Source: a virus
Length of the DNA stretch: 35,106 bases
IMG/VR virus record: IMGVR_UViG_3300045988_029541
Reading direction: 5' to 3' (one strand)
Under the pieces are notes generated by a model. It had not been told where the DNA came from. It worked only from the letters and a program-made list of their open reading frames with translations, and did no database searches. Below, one piece after another: positions 1 through 35,106 of the stretch (position 1 is the stretch's first letter; each line of letters starts with the position of its first letter). The position numbers were made by a program, and so were the translations under genes.

Positions 1-55
1 CTTCGTCGTCTGTGTCGTCTTCGTCGTCTGTGTCGTCTTCGTCGTCTGTGTCGTC
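1..55. repeat. Terminal overlap (identical to 35052-35106) lying inside an 18-nt tandem repeat (cttcgtcgtctgtgtcgt)n
   Basis: Base-by-base comparison shows the first 55 nt equal the last 55 nt. The unit is 18 nt and encodes DDTDDE on the minus strand. Confidence 0.95.
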
Positions 56-787
56 CTCGTCGTCCTTTTTCATTGCAGTTCTGTATAATTCGCGAAGTTC
101 TGTTCTGAATTCCTTCTGTTCTGCCATAGTCCTTCGCATTTGCTGCAACTGTTGCTGCATTGCCTGCATTGCATCTTCTGGATCCGCGTCTTTGCTGCTA
201 TCAACTTCGTCGGCGAATCCCATTTCCACTGCTTTTTCTGGTGTCAAATACGTTTCTTTGTTCATCATGTCGATCAACTCTTCTTCTGTCACGTTTGCGC
301 GTTCAAGATAGATCTGTCTGTTTGATTCCATGAGAACGTCCAGATCGTCTGCCGCCTTTCGCAGATCGTCTGCATTTCCCGCAATGCTCAACCACATGTT
401 GTGAATCAAAAGGCTTGTTCCCAGTCCCATGATTCGTCTGTCTGCTGCCTGCAAAATAACAGAAGCGATCGAATATGCGAACCCGTCAACATATGCGACG
501 ATCTCTTTGCATTTTTTCTGCTTCAAAAGGTTGTATATTGCAACGCCTTCTTTGACGGATCCGCCATATGAATTGATGTGAAGTTCGATCGTGTCGGATT
601 CCGACACATTTTCAAGTGCTTTTTTGAAATACTTTGCGGAAGTCTCGCTTTCTTTGTATTCCCAAGTCCACCAGTCAAATTCGCCGTATTCTGAAACGTC
701 GTCATAAATGTACAATTTTACAATATTGCTTCCCGCTTCCTGCTTGAAACAATAATGCGCTTGCGCTTGTGCCTGCTGTTTCTTCAA
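1..787 (-). CDS. Prohead (head-maturation) serine protease, ClpP/S14 family, 5' portion; continues across the window junction into 34852-35106
   Basis: It is absent from the ORF track because it runs off the left edge. Hand translation from TTG 787-785 (RBS AAGGGAG 9 nt upstream, just after the portal stop) gives ...KLYIYDDVSEYGEFDWW...IELHINSYGGSVKEGVAIYNLL...AYVDGFAYSIASVILQAADRRIMG...SLLIHNMW..., a ClpP-like core. The portal-protease-capsid gene order supports the call. The 3' part becomes (DDTDDE)n. Confidence 0.8.
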   Translation of the reverse strand, partial: MKKQQAQAQAHYCFKQEAGSNIVKLYIYDDVSEYGEFDWWTWEYKESETSAKYFKKALENVSESDTIELHINSYGGSVKEGVAIYNLLKQKKCKEIVAYVDGFAYSIASVILQAADRRIMGLGTSLLIHNMWLSIAGNADDLRKAADDLDVLMESNRQIYLERANVTEEELIDMMNKETYLTPEKAVEMGFADEVDSSKDADPEDAMQAMQQQLQQMRRTMAEQKEFRTELRELYRTAMKKDDEDDTDDEDDTDDEDDTDDE

Positions 788-789
788 CT

Positions 790-1941
790 TTATTCACTCC
801 CTTCTTGTCCAAGATGATCCATTTGTTCTGCTTCTGTGTAATTTTTTGTTATGTAGTGCTTTTGTGACCAGTCAGTCTTCAAAGCTGTGTCACCCAGTTT
901 TGTTCGAAGTTCGTCTATGCAATATAAACCACTTCGAAGAAGTCCTTCTGCGTTTGATGATTGTTCAAATACATCAATGTGCTGAATGCAGTTTGTATTT
1001 ACGTCAACATAGTTTCCTTTTGCAAACTGCTTCACGCCATATCTTTTTCGCGTGATCTCTTCGCCCAGCTTTTCGGATATTGGATCAATGGCGAATGTCA
1101 AAAAGTTTTTCGTGATCTTCTCTACGTCCGACACGTCGCCAAGTATCAAAGATTTCGGGATCCTAAACGCCCGCCCCGCAAGTTCAAATTCATAGTTGAT
1201 TCTTTCATTCAGATCTGCTGGCGTCGGTGCTGAACCGCTGTCTTTTGTAACGTCTGTGTATTTATAGCCAGAAGTCAACGGAAGAACGGCTTGCGAAGCT
1301 TCGAAGAACGGCTTGAATCTATCGTCCATAAGCGTTTGAAGTTTCTCTGTGAAGTCTTTCTGTGCTGATGTTTGTGCGTCAATATCCAGAATCCCTTTTT
1401 GCCCATGTGATCTGATTAAATTTCTGATTGACTTTGCGATCGTTTGTCCGTAACTTGTGTATGATCCTTCAAGTCGCTGCTTTACGTCAATATTATTCAG
1501 CTGCATGTATATCACTTCACTTGAAGTAAATGTCTTCTGTAGTGTCATATCTCCGATCACAATGTTTGAAAACACGTCGTCATACAAAGCATATTGTCTG
1601 CGTGAAAAATAATCTGCAACATATAGTCGTCCATTCACTTCAACAATCAGTGCTTCATTGTCATAGCACAAATTTGTAATGAATTTCTGAATCATGTCGC
1701 TGCTGTTTTCATTTTGATTCGGTTCATAATTCCACAGAAAATATTCTTCCTTTTTCTGCTGTTCGTTTTTTATGAATGTTCTGATTTCGCACTTTGCGAT
1801 TGTGCTTGCGATCATATTGACCGCGCACGCTGTCGCCAACTCTTTGAAGAAGACTTCTGTGATTTCTTCTTCGATTTGCATTTTTAATGTTATTTTTTGG
1901 TTTTTCCCGAATGCTCTTTGAAAAAAATCGCCTGCGTTCAA
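790..1941 (-). CDS. Portal protein (HK97-type by position)
   Basis: This 383-aa ORF lies directly between terL and the ClpP-type protease, the invariant HK97-like order. Its stop at 790-792 abuts the protease RBS. The call rests on position and size, not on a motif. Confidence 0.75.
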   Translation of the reverse strand: MNAGDFFQRAFGKNQKITLKMQIEEEITEVFFKELATACAVNMIASTIAKCEIRTFIKNEQQKKEEYFLWNYEPNQNENSSDMIQKFITNLCYDNEALIVEVNGRLYVADYFSRRQYALYDDVFSNIVIGDMTLQKTFTSSEVIYMQLNNIDVKQRLEGSYTSYGQTIAKSIRNLIRSHGQKGILDIDAQTSAQKDFTEKLQTLMDDRFKPFFEASQAVLPLTSGYKYTDVTKDSGSAPTPADLNERINYEFELAGRAFRIPKSLILGDVSDVEKITKNFLTFAIDPISEKLGEEITRKRYGVKQFAKGNYVDVNTNCIQHIDVFEQSSNAEGLLRSGLYCIDELRTKLGDTALKTDWSQKHYITKNYTEAEQMDHLGQEGSE

Positions 1942-1953
1942 ATTCTCACCCCC

Positions 1954-3621
1954 TTACATTGTGAATACTGGAAGAATGTCGTTGCTTGCTTGTTCTTCTG
2001 GGATCAATTCTTGTTCTGTCATAGCCGCCACAAAAGCAAAAAAACCGTCTGTTTTCCTGCTTTTTGCTTCTATTTTTTGATACTCATAATTTCCGTACTT
2101 CTTTGACTTCACTTTTTTTGTGTTATTCGTATACCAACGCATTAGCGACGAATCTCCGTACACTATATTGTGATTTCTGAAAGCACTGTCAATTATTGGT
2201 TCGACCTTTATTTTGTCGGAAGGTCTAACAAGCTTTATATTTTTATTTTCATAGCTTATTCCTAGTCGCAATAATGCGTTTTTAAGTAGTGCGTATCTGT
2301 AATCGTCAAGTGCTGTCATTTGTATCGAATATGTTCCCATTTGCTCTTCTATCCAGTCAACAATCAAATTCGGATCTATTTCTGGCGCGTCCACCATTTC
2401 AAGTTCTCCCGTTTCTTCTGGCTCTTCCAGCGGGTATTTTATTCTTGAAAGATCTGCACTGTTCTTGCACACCCACGTTTTCTGCTTCCAGACGTATTTT
2501 GCACCGCGCTTTGTCAATATTCCTGCGGAAGCAAAGTCGTTGATTTTTGTATAATCAATTCCCACGACTGCCATTTCTCCTTGAATCGGTTCTGACACTT
2601 CCTGCTTTGTCGCAAGTATGTTTTCCCAGCTTGTCAATTCAACTTCGCTGTTTCCTTGCCGCCAGTTCATTCGCTTTGTCATAAAATCACTTGAAGAAGA
2701 TCTGTTTTCGCACCACTCAACATATTCTTTGCGCGTTTCTTCAAGTAAATTCGGCAAATATTGCAATGACGGATTCGCCTTGTACCAGCATTCTTCGTCG
2801 TGAACTTCTTTTTCGTCGTCAATCATACAGATAAACGGCAAAAATCCGTTGTCCTTTGTTTCTCCGTCAAGAATACGCTTCGCTTTTTCAATTAAATCGT
2901 CCAGAACGCCGTCACATACGTCGCCGTTTGTTGTGATGTATGTCCGCCGCGGGTGTGGTTTTTTTCCAAGTGCCGTGGTAAAAACTTTGATATTATCGTA
3001 GTTTTCGTATGCGTGAACTTCGTCAAAATCAACTTTTCCAGATCGCAGTCCGTCTTTTGATTTCGCATTGTTCGTCCTATATTTGATTTTTGATTTGTTT
3101 TTTCTACCAGTGATCACTTCTTTGTTCCAGTAGAAAAATCTTTTCAATTTCTTCGTTTGTGCTGGGTTTTCAAGAATGTTGTAGATGTCGTCGAAAGAAG
3201 TGCGCGCCTGCTCTTCGGCTGTGGCGCATATATCAATATCATATTGCTTGATTTCACAATATGGACTGATCAGACAGAAGTCTTCAAAAGCAAGATAGCC
3301 GTTTTTTCCCGCTCCTCGCGCTACCAAAACCATGAGATCTGGAAAACGCGGAAGTCCGTCTTGACGGAACGTGCAGCAATGCAAAGCGAAGATGAATTTT
3401 TCCCATTCGAACAACCCAAAATCAAAATATTTCTGTAGCGACATGTATTTTTCAAGTTGTTCTGTTTTTATGATTAAATCTTCGTCTTCGAAGACTTTTT
3501 TGATAAATTTAATGAGTTTTTTTTGCCATTTTGATACTTTTTTGTACCCTTTTTTGCCTTCGTTTTCGACCATTTTTATATAGTCGGCAAGTTCTGGTAT
3601 ATCTCTATAATTCGTCGCCAT
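1954..3621 (-). CDS. terL: Terminase large subunit
   Basis: The track ORF 1954-3633 begins at a GTG. The ATG at 3621 has RBS AGGTGGTGG 6 nt upstream and overlaps the terS end. It has a Walker-A-like LVARGAGKNGY, is 555 aa, and sits between terS and portal. Confidence 0.85.
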   Translation of the reverse strand: MATNYRDIPELADYIKMVENEGKKGYKKVSKWQKKLIKFIKKVFEDEDLIIKTEQLEKYMSLQKYFDFGLFEWEKFIFALHCCTFRQDGLPRFPDLMVLVARGAGKNGYLAFEDFCLISPYCEIKQYDIDICATAEEQARTSFDDIYNILENPAQTKKLKRFFYWNKEVITGRKNKSKIKYRTNNAKSKDGLRSGKVDFDEVHAYENYDNIKVFTTALGKKPHPRRTYITTNGDVCDGVLDDLIEKAKRILDGETKDNGFLPFICMIDDEKEVHDEECWYKANPSLQYLPNLLEETRKEYVEWCENRSSSSDFMTKRMNWRQGNSEVELTSWENILATKQEVSEPIQGEMAVVGIDYTKINDFASAGILTKRGAKYVWKQKTWVCKNSADLSRIKYPLEEPEETGELEMVDAPEIDPNLIVDWIEEQMGTYSIQMTALDDYRYALLKNALLRLGISYENKNIKLVRPSDKIKVEPIIDSAFRNHNIVYGDSSLMRWYTNNTKKVKSKKYGNYEYQKIEAKSRKTDGFFAFVAAMTEQELIPEEQASNDILPVFTM

Positions 3622-3970
3622 AGTCGCCACCACCTATCGCGGCATTGGCTTTCAATCCCAGTTCCGAAAGAAGTTTCAACATTTGTGCATTCGTCTTGTT
3701 GAACATGTCCACGGCTTCGTTTTTCTTATATCCAGATTGACCGCCGCCGTTGTTGTAAGGCACGATAGTTCCACGCTTTTGTATATCTTCGACAAGTAAA
3801 GTTTTTGTGACATACATTGCCATGTAGTCGCTGATCATATCGTCGAAAAATTTGCCGAATGTTCCGTTTGCTTCCAGCTGATCCCGAAGATCTTTTTCAA
3901 TTTCTTTATACAGTTTTGACCTTGTGATCCTCTTTACGTCTTCACTTCTTGTATCTGGTTTTTTTGCCAT
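3605..3970 (-). CDS. terS: Terminase small subunit (P27-like)
   Basis: ATG 3970 is preceded by AGGGGGTGG, whereas the track start 3979 is a GTG. The ORF is 121 aa (MAKKPDTRSEDVKRITRSKLY...) and lies immediately upstream of terL, overlapping it. Confidence 0.7.
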   Translation of the reverse strand: MAKKPDTRSEDVKRITRSKLYKEIEKDLRDQLEANGTFGKFFDDMISDYMAMYVTKTLLVEDIQKRGTIVPYNNGGGQSGYKKNEAVDMFNKTNAQMLKLLSELGLKANAAIGGGDYGDEL

Positions 3971-4073
3971 ATATACCACCCCCTTACGTGCGCGCGATTA
4001 TCCGTTTTGTCTACCCCCATCCCCGATTCCCGTCCATATCCGAAAATCTGATTCTTTTTAGGTGGGGGGACTA

Positions 4074-4436
4074 TCACCAGCGTTCTTCATTCACGAAATG
4101 TTCCTTCTTGAACTCTGTCTTCACCCTTTTGTCTGGGTGTTGCTCATTGTGGCACGCTTCACACAATGGAATAAGATTGACATACTCTTTCCCGTTGTAT
4201 GTGTACGTCCTTGACATAGCAAGCCGCGGGTGCTTCCGTACCCACTGCACATGATGAACACTTCTTGCTGGTGTATGAATGCCACGCTTTTTGCACAGCT
4301 GACATTCATAATTATTTTCTTTCTTGATCTGTTCCGACAGTTCTCGCCACTCGCGCCATTTATAAAACTTTTCAAGTTTATTTTCTTTGATCAGTTGTCG
4401 GATCCATGCTTCAAGTTGGTCTTCGGTTATCGTCAT
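4074..4436 (-). CDS. HNH endonuclease (terminase-associated)
   Basis: CQLCKKRG...HHVQWV...NLIPLCEACHNEQH gives two Cys pairs plus the H-N-H residues. I start it at ATG 4436 (MTITEDQ...) because the longer track ORF would run through the terminator at 4504-4550. An HNH gene next to terS is typical of HK97-like cos phages. Confidence 0.8.
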   Translation of the reverse strand: MTITEDQLEAWIRQLIKENKLEKFYKWREWRELSEQIKKENNYECQLCKKRGIHTPARSVHHVQWVRKHPRLAMSRTYTYNGKEYVNLIPLCEACHNEQHPDKRVKTEFKKEHFVNEERW

Positions 4437-4503
4437 ACAATCACACGCTTTCAAATTGCTGGTGCTACTGTGTAGCAACACCAGCACGAAGGAAAGTATG
4501 TAA

Positions 4504-4550
4504 ACAAAAAGACACACACAACAAACCTTTCGTCGTCTGCTGTGTGTGTC
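4504..4550 (-). terminator. Intrinsic terminator separating the early block from the late operon
   Basis: The stem is 4511-4523 gacacacacaaca paired with 4538-4550 tgctgtgtgtgtc (13 bp, 1 mismatch), with a 14-nt loop. On the minus strand it is followed by TTTTTGT (4510-4504). Confidence 0.6.
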
Positions 4551-4657
4551 GTTCGTTCACGCCATTATTATACTACAAGCCTATATATTTATCAATCTTT
4601 TATTAGCTTGCCGTTCTCGCCCTCTCTGCGTGTTCTGTGACGTGTCTGTTGTGTCTC

Positions 4658-5059
4658 TTATGTGAACGGAAGCTGTTCGTCCATGTCGTCGTCAATATGC
4701 ATGAACCCGTCGTCTGGTGTCGCCTGCTGCCCTGCTGCCGCCTTGCTCTCTGCAAACTCCCATTCTTCCACAACAACGTCTGTCGTGTATACTTTTACAT
4801 TGTCCCTATTCGTGTAACTTCCCGTCTGAATTCTTCCAGATAACGCAATTTTCAAACCTTTCTTCAAATACTTTTCTGCATTCTCTGCCGACTTTCCGAA
4901 CACAACGCATGTGATAAAGTCTGCGCCTTGATCTCGTCCGCGACGATCTACCGCCAGCGTGAATCTGGCAACGCATGTTTGTTCTTGTGAACCCTGCTTC
5001 TGCGTCCAGCGTGATTCTGGATCCCTTGTCAGTCTTCCCAGCAATATGACTTTATTCAT
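4658..5059 (-). CDS. ssb: Single-stranded DNA-binding protein
   Basis: ATG 5059 opens MNKVILLGRLTRDPE..., an OB-fold SSB N-terminus. The acidic tail ends DDDMDEQLPFT, the SSB C-terminal tip motif. Confidence 0.85.
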   Translation of the reverse strand: MNKVILLGRLTRDPESRWTQKQGSQEQTCVARFTLAVDRRGRDQGADFITCVVFGKSAENAEKYLKKGLKIALSGRIQTGSYTNRDNVKVYTTDVVVEEWEFAESKAAAGQQATPDDGFMHIDDDMDEQLPFT

Positions 5060-5165
5060 TGCTCTTGTCCTTTCTTTCCTTCTTGTTTCCAATTTTACCG
5101 ATCAAAGTAATGATCACCAATGTTGTACATATGATTGCCGTGATTGCTACTGCTGTTGTATTCAT
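5052..5165 (-). CDS. Small hydrophobic peptide (37 aa, one TM helix), hypothetical
   Basis: It is below the track length cut-off. Hand translation gives MNTTAVAITAIICTTLVIITLIGKIGNKKERKDKSNE. RBS GGAAAGGAAGTG lies 6 nt upstream of ATG 5165. The stop overlaps the ssb start. Confidence 0.45.
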   Translation of the reverse strand: MNTTAVAITAIICTTLVIITLIGKIGNKKERKDKSNE

Positions 5166-5170
5166 TCGCT

Positions 5171-5386
5171 TCACTTCCTTTCCGTTGCCTTGTATGCCGC
5201 TATGATTGCGAAAGTCACTGGGAAGAAGATCCCAGCGACTACACTATATTTTTTTATTTTTTTCTTGTCCTCGTCCTCTGCTGTGTTCTGCGTCGTCTTC
5301 AAGTACATGTAAGCCCCTGCAAAAATTGCCAGTTCAACATAAATGAAGATTGCCACCGCGAAGGCGATCGCTGCTGCCATGTTCAT
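5171..5386 (-). CDS. Small membrane protein (71 aa, two TM helices), hypothetical
   Basis: MNMAAAIAFAVAIFIYVELAIFAGAYMY...VVAGIFFPVTFAIIAAY. ATG 5386 is 1 nt after the upstream stop. The longer track ORF (to 5518) overlaps the upstream gene out of frame. Confidence 0.6.
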   Translation of the reverse strand: MNMAAAIAFAVAIFIYVELAIFAGAYMYLKTTQNTAEDEDKKKIKKYSVVAGIFFPVTFAIIAAYKATERK

Positions 5387-5387
5387 T

Positions 5388-5711
5388 TCACACCCGCTTT
5401 CCGTTGAACTGTTCAAATTTCTGGAACATTGCTGCTGTCTGCACTGCTTCTGCCACCAGCTGAATCGTGATCGCGTTCGCGTCTTCCAACACAGCTTTGA
5501 ATGTTTCTTTCGTTGCATTCTGCTTTGTTAATAACCACACGTTTTTCAAGATCTCTTCTGTCTGATCGAATCTTTCTTTCAATTCTTCGAATTCTTCCAG
5601 TACAACTGCATATCCTTCATGTGTGCTTGCGAACGCTCTGAAAGCTTTGTTCGCTTCCTGCAATTCTTTTTTTACAATTTCTTCTGAATCTCTCACTAGC
5701 CCTTTTCTCAT
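5388..5711 (-). CDS. Hypothetical helical protein (107 aa)
   Basis: The ORF is tightly packed in the minus-strand operon, with a 4-nt overlap with the upstream gene. I recognised no motif. Confidence 0.6.
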   Translation of the reverse strand: MRKGLVRDSEEIVKKELQEANKAFRAFASTHEGYAVVLEEFEELKERFDQTEEILKNVWLLTKQNATKETFKAVLEDANAITIQLVAEAVQTAAMFQKFEQFNGKRV

Positions 5712-5938
5712 TTTTCACGTTCCTTTCTTGCTTTGCATTTCGCCGCAATCAACTTCAACTGTATCAATTCGCTTTCTTCCAGATATTCGCAATAACTCGC
5801 TATGTCCGAAGCCGTTTCAAATCTCTCTGCTTCTTCCTGCGTCAGTTCTTCCATTCCTTCTGGCTGCTCCTGCTCCCGCTCTTCAATCTTTGTCACTTTG
5901 ACGTCCTTCCCGTCGTCAATTTCAATAGTTATTCGCAT
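5708..5938 (-). CDS. Hypothetical acidic protein (76 aa)
   Basis: I start it at ATG 5936-5938 (MRITIEIDDGK...), which overlaps the parB stop by 10 nt. The longer track ORF would lie inside parB. Confidence 0.5.
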   Translation of the reverse strand: MRITIEIDDGKDVKVTKIEEREQEQPEGMEELTQEEAERFETASDIASYCEYLEESELIQLKLIAAKCKARKEREK

Positions 5939-6876
5939 GAAGTCACCCCACAATCTTCCAGCGCATATTCCCGCTTTCTTCTCTTGCAATCTTCCAGCAT
6001 TGCGTCCAAGCAACGCAGATCGTCTTCGCTCATGTATATATAATACTTTTCAAGCATTTTTAAAACGTGAAGTCGTCTTGCGTTTTCCTTCTCTTCTTCT
6101 GTTGTGTCGGTATCTGACACAGTTTCTTGCATTTGATCCATTGTTGCTTTGCAATGCTCTTCTTCTTTCTTTTCTTTCGCCAACTGCTTGATCTCTTCGC
6201 TTTTCACGTCCTCGCCTGCTGCCACTGCTTCTGCAATATTGTTCTGATCTTCTTCTGGAAGCCTGCTCGCTTCTGCCGCAGTCGTCAACTTCATATTTCC
6301 TTCTTTCAACTGTTCTTTTACTGCGTCAGTCGCATTATTGTTGATTCTTTCCAGATCTCCGATTGTTGCTGGTGCAACTCCCAGAATCTGTGCAATATAG
6401 TCACGCGTTCGCGTTCCCTTTTCTGGCTTGAATGTTCCGTCCTTCTTTGCCTGCTGCAAAACTTCTTTCCATTCTGCCGCCTGCGTCATTCTGTCATAGT
6501 CCGTCATTTTTCTGTTGAATGTGTTGCCGATCAGAAGTTGCATTCTGAATTCTGTTTCTGTCATGTCTCTGTATCTGCAAGGAATTTCCGCGAATTCTTC
6601 TTCGCCTTCGTTTACCAGCATTTTGATTGCTTCAAGCCTTCTGTGTCCAGATACAAGCCAGTATTCTTCGCCGATCTTTCCCAGAACAAGCGGCTGTTGC
6701 AGTTCCCCTGCCATATGAATTCCCGTCGCCAGTTCCCCGATCTCTTCCATGCTGTACTTGTTGTGTTTCGTCGCAATGATTGACTGATAATTCAGTTTGA
6801 CGTCTTTGAATGCTTCCACTGTAGCTGCTGCCGTTGTTGTTCCGTTCAGAATGTCCATAATGTTGAATCCTTCCAT
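5929..6876 (-). CDS. parB: ParB-like partition / nuclease-domain protein
   Basis: LVSGHRRLEAIKML matches the ParB N-terminal GxxRxxA box. The ORF is 315 aa and lies directly downstream of parA. Confidence 0.75.
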   Translation of the reverse strand: MEGFNIMDILNGTTTAAATVEAFKDVKLNYQSIIATKHNKYSMEEIGELATGIHMAGELQQPLVLGKIGEEYWLVSGHRRLEAIKMLVNEGEEEFAEIPCRYRDMTETEFRMQLLIGNTFNRKMTDYDRMTQAAEWKEVLQQAKKDGTFKPEKGTRTRDYIAQILGVAPATIGDLERINNNATDAVKEQLKEGNMKLTTAAEASRLPEEDQNNIAEAVAAGEDVKSEEIKQLAKEKKEEEHCKATMDQMQETVSDTDTTEEEKENARRLHVLKMLEKYYIYMSEDDLRCLDAMLEDCKRRKREYALEDCGVTSCE

Positions 6877-6882
6877 GTCCTT

Positions 6883-7629
6883 TTATTCCTTTCCCAGATA
6901 TTCTTTTGCAAGTTTTCTGTAGTCCACTGCTGCCGCGCACATCAATGAATATCTGTCAAGTGGCTCTTTGTAATATGTTGCGCTATCGACCTTCTTCGAA
7001 AATCGAATCTTCGTCTTGAAAACTGGTACTTTGCAATTTTTTCTGATCCATTCTTCCGCAGCCACGCTTTCTGGCGTTTTTATAAAGTCTGTGATCAGAA
7101 CTGTGATTTTTTTCAAGTTTTTATTTAATGCTTTCAGCTGTTCGATTGTTGCTGTAATCATTTCCGTTCCGTCTATCGCCCAGTTGTCAAGCTTTACTGG
7201 CACAATTACTTCGTCAGAAGCGCACAGCGCATTGATTACGCACATTCCGACAGCTGGTGGATTGTCAATGATACAGAAGTCGTACTGATTTGCTTTTCCT
7301 TCCAGAAACTGTTTCAATTTTACGTCCTGCCGTTCATTGCTTTTCAGCAGTTTATTTTCCGCCGTTTCCAGCGACATGTTTGCATTTATCAGATCAATTC
7401 CATGACTTGTGGTGAAAATCACTGGTTCTTCACCTTGAAGAATTCTTGCTGATCCACATGTCGCGTCTTTTATGTATTTCCCGAAAAACTGGCTTGTATT
7501 TCCCTGCTTGTCATTGTCGATCAGAAGAACACGTCTTCCCCACCGATCCCCCAGCAATGTTGACAGATTGATCGAAGTCGTTGTCTTTGCAACTCCGCCC
7601 TTCAAATTGATCACTGATATTGTTTTCAT
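6883..7629 (-). CDS. parA: ParA/Soj-family partition ATPase
   Basis: MKTISVINLKGGVAKTTTSINL carries the deviant Walker A KGGxxK[ST]. LLIDNDKQGN and CIIDNPP are also present. RBS GAAGGAAAG lies upstream of ATG 7629. Confidence 0.85.
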   Translation of the reverse strand: MKTISVINLKGGVAKTTTSINLSTLLGDRWGRRVLLIDNDKQGNTSQFFGKYIKDATCGSARILQGEEPVIFTTSHGIDLINANMSLETAENKLLKSNERQDVKLKQFLEGKANQYDFCIIDNPPAVGMCVINALCASDEVIVPVKLDNWAIDGTEMITATIEQLKALNKNLKKITVLITDFIKTPESVAAEEWIRKNCKVPVFKTKIRFSKKVDSATYYKEPLDRYSLMCAAAVDYRKLAKEYLGKE

Positions 7630-7810
7630 TCTCTTTCCTTCTTTCCTTCGATTGTTTTTTTATTCCATTTGCATGTCTTTTCGCTCCGTGTTTATCAGCC
7701 CATTCGCAAGTGTGCGCTTCTTGCTTTGTCCCATACTTTTTCCCGCATATCATACACATGTATGACACTTTCCGCGACTTTGATTTCCAGTCAAACAGTG
7801 TTTTCGGCAC
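7511..7810 (-). CDS. Small zinc-ribbon-like basic protein, hypothetical
   Basis: CMICGKKYGTKQEAHTCEW is a C2-HC metal-binding-like motif. The last 119 nt overlap parA out of frame, so the true 3' end and function are uncertain. Confidence 0.4.
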   Translation of the reverse strand: MPKTLFDWKSKSRKVSYMCMICGKKYGTKQEAHTCEWADKHGAKRHANGIKKQSKERRKENENNISDQFEGRSCKDNDFDQSVNIAGGSVGKTCSSDRQ

Positions 7811-8411
7811 TGCCTTCGCCTTTCAAGAATCTTCCAGCTATCTTTTTGAGCCAGATTATCATGTATTTGTTTACGCACATTGCACAGTCGCCTTCTTCTG
7901 GAAACGGAAGGCAGAATTCTGATTCAAAGCTTCTTCCGAACGGGCAAATCCCTTGTACTGCTGCCGCTGCAAGTGCTGACGCCATGCAGTCTGTTTCTTC
8001 CGTCATGTTCCAGCTGTTCAACGGATCTATCATGATTGTTCTTCCTTGCTGCAAATATTCTTCCAGTGTCGCTGTTGCTTCCTGCCCGCCCCAGCATACC
8101 TTCACAAGATAGCCTTGTTCGATCAAGTTGTGAATCCATTCTTCCTGCTTCTCTGTTGTCTTGTTTTTTCCGTATTTCATTTCGATATACAGCCCAGCAT
8201 ATCCGCCGCGTGGTACTGGTAAACATAGGTCTGGAACGCCTGCTTTGACGCCCATTGCTTTGAATCTTGCTGCTTCTGCTGCATTTCTTTTTCCGCCATT
8301 CGGAACATGAAAAAGAAGTTTTAATTCTGGGAATCTTCCCGTGTTCCAATTCGCCCAGTCAATGACGCCCATTTGTTCAGTGTCTTCACCGCGTTTCAAA
8401 TTTCCGTACAT
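7791..8411 (-). CDS. VRR-NUC domain nuclease with Cys-containing C-terminal extension
   Basis: FHVPNGGKRNAAEAARFKAMGVKAGVPDLCLPVP...GLYIEMKYGKNKTTEKQEEW matches the VRR-NUC PD-(D/E)xK core. The extra C-terminal region of about 80 aa contains 4 Cys. Confidence 0.75.
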   Translation of the reverse strand: MYGNLKRGEDTEQMGVIDWANWNTGRFPELKLLFHVPNGGKRNAAEAARFKAMGVKAGVPDLCLPVPRGGYAGLYIEMKYGKNKTTEKQEEWIHNLIEQGYLVKVCWGGQEATATLEEYLQQGRTIMIDPLNSWNMTEETDCMASALAAAAVQGICPFGRSFESEFCLPFPEEGDCAMCVNKYMIIWLKKIAGRFLKGEGSAENTV

Positions 8412-8425
8412 GTCGAATCCCCTTT

Positions 8426-8779
8426 CTACGCTCCGAACATCAAGTTTGCATTTGCCTTCTTCCAGATCGAATCTTCAATCTGTTTTTTCAGTCCTTCTTG
8501 CATTTCTAAAGCGTTTCTTGTTGTTATCATCAAACTTGCTGGCTGTGCTGCGCCTGCTGCCGCTTGATTGTCAGTGTATACCTGTGCTTCTGCTGTCAGT
8601 ATGAAATATTCTGCTTTGTACCACTCTGGTTCCCGCTTTTTCTCGCTCTGAATCAATACTTTCTTGACTTCTCCGAATCTGCCCTTTTCTCCGTGGCATT
8701 CCACGTCAAGAACGTCATACCATTTTTCTGGTGTCAATCCCAGTCCGTCTGTATCTCGGTTTTTCAATTTTGCTTTCAT
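8426..8779 (-). CDS. Hypothetical protein (117 aa)
   Basis: Its ATG overlaps the upstream stop (ATGA). I recognised no motif. Confidence 0.6.
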   Translation of the reverse strand: MKAKLKNRDTDGLGLTPEKWYDVLDVECHGEKGRFGEVKKVLIQSEKKREPEWYKAEYFILTAEAQVYTDNQAAAGAAQPASLMITTRNALEMQEGLKKQIEDSIWKKANANLMFGA

Positions 8780-9333
8780 TTTTCTTCTTCCTTCAATGCT
8801 TTCTGGTATTCTTTTAGTTCTTCCACAATTAGATCTTTCGGAAGAACGTCTTTGCAGAAGTACGCTGTCGCGAAACTGCTGCCCTTTTTGTACTCTTTCA
8901 TGTTTTCTGGATTGTGAAAGCCGATTCTTTTATCGAATGTCAAAATCTGTATTCCTTGTTTGAAATATTTGTATCTTGACACGCCTTGAAGCGAATTCAA
9001 CGGCAACAATATTGCAAACGGCTTCCCCAGTTCATACAGCCTTTTCAGAACTGCGTCTTTCTGTGTAAATGGCGGATTGCTTATAATCACGTCATATTCT
9101 GTCGGTTCGAATTCAAAGAAATTTTGCCCTTCTTCAAGACTGCTTCGTTCTACTTGCCACCCCCCCCGCTTAAATGTTTGAAAAAAAGCTGACCATTCAC
9201 AATCGAACGGACACCAGACTTTCAACGTCTTTGGTATGTATTTTGTTATCGGATCCACCGCATAAAACGGCGTATACTGTTCATTGCTTTCTTCTGTTCT
9301 TGCTGCTTTCAAATATCCTTGATTCAATCCCAT
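8776..9333 (-). CDS. Orphan DNA amino-methyltransferase (N6-adenine/N4-cytosine class)
   Basis: DVIISNPPFTQKD is motif IV, (D/N)PP(Y/F). ATG 9333 (MGLNQGY...) follows the rep stop. The ORF is 185 aa and there is no restriction gene nearby. Confidence 0.7.
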   Translation of the reverse strand: MGLNQGYLKAARTEESNEQYTPFYAVDPITKYIPKTLKVWCPFDCEWSAFFQTFKRGGWQVERSSLEEGQNFFEFEPTEYDVIISNPPFTQKDAVLKRLYELGKPFAILLPLNSLQGVSRYKYFKQGIQILTFDKRIGFHNPENMKEYKKGSSFATAYFCKDVLPKDLIVEELKEYQKALKEEEK

Positions 9334-9337
9334 TACT

Positions 9338-10156
9338 TTAGTTCCTTTCTGCCTGCTGATTTTCTGTGATCTCAATTTCGCCAGTTTCCAGATTCAGTGA
9401 ATATGTATCACGATTCTTTTGTTTTCTCTTCTTGCCATTTTTCACAAGCGTATATGTGAAATACATGAAGCCCGTTACTTCGTGCCATGCTTCGCGAATG
9501 CTTTCTTTGTCCAGATACCAGCCAGAAGGGACTTGAATCGTGTGATTATATGCATTCCTGCTTCTGATCGTTGTTTTCTCTGGTTCTGGGATCACAAGGT
9601 TTCGGCTGCTGTTGTATCTCTTTCCCCCGAATCCTTCCGCTGTCTTCATGGTCTTTTCCGAATACTTCACGAAATACGCCGCAAGCTTTGCATATTGTCC
9701 GCTGTCGTCCATAGGTTTAATTGTGATCCAGCCTTTATCCCACAGCCCCTTCAATACTTGTGTGTCAATGTGGTTCAAACACATATGCACATGCGCTGCG
9801 CCCCTTTCTCCCACTTCTGGAACCCAGACATATTTTGCAACTGTTCCAGCCTTCTTCTGTGCTGCCCTTATTCCACGTAGTAATTTTTCAACGTCTTTTC
9901 GAAGTGCCGCTGGATCTTCTGGTCTTTTGTCTTTCGCATAGCTGAATGTTATGTACTGGCTTGTTCCGTCATAGTTGGCATTCAAGATCCATGTCAGCTT
10001 TTTTATTGCCTGCCTGCTATTCACTTTCTTCTGTGCTTCGCTGGTCTTATTCTCTTTCGCCTTTCTGGATCCTTCTTTTTTGTCTGCACGTATGCTGTAG
10101 TAATACGTGTACTGTTTTGTCTTTCCTGCTTTGCAAACTTCCTTCTTGTATGGCAT
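9338..10156 (-). CDS. HUH-superfamily rolling-circle replication initiator (Rep)
   Basis: All three motifs occur in order: YITFSY (motif I-like), AAHVHMCL (HUH) and LAAYFVKYSEK (catalytic Tyr motif YxxKY). RBS AAAGGGG lies upstream of ATG 10156. Confidence 0.65.
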   Translation of the reverse strand: MPYKKEVCKAGKTKQYTYYYSIRADKKEGSRKAKENKTSEAQKKVNSRQAIKKLTWILNANYDGTSQYITFSYAKDKRPEDPAALRKDVEKLLRGIRAAQKKAGTVAKYVWVPEVGERGAAHVHMCLNHIDTQVLKGLWDKGWITIKPMDDSGQYAKLAAYFVKYSEKTMKTAEGFGGKRYNSSRNLVIPEPEKTTIRSRNAYNHTIQVPSGWYLDKESIREAWHEVTGFMYFTYTLVKNGKKRKQKNRDTYSLNLETGEIEITENQQAERN

Positions 10157-10232
10157 GTATGTAAACCCCTTTTTGTCGGTAAAATAATAAACTTAACAAG
10201 TCCGTCACGCGGGTTTCAAACCCGCCATTTTC

Positions 10233-10261
10233 TTGACTTTTTGGCATACATGCTATATAAT
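10233..10261 (+). promoter_or_regulatory. Consensus sigma70-type promoter, plus strand (TTGACT-17-TATAAT)
   Basis: TTGACT is at 10233-10238, followed by an exact 17-nt spacer and TATAAT at 10256-10261. It sits in the intergenic region upstream of rep and points away from rep. Confidence 0.6.
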
Positions 10262-10267
10262 ATTTTT

Positions 10268-10335
10268 ATCAATTTAATTTTTGCATGTTATGCCGAAGCC
10301 CACTTGAATTCCCGTTCAAGTGGGTTTCTTCTTTT
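10268..10335 (+). ncRNA. Candidate ~68-nt antisense (counter-transcript) RNA opposite the rep leader
   Basis: It is defined by the consensus promoter above plus the intrinsic terminator at 10299-10335. It carries no SD-preceded ORF and is antisense to the minus-strand transcript between ORF 10376-10762 and rep. Confidence 0.45.
10299..10335 (+). terminator. Intrinsic terminator, plus strand
   Basis: A perfect 10-bp stem pairs cccacttgaa (10299-10308) with ttcaagtggg (10315-10324), with a 6-nt loop. It is followed by tttcttctttt. On the minus strand no U-tract follows. Confidence 0.6.
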
Positions 10336-10375
10336 ATCGTCGGAAGTGCAATTTGCTTTTCTGTGATCATTTCTT

Positions 10376-10762
10376 TTATTGTTCGAATGAATCCGTGTCT
10401 GACATTTCTCTAACAACTTTGATCTTGTCCTTTGCCATTTGCATGATTCTACATTTCAGCCCAGTTCTGATCGTCAATGTCATGTTCTTCGCTTTCTTGT
10501 CGCAGATCAGATCGACCGCGCTTTTGATCTCTCCGATCACTTCGTCTGGCTGTCTGTGTTCGCCCGCTCCTTCTCCGAATAACTCGTCAACGCGCCGTTT
10601 TGCTGTATCTCTCCGAAGTGCTGCTTCTTGATACACTTTCGCGTCGTCGCATTCACAGTGAAGCGTTGCGCATTCGTCCCGCTGCGGCTCTGTCATTCCT
10701 TCTCCGTCTTCGACAAGAATCTGCTGCCCGCAAAATCTGCATGTTCCTTGCGCTGCTGCCAT
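10376..10762 (-). CDS. Hypothetical protein with N-terminal Cys cluster (128 aa)
   Basis: CRFCGQQ...ECATLHCECDD suggests a small metal-binding module. Otherwise nothing is recognised. Confidence 0.6.
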   Translation of the reverse strand: MAAAQGTCRFCGQQILVEDGEGMTEPQRDECATLHCECDDAKVYQEAALRRDTAKRRVDELFGEGAGEHRQPDEVIGEIKSAVDLICDKKAKNMTLTIRTGLKCRIMQMAKDKIKVVREMSDTDSFEQ

Positions 10763-10779
10763 GTTTGCACCTTCCTTTC

Positions 10780-11229
10780 TTAAATCATATTAAAATGCTT
10801 CAAAATAAAAACTGTAGCAAAATACAAAAGCATAGCGATCGCATAAGCAATCACGCCTTGCTTCTTTGCCCTTCTCTGTAGTTTCCGCATGGATCTTCCC
10901 CACATTGATTCGCGATCTGGCGACCATGATTTGTCGTCTATGTATTCATGTGCGAAGATCTTTCTGCTGTCATTGCCCCATTTTTCCACGCTCTCTGGTA
11001 CATTTTCGTTGATGTAGTCGAATTTCAAGCTGTATTCTTCGCAGAACTTCAACGCCGCTTCCAGATCTTTTCCGCAACGGCATGTCCACAGAATCAAAAT
11101 GCAGCCTTGCTGCTGCAACTGTTTAACAAATTGAATCATGCGCAGCTTCGGTGCGACGATCTCTGGGAACTTTGTTTCTGCAAGTGTCCCGTCAAAGTCA
11201 ACTGCAATGATTCTTCTATACTCGCTCAC
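10780..11229 (-). CDS. HAD-superfamily hydrolase-like protein with C-terminal TM helix
   Basis: IIAVDFDGTLAETKFPE contains HAD motif I, DxDGT. The C-terminal GVIAYAIAMLLYFATVFIL is hydrophobic. Confidence 0.6.
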   Translation of the reverse strand: MSEYRRIIAVDFDGTLAETKFPEIVAPKLRMIQFVKQLQQQGCILILWTCRCGKDLEAALKFCEEYSLKFDYINENVPESVEKWGNDSRKIFAHEYIDDKSWSPDRESMWGRSMRKLQRRAKKQGVIAYAIAMLLYFATVFILKHFNMI

Positions 11230-11585
11230 TGGATCACCTTCTTTCGTAATCTGCGCATGATAATATTTGCATTGATTTTTTCCACTTCGTGAAGTTTATC
11301 TTCACCCATTGTCCCCAGCATTTCCACAATGTCCACCGCTTCTGTATCTTCAATGATCCCGTGAATCCTCATTGCGTTCGCATATCCGACAGCGATCGCC
11401 GTCTGGATCAGCACGTCGTCGTGTGTTTCTGCGATCAGAATATCTTTGCAAAGTCTTTCGATCATGTGCATGTCCTCTGCCTGCTGCCCTGCGCAACGTG
11501 GATTTGCTTTGACAATCACAACCCTTTTCGCATTCTCTCTTTTATGGTTTTCTTCATGCTGTTTTCTTGTAAATAATTTGATCAT
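11226..11585 (-). CDS. Hypothetical protein (119 aa)
   Basis: The ORF is packed in the operon, with a 4-nt overlap with the downstream gene. I recognised no motif. Confidence 0.55.
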   Translation of the reverse strand: MIKLFTRKQHEENHKRENAKRVVIVKANPRCAGQQAEDMHMIERLCKDILIAETHDDVLIQTAIAVGYANAMRIHGIIEDTEAVDIVEMLGTMGEDKLHEVEKINANIIMRRLRKKVIQ

Positions 11586-11612
11586 GATATACTTTCCTTC
11601 CTTCTGCGCGTG

Positions 11613-12260
11613 TTATTCGTCTTCCTGCTCTGCGTCGTCCTCTGCAACTCCCAGCTGTACAACCGATACTTCATAGGCTGTCATGAGATACGGCGCAGAT
11701 CCTTCGATTGCTTTTTTATATTCTCTTGACTGGAAGCGTCCTTCTACTTCCACATATGTTCCTTTTTTCAGTTTTCCCGCTGCGTCCGCTACGTTCTGCC
11801 AGCAAATACAAGGAATGAAGCTGACGTTCTTCTTTCCTTTGACAGCGATCATGATGTCTGTGATATGTATTCCTTTTGAAGTTCCTCTTGCGCGTGGATC
11901 CTTGCAGATATGCCCGCACAATTTAACGACATTCTGTTTTTCAGTGATTGCTTCTACAATCTGGACTTTCCCTGCCGCAATGAAGATTTTTACTGTCGGC
12001 GCAGTCGGTACAATTTCGCGGACGTTCTCTGTTCTGATCTCCCCCGTTACATTCACGCATGTTCCCGCTTCCAGCTTTTCAAAGTCTTCTTCCTGCATTG
12101 CGGATCCGTCAAATTGCAAGATCAGCACGTCTTCTGTTCCGCTCTTTCTTTCTGCCACAAGCTTTGTTTCATATCTGCGACGCTCATATTCTGACGCGTC
12201 AAGAATCAACTGCGGCTTGTCCTTGATCACTCCCGCGATCTTGATTTTGTTGTTTTTCAT
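11613..12260 (-). CDS. Tandem OB-fold SSB-like protein with acidic tail
   Basis: The second half, NVSFIPCICWQNVADAAGKLKKGTYVEVEGRFQSREY, resembles the SSB OB-fold core. The first half repeats the pattern (KIAGVI...CVNVTGEIRTENV). The C-terminus is AEDDAEQEDE. Confidence 0.5.
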   Translation of the reverse strand: MKNNKIKIAGVIKDKPQLILDASEYERRRYETKLVAERKSGTEDVLILQFDGSAMQEEDFEKLEAGTCVNVTGEIRTENVREIVPTAPTVKIFIAAGKVQIVEAITEKQNVVKLCGHICKDPRARGTSKGIHITDIMIAVKGKKNVSFIPCICWQNVADAAGKLKKGTYVEVEGRFQSREYKKAIEGSAPYLMTAYEVSVVQLGVAEDDAEQEDE

Positions 12261-12318
12261 TCTCTTTGATTTCCTTTCTGATTATTATTTTGTCGTCGGA
12301 AGTGATTTTTGCTTCGTG

Positions 12319-12615
12319 TTATATGTAAAAGTCGTAGTACAGCGACATTTGAAGATCGCTGAAACTGTACTGCGCCATTTCCTCTGGCTGCACTGGTGGG
12401 ATCAGTCCTTTTTCTTTCCACTGCTTGTGCGTTATTTCTGGACATGCGCGAAAGCTTTTCACTTCGTCTTTCCCGTGTTCGATCATCACTTCGTCGACCT
12501 TTCCGAATCCGCCGATCAAAGCAGCCCGAAAGCCCATGAAAAGCCGTTCTTTGTCCTTAAAAATCCGCACTCTGTCTGGGTTCTGTATGACTGCGATCAT
12601 TTCTTCAAGTTTCAT
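12319..12615 (-). CDS. Hypothetical protein (98 aa)
   Basis: I start it at ATG 12615 (MKLEEMIAVIQ...), abutting the upstream stop. The longer track ORF overlaps the upstream gene. Confidence 0.55.
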   Translation of the reverse strand: MKLEEMIAVIQNPDRVRIFKDKERLFMGFRAALIGGFGKVDEVMIEHGKDEVKSFRACPEITHKQWKEKGLIPPVQPEEMAQYSFSDLQMSLYYDFYI

Positions 12616-12833
12616 GCTGTTATTCCTTCCCCGCGGATCCTCGCGATTTCTTCTTCCAGATCGACGCCCGCATATTCCGCCAGCTTTCCTTCCGTGATGT
12701 TGTACGTCCATTTTGAAGACATTTTCAGCGCAGTTCCTATCGGAAGAACACGTTCTTGCATTCCAATTCTGATGAATTGCTGTGATACGTGCAGCACTGC
12801 GGCTGCTTCTTGAACTGTGATTTTGCCGATCAT
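12612..12833 (-). CDS. Excisionase/MerR-type HTH DNA-binding protein (candidate Xis or early regulator)
   Basis: MIGKITVQEAAAVLHVSQQFIRIGMQERVLPIG matches the HTH_17-like pattern. ATG 12833 lies 1 nt after the upstream stop. The ORF is 73 aa. Confidence 0.5.
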   Translation of the reverse strand: MIGKITVQEAAAVLHVSQQFIRIGMQERVLPIGTALKMSSKWTYNITEGKLAEYAGVDLEEEIARIRGEGITA

Positions 12834-12834
12834 G

Positions 12835-13674
12835 TCATTCACCTTCTTTCCAGATCTCGTTCGCTTCTGAATAGCACTTTCTTTCCATGTAGTAGTCATA
12901 CAAGAATTCCTTTTGTGCTTTTGTTCGCACATGGTTTTCAGATTCTGTCGGATATGCAATGCCTTGTGACGGATTGTGAAGAAGGATCCAGCCACGATCA
13001 ACAAGTGCGTCACCCGAATTGTACAGTCTGTATTTACAGTCTGTTTCTTCATATTCTTCTTCCGTCAAGTTATCACGAAGCCAGTCGTCAGCCCATTTTG
13101 AATGTTCTCCCCACTCCACGCCGTGAAATGTTCCATTCGGTTCAAGCCAGCCGTAGTCTTCCGTCGTGTGTTCTTCTTTGTCTGACATTCTCTTCAAGAA
13201 GCTTTCAAGAAGTCCGCTGCGTTCCTGCGTTTCTGCTCTTGCTGGAATGTCTTCAAACAATCTTTCATTCCATTCTTCGAAGTATTCATCATTCAGACTT
13301 CTTTTTTCCCACTCTTCCAGACTGTCCAAAACAAAAAGATACTTTTTCAACAGTGTTTGTTTTTCCTTTTTCTGCTGTTCCAATTCTCTTGCAATCTTGT
13401 CGATCAAATTTTCAAGTTTCCATTTTTCGTCTTGTGCTTCCAGATATTCCAGTCTGTAGTCTCCGTCTGGGTATGTCCCTTTTATTTCTGCCCTTCCGTC
13501 CAGAATGGAAAGCGCAATTCCTGCGATTTCTCCTTCTTCAAGTTCTTCGTTCTGAAGACTTGCGATCAGAATGTTCATTGCCGAATCGAATTTTCTGCTG
13601 TAATAGCACTGTTCTCTTGCAATCTGTGTGATCGCTTCGCCTTCTACTCTCATTGTCAGCATTCTTTCTTCCAT
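12835..13674 (-). CDS. Hypothetical protein (279 aa)
   Basis: I prefer ATG 13674 (MEERMLTMRVEG..., RBS AAAGGA 9 nt upstream). With the track start at 13731 the DGR hairpin at 13705-13725 would be coding. Confidence 0.55.
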   Translation of the reverse strand: MEERMLTMRVEGEAITQIAREQCYYSRKFDSAMNILIASLQNEELEEGEIAGIALSILDGRAEIKGTYPDGDYRLEYLEAQDEKWKLENLIDKIARELEQQKKEKQTLLKKYLFVLDSLEEWEKRSLNDEYFEEWNERLFEDIPARAETQERSGLLESFLKRMSDKEEHTTEDYGWLEPNGTFHGVEWGEHSKWADDWLRDNLTEEEYEETDCKYRLYNSGDALVDRGWILLHNPSQGIAYPTESENHVRTKAQKEFLYDYYMERKCYSEANEIWKEGE

Positions 13675-13704
13675 TGCGTTTGTTCCTTTCTTCGTGAGTG
13701 TTTC

Positions 13705-13725
13705 CCCGCCACATTCCGTGGCGGG
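13705..13725 (-). promoter_or_regulatory. GC-rich hairpin 30 nt downstream of VR2 (candidate DGR target-recognition structure)
   Basis: cccgccac (13705-13712) pairs with gtggcggg (13718-13725), giving a perfect 8-bp stem and a 5-nt loop. The geometry matches the hairpin after VR1. Confidence 0.6.
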
Positions 13726-13742
13726 ATTCATGATTCATGATT

Positions 13743-14384
13743 TTAGATTTCGAAGCAGAGCGGGACGGCAAGCGCAGTCGAAGCGTAGTTGTAGCTGGCA
13801 TTACCAACGCTGCCGACATTACAGAAGACCGTCGTGTTCGACGCGTCCGGGGAATCGCACCAGTACCAGTCTGTGTCCTTTCCGTCATTTCCGACTTTCT
13901 TCATTCTGTTGCGTCTATCCTTGTAAAGTTCGAACTGTTCTTCGCCTTCCACATGTTCTGCGAAAATCTCGCGTCCGTGGATCTCATATTCTGACGGGAT
14001 CCACAACTTGTCTTCACATTCGACGATCTTCCCGTCCACATACTGTCTTCTTTTTGTTGTTGCGATCACTTCTTTCAGATCCTCTGGAAGAGTGTTGAAA
14101 ACTTCCGTGTTCAATCTTCTTCGAAGATCAGATTCAGCCCAGCCGCCGTAGTTTGTTCTTTCCTCATTCATAGGCATTTCAGTTGCCAGACAGTCTTTTG
14201 ATACGAATGTCACGCGTTTTCCGTCCTCTGATACTTTTACAGCCTGCATGAAGACGATTTCGCCAGTTGTCAGTTTCAATTCAACTGTATCGCCCTGCTG
14301 CAATGCGATTTTCCCTGCTTTCACTCCTTCCGCAAGTTCCTTCCATGAAATTGACTGTTCCTTCTTTGTGATTAACTTTGCCAT
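13743..14384 (-). CDS. DGR variable protein 2 (stand-alone paralogue of the fibre head domain, C-terminal VR)
   Basis: This 213-aa ORF ends ...CDSPDASNTTVFCNVGSVGNASYNYASTALAVPLCFEI. It aligns with target 1 residues ~92-308 (LTTGE, S[KR]DCLAT, FNTLP.DL..VI, KLW[IL]PSE). Its last 40 codons are VR2. Confidence 0.85.
   Translation of the reverse strand: MAKLITKKEQSISWKELAEGVKAGKIALQQGDTVELKLTTGEIVFMQAVKVSEDGKRVTFVSKDCLATEMPMNEERTNYGGWAESDLRRRLNTEVFNTLPEDLKEVIATTKRRQYVDGKIVECEDKLWIPSEYEIHGREIFAEHVEGEEQFELYKDRRNRMKKVGNDGKDTDWYWCDSPDASNTTVFCNVGSVGNASYNYASTALAVPLCFEI
13756..13862 (-). repeat. DGR variable repeat VR2
   Basis: It is colinear with TR 23386-23492 (offset -9630). There are 11 mismatches, all where the TR has plus-strand T (an A on the coding strand): 13787, 13793, 13795, 13807, 13808, 13810, 13813, 13814, 13828, 13829, 13847. 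Confidence 0.9.
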
Positions 14385-14420
14385 GTTCTTTTTTCCTTTC
14401 CTTCTTTTTGATTTATTGGT

Positions 14421-14720
14421 TCATGCCTTCTGGCTTGTTCCCTGCTCCCGTTCCGATCTTGTTCTGAATGGATCACTGCTGCACAGTTCTTCAACCTCAA
14501 TCAGTTCATGTCTGTATTGATCCGTTTTTATGTGCTTTGAAATGTCATATTTGCAGCCGTACTGCATTATTGCTTGAAATAAATCTTCCAGTTTCCAGTC
14601 TTCGAACGGCTGCGATCCGTCTTTTCCTTTGTACTGCTGCCATTTTCCCAGCAATTCTTCCAGTGCTTCGATCTCTCTATCATCAAGTATGTATTCGACT
14701 GTCATTTTTCTATATGCCAT
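14421..14720 (-). CDS. Hypothetical protein (99 aa)
   Basis: This is the first ORF after the 309-nt intergenic region. I recognised no motif. Confidence 0.55.
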   Translation of the reverse strand: MAYRKMTVEYILDDREIEALEELLGKWQQYKGKDGSQPFEDWKLEDLFQAIMQYGCKYDISKHIKTDQYRHELIEVEELCSSDPFRTRSEREQGTSQKA

Positions 14721-14882
14721 GTCTTTTCCACCTTCCGTCGTATGCGCTTATAAAGAATATCTTTATTTTTTTATTGCTTTGTGCTACAATCATAAAGGCT
14801 TGACGTGGAAGCGCAGAAAGTCGGTGTGATATGACAGATTTTTGCATTTTTGCGGCAGTCCTGCTGCCGTATATATACAATG

Positions 14883-14952
14883 CACTTGCGACGAAAACGC
14901 TTGAACTTCACTTCAAGCTTCACTTTCGACGGATCTTTTCACTTTCGACGAA
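14883..14952. repeat. Three direct 13-nt repeats CACTT(G/T)CGACG(A/G)A in a long intergenic region
   Basis: The copies are at 14883-14895, 14921-14933 and 14940-14952. A 7-bp hairpin pairs gcttgaa (14899-14905) with ttcaagc (14912-14918). Confidence 0.6.
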
Positions 14953-15029
14953 TATAAAAATAGAACTCTAAACCAGTTTTAGCGCGCTCCCGCTATTGCC
15001 TTGAACTGACGTTGTGTTGCAGCACAGCG

Positions 15030-15212
15030 TCAGTTTTCTTTTATATTTGAAATTGCGACCGCTGTTGTGTCGGTCATTCTTGCTTTTTTGTCGATCAGCA
15101 ACAATCCATTGTAGTCCACGTCAACAACTCTGTGTTTCTCGTTCTCGTAAACAACTTCTTTCCCGATCCATTGGCTTTTCAGCTTGTCAATATGTTCTTT
15201 CCAAGTTCCCAT
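15030..15212 (-). CDS. Hypothetical protein (60 aa)
   Basis: I start it at ATG 15212 (MGTWKEHIDKL...), after the upstream stop at 15217. The track start at 15242 overlaps the upstream gene. Confidence 0.5.
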   Translation of the reverse strand: MGTWKEHIDKLKSQWIGKEVVYENEKHRVVDVDYNGLLLIDKKARMTDTTAVAISNIKEN

Positions 15213-15216
15213 GTCT

Positions 15217-15633
15217 TCACTTCCCTTCATTCGGTTCTTCAACCTCTGCTTCGAACCTTTCCAGAAGTGCTTTCATTTCGTTGTATCTCTTCTGGTATTT
15301 CTTGATCTGTTCCACCATGTTACATGCAAGCACACACTTCGGATCTGCGTCTGATTTTGCAAGTTTGTTGCAAGCTTCTTCAACCTTCTCGCCTGCTTCC
15401 TGCATTGCGTCGTCGATCAGATTGTAAATTTCAATATATGTCTTGTGCGACATAGCTTTCTTCGGTTCTTCTGGTTTGCAGATTCCCTTCCATGTGCAGC
15501 CGTCGCACTTGTCGCAGTGAACGCCGCGTCCGTTTATGTCGTTGTATGTGATCATGTCTTCTTCATTTACTGTGTAACGAATAAGCATTCCGCATGGTGC
15601 TGTTTCTTTCAGATCTTCAATTCTTTTTCCCAT
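15217..15633 (-). CDS. Hypothetical Cys-rich protein (138 aa)
   Basis: It carries a Cys cluster, GVHCDKCDGCTWKGICK. It is the second gene of the lytic-direction operon. Confidence 0.55.
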   Translation of the reverse strand: MGKRIEDLKETAPCGMLIRYTVNEEDMITYNDINGRGVHCDKCDGCTWKGICKPEEPKKAMSHKTYIEIYNLIDDAMQEAGEKVEEACNKLAKSDADPKCVLACNMVEQIKKYQKRYNEMKALLERFEAEVEEPNEGK

Positions 15634-15668
15634 AATCTCTTTTCCTTTCGTCGGTTGTGCTGTGTTGC

Positions 15669-15893
15669 TTACGCTGTAGCCTGCTGCACCTTGTAAATTC
15701 CTGCGCTGATTGCAAGTTCTGTCGGATCAGCTTCCATTGCTGAACATATCGCGTAAAACTCCGTGACTTCAATTTTTCTTTGTCCGTTTAGCATTGCGCC
15801 CAGAATTTGTGGTGACAAGTTGATCTTTTCAGCGATAAAGCTTTGTTTTATTCCTTTTTCTTTCATGTACGCTTTCAGATACGCGCCTATCAT
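15669..15893 (-). CDS. Cro-like XRE-family HTH regulator (lytic-direction first gene)
   Basis: ATG 15893 opens MIGAYLKAYMKEKGIKQSFIAEKINLSPQILGAMLNGQRKI, an XRE HTH. RBS AGAAAGGAAGTG is present. It is divergent from the plus-strand repressor gene. Confidence 0.75.
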   Translation of the reverse strand: MIGAYLKAYMKEKGIKQSFIAEKINLSPQILGAMLNGQRKIEVTEFYAICSAMEADPTELAISAGIYKVQQATA

Positions 15894-15923
15894 TTTCACA
15901 CTTCCTTTCTGTGCTTTTGAATG

Positions 15924-15998
15924 TACTGCATTTCTGTATATTTGCATGATACTACTGCCATTCTGTATTGTCAATATGTTTTTACTGTTTTTCTGTAT
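15924..15998. promoter_or_regulatory. Three operator-like direct repeats TACTG-N4-TCTGTAT in the divergent switch region
   Basis: The copies are at 15924-15939 (tactgcatttctgtat), 15953-15968 (tactgccattctgtat) and 15983-15998 (tactgtttttctgtat), spaced 29-30 bp apart. Confidence 0.65.
15946..15974 (-). promoter_or_regulatory. Lytic-direction promoter (TTGACA-17-TATCAT on the minus strand)
   Basis: The reverse complement of 15969-15974 is TTGACA and of 15946-15951 is TATCAT, with a 17-nt spacer. The spacer is exactly operator copy 2. Confidence 0.6.
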
Positions 15999-16005
15999 TT
16001 TTTTA

Positions 16006-16034
16006 TTGAAAGTAGTGAAATGCTGTGGTAATAT
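16006..16034 (+). promoter_or_regulatory. Lysogeny-direction promoter (TTGAAA-17-TAATAT with TG extended -10)
   Basis: TTGAAA is at 16006-16011, followed by a 17-nt spacer ending tgg, then TAATAT at 16029-16034. It lies 29 nt upstream of the repressor ATG. Confidence 0.55.
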
Positions 16035-16062
16035 ACAAATTAAGAAAGGACGGATAGCACAT

Positions 16063-16437
16063 ATGACGATTCAGAACGAAAAGAAATTGAAAGAAAACAT
16101 ACAGAAAATTATTCTTTTTTATAGAAAAATGCGGAAGGTTACACAGAAACAACTTGCTGACTTTCTTGACATTGGCGTTTCAACTGTTTCTGGTTGGGAA
16201 CGCGGCGCATACACCCCAGATATTGACACATTGTTCATGATTTGTAACTTTCTTGATGTGACTTTGAATGAAATGTGTGGTGTTTTCAAAAATAATGCTC
16301 AACTTCCAGAAGATGAAGTAAAACTTCTGAATACATATAGATCTATGAATCAAAAAGGGAAAGACAAGCTTCTGGAACGTGCCGAAGAACTTCTCGATCT
16401 CGGATATGTAAAAGGGGAAGCAGAAAAAATGGCATAA
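16063..16437 (+). CDS. CI-like XRE-family repressor (124 aa)
   Basis: ATG 16063 (RBS AAAGGA) opens MTIQNEKKLKENIQKIILFYRKMRKVTQKQLADFLDIGVSTVSGWERG, an XRE HTH. The track ORF from 15763 is an upstream extension through the switch region. Confidence 0.8.
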   Translation: MTIQNEKKLKENIQKIILFYRKMRKVTQKQLADFLDIGVSTVSGWERGAYTPDIDTLFMICNFLDVTLNEMCGVFKNNAQLPEDEVKLLNTYRSMNQKGKDKLLERAEELLDLGYVKGEAEKMA

Positions 16438-16489
16438 AATACCAAAAGAGGAACAATTTGATACAAATAGAATTTAATAGGTGGTTAAA

Positions 16490-17020
16490 ATGAAAAAGAT
16501 TATACTTTATTTTTTAGGAATATGTTGTATACTTTCAAGTGCTGTCGGTTTCATGAAGTATGGCGTCGGGAATGGCATTACCTGCATTGTGATCGGGTTG
16601 ATTCTTTTATCATGCGCCCGATCCTCTGGTTCTGATTCTGGTGCTGCTTCTCCCGCTCCCGAATCTTCTGTTACAGAAACACAAAAAACAAAAAGCATTG
16701 AATTTCCTATTGCTGGCGTTACTTTTGAAAATGAAAGCGGAAAACTTCGTTCCAGACAATCCATTCTTCGGAAGATATTATTCAAAGATCCGCCGTATGA
16801 TTCAGAATATGAAGTCAGACTTGAAAGATATTTTTACAACGGAAGCCCTGCGTATTATGTCTATGCTGGCGAATACATTGTCGGTAATGTCCCGAAAGAA
16901 TTCGTTCCGCACCTTGAAGAAAATATTGATCGCCGCTATGTGGTTGATTATTTCCACGCATACGGCGGCGGACAAGGCAAAAACTTCGGTGCTGAAATGA
17001 AAATAAAATATATTGATTAA
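16490..17020 (+). CDS. Membrane-anchored (2 TM) protein with HIRAN-like C-terminal domain; lysogeny-module moron
   Basis: TM1 is IILYFLGICCILSSAVGF and TM2 is ITCIVIGLILLSCA. The C-terminal IAGVTFENESGKLRSRQSIL...YEVRLERYFYNGSPAYYVYAGEYIVGNVPKEF resembles the HIRAN pattern. It lies between the repressor and int. Confidence 0.5.
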   Translation: MKKIILYFLGICCILSSAVGFMKYGVGNGITCIVIGLILLSCARSSGSDSGAASPAPESSVTETQKTKSIEFPIAGVTFENESGKLRSRQSILRKILFKDPPYDSEYEVRLERYFYNGSPAYYVYAGEYIVGNVPKEFVPHLEENIDRRYVVDYFHAYGGGQGKNFGAEMKIKYID

Positions 17021-17116
17021 AAAGAAAACCCGCCTTGTGCTGGTAACACATGACGGGCTGCAATCTCCGTTTTGAACGGGCTTGCTATTTAATTCTTCGC
17101 AAAAATTATTATAGCA

Positions 17117-17158
17117 CAAGCCCTTCAAATAAACAATGAAAAACGGGCTTGTTTTTTT
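17117..17158 (+). terminator. Possible intrinsic terminator upstream of int
   Basis: caagccc (17117-17123) pairs with gggcttg (17145-17151) and is followed by T7 (17152-17158). The 21-nt loop is long, which weakens the call. Confidence 0.35.
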
Positions 17159-17189
17159 GCGCCCATTTTTCGGAAAGAAGGTGTTGTCT

Positions 17190-18284
17190 ATGGCAATGAA
17201 AAGAGCCAACGGCGACGGATCTGTCTATAAAATAGGCGGCAAACGTCGCAAGCCCTTCGGGGCGCGAATCACTGTGGGCTGGCAGATAGATCCGAATACT
17301 GGATCAGCGCGCCAGATCTACCAGTCGATCGGGACTTTTGCAACACGTGTTGAAGCTGAAACTGCTTTGAACAATTATTTGCAAAATCCTTATGACATTG
17401 AAGCCCACAAAATCACTTTTTCTGGCGTGTATGATCTCTGGTCTGCTGAATACTATGAAACATTGAAGAATCCTTCTTCTGCCAGATCGTACAAAGCGGC
17501 ATACAATTATTGTTCCCCCATTTACGACGTGCGAATGCGTGATCTTCGTGTCAGTCATTTGCAAGGTGTGATCAAAGACGCTGACGTCGGTGAAGCCACG
17601 AAGGGACGAATGAAGTCGCTGTTCAATCTTATGTACAAATACGCCATGATTCATGAGATCGTCGACAAGGACTACAGCGCACTATTTGTCCAGAAAGTCG
17701 GAAAGCGTGACAAAACGAAGCGTGTTCCTTTCAAGAATAGCGAAGTCCAGCGTTTGTGGAAAATCCGTGATTTCGGTGTAACAGACATGATTCTATTTTC
17801 TTTATATACTGGCTTTCGTCCTTCGGAAGTCTTACTGATCGAGAATTGCAACGTCGATCTTGAACGCTGGCGTATAAAAGGCGGCATGAAAACAGAAGCT
17901 GGAACCGATCGAATCGTTCCGATCCATTCGCTGATCCGTTCGCTTGTTGTTGATCACTACAACCCAGAAAACAAATTCTTGTTCCCGAATGAGAAAAACC
18001 AGTTCATGACATATGATCAGTATCGCGGACGTTTCAAGAAGGTCATGCGCTTTCTCGGAATTACTCACACCCCGCACGAAGCGCGTCACACTTTCATTTC
18101 ATGTGCAAAGCATTTCAAAGTTGACGAAAATCTTCTGAAAGCGATCGTCGGTCACAAGATCCGTGATGTTACCGAAGCCGTTTACACACACAGAGCATAT
18201 AGCGACTACGAAGAAGCCGTTGCGCTGATCTGTTATGACGGCGAAGACATTGAATTTGAATCAATCGACGCTGAATGGGACTAA
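17190..18284 (+). CDS. int: Tyrosine recombinase (phage integrase)
   Basis: ATG 17190 (RBS GAAGGTG) opens MAMKRANGDGSVYKIGGKRRKPFGARI, an arm-binding-type N-terminus. The catalytic-region pattern is present: ...YTGFRPSE..., HEARHTFIS, GHKIRDVTEAVYTHR. Confidence 0.9.
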   Translation: MAMKRANGDGSVYKIGGKRRKPFGARITVGWQIDPNTGSARQIYQSIGTFATRVEAETALNNYLQNPYDIEAHKITFSGVYDLWSAEYYETLKNPSSARSYKAAYNYCSPIYDVRMRDLRVSHLQGVIKDADVGEATKGRMKSLFNLMYKYAMIHEIVDKDYSALFVQKVGKRDKTKRVPFKNSEVQRLWKIRDFGVTDMILFSLYTGFRPSEVLLIENCNVDLERWRIKGGMKTEAGTDRIVPIHSLIRSLVVDHYNPENKFLFPNEKNQFMTYDQYRGRFKKVMRFLGITHTPHEARHTFISCAKHFKVDENLLKAIVGHKIRDVTEAVYTHRAYSDYEEAVALICYDGEDIEFESIDAEWD

Positions 18285-18289
18285 TAAAA

Positions 18290-18335
18290 AACGGGCTGTC
18301 CTGCTGCCGTATGGCTGCGGGATAACCCGTTTTTC
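18290..18335 (+). terminator. Intrinsic terminator after int
   Basis: The outer stem pairs aacggg (18290-18295) with cccgtt (18326-18331). The inner stem pairs 18300-18308 with 18313-18321 (9 bp, 1 mismatch). A T-run at 18330-18334 follows. Confidence 0.55.
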
Positions 18336-18337
18336 TT

Positions 18338-18382
18338 GTGTATTACCGCTGTGTATTACCCGTGTATTTCCCGTGTATTACA
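18338..18382. repeat. Four direct repeats GTGTAT(T/A)(A/T)CC at 11-13-bp spacing (candidate integrase arm-type sites, attP)
   Basis: The copies start at 18338, 18351, 18362 and 18373. The 11-mer attacccgtgt recurs at 18528-18538, on the far side of the non-coding region. Confidence 0.5.
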
Positions 18383-18607
18383 TGCGTATTTTCATATGTT
18401 CTGACACATTCTTGCATTCTCTGGAAGTCCCAGAAATACTGCATTCTTTAGAACTTGCCAGCGTCTGCTGCTTCCTCGATGGAAGCTGTGAAGTGCCATT
18501 TTTCGTGCTTCGCAAGTCCCGTTGTCGATTACCCGTGTTGTACGTCCACGCTTTCACAGCTTTTCAGAAGCCCTTGACTTGCTTTTGATTATATCACGCA
18601 GACTGGA

Positions 18608-20050
18608 TCAGCGCAACATTTCATTAACTTTCTGCTGTACTGCTGCCGCGTCATATCCAGCAGCCTTCAAAGCGTTCTTTCTGGCTTCTCCATTTTCCCA
18701 CTTGCCTTGAATAACTTCTTTTGCAAGTTCTTCGATCGACTTCTTTGAAGTGATCTTTTCCATGTACTGAACCAGATCTGCGCGCTTTGTAAGATACCAG
18801 CCAGACTTTAGTTTGTAGAAGTCGCCAGTTTCGCCGACTATTGTGAACACTTCGCCCTTCATAGCCACGCCAGCTGACTTCGCGTTGTAGTCTGGCACTG
18901 ATCTATAATTCACGCCGTCTGCGCCTGCATAAATAATCTTTGCATAGCCCTGCATTTCTTTCACGTTGTCTGTGTCGCCCTTTGGTTCTTCTGGCTGTCC
19001 CGCTGCCTGCTGCCCGATTATTCCAGAAAGAATCTTCAAGATCTTCTGTCCGTATTCTGCACCAGCCGCCCAGCCTTTGCCGTTTGGATTCTCTTGTATT
19101 CCTAACCATTCAACATACGCAGCCGAACCGCGTGTCACATACTTGAAGCGTGGATCCACGCATTCATTATTCAAAGCAGCTGTTGATCCGTATGCTTTCA
19201 AGTGCTGAATCTGTGCGCGGATTCCTTCACGCATTGTCGCAAAGCTATTGCCCTTCATTCCGTTCGCTGTCACGCCCATTCCACAGAAATTGTTCTGATC
19301 AAGTGTGACTGCGGATCCTTTGAATCCCAGATTTCCAGTTTCAAGCATTGTCTGTGCTGTTGCAATATCACCGCGAACGCCTTCTGCAATTCCCTCTTCA
19401 ATGAATGTCTGCGCCATTTCTGCTGCAAACGAAGCAGTGTTCGGATTCACTTTGATCATGTATGCTACAATCTGATCAGCTGTTGCAGCTGCGGATCCCA
19501 TGATCTTTGTGAACTCTTCTTCCTGCTTCTCTTCGCTGATCATAGCCTTGAACTTGTCCCACGTTTCGTCTGCTGCATTGAAGACGTATGGATTCGGACA
19601 GATCTTGCTCGTGACGTCATAGTGTCTGATCACATGATCTGCTGGAATGTTGTATTTCTTCATCAACGTTCGAACCAGTTCCACAGTCGCTTCAACTGTT
19701 TCTTTTGTGAAATACCAGTCTTTGTCGGAAGCCGAAAGTGTTGCAGTTGACTTTTTCTTCACTGCCATTTCTATTCCGATCGAATTTGTGTTCCTGCATT
19801 CTGCATGGACATACTTCCGCGCACCGCAATGCCATGCAACGTCGTCGTCTTCAACGATCTGGAATATGTCGCCTTCGTGTCCGACTACATAATGTGCAGA
19901 CGCTCCCGCATATTCACGCGCCCAGTATTTCGCAAGATTCAACGCTGTCGAAAGTCCGCCGAAATAATGGATCACAATATATTTGATTCTGGAAAGATCA
20001 TTCTTGTCTGTGAAGTTGATCTTTGTGATATACTGTCTATTTATATTCAT
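18608..20050 (-). CDS. Multidomain endolysin: amidase_2 + glucosaminidase + SH3 + CW_7-like repeat
   Basis: The N-terminus, IVIHYFGG...SAHYVVGHEGDIFQIVEDDDVAWHCG...NSIGIEM...HYDVTSKICP, is PGRP/amidase_2-like. The centre, AQTMLETGNLGFKGSAVTLDQNNFCGMG, is GH73-like. The SH3-like segment is GEVFTIVGETGDFYKLKSGWY. The C-terminal VIQGKWENGEARKNALKAAGYDAAAVQQKVN is Cpl-7-like. Confidence 0.9.
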   Translation of the reverse strand: MNINRQYITKINFTDKNDLSRIKYIVIHYFGGLSTALNLAKYWAREYAGASAHYVVGHEGDIFQIVEDDDVAWHCGARKYVHAECRNTNSIGIEMAVKKKSTATLSASDKDWYFTKETVEATVELVRTLMKKYNIPADHVIRHYDVTSKICPNPYVFNAADETWDKFKAMISEEKQEEEFTKIMGSAAATADQIVAYMIKVNPNTASFAAEMAQTFIEEGIAEGVRGDIATAQTMLETGNLGFKGSAVTLDQNNFCGMGVTANGMKGNSFATMREGIRAQIQHLKAYGSTAALNNECVDPRFKYVTRGSAAYVEWLGIQENPNGKGWAAGAEYGQKILKILSGIIGQQAAGQPEEPKGDTDNVKEMQGYAKIIYAGADGVNYRSVPDYNAKSAGVAMKGEVFTIVGETGDFYKLKSGWYLTKRADLVQYMEKITSKKSIEELAKEVIQGKWENGEARKNALKAAGYDAAAVQQKVNEMLR

Positions 20051-20205
20051 TCGGTAACACCTTCTTCCCCACAGAATCCCATTGAATCTGGATCGAAGCT
20101 GTTTCTGAATGCAATCAATTCGTCCTCTGTCATGTTCTTCACTTTGTCTTGAAGATCTTTGATTTCGTCGTCAGTCATGTTCTTTGTGAATTCGCTTTTT
20201 GCCAT
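20047..20205 (-). CDS. Small hypothetical protein (52 aa) between holin and endolysin
   Basis: It is below the track cut-off. Hand translation gives MAKSEFTKNMTDDEIKDLQDKVKNMTEDELIAFRNSFDPDSMGFCGEEGVTE. RBS GGAAGGAGTG lies 7 nt upstream of ATG 20205. Its stop overlaps the endolysin ATG (ATGA). Confidence 0.5.
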   Translation of the reverse strand: MAKSEFTKNMTDDEIKDLQDKVKNMTEDELIAFRNSFDPDSMGFCGEEGVTE

Positions 20206-20252
20206 TCTTGTTCACTCCTTCCGAGATAGCCCCACATTGCGCGGGCATTTGA

Positions 20253-20756
20253 TTATATTTTCTTTTTCTCTTCGTCTGTGTCGTTTGCGTCTGGGATTTC
20301 TGCTTTGTTGTTCAACATTTTCTGCGTTACCGCTAACCCTTTGATCAAGAAGTCTGGTATGTTGTACCCGCATTCGACAAGATTTTCCAGAATGCTTCGT
20401 GCTTCGTTTACAAGCAGCATTGCAAGTGTAAACCAGCCGATCAGAAGCAGAAAAGACAGATTTACATGTAAAACATCAGTGCCAAGCTGTGTGAACACAT
20501 TGCTGATTATAAAGGCTACAAGAATCACAGCCCAGTACCCCAGCTTTTTGATCGCCCCTTTCAAGCCTACTTTGCTTGATTCCTCGCCCTTCTTATTTGC
20601 TTTATACCAGCCAGTCAGCCAGTCAATGACATTCAGAAGGAAATACGCTGCGAAAATGTACCAGTATACGCCGAAAATTGCTGTCAGTATTGTCACAATC
20701 GCCCCTGCGAATGCGTTGTATTTGTCTGTGAGTGCTGTTCCGAAATTATTTGTCAT
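20253..20756 (-). CDS. Holin (phage_holin_4 / LL-H-type)
   Basis: It has multiple TM helices, NVIDWLTGWYKA...KVGLKGAIKKLGYW...VNEARSILENLVECGYNIPDFL, and a charged C-terminal tail. It lies just upstream of the endolysin. Confidence 0.8.
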   Translation of the reverse strand: MTNNFGTALTDKYNAFAGAIVTILTAIFGVYWYIFAAYFLLNVIDWLTGWYKANKKGEESSKVGLKGAIKKLGYWAVILVAFIISNVFTQLGTDVLHVNLSFLLLIGWFTLAMLLVNEARSILENLVECGYNIPDFLIKGLAVTQKMLNNKAEIPDANDTDEEKKKI

Positions 20757-20762
20757 TGTCCT

Positions 20763-21365
20763 TTACCCCCGAACATTCTTGCAGCTTTTGCAAGGTTCCT
20801 GCCCCTTCGGGATCATGTAGTTCTTGCATTCGCCGCAGTTGTTTCTTGATTTACAAGTTTCTCTTCCTTCGCAAGCTTCAATATGTCGCTTGCAAATTCC
20901 GTTTGCGCTCATTGCTGCGCATTCGAAGTTGTTCTTCCCGAATGTCATATAATACTTCGGTTTTTCTTCTCCGAATATCCGCCAGCGCAACCAGTCGTCA
21001 AGTGTAATTGCTGGTAGTGCCAGCAAAAACCAAACTGCGAAGAATTGCGGGCATATCTGCCCCATGATATTGAACTTCAAATTTGAATAGTCCCACATAT
21101 TCAAGCCAAGCCCTATGTTTAAGATCACGCCCGCCACGAATTCAACTGTCGTCACAATCACTGCACATATTAACATTTGCAACAGAAGTGGTGTTTTCCA
21201 GTCTATGAATTCATTTACCAGTCCGCACAGAACGAAGCACACCCCGCCCACGAATGCCATTGTTTTGAATGTGTACCCGCGGAAAATCAATTCACAGCAA
21301 GCGTACAGTACACCGCCCACACACAGCAGTACAATGTATTTGATTATCGTCTTCATACTTTTCAA
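20763..21365 (-). CDS. Multi-pass membrane protein with Cys-rich cytoplasmic tail
   Basis: It has about 5 hydrophobic helices (IVLLCVGGVLYACC..., NMWDYSNLKFNIMGQICPQFFAVWFLL). The last ~55 aa contain 9 Cys (CAAMSANGICKRHIEACEGRETCKSRNNCGECKNYMIPKGQEPCKSCK). Confidence 0.6.
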   Translation of the reverse strand: MKSMKTIIKYIVLLCVGGVLYACCELIFRGYTFKTMAFVGGVCFVLCGLVNEFIDWKTPLLLQMLICAVIVTTVEFVAGVILNIGLGLNMWDYSNLKFNIMGQICPQFFAVWFLLALPAITLDDWLRWRIFGEEKPKYYMTFGKNNFECAAMSANGICKRHIEACEGRETCKSRNNCGECKNYMIPKGQEPCKSCKNVRG

Positions 21366-22033
21366 GCCCTCATTGCTGCTTCATAGTCTTTCAGCACTTT
21401 TGACTTGTATTTGTCTGGAATCTGTGCGCCATACTGAATCGCTTCAATTTCCTCTGCTGTCTGCGCGCCTTTGATCCATGCGTTCATACTGTTGCAATAT
21501 GTTGTGTGGTAGGACACGAATTTCATTGCCGCTTCAATGATCTTTGTCATGTCCTCTGCTGAATAGTATTTGCAAAGTTTCCCGTCTTCGTGGTATTCCA
21601 GCTGTGTTGCTCCTGCTGCAAGCTGTGACTGCTTTCCGAACAAATTGATCTGGTCTTTTTCTTTCAAGCTGATATGCTCCACCGATCCGTCTGTCAGTTC
21701 TACGTCTACGCCTGCAAAAATTGCGCTTTCGCAACGACTTGAAACTTCTGCAAGCTTCGCTGTTCTGATCTGATCAACGTCTGGTTCCTGCTCTGGCTGC
21801 TCTACATATACAGTCCCGTCATTCGAAAGAATCATTCCGCCGTCAATTTCTTTGTACACTGTTTCGAATCCTTCGTACTTTGCGATCACGTTTCCGTATT
21901 CTGTCAGCACTTCAATTTCTGCCATGTTCTGATCTTTTGCTTTTGTTTCTGTCTGCACAAGCAACATATTCTGTGCGATTTTCTTGACGGATCCGTCGAA
22001 TACGCTGCTGTTGTCCTTGAATCTGATCTTCAT
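21362..22033 (-). CDS. Hypothetical protein downstream of the DGR RT (possibly fibre-associated)
   Basis: ATG 22033 (MKIRFKDNSS...) has the strong RBS AGGAAAGGAAGAG. The track start at 22078 is less likely. It overlaps the RT 3' end by ~120 nt in another frame. Confidence 0.6.
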   Translation of the reverse strand: MKIRFKDNSSVFDGSVKKIAQNMLLVQTETKAKDQNMAEIEVLTEYGNVIAKYEGFETVYKEIDGGMILSNDGTVYVEQPEQEPDVDQIRTAKLAEVSSRCESAIFAGVDVELTDGSVEHISLKEKDQINLFGKQSQLAAGATQLEYHEDGKLCKYYSAEDMTKIIEAAMKFVSYHTTYCNSMNAWIKGAQTAEEIEAIQYGAQIPDKYKSKVLKDYEAAMRA

Positions 22034-23177
22034 GCTTTTTCTCTTCCTTTCCTTTCCAGCTGTCAATGAATAATTCATTGAAAAGCTGATTCATATTTTG
22101 TACAGTACGCCATGACTGTTTGTGCTTCATATAGCCTTTCCATGACTGGTATTGCTGGCGCACTTCTTCGAAAGTGATTGTTCCTTCATCAAGCTTCTTT
22201 TTCAGCTTTTTCAGTTTCCGTCGTTCCAGTGTGATTGACTTTCTGCAAGGTCGCATGATTACTTTTCCAGTGTCCGGCAATGTAAACTTCGTTTTCAGAA
22301 AAGTGAATCCGCGCCGCAACGCTACAATACGCGTTTTCTTTTTATTGACTGTTATTCCCATTCTTTCATAGATTTCGAACAATGCTTTGATCGCTCTGTG
22401 TGCGTCTTCCTTTGTCTTGAATAGCAGCCATGTGTCGTCCATGTATTTAATATATTCATGAATCCGAAGCACTTCTTTCGCGTAGTGATCAGCTTTGCTT
22501 GCATATACAGTCCCGATTATCTGTGACACTTGACTACCTAGCCCGCACCCTACTTCGCCGAATGCGTCCACAAATAGCATTATGAATTCAATCATGTCTT
22601 TATCTGTGAAATGGTCTTCAAGTATTTTTCGAATGTGCCAGTGTTTCATATTCCCGAAAAAGTTTGAAAAATCCACAAGCACGACATATCCTTCATTGCT
22701 TCCAGTCTTTCTGTAATATTCCCGCAGAAAATACGCTACACGTTTTATTGCTGCATGTGTTCCTTTGCCTTTGATACATGCCATATTGTCTGATATACAA
22801 GTTCTTGTCAGCACTGGCACAAGTGCGTTGTCACAAAGTGATCTTTGAACAACTCTTTCTGATATGTGAACGCTGCTAATCTCGCGCAGTTTTCCGCGCT
22901 CCATTAGCGTGAACCTATGAAAGCCGCGTCGTATGTCTTCGCCTTTCAGAAGTTTCATATGTGTGTCATATGTCTTCCGCAGCAGGCTTGCTTCGTATCT
23001 CTGCACGCTGCATTTCCAGCGAACGCCCTTCTTTGATTTGTCGAATGCTTCCAGCAAATTTCCATAGTCGAAGACATTTTCTAGTTTTCCGTACTTTTCA
23101 TTGACTGCTTCTTTCTTTTTCCGTCGTTTCTCTTCCCTTCGGATTCTTCTTGCAGCCCTTCTTTCTTCACTTGTCAT
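21912..23177 (-). CDS. DGR reverse transcriptase
   Basis: It carries IKYMDD (RT motif C) and GLGSQVSQ, which matches [ILV]GxxxSQ, the DGR-RT hallmark. I prefer ATG 23177 (MTSEERRAARR..., GGAG 12 nt upstream), although the track ORF extends to ATG 23222. It lies 160-210 nt downstream of the TR. Confidence 0.9.
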   Translation of the reverse strand: MTSEERRAARRIRREEKRRKKKEAVNEKYGKLENVFDYGNLLEAFDKSKKGVRWKCSVQRYEASLLRKTYDTHMKLLKGEDIRRGFHRFTLMERGKLREISSVHISERVVQRSLCDNALVPVLTRTCISDNMACIKGKGTHAAIKRVAYFLREYYRKTGSNEGYVVLVDFSNFFGNMKHWHIRKILEDHFTDKDMIEFIMLFVDAFGEVGCGLGSQVSQIIGTVYASKADHYAKEVLRIHEYIKYMDDTWLLFKTKEDAHRAIKALFEIYERMGITVNKKKTRIVALRRGFTFLKTKFTLPDTGKVIMRPCRKSITLERRKLKKLKKKLDEGTITFEEVRQQYQSWKGYMKHKQSWRTVQNMNQLFNELFIDSWKGKEEKKHEDQIQGQQQRIRRIRQENRTEYVACADRNKSKRSEHGRN

Positions 23178-23385
23178 AAAATTGAACACTCCGCATACAA
23201 TATTTTGCGCCGCTATGTACATAAGCGATTGACATGAAACAAGGCTGCGCCGTCCTTGCCATGCAAGCAGCGTCCGTCAATCGCTGTCGGCGTGTAAATT
23301 TACCAATAAAGGAAGGTCAAGTGTTCCTTATTTACTTTTTGCCACTGCTTTCGTTTCCTACTCGGTCTGGGCGTGTGTATATAAT

Positions 23386-23515
23386 CAGAGCGGGACGGCA
23401 AGCGCAGTCGAAGCGTTGTTGTTGTTGGCATTACCATTGTTGTTGACATTACAGAAGTTCGTCGTGTTCGACGCGTTCGGGGAATCGCACCACCAATTAG
23501 AACGGGATCCCTGCT
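23386..23515 (-). repeat. DGR template repeat (TR)
   Basis: This 130-nt non-coding copy, read in the target frame, gives QGSRSNWWCDSPNASNTTNFCNVNNNGNANNNNASTALAVPL and then runs into TGA. The variable positions are AAC/AAT codons. It lies between the avd stop and the RT start. Confidence 0.9.
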
Positions 23516-23536
23516 TTTAACACTTAACCTATAAAA

Positions 23537-23971
23537 TTATTTGACTGATTCAGTCTTCTTTTTCATTTCTTTGTATCTTTGATTGTCAGATTTCTTCCAT
23601 GCCGTTATATATCCCTTTTCCGAAATTACCATTCCGACAATATTTTTCAGCTGTCCGCTATCTATCCCAAGCACTGTGCGAAGGCTTTGCAGTTTTTGCA
23701 GTATCTTTTCACAGTTCGCATTTGCTTCGTTCTGATAGCGTCTTCTGTCGATTACTTCTTCATTTGTCTTCACGAAGATTGTGTTTGCGTTCACGACATT
23801 ATCAACCAGTGCTTGTCCTTCCGCTATAATCGGTATTGCATACACGAATCTGTATTTCTTCGGGACATTCTTTTCTTCCATGCAGAATTTTATCAATTCA
23901 TTCTGAACGTCCACGGCTGTTTGAAAGAACTGCATTTCGGATTGTTCGCGTCTGCTTTTCAAAACGCTCAT
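23537..23971 (-). CDS. avd: Accessory variability determinant (Avd-like four-helix-bundle protein)
   Basis: ATG 23971 (RBS AAAGGAGAG 8 nt upstream) opens MSVLKSRREQSEMQFFQTAVDVQNELIKFCMEEKNVPKKYRFVYAIPIIAEGQALVDNVVNAN... The protein is 144 aa, basic and helical, and sits between the target gene and the TR. Confidence 0.75.
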   Translation of the reverse strand: MSVLKSRREQSEMQFFQTAVDVQNELIKFCMEEKNVPKKYRFVYAIPIIAEGQALVDNVVNANTIFVKTNEEVIDRRRYQNEANANCEKILQKLQSLRTVLGIDSGQLKNIVGMVISEKGYITAWKKSDNQRYKEMKKKTESVK

Positions 23972-23997
23972 GCTGCAACTCTCCTTTCGCCAGTATT

Positions 23998-24018
23998 CAC
24001 GCCGCACACGGCGGCGTG
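23998..24018 (-). promoter_or_regulatory. GC-rich hairpin 29 nt downstream of VR1 (candidate DGR target-recognition structure)
   Basis: cacgccgc (23998-24005) pairs with gcggcgtg (24011-24018), giving a perfect 8-bp stem and a 5-nt loop. It lies in the target1-avd intergenic space. Confidence 0.6.
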
Positions 24019-24034
24019 ATTTTTTGATTCAAGA

Positions 24035-24961
24035 TTATACTGTAAAGCAGAGCGGGACGGCACGCGCAGTCGAAGCGTTGCCGAGGTAGGCATAACCATC
24101 GTCGATGACACGACAGAAGCTCGTCGTGCCCGACGCGTTCGGGGAATCGCACCACCAATTAGAACGGGATCCCTGCTCCGCCTTTCCTTTTCCCTGCCCT
24201 TTGCATATATGCCGAAGTGATCCAGTGAAGATCGGAAACTGTACGCCGCAGCCGTTGCCATATCCAACTTCCGACCATGAGTTATGCCCCCAGACTTCCA
24301 CTTCGGAAGGAAGCCACAACTTCTGATCTTCCTGCCACGCCCAGCTTCCCTTTGTGCTGCAAAGTCTCTTGTCTGCTTTTATTACCGCGCGAAGATCTGC
24401 TGGAAGCGTGTTGAAGATTGTCGTGTTCAGTGTTGTCTTCAAGGCACTTGCTGGGAATCCGCCAGTGTTCGTGTTTGTACTGTTCATTGCGTATGCTGTT
24501 GCAAGGCAATCGCGCGAAATAAAGTACAATCTGTGATTATTGTTCGACTGATAGCCGAAATATGTATCAATTCCCGCAAGTTCCATTCTGACTGATTCAC
24601 CAGTCGTCAGTGTAATGTCTTTATAATCGCCAATATTCAGCCCCGTGAAGTCGCCTGCTGCCGCTTTCGCTGCAATTTCGTTCCATGACAACTTGATTTC
24701 TTTTCCGTTGTAGCCATATGCGGCGCGGATCTGCGCTTGTTTATCATTCAGTGCATTTGCTACAAGATAGCCTTCTGGGATATATCCTTTTTCTGTGATT
24801 TCAAGCGTGTCGACAATCCCCAGCGACACTTTGACCGCATTCATAAGGTCTGAATATTTGATTGTCTTTGTTCCGCTGGACTTCTCAACAATCAAAATGT
24901 CGTCTGCTGCAATATCTGTCGTCTGTGCAATCTGGTTGATTGTTTTTTCTGGTAAACTCAT
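24035..24961 (-). CDS. DGR variable protein 1: tail fibre / receptor-binding protein with C-terminal VR
   Basis: This 308-aa ORF is the last gene of the tail module. It ends ...NWWCDSPNASGTTSFCRVIDDGYAYLGNASTARAVPLCFTV. VR1 occupies its last 43 codons. Confidence 0.85.
   Translation of the reverse strand: MSLPEKTINQIAQTTDIAADDILIVEKSSGTKTIKYSDLMNAVKVSLGIVDTLEITEKGYIPEGYLVANALNDKQAQIRAAYGYNGKEIKLSWNEIAAKAAAGDFTGLNIGDYKDITLTTGESVRMELAGIDTYFGYQSNNNHRLYFISRDCLATAYAMNSTNTNTGGFPASALKTTLNTTIFNTLPADLRAVIKADKRLCSTKGSWAWQEDQKLWLPSEVEVWGHNSWSEVGYGNGCGVQFPIFTGSLRHICKGQGKGKAEQGSRSNWWCDSPNASGTTSFCRVIDDGYAYLGNASTARAVPLCFTV
24048..24177 (-). repeat. DGR variable repeat VR1
   Basis: It is colinear with TR 23386-23515 (offset +662) with no indels. 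There are 15 mismatches. 14 are at TR plus-strand T (coding-strand A), and the one exception is 24063. Confidence 0.9.
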
Positions 24962-24979
24962 TCTTTTTTCATTCCTTTC

Positions 24980-25915
24980 TTACAATGTTGCAAATATTTT
25001 TCTTGCACATATTCTTTCGCCGTCGTCTGTCACAATCAGTTCGTCGTCGCTTGTTGCCATGTTCTGAATTACTTCGTTTGTTGCCGCGATTTTTTCCATT
25101 ACGTCTGCACGTTCCTGCAATTCTTGAATATATAAAAGCAGTTTTCCCGCTGTCTCGTCGTCCAGAATTCCTTTGATCGTTTCAACCCATGTTTCAAATT
25201 CAGACTGTTGCTGGCTTGTGTAATTCTGCAAATACTGTTTGAAGTTCTCCAGAAACACGTCCGCTGCCGTTTTGTCGTCGTCAACACTGTCTTTATAGTC
25301 CTGCAAGTATTCGCCCGCTGCCGTCTGTTTCTGGTCAATTCCTTCTTCAAAGTCCTCGACGTCGAATGCAATTCTTGTCTTCTGTTCTTCGAAATATTTA
25401 TCGAACTGTGCATATATCTGCGAAAAATCAATCTGATCGACCGCCCCAGATACCCAGCCGCATTTTGCATTGTCCATTCTTGTATCTGTAATCATTGACT
25501 GTGTGATCACTGTTGTTCCTGCTGCAATGTATACTTCTGCGATTGTGATTTCAAATACAGTGTCACTTCTTGTATTTGCTGGCTTTGCTGGCGAAGCTGC
25601 ATTCCCGCCTTTGTCTGCGTATGCTGTTATCGTTCTTGCTGATAGATCCAGCTTGATCTTGATAGCGTCATATCTGTTCAGATTTCCGCTTGCGACTTCC
25701 AGATCAATGACCAGTGGTTCTGTGTTCTGGTAGCCGTAGCCAATAAGCCACGCATACCCCGCTTTCACAGTCACTGACATTGCGCCATTCGCAACAACTT
25801 GAAGATCTCCGTTGAATACTCCGCTTTTGAATAACGGCTTGAAATAATTCGCCCAGTGTGTAGCATTATATTTTCTGTCCCCGCCCTTCGAATTGAAGAA
25901 TGTTGCTATTTCCAT
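24980..25915 (-). CDS. Tail fibre / baseplate-associated structural protein
   Basis: This 311-aa ORF lies between Tal and the DGR target. Its N-terminus, FFNSKGGDRKYNATHWANYFKPLFKSGVF, is a pattern I associate with Firmicutes phage fibre proteins. The C-terminal half is acidic and coiled-coil-like. Confidence 0.5.
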   Translation of the reverse strand: MEIATFFNSKGGDRKYNATHWANYFKPLFKSGVFNGDLQVVANGAMSVTVKAGYAWLIGYGYQNTEPLVIDLEVASGNLNRYDAIKIKLDLSARTITAYADKGGNAASPAKPANTRSDTVFEITIAEVYIAAGTTVITQSMITDTRMDNAKCGWVSGAVDQIDFSQIYAQFDKYFEEQKTRIAFDVEDFEEGIDQKQTAAGEYLQDYKDSVDDDKTAADVFLENFKQYLQNYTSQQQSEFETWVETIKGILDDETAGKLLLYIQELQERADVMEKIAATNEVIQNMATSDDELIVTDDGERICARKIFATL

Positions 25916-25930
25916 TGTTTCACCTTCTTT

Positions 25931-27025
25931 CTAATTATCATCAAGATTCACTGTTTCTGGCAGTGGATCGCCAAACGTCGGAACTATATCGAAGCCGCCG
26001 TTTTCAAAGATCTCTTGAATTTCCGTGATTCGCTTGTCCATTTCTATTCCCCACATTTTCTTTTTCACTGTCACAACATCACCCAGATCGTAATCTTCAC
26101 GATATACAAAATTGACAAACGGCTTTGTCTGTGCGTCCATAGCTTCCACAATTCCATATTCAGCCAGTTTTTCGTTTCCCTTCTGTTTCAAAATTTCTGT
26201 GTATTCCGCCGTTGTCATGTCGTCGTCTTTCTGGACGTCCCTCGCGTCAACAATGACTTCGCGAAGATCCCAACCAGTGCCGCCGCCCACTGTCACCAGC
26301 GTTCTTGCTGTTCCTTCTCCCTCACCCGCCACGATTGCGCATGTCTTCGTGTTCTGATTGCTGAATACATATGCAACGCCGTTCAAATTCTTGTAGATTT
26401 CAGAGAAAACGACACGGCTTCTTTCTCTCTGTGATTCCGTTCTGTCAACTCCCTTGTATACTTCAAAGAAGAACTTCTTTGCCTTGAAGTCGGCACGAAT
26501 AGTGAACCCAAGATTGCTATATTTTGATAGTTTGCACATGTATGTATACAGTTCTTTGTACGAAACTTGAAATCGGACTGTTTCTGTGAATCCTTTTAAT
26601 TCTCCCAGTTCTACGAATGGCATTGCTGTCACCGACTGCACCAGCTTTCGCATTCCCGCTTCTGTCTTTCCGTTGAAGTTTACGACTGTTTTTATTGCTC
26701 TTCTGTCCATGATTGAAGACAAGAATCGCCCTTTTGCCGTGATTTCATTCACTGTGTCGTCAATCGCTATATACTCAACTATTCCGCTTTCTTTGCTTGT
26801 CGTTTTTACGATATGCCCGTTTTTGTCTTTGAACTCCCGCTTTGATAGAATGTTATTTTCTGCCAGAAGTTGCAAATTTCTTGTGTTCAGTGGTGCGTGA
26901 AGTTCGAATGTTCCGCATTCATAATATTTCCGTGTCCAGATCAAAGATCTGAACACGTCAATCACTCCTAGTCGGTTCAAGTTCTGATCATACGAAACAA
27001 CAATGACTTTGTTTTCTTTTGACAT
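25931..27025 (-). CDS. Tail-associated protein (Tal; prophage-tail-endopeptidase-family N-terminal domain)
   Basis: It follows Dit. The N-terminus, VIVVSYDQNLNRLGVIDVFRSLIWTRKYYECGTFELHAP, is typical of siphovirus Tal/Gp37-like proteins. Confidence 0.6.
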   Translation of the reverse strand: MSKENKVIVVSYDQNLNRLGVIDVFRSLIWTRKYYECGTFELHAPLNTRNLQLLAENNILSKREFKDKNGHIVKTTSKESGIVEYIAIDDTVNEITAKGRFLSSIMDRRAIKTVVNFNGKTEAGMRKLVQSVTAMPFVELGELKGFTETVRFQVSYKELYTYMCKLSKYSNLGFTIRADFKAKKFFFEVYKGVDRTESQRERSRVVFSEIYKNLNGVAYVFSNQNTKTCAIVAGEGEGTARTLVTVGGGTGWDLREVIVDARDVQKDDDMTTAEYTEILKQKGNEKLAEYGIVEAMDAQTKPFVNFVYREDYDLGDVVTVKKKMWGIEMDKRITEIQEIFENGGFDIVPTFGDPLPETVNLDDN

Positions 27026-27040
27026 TCCCTTTCCCCCCTT

Positions 27041-27904
27041 CTATGCGAACATGTACTGATTCTTGTATTCGAACTTGACGTTCAAATACTCCACGCCTTC
27101 GTCCGCGTCATACTTGATCACATTCATTCCCATTACCAGCTGAATATATCCGTCGTTGTCTTCGTCTACAGTGTAGTTGTAGTCAATTATCTTGCCATTC
27201 CGAAGAAGTTCAACTGTGATTTCGCCTTCTGTGGTTTTTATTGTGATCTTGTCGTTCGGAAGCATTGTGCAGAGAAGTTTCAATGTTTCATTTGTCGTCT
27301 GATTGTATATGATCGGGTTTACCACTTTGTCGTCCGCTTCCAGTGTTATAGTGATTCCGACGTCTTTTGTGCTTTCGTTATCCACTTGTTTGATCGTGTC
27401 TGTTTCTCTGTGTCCGAATTCCATTCCTTCTTCTGGGATTTCACATTCAAATTCCCAGTCGTCATACCACTGTGACATTTCGATTTTTATAGTTCCCGCT
27501 GCGTCCGTAAAATACGGATCAGTACAGAGCAGTGATATTGTTGCGGGACGGATCACGCCAGTTTCGGCGACTTCTATGTTTTCAACTCTGTATTTGATTT
27601 CACGTCTGTCGCCGTCTTCTTCATGAATGAACGTCCCTTCCGAATGAACTTTGAAAACCCTTGAAAGAAATTCGCGATTCTGTCTGTGATTTCTTCTGAT
27701 GTTTGCTGTGATCACAATATTGCGTTGTTCCAATCCTTCGCCGTTGTATGTCGTGCCGTCTGTTGTTGCGTTCTGCGACGTGGACACAGCGTTTTTCACG
27801 CTGTAGATCCCGTCGCAACTCACAAGGAAATATTCACAACTGTCGTGATCGTATGTGAAGACTGCTTCCAGTCCCGCGTCATTTCTGCATGTTATTGTCT
27901 TCAT
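27041..27904 (-). CDS. Distal tail protein (Dit)
   Basis: This 287-aa ORF lies immediately after the tape measure. It shows a Sipho_tail-like pattern (...GEGLEQRNIVITANI...). Confidence 0.65.
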   Translation of the reverse strand: MKTITCRNDAGLEAVFTYDHDSCEYFLVSCDGIYSVKNAVSTSQNATTDGTTYNGEGLEQRNIVITANIRRNHRQNREFLSRVFKVHSEGTFIHEEDGDRREIKYRVENIEVAETGVIRPATISLLCTDPYFTDAAGTIKIEMSQWYDDWEFECEIPEEGMEFGHRETDTIKQVDNESTKDVGITITLEADDKVVNPIIYNQTTNETLKLLCTMLPNDKITIKTTEGEITVELLRNGKIIDYNYTVDEDNDGYIQLVMGMNVIKYDADEGVEYLNVKFEYKNQYMFA

Positions 27905-27912
27905 TTGTTAGA

Positions 27913-30642
27913 TCACCCCGCTTTCAGTTTCAAAACCATTTGTCGTGTCTGGTTTCGTGTCTGTCGTGCTACTTCTGACGGCGAAAGTTCTTTCGGACTG
28001 TTGATTGTTATATTCTGCGTGAATCCGCCTGCTGCCGTCTGTGTTGCATAACTTGCAGATCCAGACTTTGTATTGATATAACTGTCGATCGTTGTCGGTA
28101 CACCTTTTCGCATTGCTTCTTTGATTCTGTCTTCTTCTTCGTCCATTCCGTCTTCAACGCCTTCTGCCATACCAGCTGGAATCATTTTTCCAACTTGATC
28201 ACGCATGACACGTGACGGCGAATGAATTCCGAAAAAGTCTTTTACCGCGTCCAATGCAGACGAAGCCAGATCTTTGAATACTTGAATCAAACTGCTTGCC
28301 GCATTCTTTACGCCTTGAATAACTCCGTCTATGATGTTTTTTCCAAGTGATAACCAGTCCGTATTCATGATCGTGTCCCAGATTGCGGAAATAATCTGCG
28401 GAACTGCCGCGATCAGTGCTGGAATGGCTTGAATCAATCCGCTGATCAGCGATCCGATCAATTCGATTCCCATTTGTAAAATTTTCGGAAGATTTGTCGT
28501 GAGTGTATTGACGACTGATGTGATAATCTGTGGAACTGCCGCGATCAGCTGTGGGATCGCGCTTATGATTCCATTGATCAAAGATTGCAGAAGTGTGATT
28601 CCTGCTTGAATGATTTGCGGTAGCATACCAGTCAGCGTGGAAACAATCGTCGTTATAATTGTTGGAAGCATGACGATCAGCTGTGGGATCGCGCTTACAA
28701 TTCCGTTAATCAGTGCGATCAGCAGATCAAGTCCAGCTTGAATAATTTGCGGGAGATTTTCCATGATAGAATTCACAATCACTGGGAACAAGTCGATCAC
28801 GGCTTGAATCAGTGAAGGAATTGCGTTTGTGATTCCGTTGATCAAATTGACCAGAATTTCAATTCCAGACGCTACGATCTGCGGAAGATTTGCTGTGAGT
28901 GTATCTGTTATATTTTGAATCATTACTGGCAGCATAGCCAGCAAGTTTGGGATCGTCTGATTCAATCCGTCCAGAATCCCTTGAAACAATGAAATCGCCG
29001 CATTCAGCACTTCTGGGAGAAGTGTCGGAAGCAACGCTATTGCCGCATTGATCAGCCCGAAGAACGCGTCAACAAGTGGTTGCATTAGCGACGTTATCAG
29101 TCCTTGTCCTTCTTGAAAAACTGTCGTCAGTGTTCCTGCAAGCCCTTGAATAATTATCGGTACATTTTCAACGATTGACGTGACTGCTTGAATCACTCGC
29201 GGAATCAAGTTGTTTGCTGCTGTTGCCACCGAATCACACAGATCTGTGATCAGTGCGCCGACGTCTGCTTCGTCATTTGCAAATCCAGTCAAGAGATTCG
29301 ACCACGCCGCCTTTGTCGAATTGATCGAACCTTCGATTGTCGTGCTTGCTTCTTTTGCTGTCGTTCCCGTGATTCCCATTTCTGTTTGAACAACGTGAAT
29401 CGCGTCAACAATATCTGCGTATGAAGATATGTCATACTTGACACCAGAAAGCTTTGTCGCGTCGTCAAGAAGCCTTTGCATTTCTTCTTTCGTTCCGCCA
29501 TATCCCAGCTTTAGGTTGTCCAGCATTGTATAATTTTGCTTCGCGAATCCTTGATATGCCGTTTGAATGCTGTCAATGCTTGTTCCCATTTTATTTGCAT
29601 TGTCCGACATATCCGTTATAGCCATATCCGCTTTTTCTGCGGCTGCTTTTGTGTCTCCGTCCAGACTTTGAAGAAGTGACGCCGAAAATCCCGTCACAGT
29701 GTCCATGTATTGATTTGCAGACATTCCCGCCGTTTTATATGCATTGTTTGCATATCCTTCAACTTGTCCTGCGGAATCCTTGAAAAGCGTTTCCACACCG
29801 CCGACAAGCTGTTCATACTCTGCATACTGTTCGACAGCTGACTTTGTTACCGCTACGCCAGCCCCCACGACAGCTGTTGCGAATCCTGCAAAAGCTTTCA
29901 TTGTTCCTCCGACAACATTCGTCAGCACTGTGAATCCGCCTTTTGCCGCCGACGCTGCAACGTCTCCGACTGCTTTCAACTGCGTTGATAGCGGCGGAAT
30001 CTTTTCTTTGACTTCATTCGCTGCCGTCTTCACTTTTCCGAATGCGTCTGCTACCTTCTGGACGGCTGGGTGCGCGTCTTTGAATGCTTCAACCTTCTGT
30101 TTTGCGCCTTCCACAGTAGTTCCGATCTTTTTGACAGCTTCGCTTTCTTTTACTGTTTCAGTGATTTTCCCTTTCACTTTCACGAAGCCGTCTGCAAGTT
30201 TATTCACCACTGGGATTTTGCTTGCTATATTGTATATTTTTGTTCCCAGCGTTTCAGCTTCTTTTGCCGCTTTCTTTTGCTGGTCTTCTACTGCTTTCAA
30301 TTCTGTTTTGTAGTCTGAAAGCTTTGATTTTGTCAGTGCGATTTCTCTTTGTAAATCTCTGTATCCTTCGTCGTTTACGTCCTTCCCTGCTTCCGCCATT
30401 TCCTTTTCAGCTTGCGTCAGCAATTTCAGCTTTTCTTCTGTTTCGGAAACGGCTTGCTTCAAGATCACTTGCTTTTGTGCTGCCAGTTCTGTATTTTTGG
30501 GATCCAGTTTCAGAAGCGAATTCACGCCCTTCAATTCAGACTGTAGGCTTTTGGCGTTTGCGTTTACCGAAGACAACGCTTTGTTCAGCGGCGTCGTATT
30601 CCCGTCGATTTCGACTGTTATGCCTTTCAAGCCTTTCGACAT
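27913..30642 (-). CDS. Tape measure protein
   Basis: The ORF is 909 aa and lies downstream of the G/GT chaperones. The N-terminus is coiled-coil-like. Four tandem 44-aa hydrophobic repeats (LPQII.AG...LINGI.SAIPQLI...) lie at 28360-28887. Confidence 0.9.
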   Translation of the reverse strand: MSKGLKGITVEIDGNTTPLNKALSSVNANAKSLQSELKGVNSLLKLDPKNTELAAQKQVILKQAVSETEEKLKLLTQAEKEMAEAGKDVNDEGYRDLQREIALTKSKLSDYKTELKAVEDQQKKAAKEAETLGTKIYNIASKIPVVNKLADGFVKVKGKITETVKESEAVKKIGTTVEGAKQKVEAFKDAHPAVQKVADAFGKVKTAANEVKEKIPPLSTQLKAVGDVAASAAKGGFTVLTNVVGGTMKAFAGFATAVVGAGVAVTKSAVEQYAEYEQLVGGVETLFKDSAGQVEGYANNAYKTAGMSANQYMDTVTGFSASLLQSLDGDTKAAAEKADMAITDMSDNANKMGTSIDSIQTAYQGFAKQNYTMLDNLKLGYGGTKEEMQRLLDDATKLSGVKYDISSYADIVDAIHVVQTEMGITGTTAKEASTTIEGSINSTKAAWSNLLTGFANDEADVGALITDLCDSVATAANNLIPRVIQAVTSIVENVPIIIQGLAGTLTTVFQEGQGLITSLMQPLVDAFFGLINAAIALLPTLLPEVLNAAISLFQGILDGLNQTIPNLLAMLPVMIQNITDTLTANLPQIVASGIEILVNLINGITNAIPSLIQAVIDLFPVIVNSIMENLPQIIQAGLDLLIALINGIVSAIPQLIVMLPTIITTIVSTLTGMLPQIIQAGITLLQSLINGIISAIPQLIAAVPQIITSVVNTLTTNLPKILQMGIELIGSLISGLIQAIPALIAAVPQIISAIWDTIMNTDWLSLGKNIIDGVIQGVKNAASSLIQVFKDLASSALDAVKDFFGIHSPSRVMRDQVGKMIPAGMAEGVEDGMDEEEDRIKEAMRKGVPTTIDSYINTKSGSASYATQTAAGGFTQNITINSPKELSPSEVARQTRNQTRQMVLKLKAG

Positions 30643-30646
30643 GCTT

Positions 30647-30922
30647 TCACCCTTTCTTTCCGAAAAGTGAACGCGCCTTCATTCTGTCTGGCTCGGTCTG
30701 TGTCAATCTGTGTGCGTTTTCCAGATATTCCCGTCCTTCTTCCGTTTTGTTCATTTCATGCACGAATGCGTCCCGCCTATATTGCAAATAGTCAATATAT
30801 TCCAGTTCTTCTATTTCATTCACATTCAATCCCGTATACTCATGAACAAGGTGTTCCCAGTACGTCGGCACGTCAAAGAAATTTTCTTCGTCAATCGGAT
30901 AGAACGGGAGTGCTAGTTTGGG
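30647..30922 (-). CDS. Tail assembly chaperone, -1 frameshift extension (gpT-like part of G-T fusion)
   Basis: The -1 frame relative to the upstream chaperone is open from 30997. The only start in the track is a GTG at 30871. The slippery heptamer is at 30916-30922. Confidence 0.65.
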   Translation of the reverse strand, partial: PKLALPFYPIDEENFFDVPTYWEHLVHEYTGLNVNEIEELEYIDYLQYRRDAFVHEMNKTEEGREYLENAHRLTQTEPDRMKARSLFGKKG

Positions 30923-31278
30923 TTTACTGCTTCGCCTTTGCAGAACTTCACATATGTTTCCAGAAGTTCTTTTAATTCGCCGAATTCCAGCATGTCTTCA
31001 ACCCACTCAACGCTGATTTTCTCGCCAGCCATATTGTTTGAAAGAATCATTGCTACAAGTTCATACATTTCGTCAATGATCTTTCTGTTGCGTTCAGCTT
31101 TTTCTTTCTCATTGTCTGGCTCTTCGCCTTTTATGAAGTCGTTCATGTTCATGAGCATGTCAAATATTCTTTTCTTCGGCATACCCACAAGAATTGTTTT
31201 TTCCTTTCCTTCTTCCACTTCAAACGTCAGAACCATATAATTTCTTTTTGCTTTCTGAAAATTTACTTTATAATTCAT
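30913..31278 (-). CDS. Tail assembly chaperone (gpG-like)
   Basis: The ORF is 121 aa and lies between the major tail and tape measure genes. ATG 31278 (MNYKVNF...) has RBS GGAAGGAAAG. The track start at 31284 is a GTG. Confidence 0.7.
   Translation of the reverse strand: MNYKVNFQKAKRNYMVLTFEVEEGKEKTILVGMPKKRIFDMLMNMNDFIKGEEPDNEKEKAERNRKIIDEMYELVAMILSNNMAGEKISVEWVEDMLEFGELKELLETYVKFCKGEAVNPN
30916..30922 (-). promoter_or_regulatory. Programmed -1 ribosomal frameshift site C CCA AAC
   Basis: The minus strand reads ..gta aaC CCA AAC tag. This is an X XXY YYZ heptamer in the zero frame, immediately before the G stop. After slippage the reading is CCC AAA CTA GCA..., the open T frame. Confidence 0.6.
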
Positions 31279-31339
31279 ATACACTTTCCTTCCTTTCGTG
31301 TGTATAGGGCTGGATTTCGCCAGCCCCTTTTTTCAACAA

Positions 31340-32047
31340 TTACTTCGTTTTTGCTGCTTCCTGCGCCGCAATAAATTCAGCAATAATTTCTGACTTCGTT
31401 GTTTTTGTGATGTTGTAGCCCTTTGCTGCTGCAATGGTCTTGATATTATCAATGGTCAGCACGTTCAATTCTTCGCTTGTGTATTCCGCTTTGTACTGTT
31501 CTTCGATCTCTTCCACGAACTGAATCAATGTTCCTTCGTCGTCCTGCGGCTTGCAGCCGAATTCAGCGTCAATCACTGTTGCTGAATCAGTCGCCCATGT
31601 GATCGTGAATCCAGCAGAATTTCTTCCGACGATAACAAGATAGCAATTCCCTTCAACTGGATCTTTATGTACAAAAAGAATAACGTACTGCTTGCCGTCG
31701 TCGTTATTTGTTCCGCCGATCTTCAAGATTCTGTACTTCCCTTTTGTTTCTACCCTTGCTGTAGAACAAAGTTTTGAAAGTGTTTCGCCATTCCAAGTGA
31801 AAAGCCCCGTCTTAAATGTTGCTTCCTCGTCTGTTAATACCTCTTTTACGATATGCCCCAGATCGTCTTTTTCCGTTGTCATTGTCGGCTTGTACTCAAT
31901 AGACGCCCCGCCCTTGATCCAGCCTGCGCGCTTTTCGTCTATCATTATTGTTTTGATAAGTTCTTCAAACTCTGGAAGCGTGCCGTTGAATTCATCAATG
32001 AATACTTCTCCGCTTCCCATTGTGACCTTTTCTTTCGATCCTTTCAT
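31340..32047 (-). CDS. Major tail protein with C-terminal HeH-like module
   Basis: The ORF is 235 aa and lies directly upstream of the chaperone pair. Its C-terminal 47 aa are homologous to the capsid C-terminus. Confidence 0.7.
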   Translation of the reverse strand: MKGSKEKVTMGSGEVFIDEFNGTLPEFEELIKTIMIDEKRAGWIKGGASIEYKPTMTTEKDDLGHIVKEVLTDEEATFKTGLFTWNGETLSKLCSTARVETKGKYRILKIGGTNNDDGKQYVILFVHKDPVEGNCYLVIVGRNSAGFTITWATDSATVIDAEFGCKPQDDEGTLIQFVEEIEEQYKAEYTSEELNVLTIDNIKTIAAAKGYNITKTTKSEIIAEFIAAQEAAKTK

Positions 32048-32050
32048 TTT

Positions 32051-32368
32051 TTACACCCTTTCTATGAATGATATTTGATAAATTGTTTCGAAGCACTTTT
32101 CGTCTGGAAGCCACGTTCTTTCGCGTGTCCATTTCCAGTTCCTGCGTTCGAAAAAGTCTTCCAGCTTTTTTTCATTTGCTTTGTCAATCCTCTCTGCATA
32201 GAATTCGACTGCAAGATCGTGATTGAAAAAGCGTGTGTTGAAGTCGTCGCCGTCCCCTGCTGGCTTGTCAAGTATGACTGTGAACGGCAATTTCTGCGGT
32301 TGCGTGAAAGCCGTGTCCGCAGTTGGAATTTGTGTTTCTTTTTCCAGCGTTTCAACAAGATCTTCCAT
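32051..32368 (-). CDS. Tail terminator / tail-completion protein candidate
   Basis: This 105-aa ORF is the last of four small connector genes before the major tail gene. The call is by position only. Confidence 0.4.
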   Translation of the reverse strand: MEDLVETLEKETQIPTADTAFTQPQKLPFTVILDKPAGDGDDFNTRFFNHDLAVEFYAERIDKANEKKLEDFFERRNWKWTRERTWLPDEKCFETIYQISFIERV

Positions 32369-32372
32369 TTCG

Positions 32373-32780
32373 TCACCCCTGCCATATGTTCTTCAATTTT
32401 TCTTCCAGATTCTTTTCCGCAATCTCGCGTCCGTGTTTAATATGTTTCACTGGCTTTGTCCTTCCGCCGTTTCTTTTTGCATGTCCATTTTCAAGCAAGT
32501 GCGTCAGTCTGTATTCTGGTTCTTCTACATACCACGTCGCCCGCTTGTGGTGTTTGTTCAGCATTTCGCTTCCAACTGCAAAATGTGCCTTGTATTCACC
32601 AGTCAGAACGCCGTGTCCCTTTGAAAGATATGACTTCGCTGCTTCGTTGCATTTCTCCGCCGAATCGTCGATCGCTTCAAAGAATTTCTTTTCTTCTGTT
32701 TCATACCACTGAATCAGCATATCCGACAACGTTGTTTCCAGTTGTTCTGGCTTGACTGCTGCCCCTGCGTTTACATTCAT
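32373..32780 (-). CDS. HK97 gp10-family tail-component protein
   Basis: ...YRLTHLLENGHAKRNGGRTKPVKHIKHG resembles the gp10-family LE.G motif region. The position also fits. Confidence 0.55.
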   Translation of the reverse strand: MNVNAGAAVKPEQLETTLSDMLIQWYETEEKKFFEAIDDSAEKCNEAAKSYLSKGHGVLTGEYKAHFAVGSEMLNKHHKRATWYVEEPEYRLTHLLENGHAKRNGGRTKPVKHIKHGREIAEKNLEEKLKNIWQG

Positions 32781-33112
32781 GCAAATTCCTTCTTTCTATG
32801 CTTCGAAAATCTGATCAATGTCAGCTTTGTGATCGGCGGCTGGTTGCTCTTCAAATTATCTACTTTGTCAACGTCAAATTGTTCTTCGCCTATAACAACA
32901 ACGTCGTGTGCTTCGAAAATTTCTAAAAGTGGTACATGAATTACTTTGTCCACTTGCTGATCTGCCGCTTGTGCTGCATAGTGCCTTTGAATGCTCACAT
33001 TCTCTTCGCCGAATCGCAGATCGTCTTCAAATTTTCGAACCAGTTTTCCGTTTTCGTTCTCTGAATACAGATTCATGATCCCGTCGTTGAATTCTTCAAA
33101 TTTGCTTTTCAC
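32777..33112 (-). CDS. Head closure / head-tail adaptor protein
   Basis: I start it at GTG 33112, which overlaps the upstream TGA (GTGA coupling) and gives VKSKFEEFNDGIMNLYSENENG... An alternative ATG is at 33076. The longer track ORF overlaps the upstream gene. Confidence 0.5.
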   Translation of the reverse strand: MKSKFEEFNDGIMNLYSENENGKLVRKFEDDLRFGEENVSIQRHYAAQAADQQVDKVIHVPLLEIFEAHDVVVIGEEQFDVDKVDNLKSNQPPITKLTLIRFSKHRKKEFA

Positions 33113-33435
33113 TGCTCTTCCTCGCTTTCTGCACTCTCTGGCGATTTTTGAGACTGAATTGCTCCACGAAGCGCAAGTGCTGTCAATTCTGACGAAAAAT
33201 CGTGTTTGAACTGTTCGATTGCGTTTGAACGCCCGTATCTGCAATACGAAACAAGCAGTTCCATTGCTTGTCCGTCTTTGTCAAATTCAATTTCTGATCC
33301 GAATTTGTCGTTCAGATAGGCTTTCCCGCGCTTTAATATCCCAGCTATTTTCTTTTCCAGTCTGTCGTCTTTGAACGTTATATCCAACTCATTCAGAACG
33401 TCTTCCAGAAGTCCGTCTTTTTCTGTTTCCGCCAT
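33109..33435 (-). CDS. Head-tail connector (gp6-like / DNA-packaging QLRG-family)
   Basis: LLEDVLNELDITFKDDRLEKKIAGILKRGKAYLNDKFG matches the gp6-like connector N-terminal pattern. It is the first gene after the capsid gene. Confidence 0.6.
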   Translation of the reverse strand: MAETEKDGLLEDVLNELDITFKDDRLEKKIAGILKRGKAYLNDKFGSEIEFDKDGQAMELLVSYCRYGRSNAIEQFKHDFSSELTALALRGAIQSQKSPESAESEEEQ

Positions 33436-33493
33436 ATTGCACCACCTTCATGAATGGCAGCAAGGTTTCAAGCCCTGCTGCCGTCCTTATTCT

Positions 33494-34846
33494 TTACGCC
33501 TGCGCCGCTGTCTGTTTCTCAATGAACGAAGCGATCTTTTCGTTCTTATTGCTTCCAGTGATTTCATACTTCATGTATTTTGCAAGCCCGTCGATCTGAT
33601 CAACTGTCATTTCATTCAGTTCTTCCGAAGTCCAGCTTTTCTTTTCAACCTCAACTTCAACTGTCTGTTTCTCTGAATATGCTGTGACAGTGTATGTTGC
33701 TGCTTCAAGTGCGGAAATATCAAGCACAACGAAGCAGTTGTTGTCAACTGGCTTTCCGTTTCCGTAAAGGAACGCTGCGTATACTCTTTCGCGCTGTAAA
33801 AACTTGTAGCTGTCGTCGTACTCGATCACGCCGTCTTTGCTTGTTCCGACGCCCATGAAATACTTTTCAGCAATTCCGACAACTGCTTTCCCCTGCGGAA
33901 CTTCTTCTGACTGAATGATTGTTGTCGGGTATGGAAGAACGTCATTTGCAAATGTTCCGTCTGGACGCTGCACTGTTGTTGCTGGCATAACTTTATTGAA
34001 ATAGTCAACTGGATTCACAACCATGATCACAGCACCGACCTTGCGCGGGCGACCATTTCTGGAAACTGCAAGTTTCGCGATCACTCCGCCGTACTGCTGC
34101 GCGTCGAACTTCGTGATCTTGACTGCTTCTTTGTCTGGGTATACTTCGCCGTCTCTCTTTGCTGCTGAAATGTCCTTCATCATTCCGATCGGCATGTTTA
34201 CGCCCGTACCACACACAATAGCTTCTTCAAGTCCGCAATATAAAGCGTCTTTCAGTACTTCGCGCACGTAGCTGTCCAGCCATGTTGCGCCAAGATCCAG
34301 CATAGATTTTGCAACTGGAAGGAACGCTGTCAAAGAAAACATTGTCATATTCAGCTTTTCGAACTCGCCTTCAAGTTCCTTTGTGATCTCTGCTGTGATT
34401 GCTCCCCAGACTGCCTTCTGCTTTCCATTCTTGTTCAGAATCCATTCTGTTACATATGTTGTATTCTGGAAGTTGATTGCTGCCAGAAGTTCATGTTCTC
34501 TCTGTAAGTCTTCGAACACGTCTTCAATGATTGTTTCTGGCATAGTCACGTCAAGGTGTGCCAGTGCCTGCTTCGGATCTTCTGACTTCATTGCGTCGAT
34601 TACTTTTTCATAGAACTTCTTTTCAGAGGAAGTCAGCTGGCGAAGCCCTCTTGCCGCCAATGCCTGCGCGTCAAGCTGCTCAATATTTGCCATGCTCTGC
34701 GCGCGTTCAAGGATCTCGCTCTGAATGCCGTCTGCCATGTCTGCCATTGCCTGCGCTACCTTCTCTGGATCCTCTGACTTTAATGCTTCATTGAACTTCT
34801 GTGCAAGTTCTTCTCTTGTTAATGCTTTTACGTCTTTGCTCTTCAT
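33494..34846 (-). CDS. Major capsid protein (HK97 fold by context) with C-terminal HeH-like module
   Basis: This 450-aa ORF lies immediately after the protease/scaffold ORF, with RBS AAGAGG. Its C-terminal 46 aa are homologous to the major tail protein C-terminus. Confidence 0.8.
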   Translation of the reverse strand: MKSKDVKALTREELAQKFNEALKSEDPEKVAQAMADMADGIQSEILERAQSMANIEQLDAQALAARGLRQLTSSEKKFYEKVIDAMKSEDPKQALAHLDVTMPETIIEDVFEDLQREHELLAAINFQNTTYVTEWILNKNGKQKAVWGAITAEITKELEGEFEKLNMTMFSLTAFLPVAKSMLDLGATWLDSYVREVLKDALYCGLEEAIVCGTGVNMPIGMMKDISAAKRDGEVYPDKEAVKITKFDAQQYGGVIAKLAVSRNGRPRKVGAVIMVVNPVDYFNKVMPATTVQRPDGTFANDVLPYPTTIIQSEEVPQGKAVVGIAEKYFMGVGTSKDGVIEYDDSYKFLQRERVYAAFLYGNGKPVDNNCFVVLDISALEAATYTVTAYSEKQTVEVEVEKKSWTSEELNEMTVDQIDGLAKYMKYEITGSNKNEKIASFIEKQTAAQA

Positions 34847-34851
34847 TTTTT

Positions 34852-35106
34852 CTACCTCTTTTCAAGATTTTTTGCTGCTGCCTTTGCCAGCAAAGCTGCA
34901 AGGCTTCTTCCATTTTCCTTCGGATTTGTTTTTTTCTTCTGCTTCTTCTTTTTGTCGTCGTCCGTGTCGTCTTCGTCGCTGTTGTCGTCTGTGTCGTCTG
35001 TGTCGCCGTTGTTGTCCTCGTCGCTGTTGTTGTCCTCGTCGTCTGTGTCGTCTTCGTCGTCTGTGTCGTCTTCGTCGTCTGTGTCGTCTTCGTCGTCTGT
35101 GTCGTC
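34852..35106 (-). CDS. 3' portion of the prohead protease ORF: poly-acidic scaffold-like tail
   Basis: Hand translation gives (DDTDDE)n DNNSDEDNNGDTDDTDDNSDEDDTDDDKKKKQKKKTNPKENGRSLAALLAKAAAKNLEKR, then TAG at 34852-34854. Joining it to 1-787 with the 55-nt overlap gives 987 nt, which is 329 codons in frame. Confidence 0.75.
   Translation of the reverse strand, partial: DDTDDEDDTDDEDDTDDEDDTDDEDNNSDEDNNGDTDDTDDNSDEDDTDDDKKKKQKKKTNPKENGRSLAALLAKAAAKNLEKR

What the first reader, a model, noticed from the sequence alone, without database searches (positions are those of the whole stretch)
21912..24961. Complete diversity-generating retroelement (target/VR1 - avd - TR - RT) at the tail-fibre/lysis junction
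Seen: TR 23386-23515 and VR1 24048-24177 align colinearly with no indels (offset 662). Of 15 mismatches, 14 are where the TR has T on the plus strand, which is A on the coding minus strand. These are VR1 coordinates 24081, 24082, 24084, 24085, 24088, 24094, 24100, 24103, 24105, 24111, 24112, 24120, 24129 and 24130. The substitutions go to all three other bases. Read in the target frame, the TR gives ...WWCDSPNASNTTNFCNVNNNGNANNNNASTALAVPL, so the variable positions are AAC/AAT codons. The TR is not inside an ORF. VR1 forms the last 43 codons of the 308-aa fibre ORF (...NASGTTSFCRVIDDGYAYLGNASTARAVPLCFTV). The RT ORF carries IKYMDD and LGSQVSQ ([ILV]GxxxSQ). A 144-aa basic helical Avd-like ORF sits between the target and the TR. 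Established: this is the architecture and the adenine-specific mutagenic retrohoming signature of DGRs, with Bordetella phage BPP-1 mtd-avd-TR-brt as the prototype. Inference: the phage hypervaries about 12 codons of its receptor-binding tip.
Basis: partly seen in the sequence, partly recalled or inferred. Interest (0 to 1): 0.9.

Follow-up and report, generated by a model that had tools for sequence, protein, structure and literature searches.

The report
Two-target DGR in gut prophage
This is a genuine diversity-generating retroelement in a human-gut temperate phage that rewrites the tip of a tail protein and of a second, distant protein. It is a close architectural copy of the system already described in Roseburia phage Shimadzu, so it is real but ordinary.

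Summary
TR 23383-23515 and VR1 24045-24177 align without indels. Of 16 mismatches, 15 are at TR adenines on the coding (minus) strand (hypergeometric P about 1e-9).

All canonical DGR parts are present in canonical order:
- target gene with VR1
- a GC hairpin after VR1
- an Avd four-helix bundle
- a non-coding TR
- a structured spacer RNA (Rfam RT-2, 131.6 bits)
- an RT whose best solved-structure match is the BPP-1 DGR RT

VR2 (13753-13862) ends a 213-aa paralog 9.6 kb away in the early-gene region. All 12 of its mismatches are at TR adenines, and it has its own hairpin.

Near-identical phage contigs carry the same TR but different VR1 and VR2 sequences. VR1 varies at 22% of columns, against 1.4% in the rest of the cassette. 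Nearly all of that variation is at TR adenines, so the element family is active in nature.

The same design occurs in Roseburia phage Shimadzu, where both VRs were shown experimentally to be modified: tail target, Avd, TR, RT-2 RNA, RT, plus a remote small DUF6273 target beside the SSB gene.

Verdict: correct interpretation, a new member of a known kind, low surprise.

The parts
24035..24961 (-). Target gene 1: 308 aa, with a DUF6273 domain at the C-terminus and a short N-terminal region that presumably anchors it to the tail.
   Evidence: ORF. Pfam DUF6273 E 1.2e-8. AlphaFold model pLDDT 84.7, with residues 90-308 above 90. BFVD Foldseek hits to phage DUF6273, receptor-binding and tail-fibre proteins, E 1e-15 to 1e-6. 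It lies directly after the Dit, Gp37-like and virion-protein genes.
24045..24177 (-). VR1, the variable repeat at the 3' end of target 1.
   Evidence: 133-nt ungapped match to the TR with 16 mismatches, 15 at TR adenines. In four near-identical relatives plus the window, 29 of 133 columns vary, 25 of them at TR-A positions.
23997..24019 (-). GC-rich hairpin (9-bp stem, 5-nt loop) 25 nt downstream of VR1. It is a candidate DGR target-recognition hairpin or cruciform.
   Evidence: DNA fold -12.7 kcal/mol, z -4.78, 0 of 200 shuffles as good. It is conserved in relatives L016, L017 and L018. No T-run follows it, so it is not a typical terminator. There is no equivalent after the TR.
23537..23971 (-). 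avd, the accessory variability determinant (144 aa).
   Evidence: PHROG 3206 'Avd protein of DGR' E 5.7e-13. The model is a four-helix bundle, pLDDT 86.4. Foldseek top hits are the 23S-IVP/Avd-like bundles 2gsc and 2rld, then BPP-1 Avd 4dwl_D (TM 0.79) and 8ub7_C (TM 0.81). It is 28% identical to the annotated Avd of phage Shimadzu. The start at 23971 agrees with homologs.
23383..23515 (-). TR, the template repeat. It is non-coding and adenine-rich, with 13 AAY codons in the target frame.
   Evidence: It is identical in six related contigs whose VRs differ. No minus-strand ORF covers it.
23166..23375 (-). [quoted passage not shown] It is the presumed counterpart of the BPP-1 'Sp' region that primes cDNA synthesis.
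   Evidence: cmscan 131.6 bits against a gathering score of 40, E 1e-31, full model 1-222. The same family sits at the same place in L016, L017, L018 and phage Shimadzu.
21912..23177 (-). DGR reverse transcriptase (421 aa from the ATG at 23177; the longest ORF starts at 23222).
   Evidence: Pfam RVT_1 E 1.4e-14. PHROG 1423 E 1.4e-78. Best PDB match is BPP-1 bRT 8ub7_A, E 3.4e-17, with 24% identity over 341 aa, E 5e-21. The motifs LGSQVSQ and YMDD are present.
13743..14384 (-). Target gene 2: 213 aa, essentially a DUF6273 domain alone. It is a paralog of residues 87-308 of target 1 and sits in the early-gene operon upstream of SSB.
   Evidence: ORF. Pfam DUF6273 E 1.9e-13. 41% identity to target 1. 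40% identity over its full length to Shimadzu orf43, the second DGR target of that phage. Gene context.
13753..13862 (-). VR2, the second variable repeat (110 nt, matching TR 23383-23492).
   Evidence: 12 mismatches to the TR, all at TR adenines. Among four related contigs 21 of 110 columns vary, 20 at TR-A.
13705..13725 (-). GC-rich hairpin (8-bp stem, 5-nt loop) 27 nt downstream of VR2.
   Evidence: DNA fold -13.5 kcal/mol, z -4.85, 0 of 200 shuffles as good. Relative to the VR1 hairpin, two stem positions changed on both sides (A-T to C-G and G-C to A-T), read directly from the sequences. A matching hairpin follows Shimadzu VR2.

Best explanation
This is a functional diversity-generating retroelement of a roughly 35-kb temperate siphovirus from the human gut. 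Its host is probably a Lachnospiraceae bacterium.

Proposed mechanism:
1. An RNA spanning the TR and the structured RT-2 spacer is bound by the RT-Avd complex.
2. The RT copies the TR into cDNA, misincorporating opposite template adenines.
3. The cDNA replaces the homologous VR at the 3' end of a target gene. Recipient sites are marked by the GC-rich 3' end of the repeat (VR has CTGCTT where the TR has CTGATT) and by a GC hairpin 25-27 nt downstream.

Two genes are recipients. One is a 308-aa tail-module protein next to the cassette. The other is a 213-aa paralog 9.6 kb away in the early operon. Because the variable adenines sit in 13 AAY codons, on the order of 1e18 protein variants of the DUF6273 binding surface are possible without creating stop codons.

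Shown here: the parts, the adenine-specific pattern, and diversification of both VRs among natural relatives.

Inferred from established DGR biology (BPP-1) and from the Shimadzu experiments: the priming role of the spacer RNA, the role of the hairpins, and that target 1 is the receptor-binding protein.
For: - TR/VR1 and TR/VR2 show adenine-only mismatches.
- The RT is closest to BPP-1 bRT.
- Avd is supported by profile and by fold.
- The RT-2 RNA lies in the TR-RT spacer.
- Hairpins follow both VRs but not the TR.
- Relatives with 99-100% identical RT and identical TR have different VR1. Column variability is 22% in VR1 against 1.4% elsewhere, and 25 of 29 variable VR1 columns are TR-A sites. 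VR2 behaves the same way.
- A TR point change in L014 is mirrored in its VR1. The changes in L017's TR relative to the window's TR all recur in its own VR1. Both indicate TR-to-VR information transfer.
- More distant relatives (RT 70-77% identical), including a prophage in Faecalicatena faecalis, keep a 133-nt TR/VR pair with 17/17, 14/14, 13/13 and 6/7 mismatches at A.
- The same two-target design occurs in Roseburia phage Shimadzu. There both VRs were seen to be modified in virion DNA reads (bioRxiv 10.1101/575076).
Against: - No reads are available for this assembly, so activity in this particular genome is not shown. Identical VR1 and VR2 alleles recur in several human-gut assemblies. That could mean slow turnover, or simply re-assembly of the same samples.
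- VR1 carries one non-adenine difference from the TR (24063), so it has not been overwritten since that mutation arose.
- Avd and the target have no detectable sequence similarity to BPP-1 Avd or Mtd.
- The C-type-lectin fold is only weakly supported by Foldseek (E above 0.5).
Confidence: 0.95

Rival explanations
1. The cassette is a DGR by descent but is no longer active in this genome. The VR differences would be relics of past retrohoming, now evolving only by ordinary mutation.
For: VR1 has one non-adenine mismatch to the TR in the otherwise invariant 3' part. The exact VR1 and VR2 alleles recur in several assemblies. A relative exists in which avd, TR and RT are deleted while a diversified VR1 persists (L005), so loss does happen in this lineage.
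Against: The RT ORF is intact with YMDD and LGSQVSQ. The TR, the RT-2 RNA (full-length, 131.6 bits) and both hairpins are intact. Relatives with the same TR and a 99-100% identical RT carry many different VRs.
Confidence: 0.06
2. The diversified proteins are not host-receptor binders. They would be adhesins for non-host ligands such as mucus or other gut glycans, or, for the small early-operon target, a protein acting inside the cell or lysogen. In that case the DGR would tune something other than host range.
For: Target 2 lacks the N-terminal 86 residues of target 1, has no signal peptide, and is encoded among early genes next to SSB rather than in the tail module. The same placement is kept in a myovirus, phage Shimadzu. 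The literature leaves the function of second or small DUF6273 targets open (PMC10743442; PMC11792537). A DUF6273 domain also forms the N-terminal domain of a bacterial IgA peptidase (Foldseek 9qa6; PMC12402451).
Against: Target 1 sits at the distal end of the tail gene block. Its structural neighbours in BFVD include proteins named receptor-binding or tail-fibre proteins. No direct evidence on ligands exists for either protein.
Confidence: 0.25
3. The RT belongs to a group II intron, retron or abortive-infection/defence RT, and the two repeats are ordinary diverged duplicates.
For: NCBIfam's best-scoring model is the group II intron RT/maturase, with weaker hits to Drt3a and a retron RT. NCBIfam returned no DGR-RT family among its matches.
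Against: All those scores are far below the curated cut-offs (87.8 against 300, 39.9 against 200, 29.4 against 235). The best solved-structure match is the DGR RT. The Rfam scan of 21500-25200 found only RT-2 above its gathering score and no group II intron or retron RNA. The mismatch pattern is adenine-specific with P about 1e-9. Avd is present.
Confidence: 0.01

Closest known systems
DGR of Roseburia phage Shimadzu (LR596903.1; Cornuault et al., bioRxiv 10.1101/575076 / ISME J 2020)
   Same: - Same order of parts: tail-module target with a C-terminal DUF6273 VR, Avd, TR, RT-2 spacer RNA, RT.
- A second, remote VR at the 3' end of a roughly 210-aa DUF6273-only protein in the early/replication module just upstream of SSB.
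- Protein identities: RT 50%, target 2 40%, target 1 C-terminal domain 35%, Avd 28%.
- Same TR 'CTGATT' against VR 'CTGCTT' difference, and a GC hairpin after each VR.
- Both VRs were experimentally seen to be modified in Shimadzu.
   Different: Shimadzu is a myovirus (sheath and baseplate genes). The window is a siphovirus (Dit, Gp37-like; no sheath). Target 1 is 431 aa with a long fibre N-terminus in Shimadzu and 308 aa here. There is no detectable nucleotide similarity by megablast against the phage collection that holds Shimadzu. The DGR cassette plus remote target therefore appears to travel between different phage chassis.
Bordetella phage BPP-1 DGR (mtd-avd-TR-brt), the prototype
   Same: Same gene order, with a VR at the 3' end of a tail gene and an adenine-specific TR-to-VR pattern. 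The RT is homologous (24% identity, E 5e-21; PDB 8ub7_A is the best hit). Avd has the same four-helix-bundle fold. TR and VR are about 134 nt in both.
   Different: The target is a DUF6273 protein with no detectable sequence relation to Mtd (hhalign probability 0.4%). Avd is not alignable by sequence. The spacer RNA belongs to Rfam RT-2, whereas BPP-1's spacer was assigned to RT-10 (PMC5737381). This element has two DGR targets. The 'VR2' annotated in the BPP-1 record (33229-33558) is a differently labelled 330-nt repeat region that I did not analyse.
DUF6273-type DGR targets of human-gut phages (Faecalibacterium phages Lelie, CP11, Roos, Pioen; phages nd4 and nd12 with 'tentaclins')
   Same: The targets carry DUF6273, with the VR mapping to the C-terminal end of that domain in the Faecalibacterium phage targets and in the small tgt2 proteins of nd4 and nd12. 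Pairs of a large and a small target diversified from one TR are reported. Models of this domain are reported to resemble C-type lectins with a hypervariable beta-hairpin (PMC11792537; PMC10743442). In my model the VR covers strands 281-285 and 291-295, a hairpin.
   Different: RT identity to those phages is only 28-33%. In nd4 and nd12 both targets lie within the cassette, and the tentaclin has its VR near the 5' end. Here the small target is 9.6 kb away in the early operon.

Membership tests
Diversity-generating retroelement (DGR) | A template repeat and at least one variable repeat that differ almost only at TR adenines. | tested here: met
   VR1: 15 of 16 mismatches at A. VR2: 12 of 12. P about 1e-9 for VR1.
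Diversity-generating retroelement (DGR) | A reverse transcriptase of the DGR type next to the TR, with the [ILV]GxxxSQ motif and YxDD. | tested here: met
   Best PDB match is BPP-1 bRT, E 3.4e-17, ahead of group II RTs at 1.8e-8. LGSQVSQ and YMDD are present. PHROG 1423 E 1.4e-78. No formal RT phylogeny was run.
Diversity-generating retroelement (DGR) | The VR lies at the 3' end of a protein-coding target, and the TR is non-coding. | tested here: met
   VR1 ends three codons before the stop of the 308-aa ORF. VR2 ends three codons before the stop of the 213-aa ORF. No same-strand ORF covers the TR, and in the target frame the TR ends in TGA.
Diversity-generating retroelement (DGR) | An accessory protein Avd (small basic four-helix bundle) between target and TR. 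| tested here: met
   PHROG 3206 'Avd protein of DGR' E 5.7e-13. The model has four helices. TM 0.79-0.81 to BPP-1 Avd chains and 0.80-0.84 to 23S-IVP family bundles. Sequence profile searches against PDB and against BPP-1 Avd were negative. No Pfam hit.
Diversity-generating retroelement (DGR) | Recipient-site signals: a GC-rich 3' end of the VR that differs from the TR (IMH against IMH*) and a downstream hairpin or cruciform. | tested here: inconclusive
   A GC-rich identical 3' segment ends in VR CTGCTT against TR CTGATT. This is conserved in every relative and in Shimadzu. Hairpins follow both VRs with z about -4.8, and none follows the TR. The features are present. Their function cannot be tested in silico.
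Diversity-generating retroelement (DGR) | Evidence of ongoing diversification (VR varies while the TR is conserved among close relatives). | tested here: met
   VR1: 29 of 133 variable columns against 42 of 2917 elsewhere, 25 of 29 at TR-A. VR2: 21 of 110, 20 at TR-A. This is population-level evidence from related contigs, not from reads of this assembly.
Diversity-generating retroelement (DGR) | The variable protein has a C-type-lectin (or Ig-like) fold that tolerates variation. | tested here: inconclusive
Rfam RF03077 (RT-2 RNA) | Score at or above the family's gathering threshold, over the full model, next to an RT gene. | tested here: met
   131.6 bits against 40, model positions 1-222 of 222, immediately upstream of the RT start.
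Mtd (BPP-1 major tropism determinant) family | Sequence or profile homology to Mtd. | tested here: not met
   hhalign of a 50-sequence profile against Mtd gives probability 0.4%, E 0.15. phmmer against PDB gives no hit.
Pfam DUF6273 | Score above the Pfam gathering threshold. | tested here: met
   Target 1: 35.5 bits against 23.5. Target 2: 51.1 bits against 23.5.
Group II intron / retron / Drt reverse transcriptases | Score above the NCBIfam curated cut-off, and an associated intron or msr-msd RNA. | tested here: not met
   Scores of 87.8 against 300 (group II), 29.4 against 235 (retron) and 39.9 against 200 (Drt3a). The Rfam scan of the region found only RT-2 above its gathering score.

The most novel reading that the evidence does not exclude
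The small remote target (13743-14384) is not a virion protein. It would be an early-expressed, cytoplasmic DUF6273 binding protein whose DGR-driven diversification serves an intracellular or lysogen-level function, for example recognising variable host or competing-phage factors. Its position beside the SSB and recombination genes is conserved between a siphovirus and a myovirus, which would then reflect function rather than accident. A second modest novelty is that Rfam's orphan 'RT-2 RNA' would be the priming spacer RNA of this DGR lineage.
Probability: 0.15. Interest if true: 0.6.

Novelty: new member of a known kind. Interest (0 to 1): 0.27.

Why it matters
The finding adds a well-documented natural example of a two-target DGR in a human-gut Lachnospiraceae-type temperate phage, with population evidence that both targets are being rewritten. 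It shows that the cassette plus its remote small target is a portable unit found in both sipho- and myoviruses. It also places an uncharacterised Rfam family (RT-2) in the TR-RT spacer of a DGR lineage that has been shown to be active. None of this changes current understanding of DGRs. Its value is for annotation and as a tractable case for asking what the small early-operon target does.

Tried and rejected
- Megablast of the cassette against the INPHARED phage collection found no match. Only protein-level relatives exist there.
- Sequence searches of Avd (single sequence and 16-sequence profile) against PDB found nothing meaningful. hhalign against BPP-1 Avd found nothing. The Avd assignment therefore rests on the PHROG profile and the predicted fold.
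- phmmer of target 1 against PDB found no hit. hhalign of the target profile against Mtd was not significant.
- Foldseek of target 1 against PDB did not return the known DGR variable proteins, only weak C-type-lectin matches. I therefore do not claim the C-lectin fold as shown.
- NCBIfam gave only sub-threshold hits for the RT and nothing for Avd or the targets.
- I looked for VR2 in the relatives L013, L015, L010, L016 and L018. None lies within the fetched loci. Homology of L013, L015 and L010 to the window ends at about 20280, so the second target is not universal in the lineage, or it lies outside the fetched stretch.
- The published ISME J version of the Shimadzu paper could not be retrieved. 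The bioRxiv version was used instead.
- I considered that the hairpins might be intrinsic terminators. I rejected this because neither is followed by a T-run.

Full report
**Observation**

The repeat finder returns one direct-repeat family in 20000-27000: 133 nt at 23383-23515 and 24045-24177, offset 662, ungapped, 88% identical.

A base-by-base comparison gives 16 mismatches. Fifteen are T on the plus strand of the TR, which is A on the coding (minus) strand. The substitutions go to G (8), T (4) and C (3). With 34 A among 133 positions, 15 or more of 16 mismatches at A has hypergeometric P = 1.0e-9. The single non-adenine difference is at TR 23401 / VR1 24063. The quoted translations and the RT motifs (LGSQVSQ, IKYMDD) are correct.

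**Parts of the cassette on the minus strand**

- **Target 1 (24035-24961, 308 aa).** It matches Pfam DUF6273 (E 1.2e-8).
- **avd (23537-23971, 144 aa).** It has no Pfam hit. It matches PHROG 3206 'Avd protein of DGR' (E 5.7e-13). Its AlphaFold model (pLDDT 86.4) is a four-helix bundle. The best Foldseek matches are the Avd-like 23S-IVP bundles 2gsc and 2rld, then BPP-1 Avd itself (4dwl_D, TM 0.79; 8ub7_C, TM 0.81). Sequence-level comparison with BPP-1 Avd is negative.
- **TR (23383-23515).** No same-strand ORF covers it.
[quoted passage not shown] The authors of that family noted that RT-10 lies between TR and RT in BPP-1, and they speculated that other RT motifs belong to DGRs (PMC5737381). 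Here RT-2 occupies exactly that position. The same holds in four other DGR loci, including phage Shimadzu.
- **RT (21912-23177).** It matches Pfam RVT_1 and PHROG 1423. Among solved structures its best match is the BPP-1 DGR RT (8ub7_A, E 3.4e-17), ahead of group II intron RTs (1.8e-8) and a retron-type RT (8.5e-4). It is 24% identical to Brt over 341 residues. NCBIfam group II, retron and Drt models all score far below their cut-offs.

Scanning the whole window for the non-adenine backbone of the TR finds a third copy at 13753-13862. It forms the 3' end of a 213-aa ORF (13743-14384, minus strand). All 12 of its differences from the TR are at TR adenines.

The protein is DUF6273 (E 1.9e-13). 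It is a paralog of residues 87-308 of target 1 (41% identity), so it lacks the N-terminal 86 residues.

It lies in the early operon: after a Cro-like HTH gene and three small ORFs, and a few genes upstream of SSB.

**Recipient-site features**

Both VRs end in CTGCTT where the TR has CTGATT. In the target frame this is TGC (Cys) in the VRs and TGA (stop) in the TR. The difference is the same in every relative examined and in Shimadzu, with no variation at that adenine. It therefore most likely marks the boundary beyond which TR information is not transferred.

A TR point change six nucleotides upstream of that adenine in relative L014 is mirrored in its VR1, so transfer reaches at least that far.

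A GC-rich hairpin follows each VR by 25-27 nt. The one after VR1 is at 23997-24019 (9-bp stem, z -4.78). The one after VR2 is at 13705-13725 (8-bp stem, z -4.85). Nothing comparable follows the TR (z +0.88). Between the two hairpins, two stem positions differ on both sides, which preserves pairing. The VR1 hairpin is kept in relatives whose flanks are about 73-75% identical. Shimadzu has a hairpin after each of its VRs. Neither hairpin has a T-run. This matches the hairpin/cruciform recipient signal known from BPP-1 (established knowledge). Its function here is an inference.

**Evidence of activity**

IMG/VR holds several contigs from one metagenome whose RT is 99-100% identical and whose TR is identical to the window's. 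Across the 3050-nt cassette of the window and four such contigs, 29 of 133 VR1 columns vary (22%), against 42 of 2917 elsewhere (1.4%). Of the 29 variable VR1 columns, 25 are TR-adenine positions.

VR2 behaves the same way in four contigs: 21 of 110 columns vary, 20 of them at TR adenines.

More distant relatives keep a 133-nt TR/VR pair with 6/7, 13/13, 17/17 and 14/14 mismatches at A. These are L016 (RT 70% identical), L017, a Faecalicatena faecalis prophage (L018, 77%) and a MAG labelled Roseburia hominis (L019, 77%). In L017, the positions where its TR differs from the window's TR carry the same bases in its own VR1.

This is the population signature of mutagenic retrohoming. It does not prove activity in this particular genome. 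The exact VR1 and VR2 alleles recur in several human-gut assemblies of PRJEB1220, which may be the same samples assembled more than once.

**Context**

The window is a circularly permuted temperate siphovirus genome. Its genes include:
- portal, TerL, capsid, tape measure, Dit and a Gp37-like tail protein
- a virion protein, then the DGR
- a DUF4376 fibre-like protein, holin and endolysin
- integrase and a cI-like repressor on the opposite strand
- an early operon with target 2, SSB, Rep, VRR-NUC and ParA/ParB

**The target fold**

The model of target 1 is confident from residue 90 onward. The VR maps to strands 269-275, 281-285 and 291-295, which form a beta-hairpin region.

Foldseek against BFVD finds many phage DUF6273 proteins, some named receptor-binding or tail-fibre proteins (E 1e-15 to 1e-6). 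Against PDB the best hit is the DUF6273-containing N-terminal domain of a Thomasclavelia ramosa IgA peptidase (E 2e-3; PMC12402451). About 40 C-type-lectin domains follow, at non-significant E-values.

**Comparison with what is known**

The closest characterised system is the DGR of Roseburia phage Shimadzu. It has a tail-fibre target with VR1, Avd, TR, RT-2 RNA and RT. It also has a second VR at the end of orf43, a 209-aa DUF6273-only protein immediately upstream of Erf and SSB.

Identities to the window are 50% (RT), 40% (small target), 35% (large target, C-terminal domain) and 28% (Avd). In Shimadzu both VRs were seen to be modified in virion reads and in evolved isolates (bioRxiv 10.1101/575076).

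Shimadzu is a myovirus and the window is a siphovirus, with no detectable nucleotide similarity by megablast. The cassette and its remote partner therefore move between phage chassis.

Large and small DUF6273 target pairs are also reported in Faecalibacterium phages (PMC11792537).

**Verdict**

The element is a complete DGR that is very probably active, and it is better described as a two-target system with a structured spacer RNA. It is a new member of a known kind.

The open question with some interest is what the small early-operon target does. Its conserved position next to the SSB and recombination genes, and its lack of a virion-anchoring N-terminus, leave room for a non-structural role. 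I have no evidence for that beyond gene context.

Noticed in passing
window 23166-23375 (-); also L026 19715-19938, L016 9801-10013, L017 8479-8688, L018 9747-9957: The Rfam family RF03077 (RT-2 RNA, listed only as 'Gene; sRNA') fills the TR-to-RT spacer in five DGR loci, including the experimentally active Shimadzu DGR. RT-2 is therefore probably the spacer/priming RNA of this DGR lineage. The family's authors proposed this link only for RT-10 in BPP-1.
   Followed up: partly
L005 (IMGVR_UViG_3300045988_001859), about 2262/2263: A close relative has a deletion running from inside avd to near the end of the RT gene (cassette positions 1064-2858). It removes the TR and the RT, yet its target gene is intact and its VR1 carries 13 A-site differences from the TR. 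It is a DGR-less derivative with a 'frozen' VR.
   Followed up: partly
L012/L002 (IMGVR_UViG_3300045988_003623), L012 about 9075-9095: VR1 in this relative lacks about 60 nt between two copies of GGTGGTGC. The second copy was created by A-to-G changes of GGTAATGC. There is also a 1-nt insertion, so the target is frameshifted. This could be aberrant retrohoming (template slippage) or a metagenome-assembly artefact in a hypervariable region.
   Followed up: partly
window 23537-23971 against homologs P0066, P0067, P0070, P0072, P0075; L017 about 8174-8295: Several Avd homologs carry an extra C-terminal helix of about 40 aa (about 185 aa in total). The window's Avd lacks it. L017 has a matching insertion of about 120 nt at the end of avd.
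   Followed up: no
window 5929-7629 (-) and 17136-18284 (+): The phage encodes ParA (AAA_31/CbiA) and a ParB-like protein next to a Rep protein, as well as a tyrosine integrase and a cI-like repressor. It therefore carries both integration and partition functions.
   Followed up: no
window about 20280: Nucleotide homology to the closest IMG/VR relatives (L010, L013, L015; 97-99% identity across the tail and DGR region) stops abruptly near 20280, at the 3' end of the holin gene. The endolysin, lysogeny and early modules are therefore mosaic, and those relatives show no VR2 in the fetched stretch.
   Followed up: partly
window 21912-22078 (-): The 3' end of the RT ORF overlaps the start of the downstream DUF4376 fibre-like gene. 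The overlap is 56 nt by the gene call in L031 and up to 167 nt for the longest ORF. The last 50 or so RT residues are not matched by the tblastn alignments to the 77%-identical relatives.
   Followed up: no
L013 4281-4788, L017 2764-3328, L018 4154-4732 (about 5 kb upstream of the RT; not mapped to a gene): Diverged tandem repeats with a 132-nt period (about 60-69% identity) recur at the same relative position in all relatives. That position is about 5 kb upstream of the RT, where the window has its tape-measure gene (27913-30642). They are unrelated to the DGR.
   Followed up: no
cluster of P0001: The 90%-identity cluster of the target 1 protein contains 731 distinct member sequences, against 1-45 for the other clusters in that list. 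This is as expected for a hypervariable protein.
   Followed up: no
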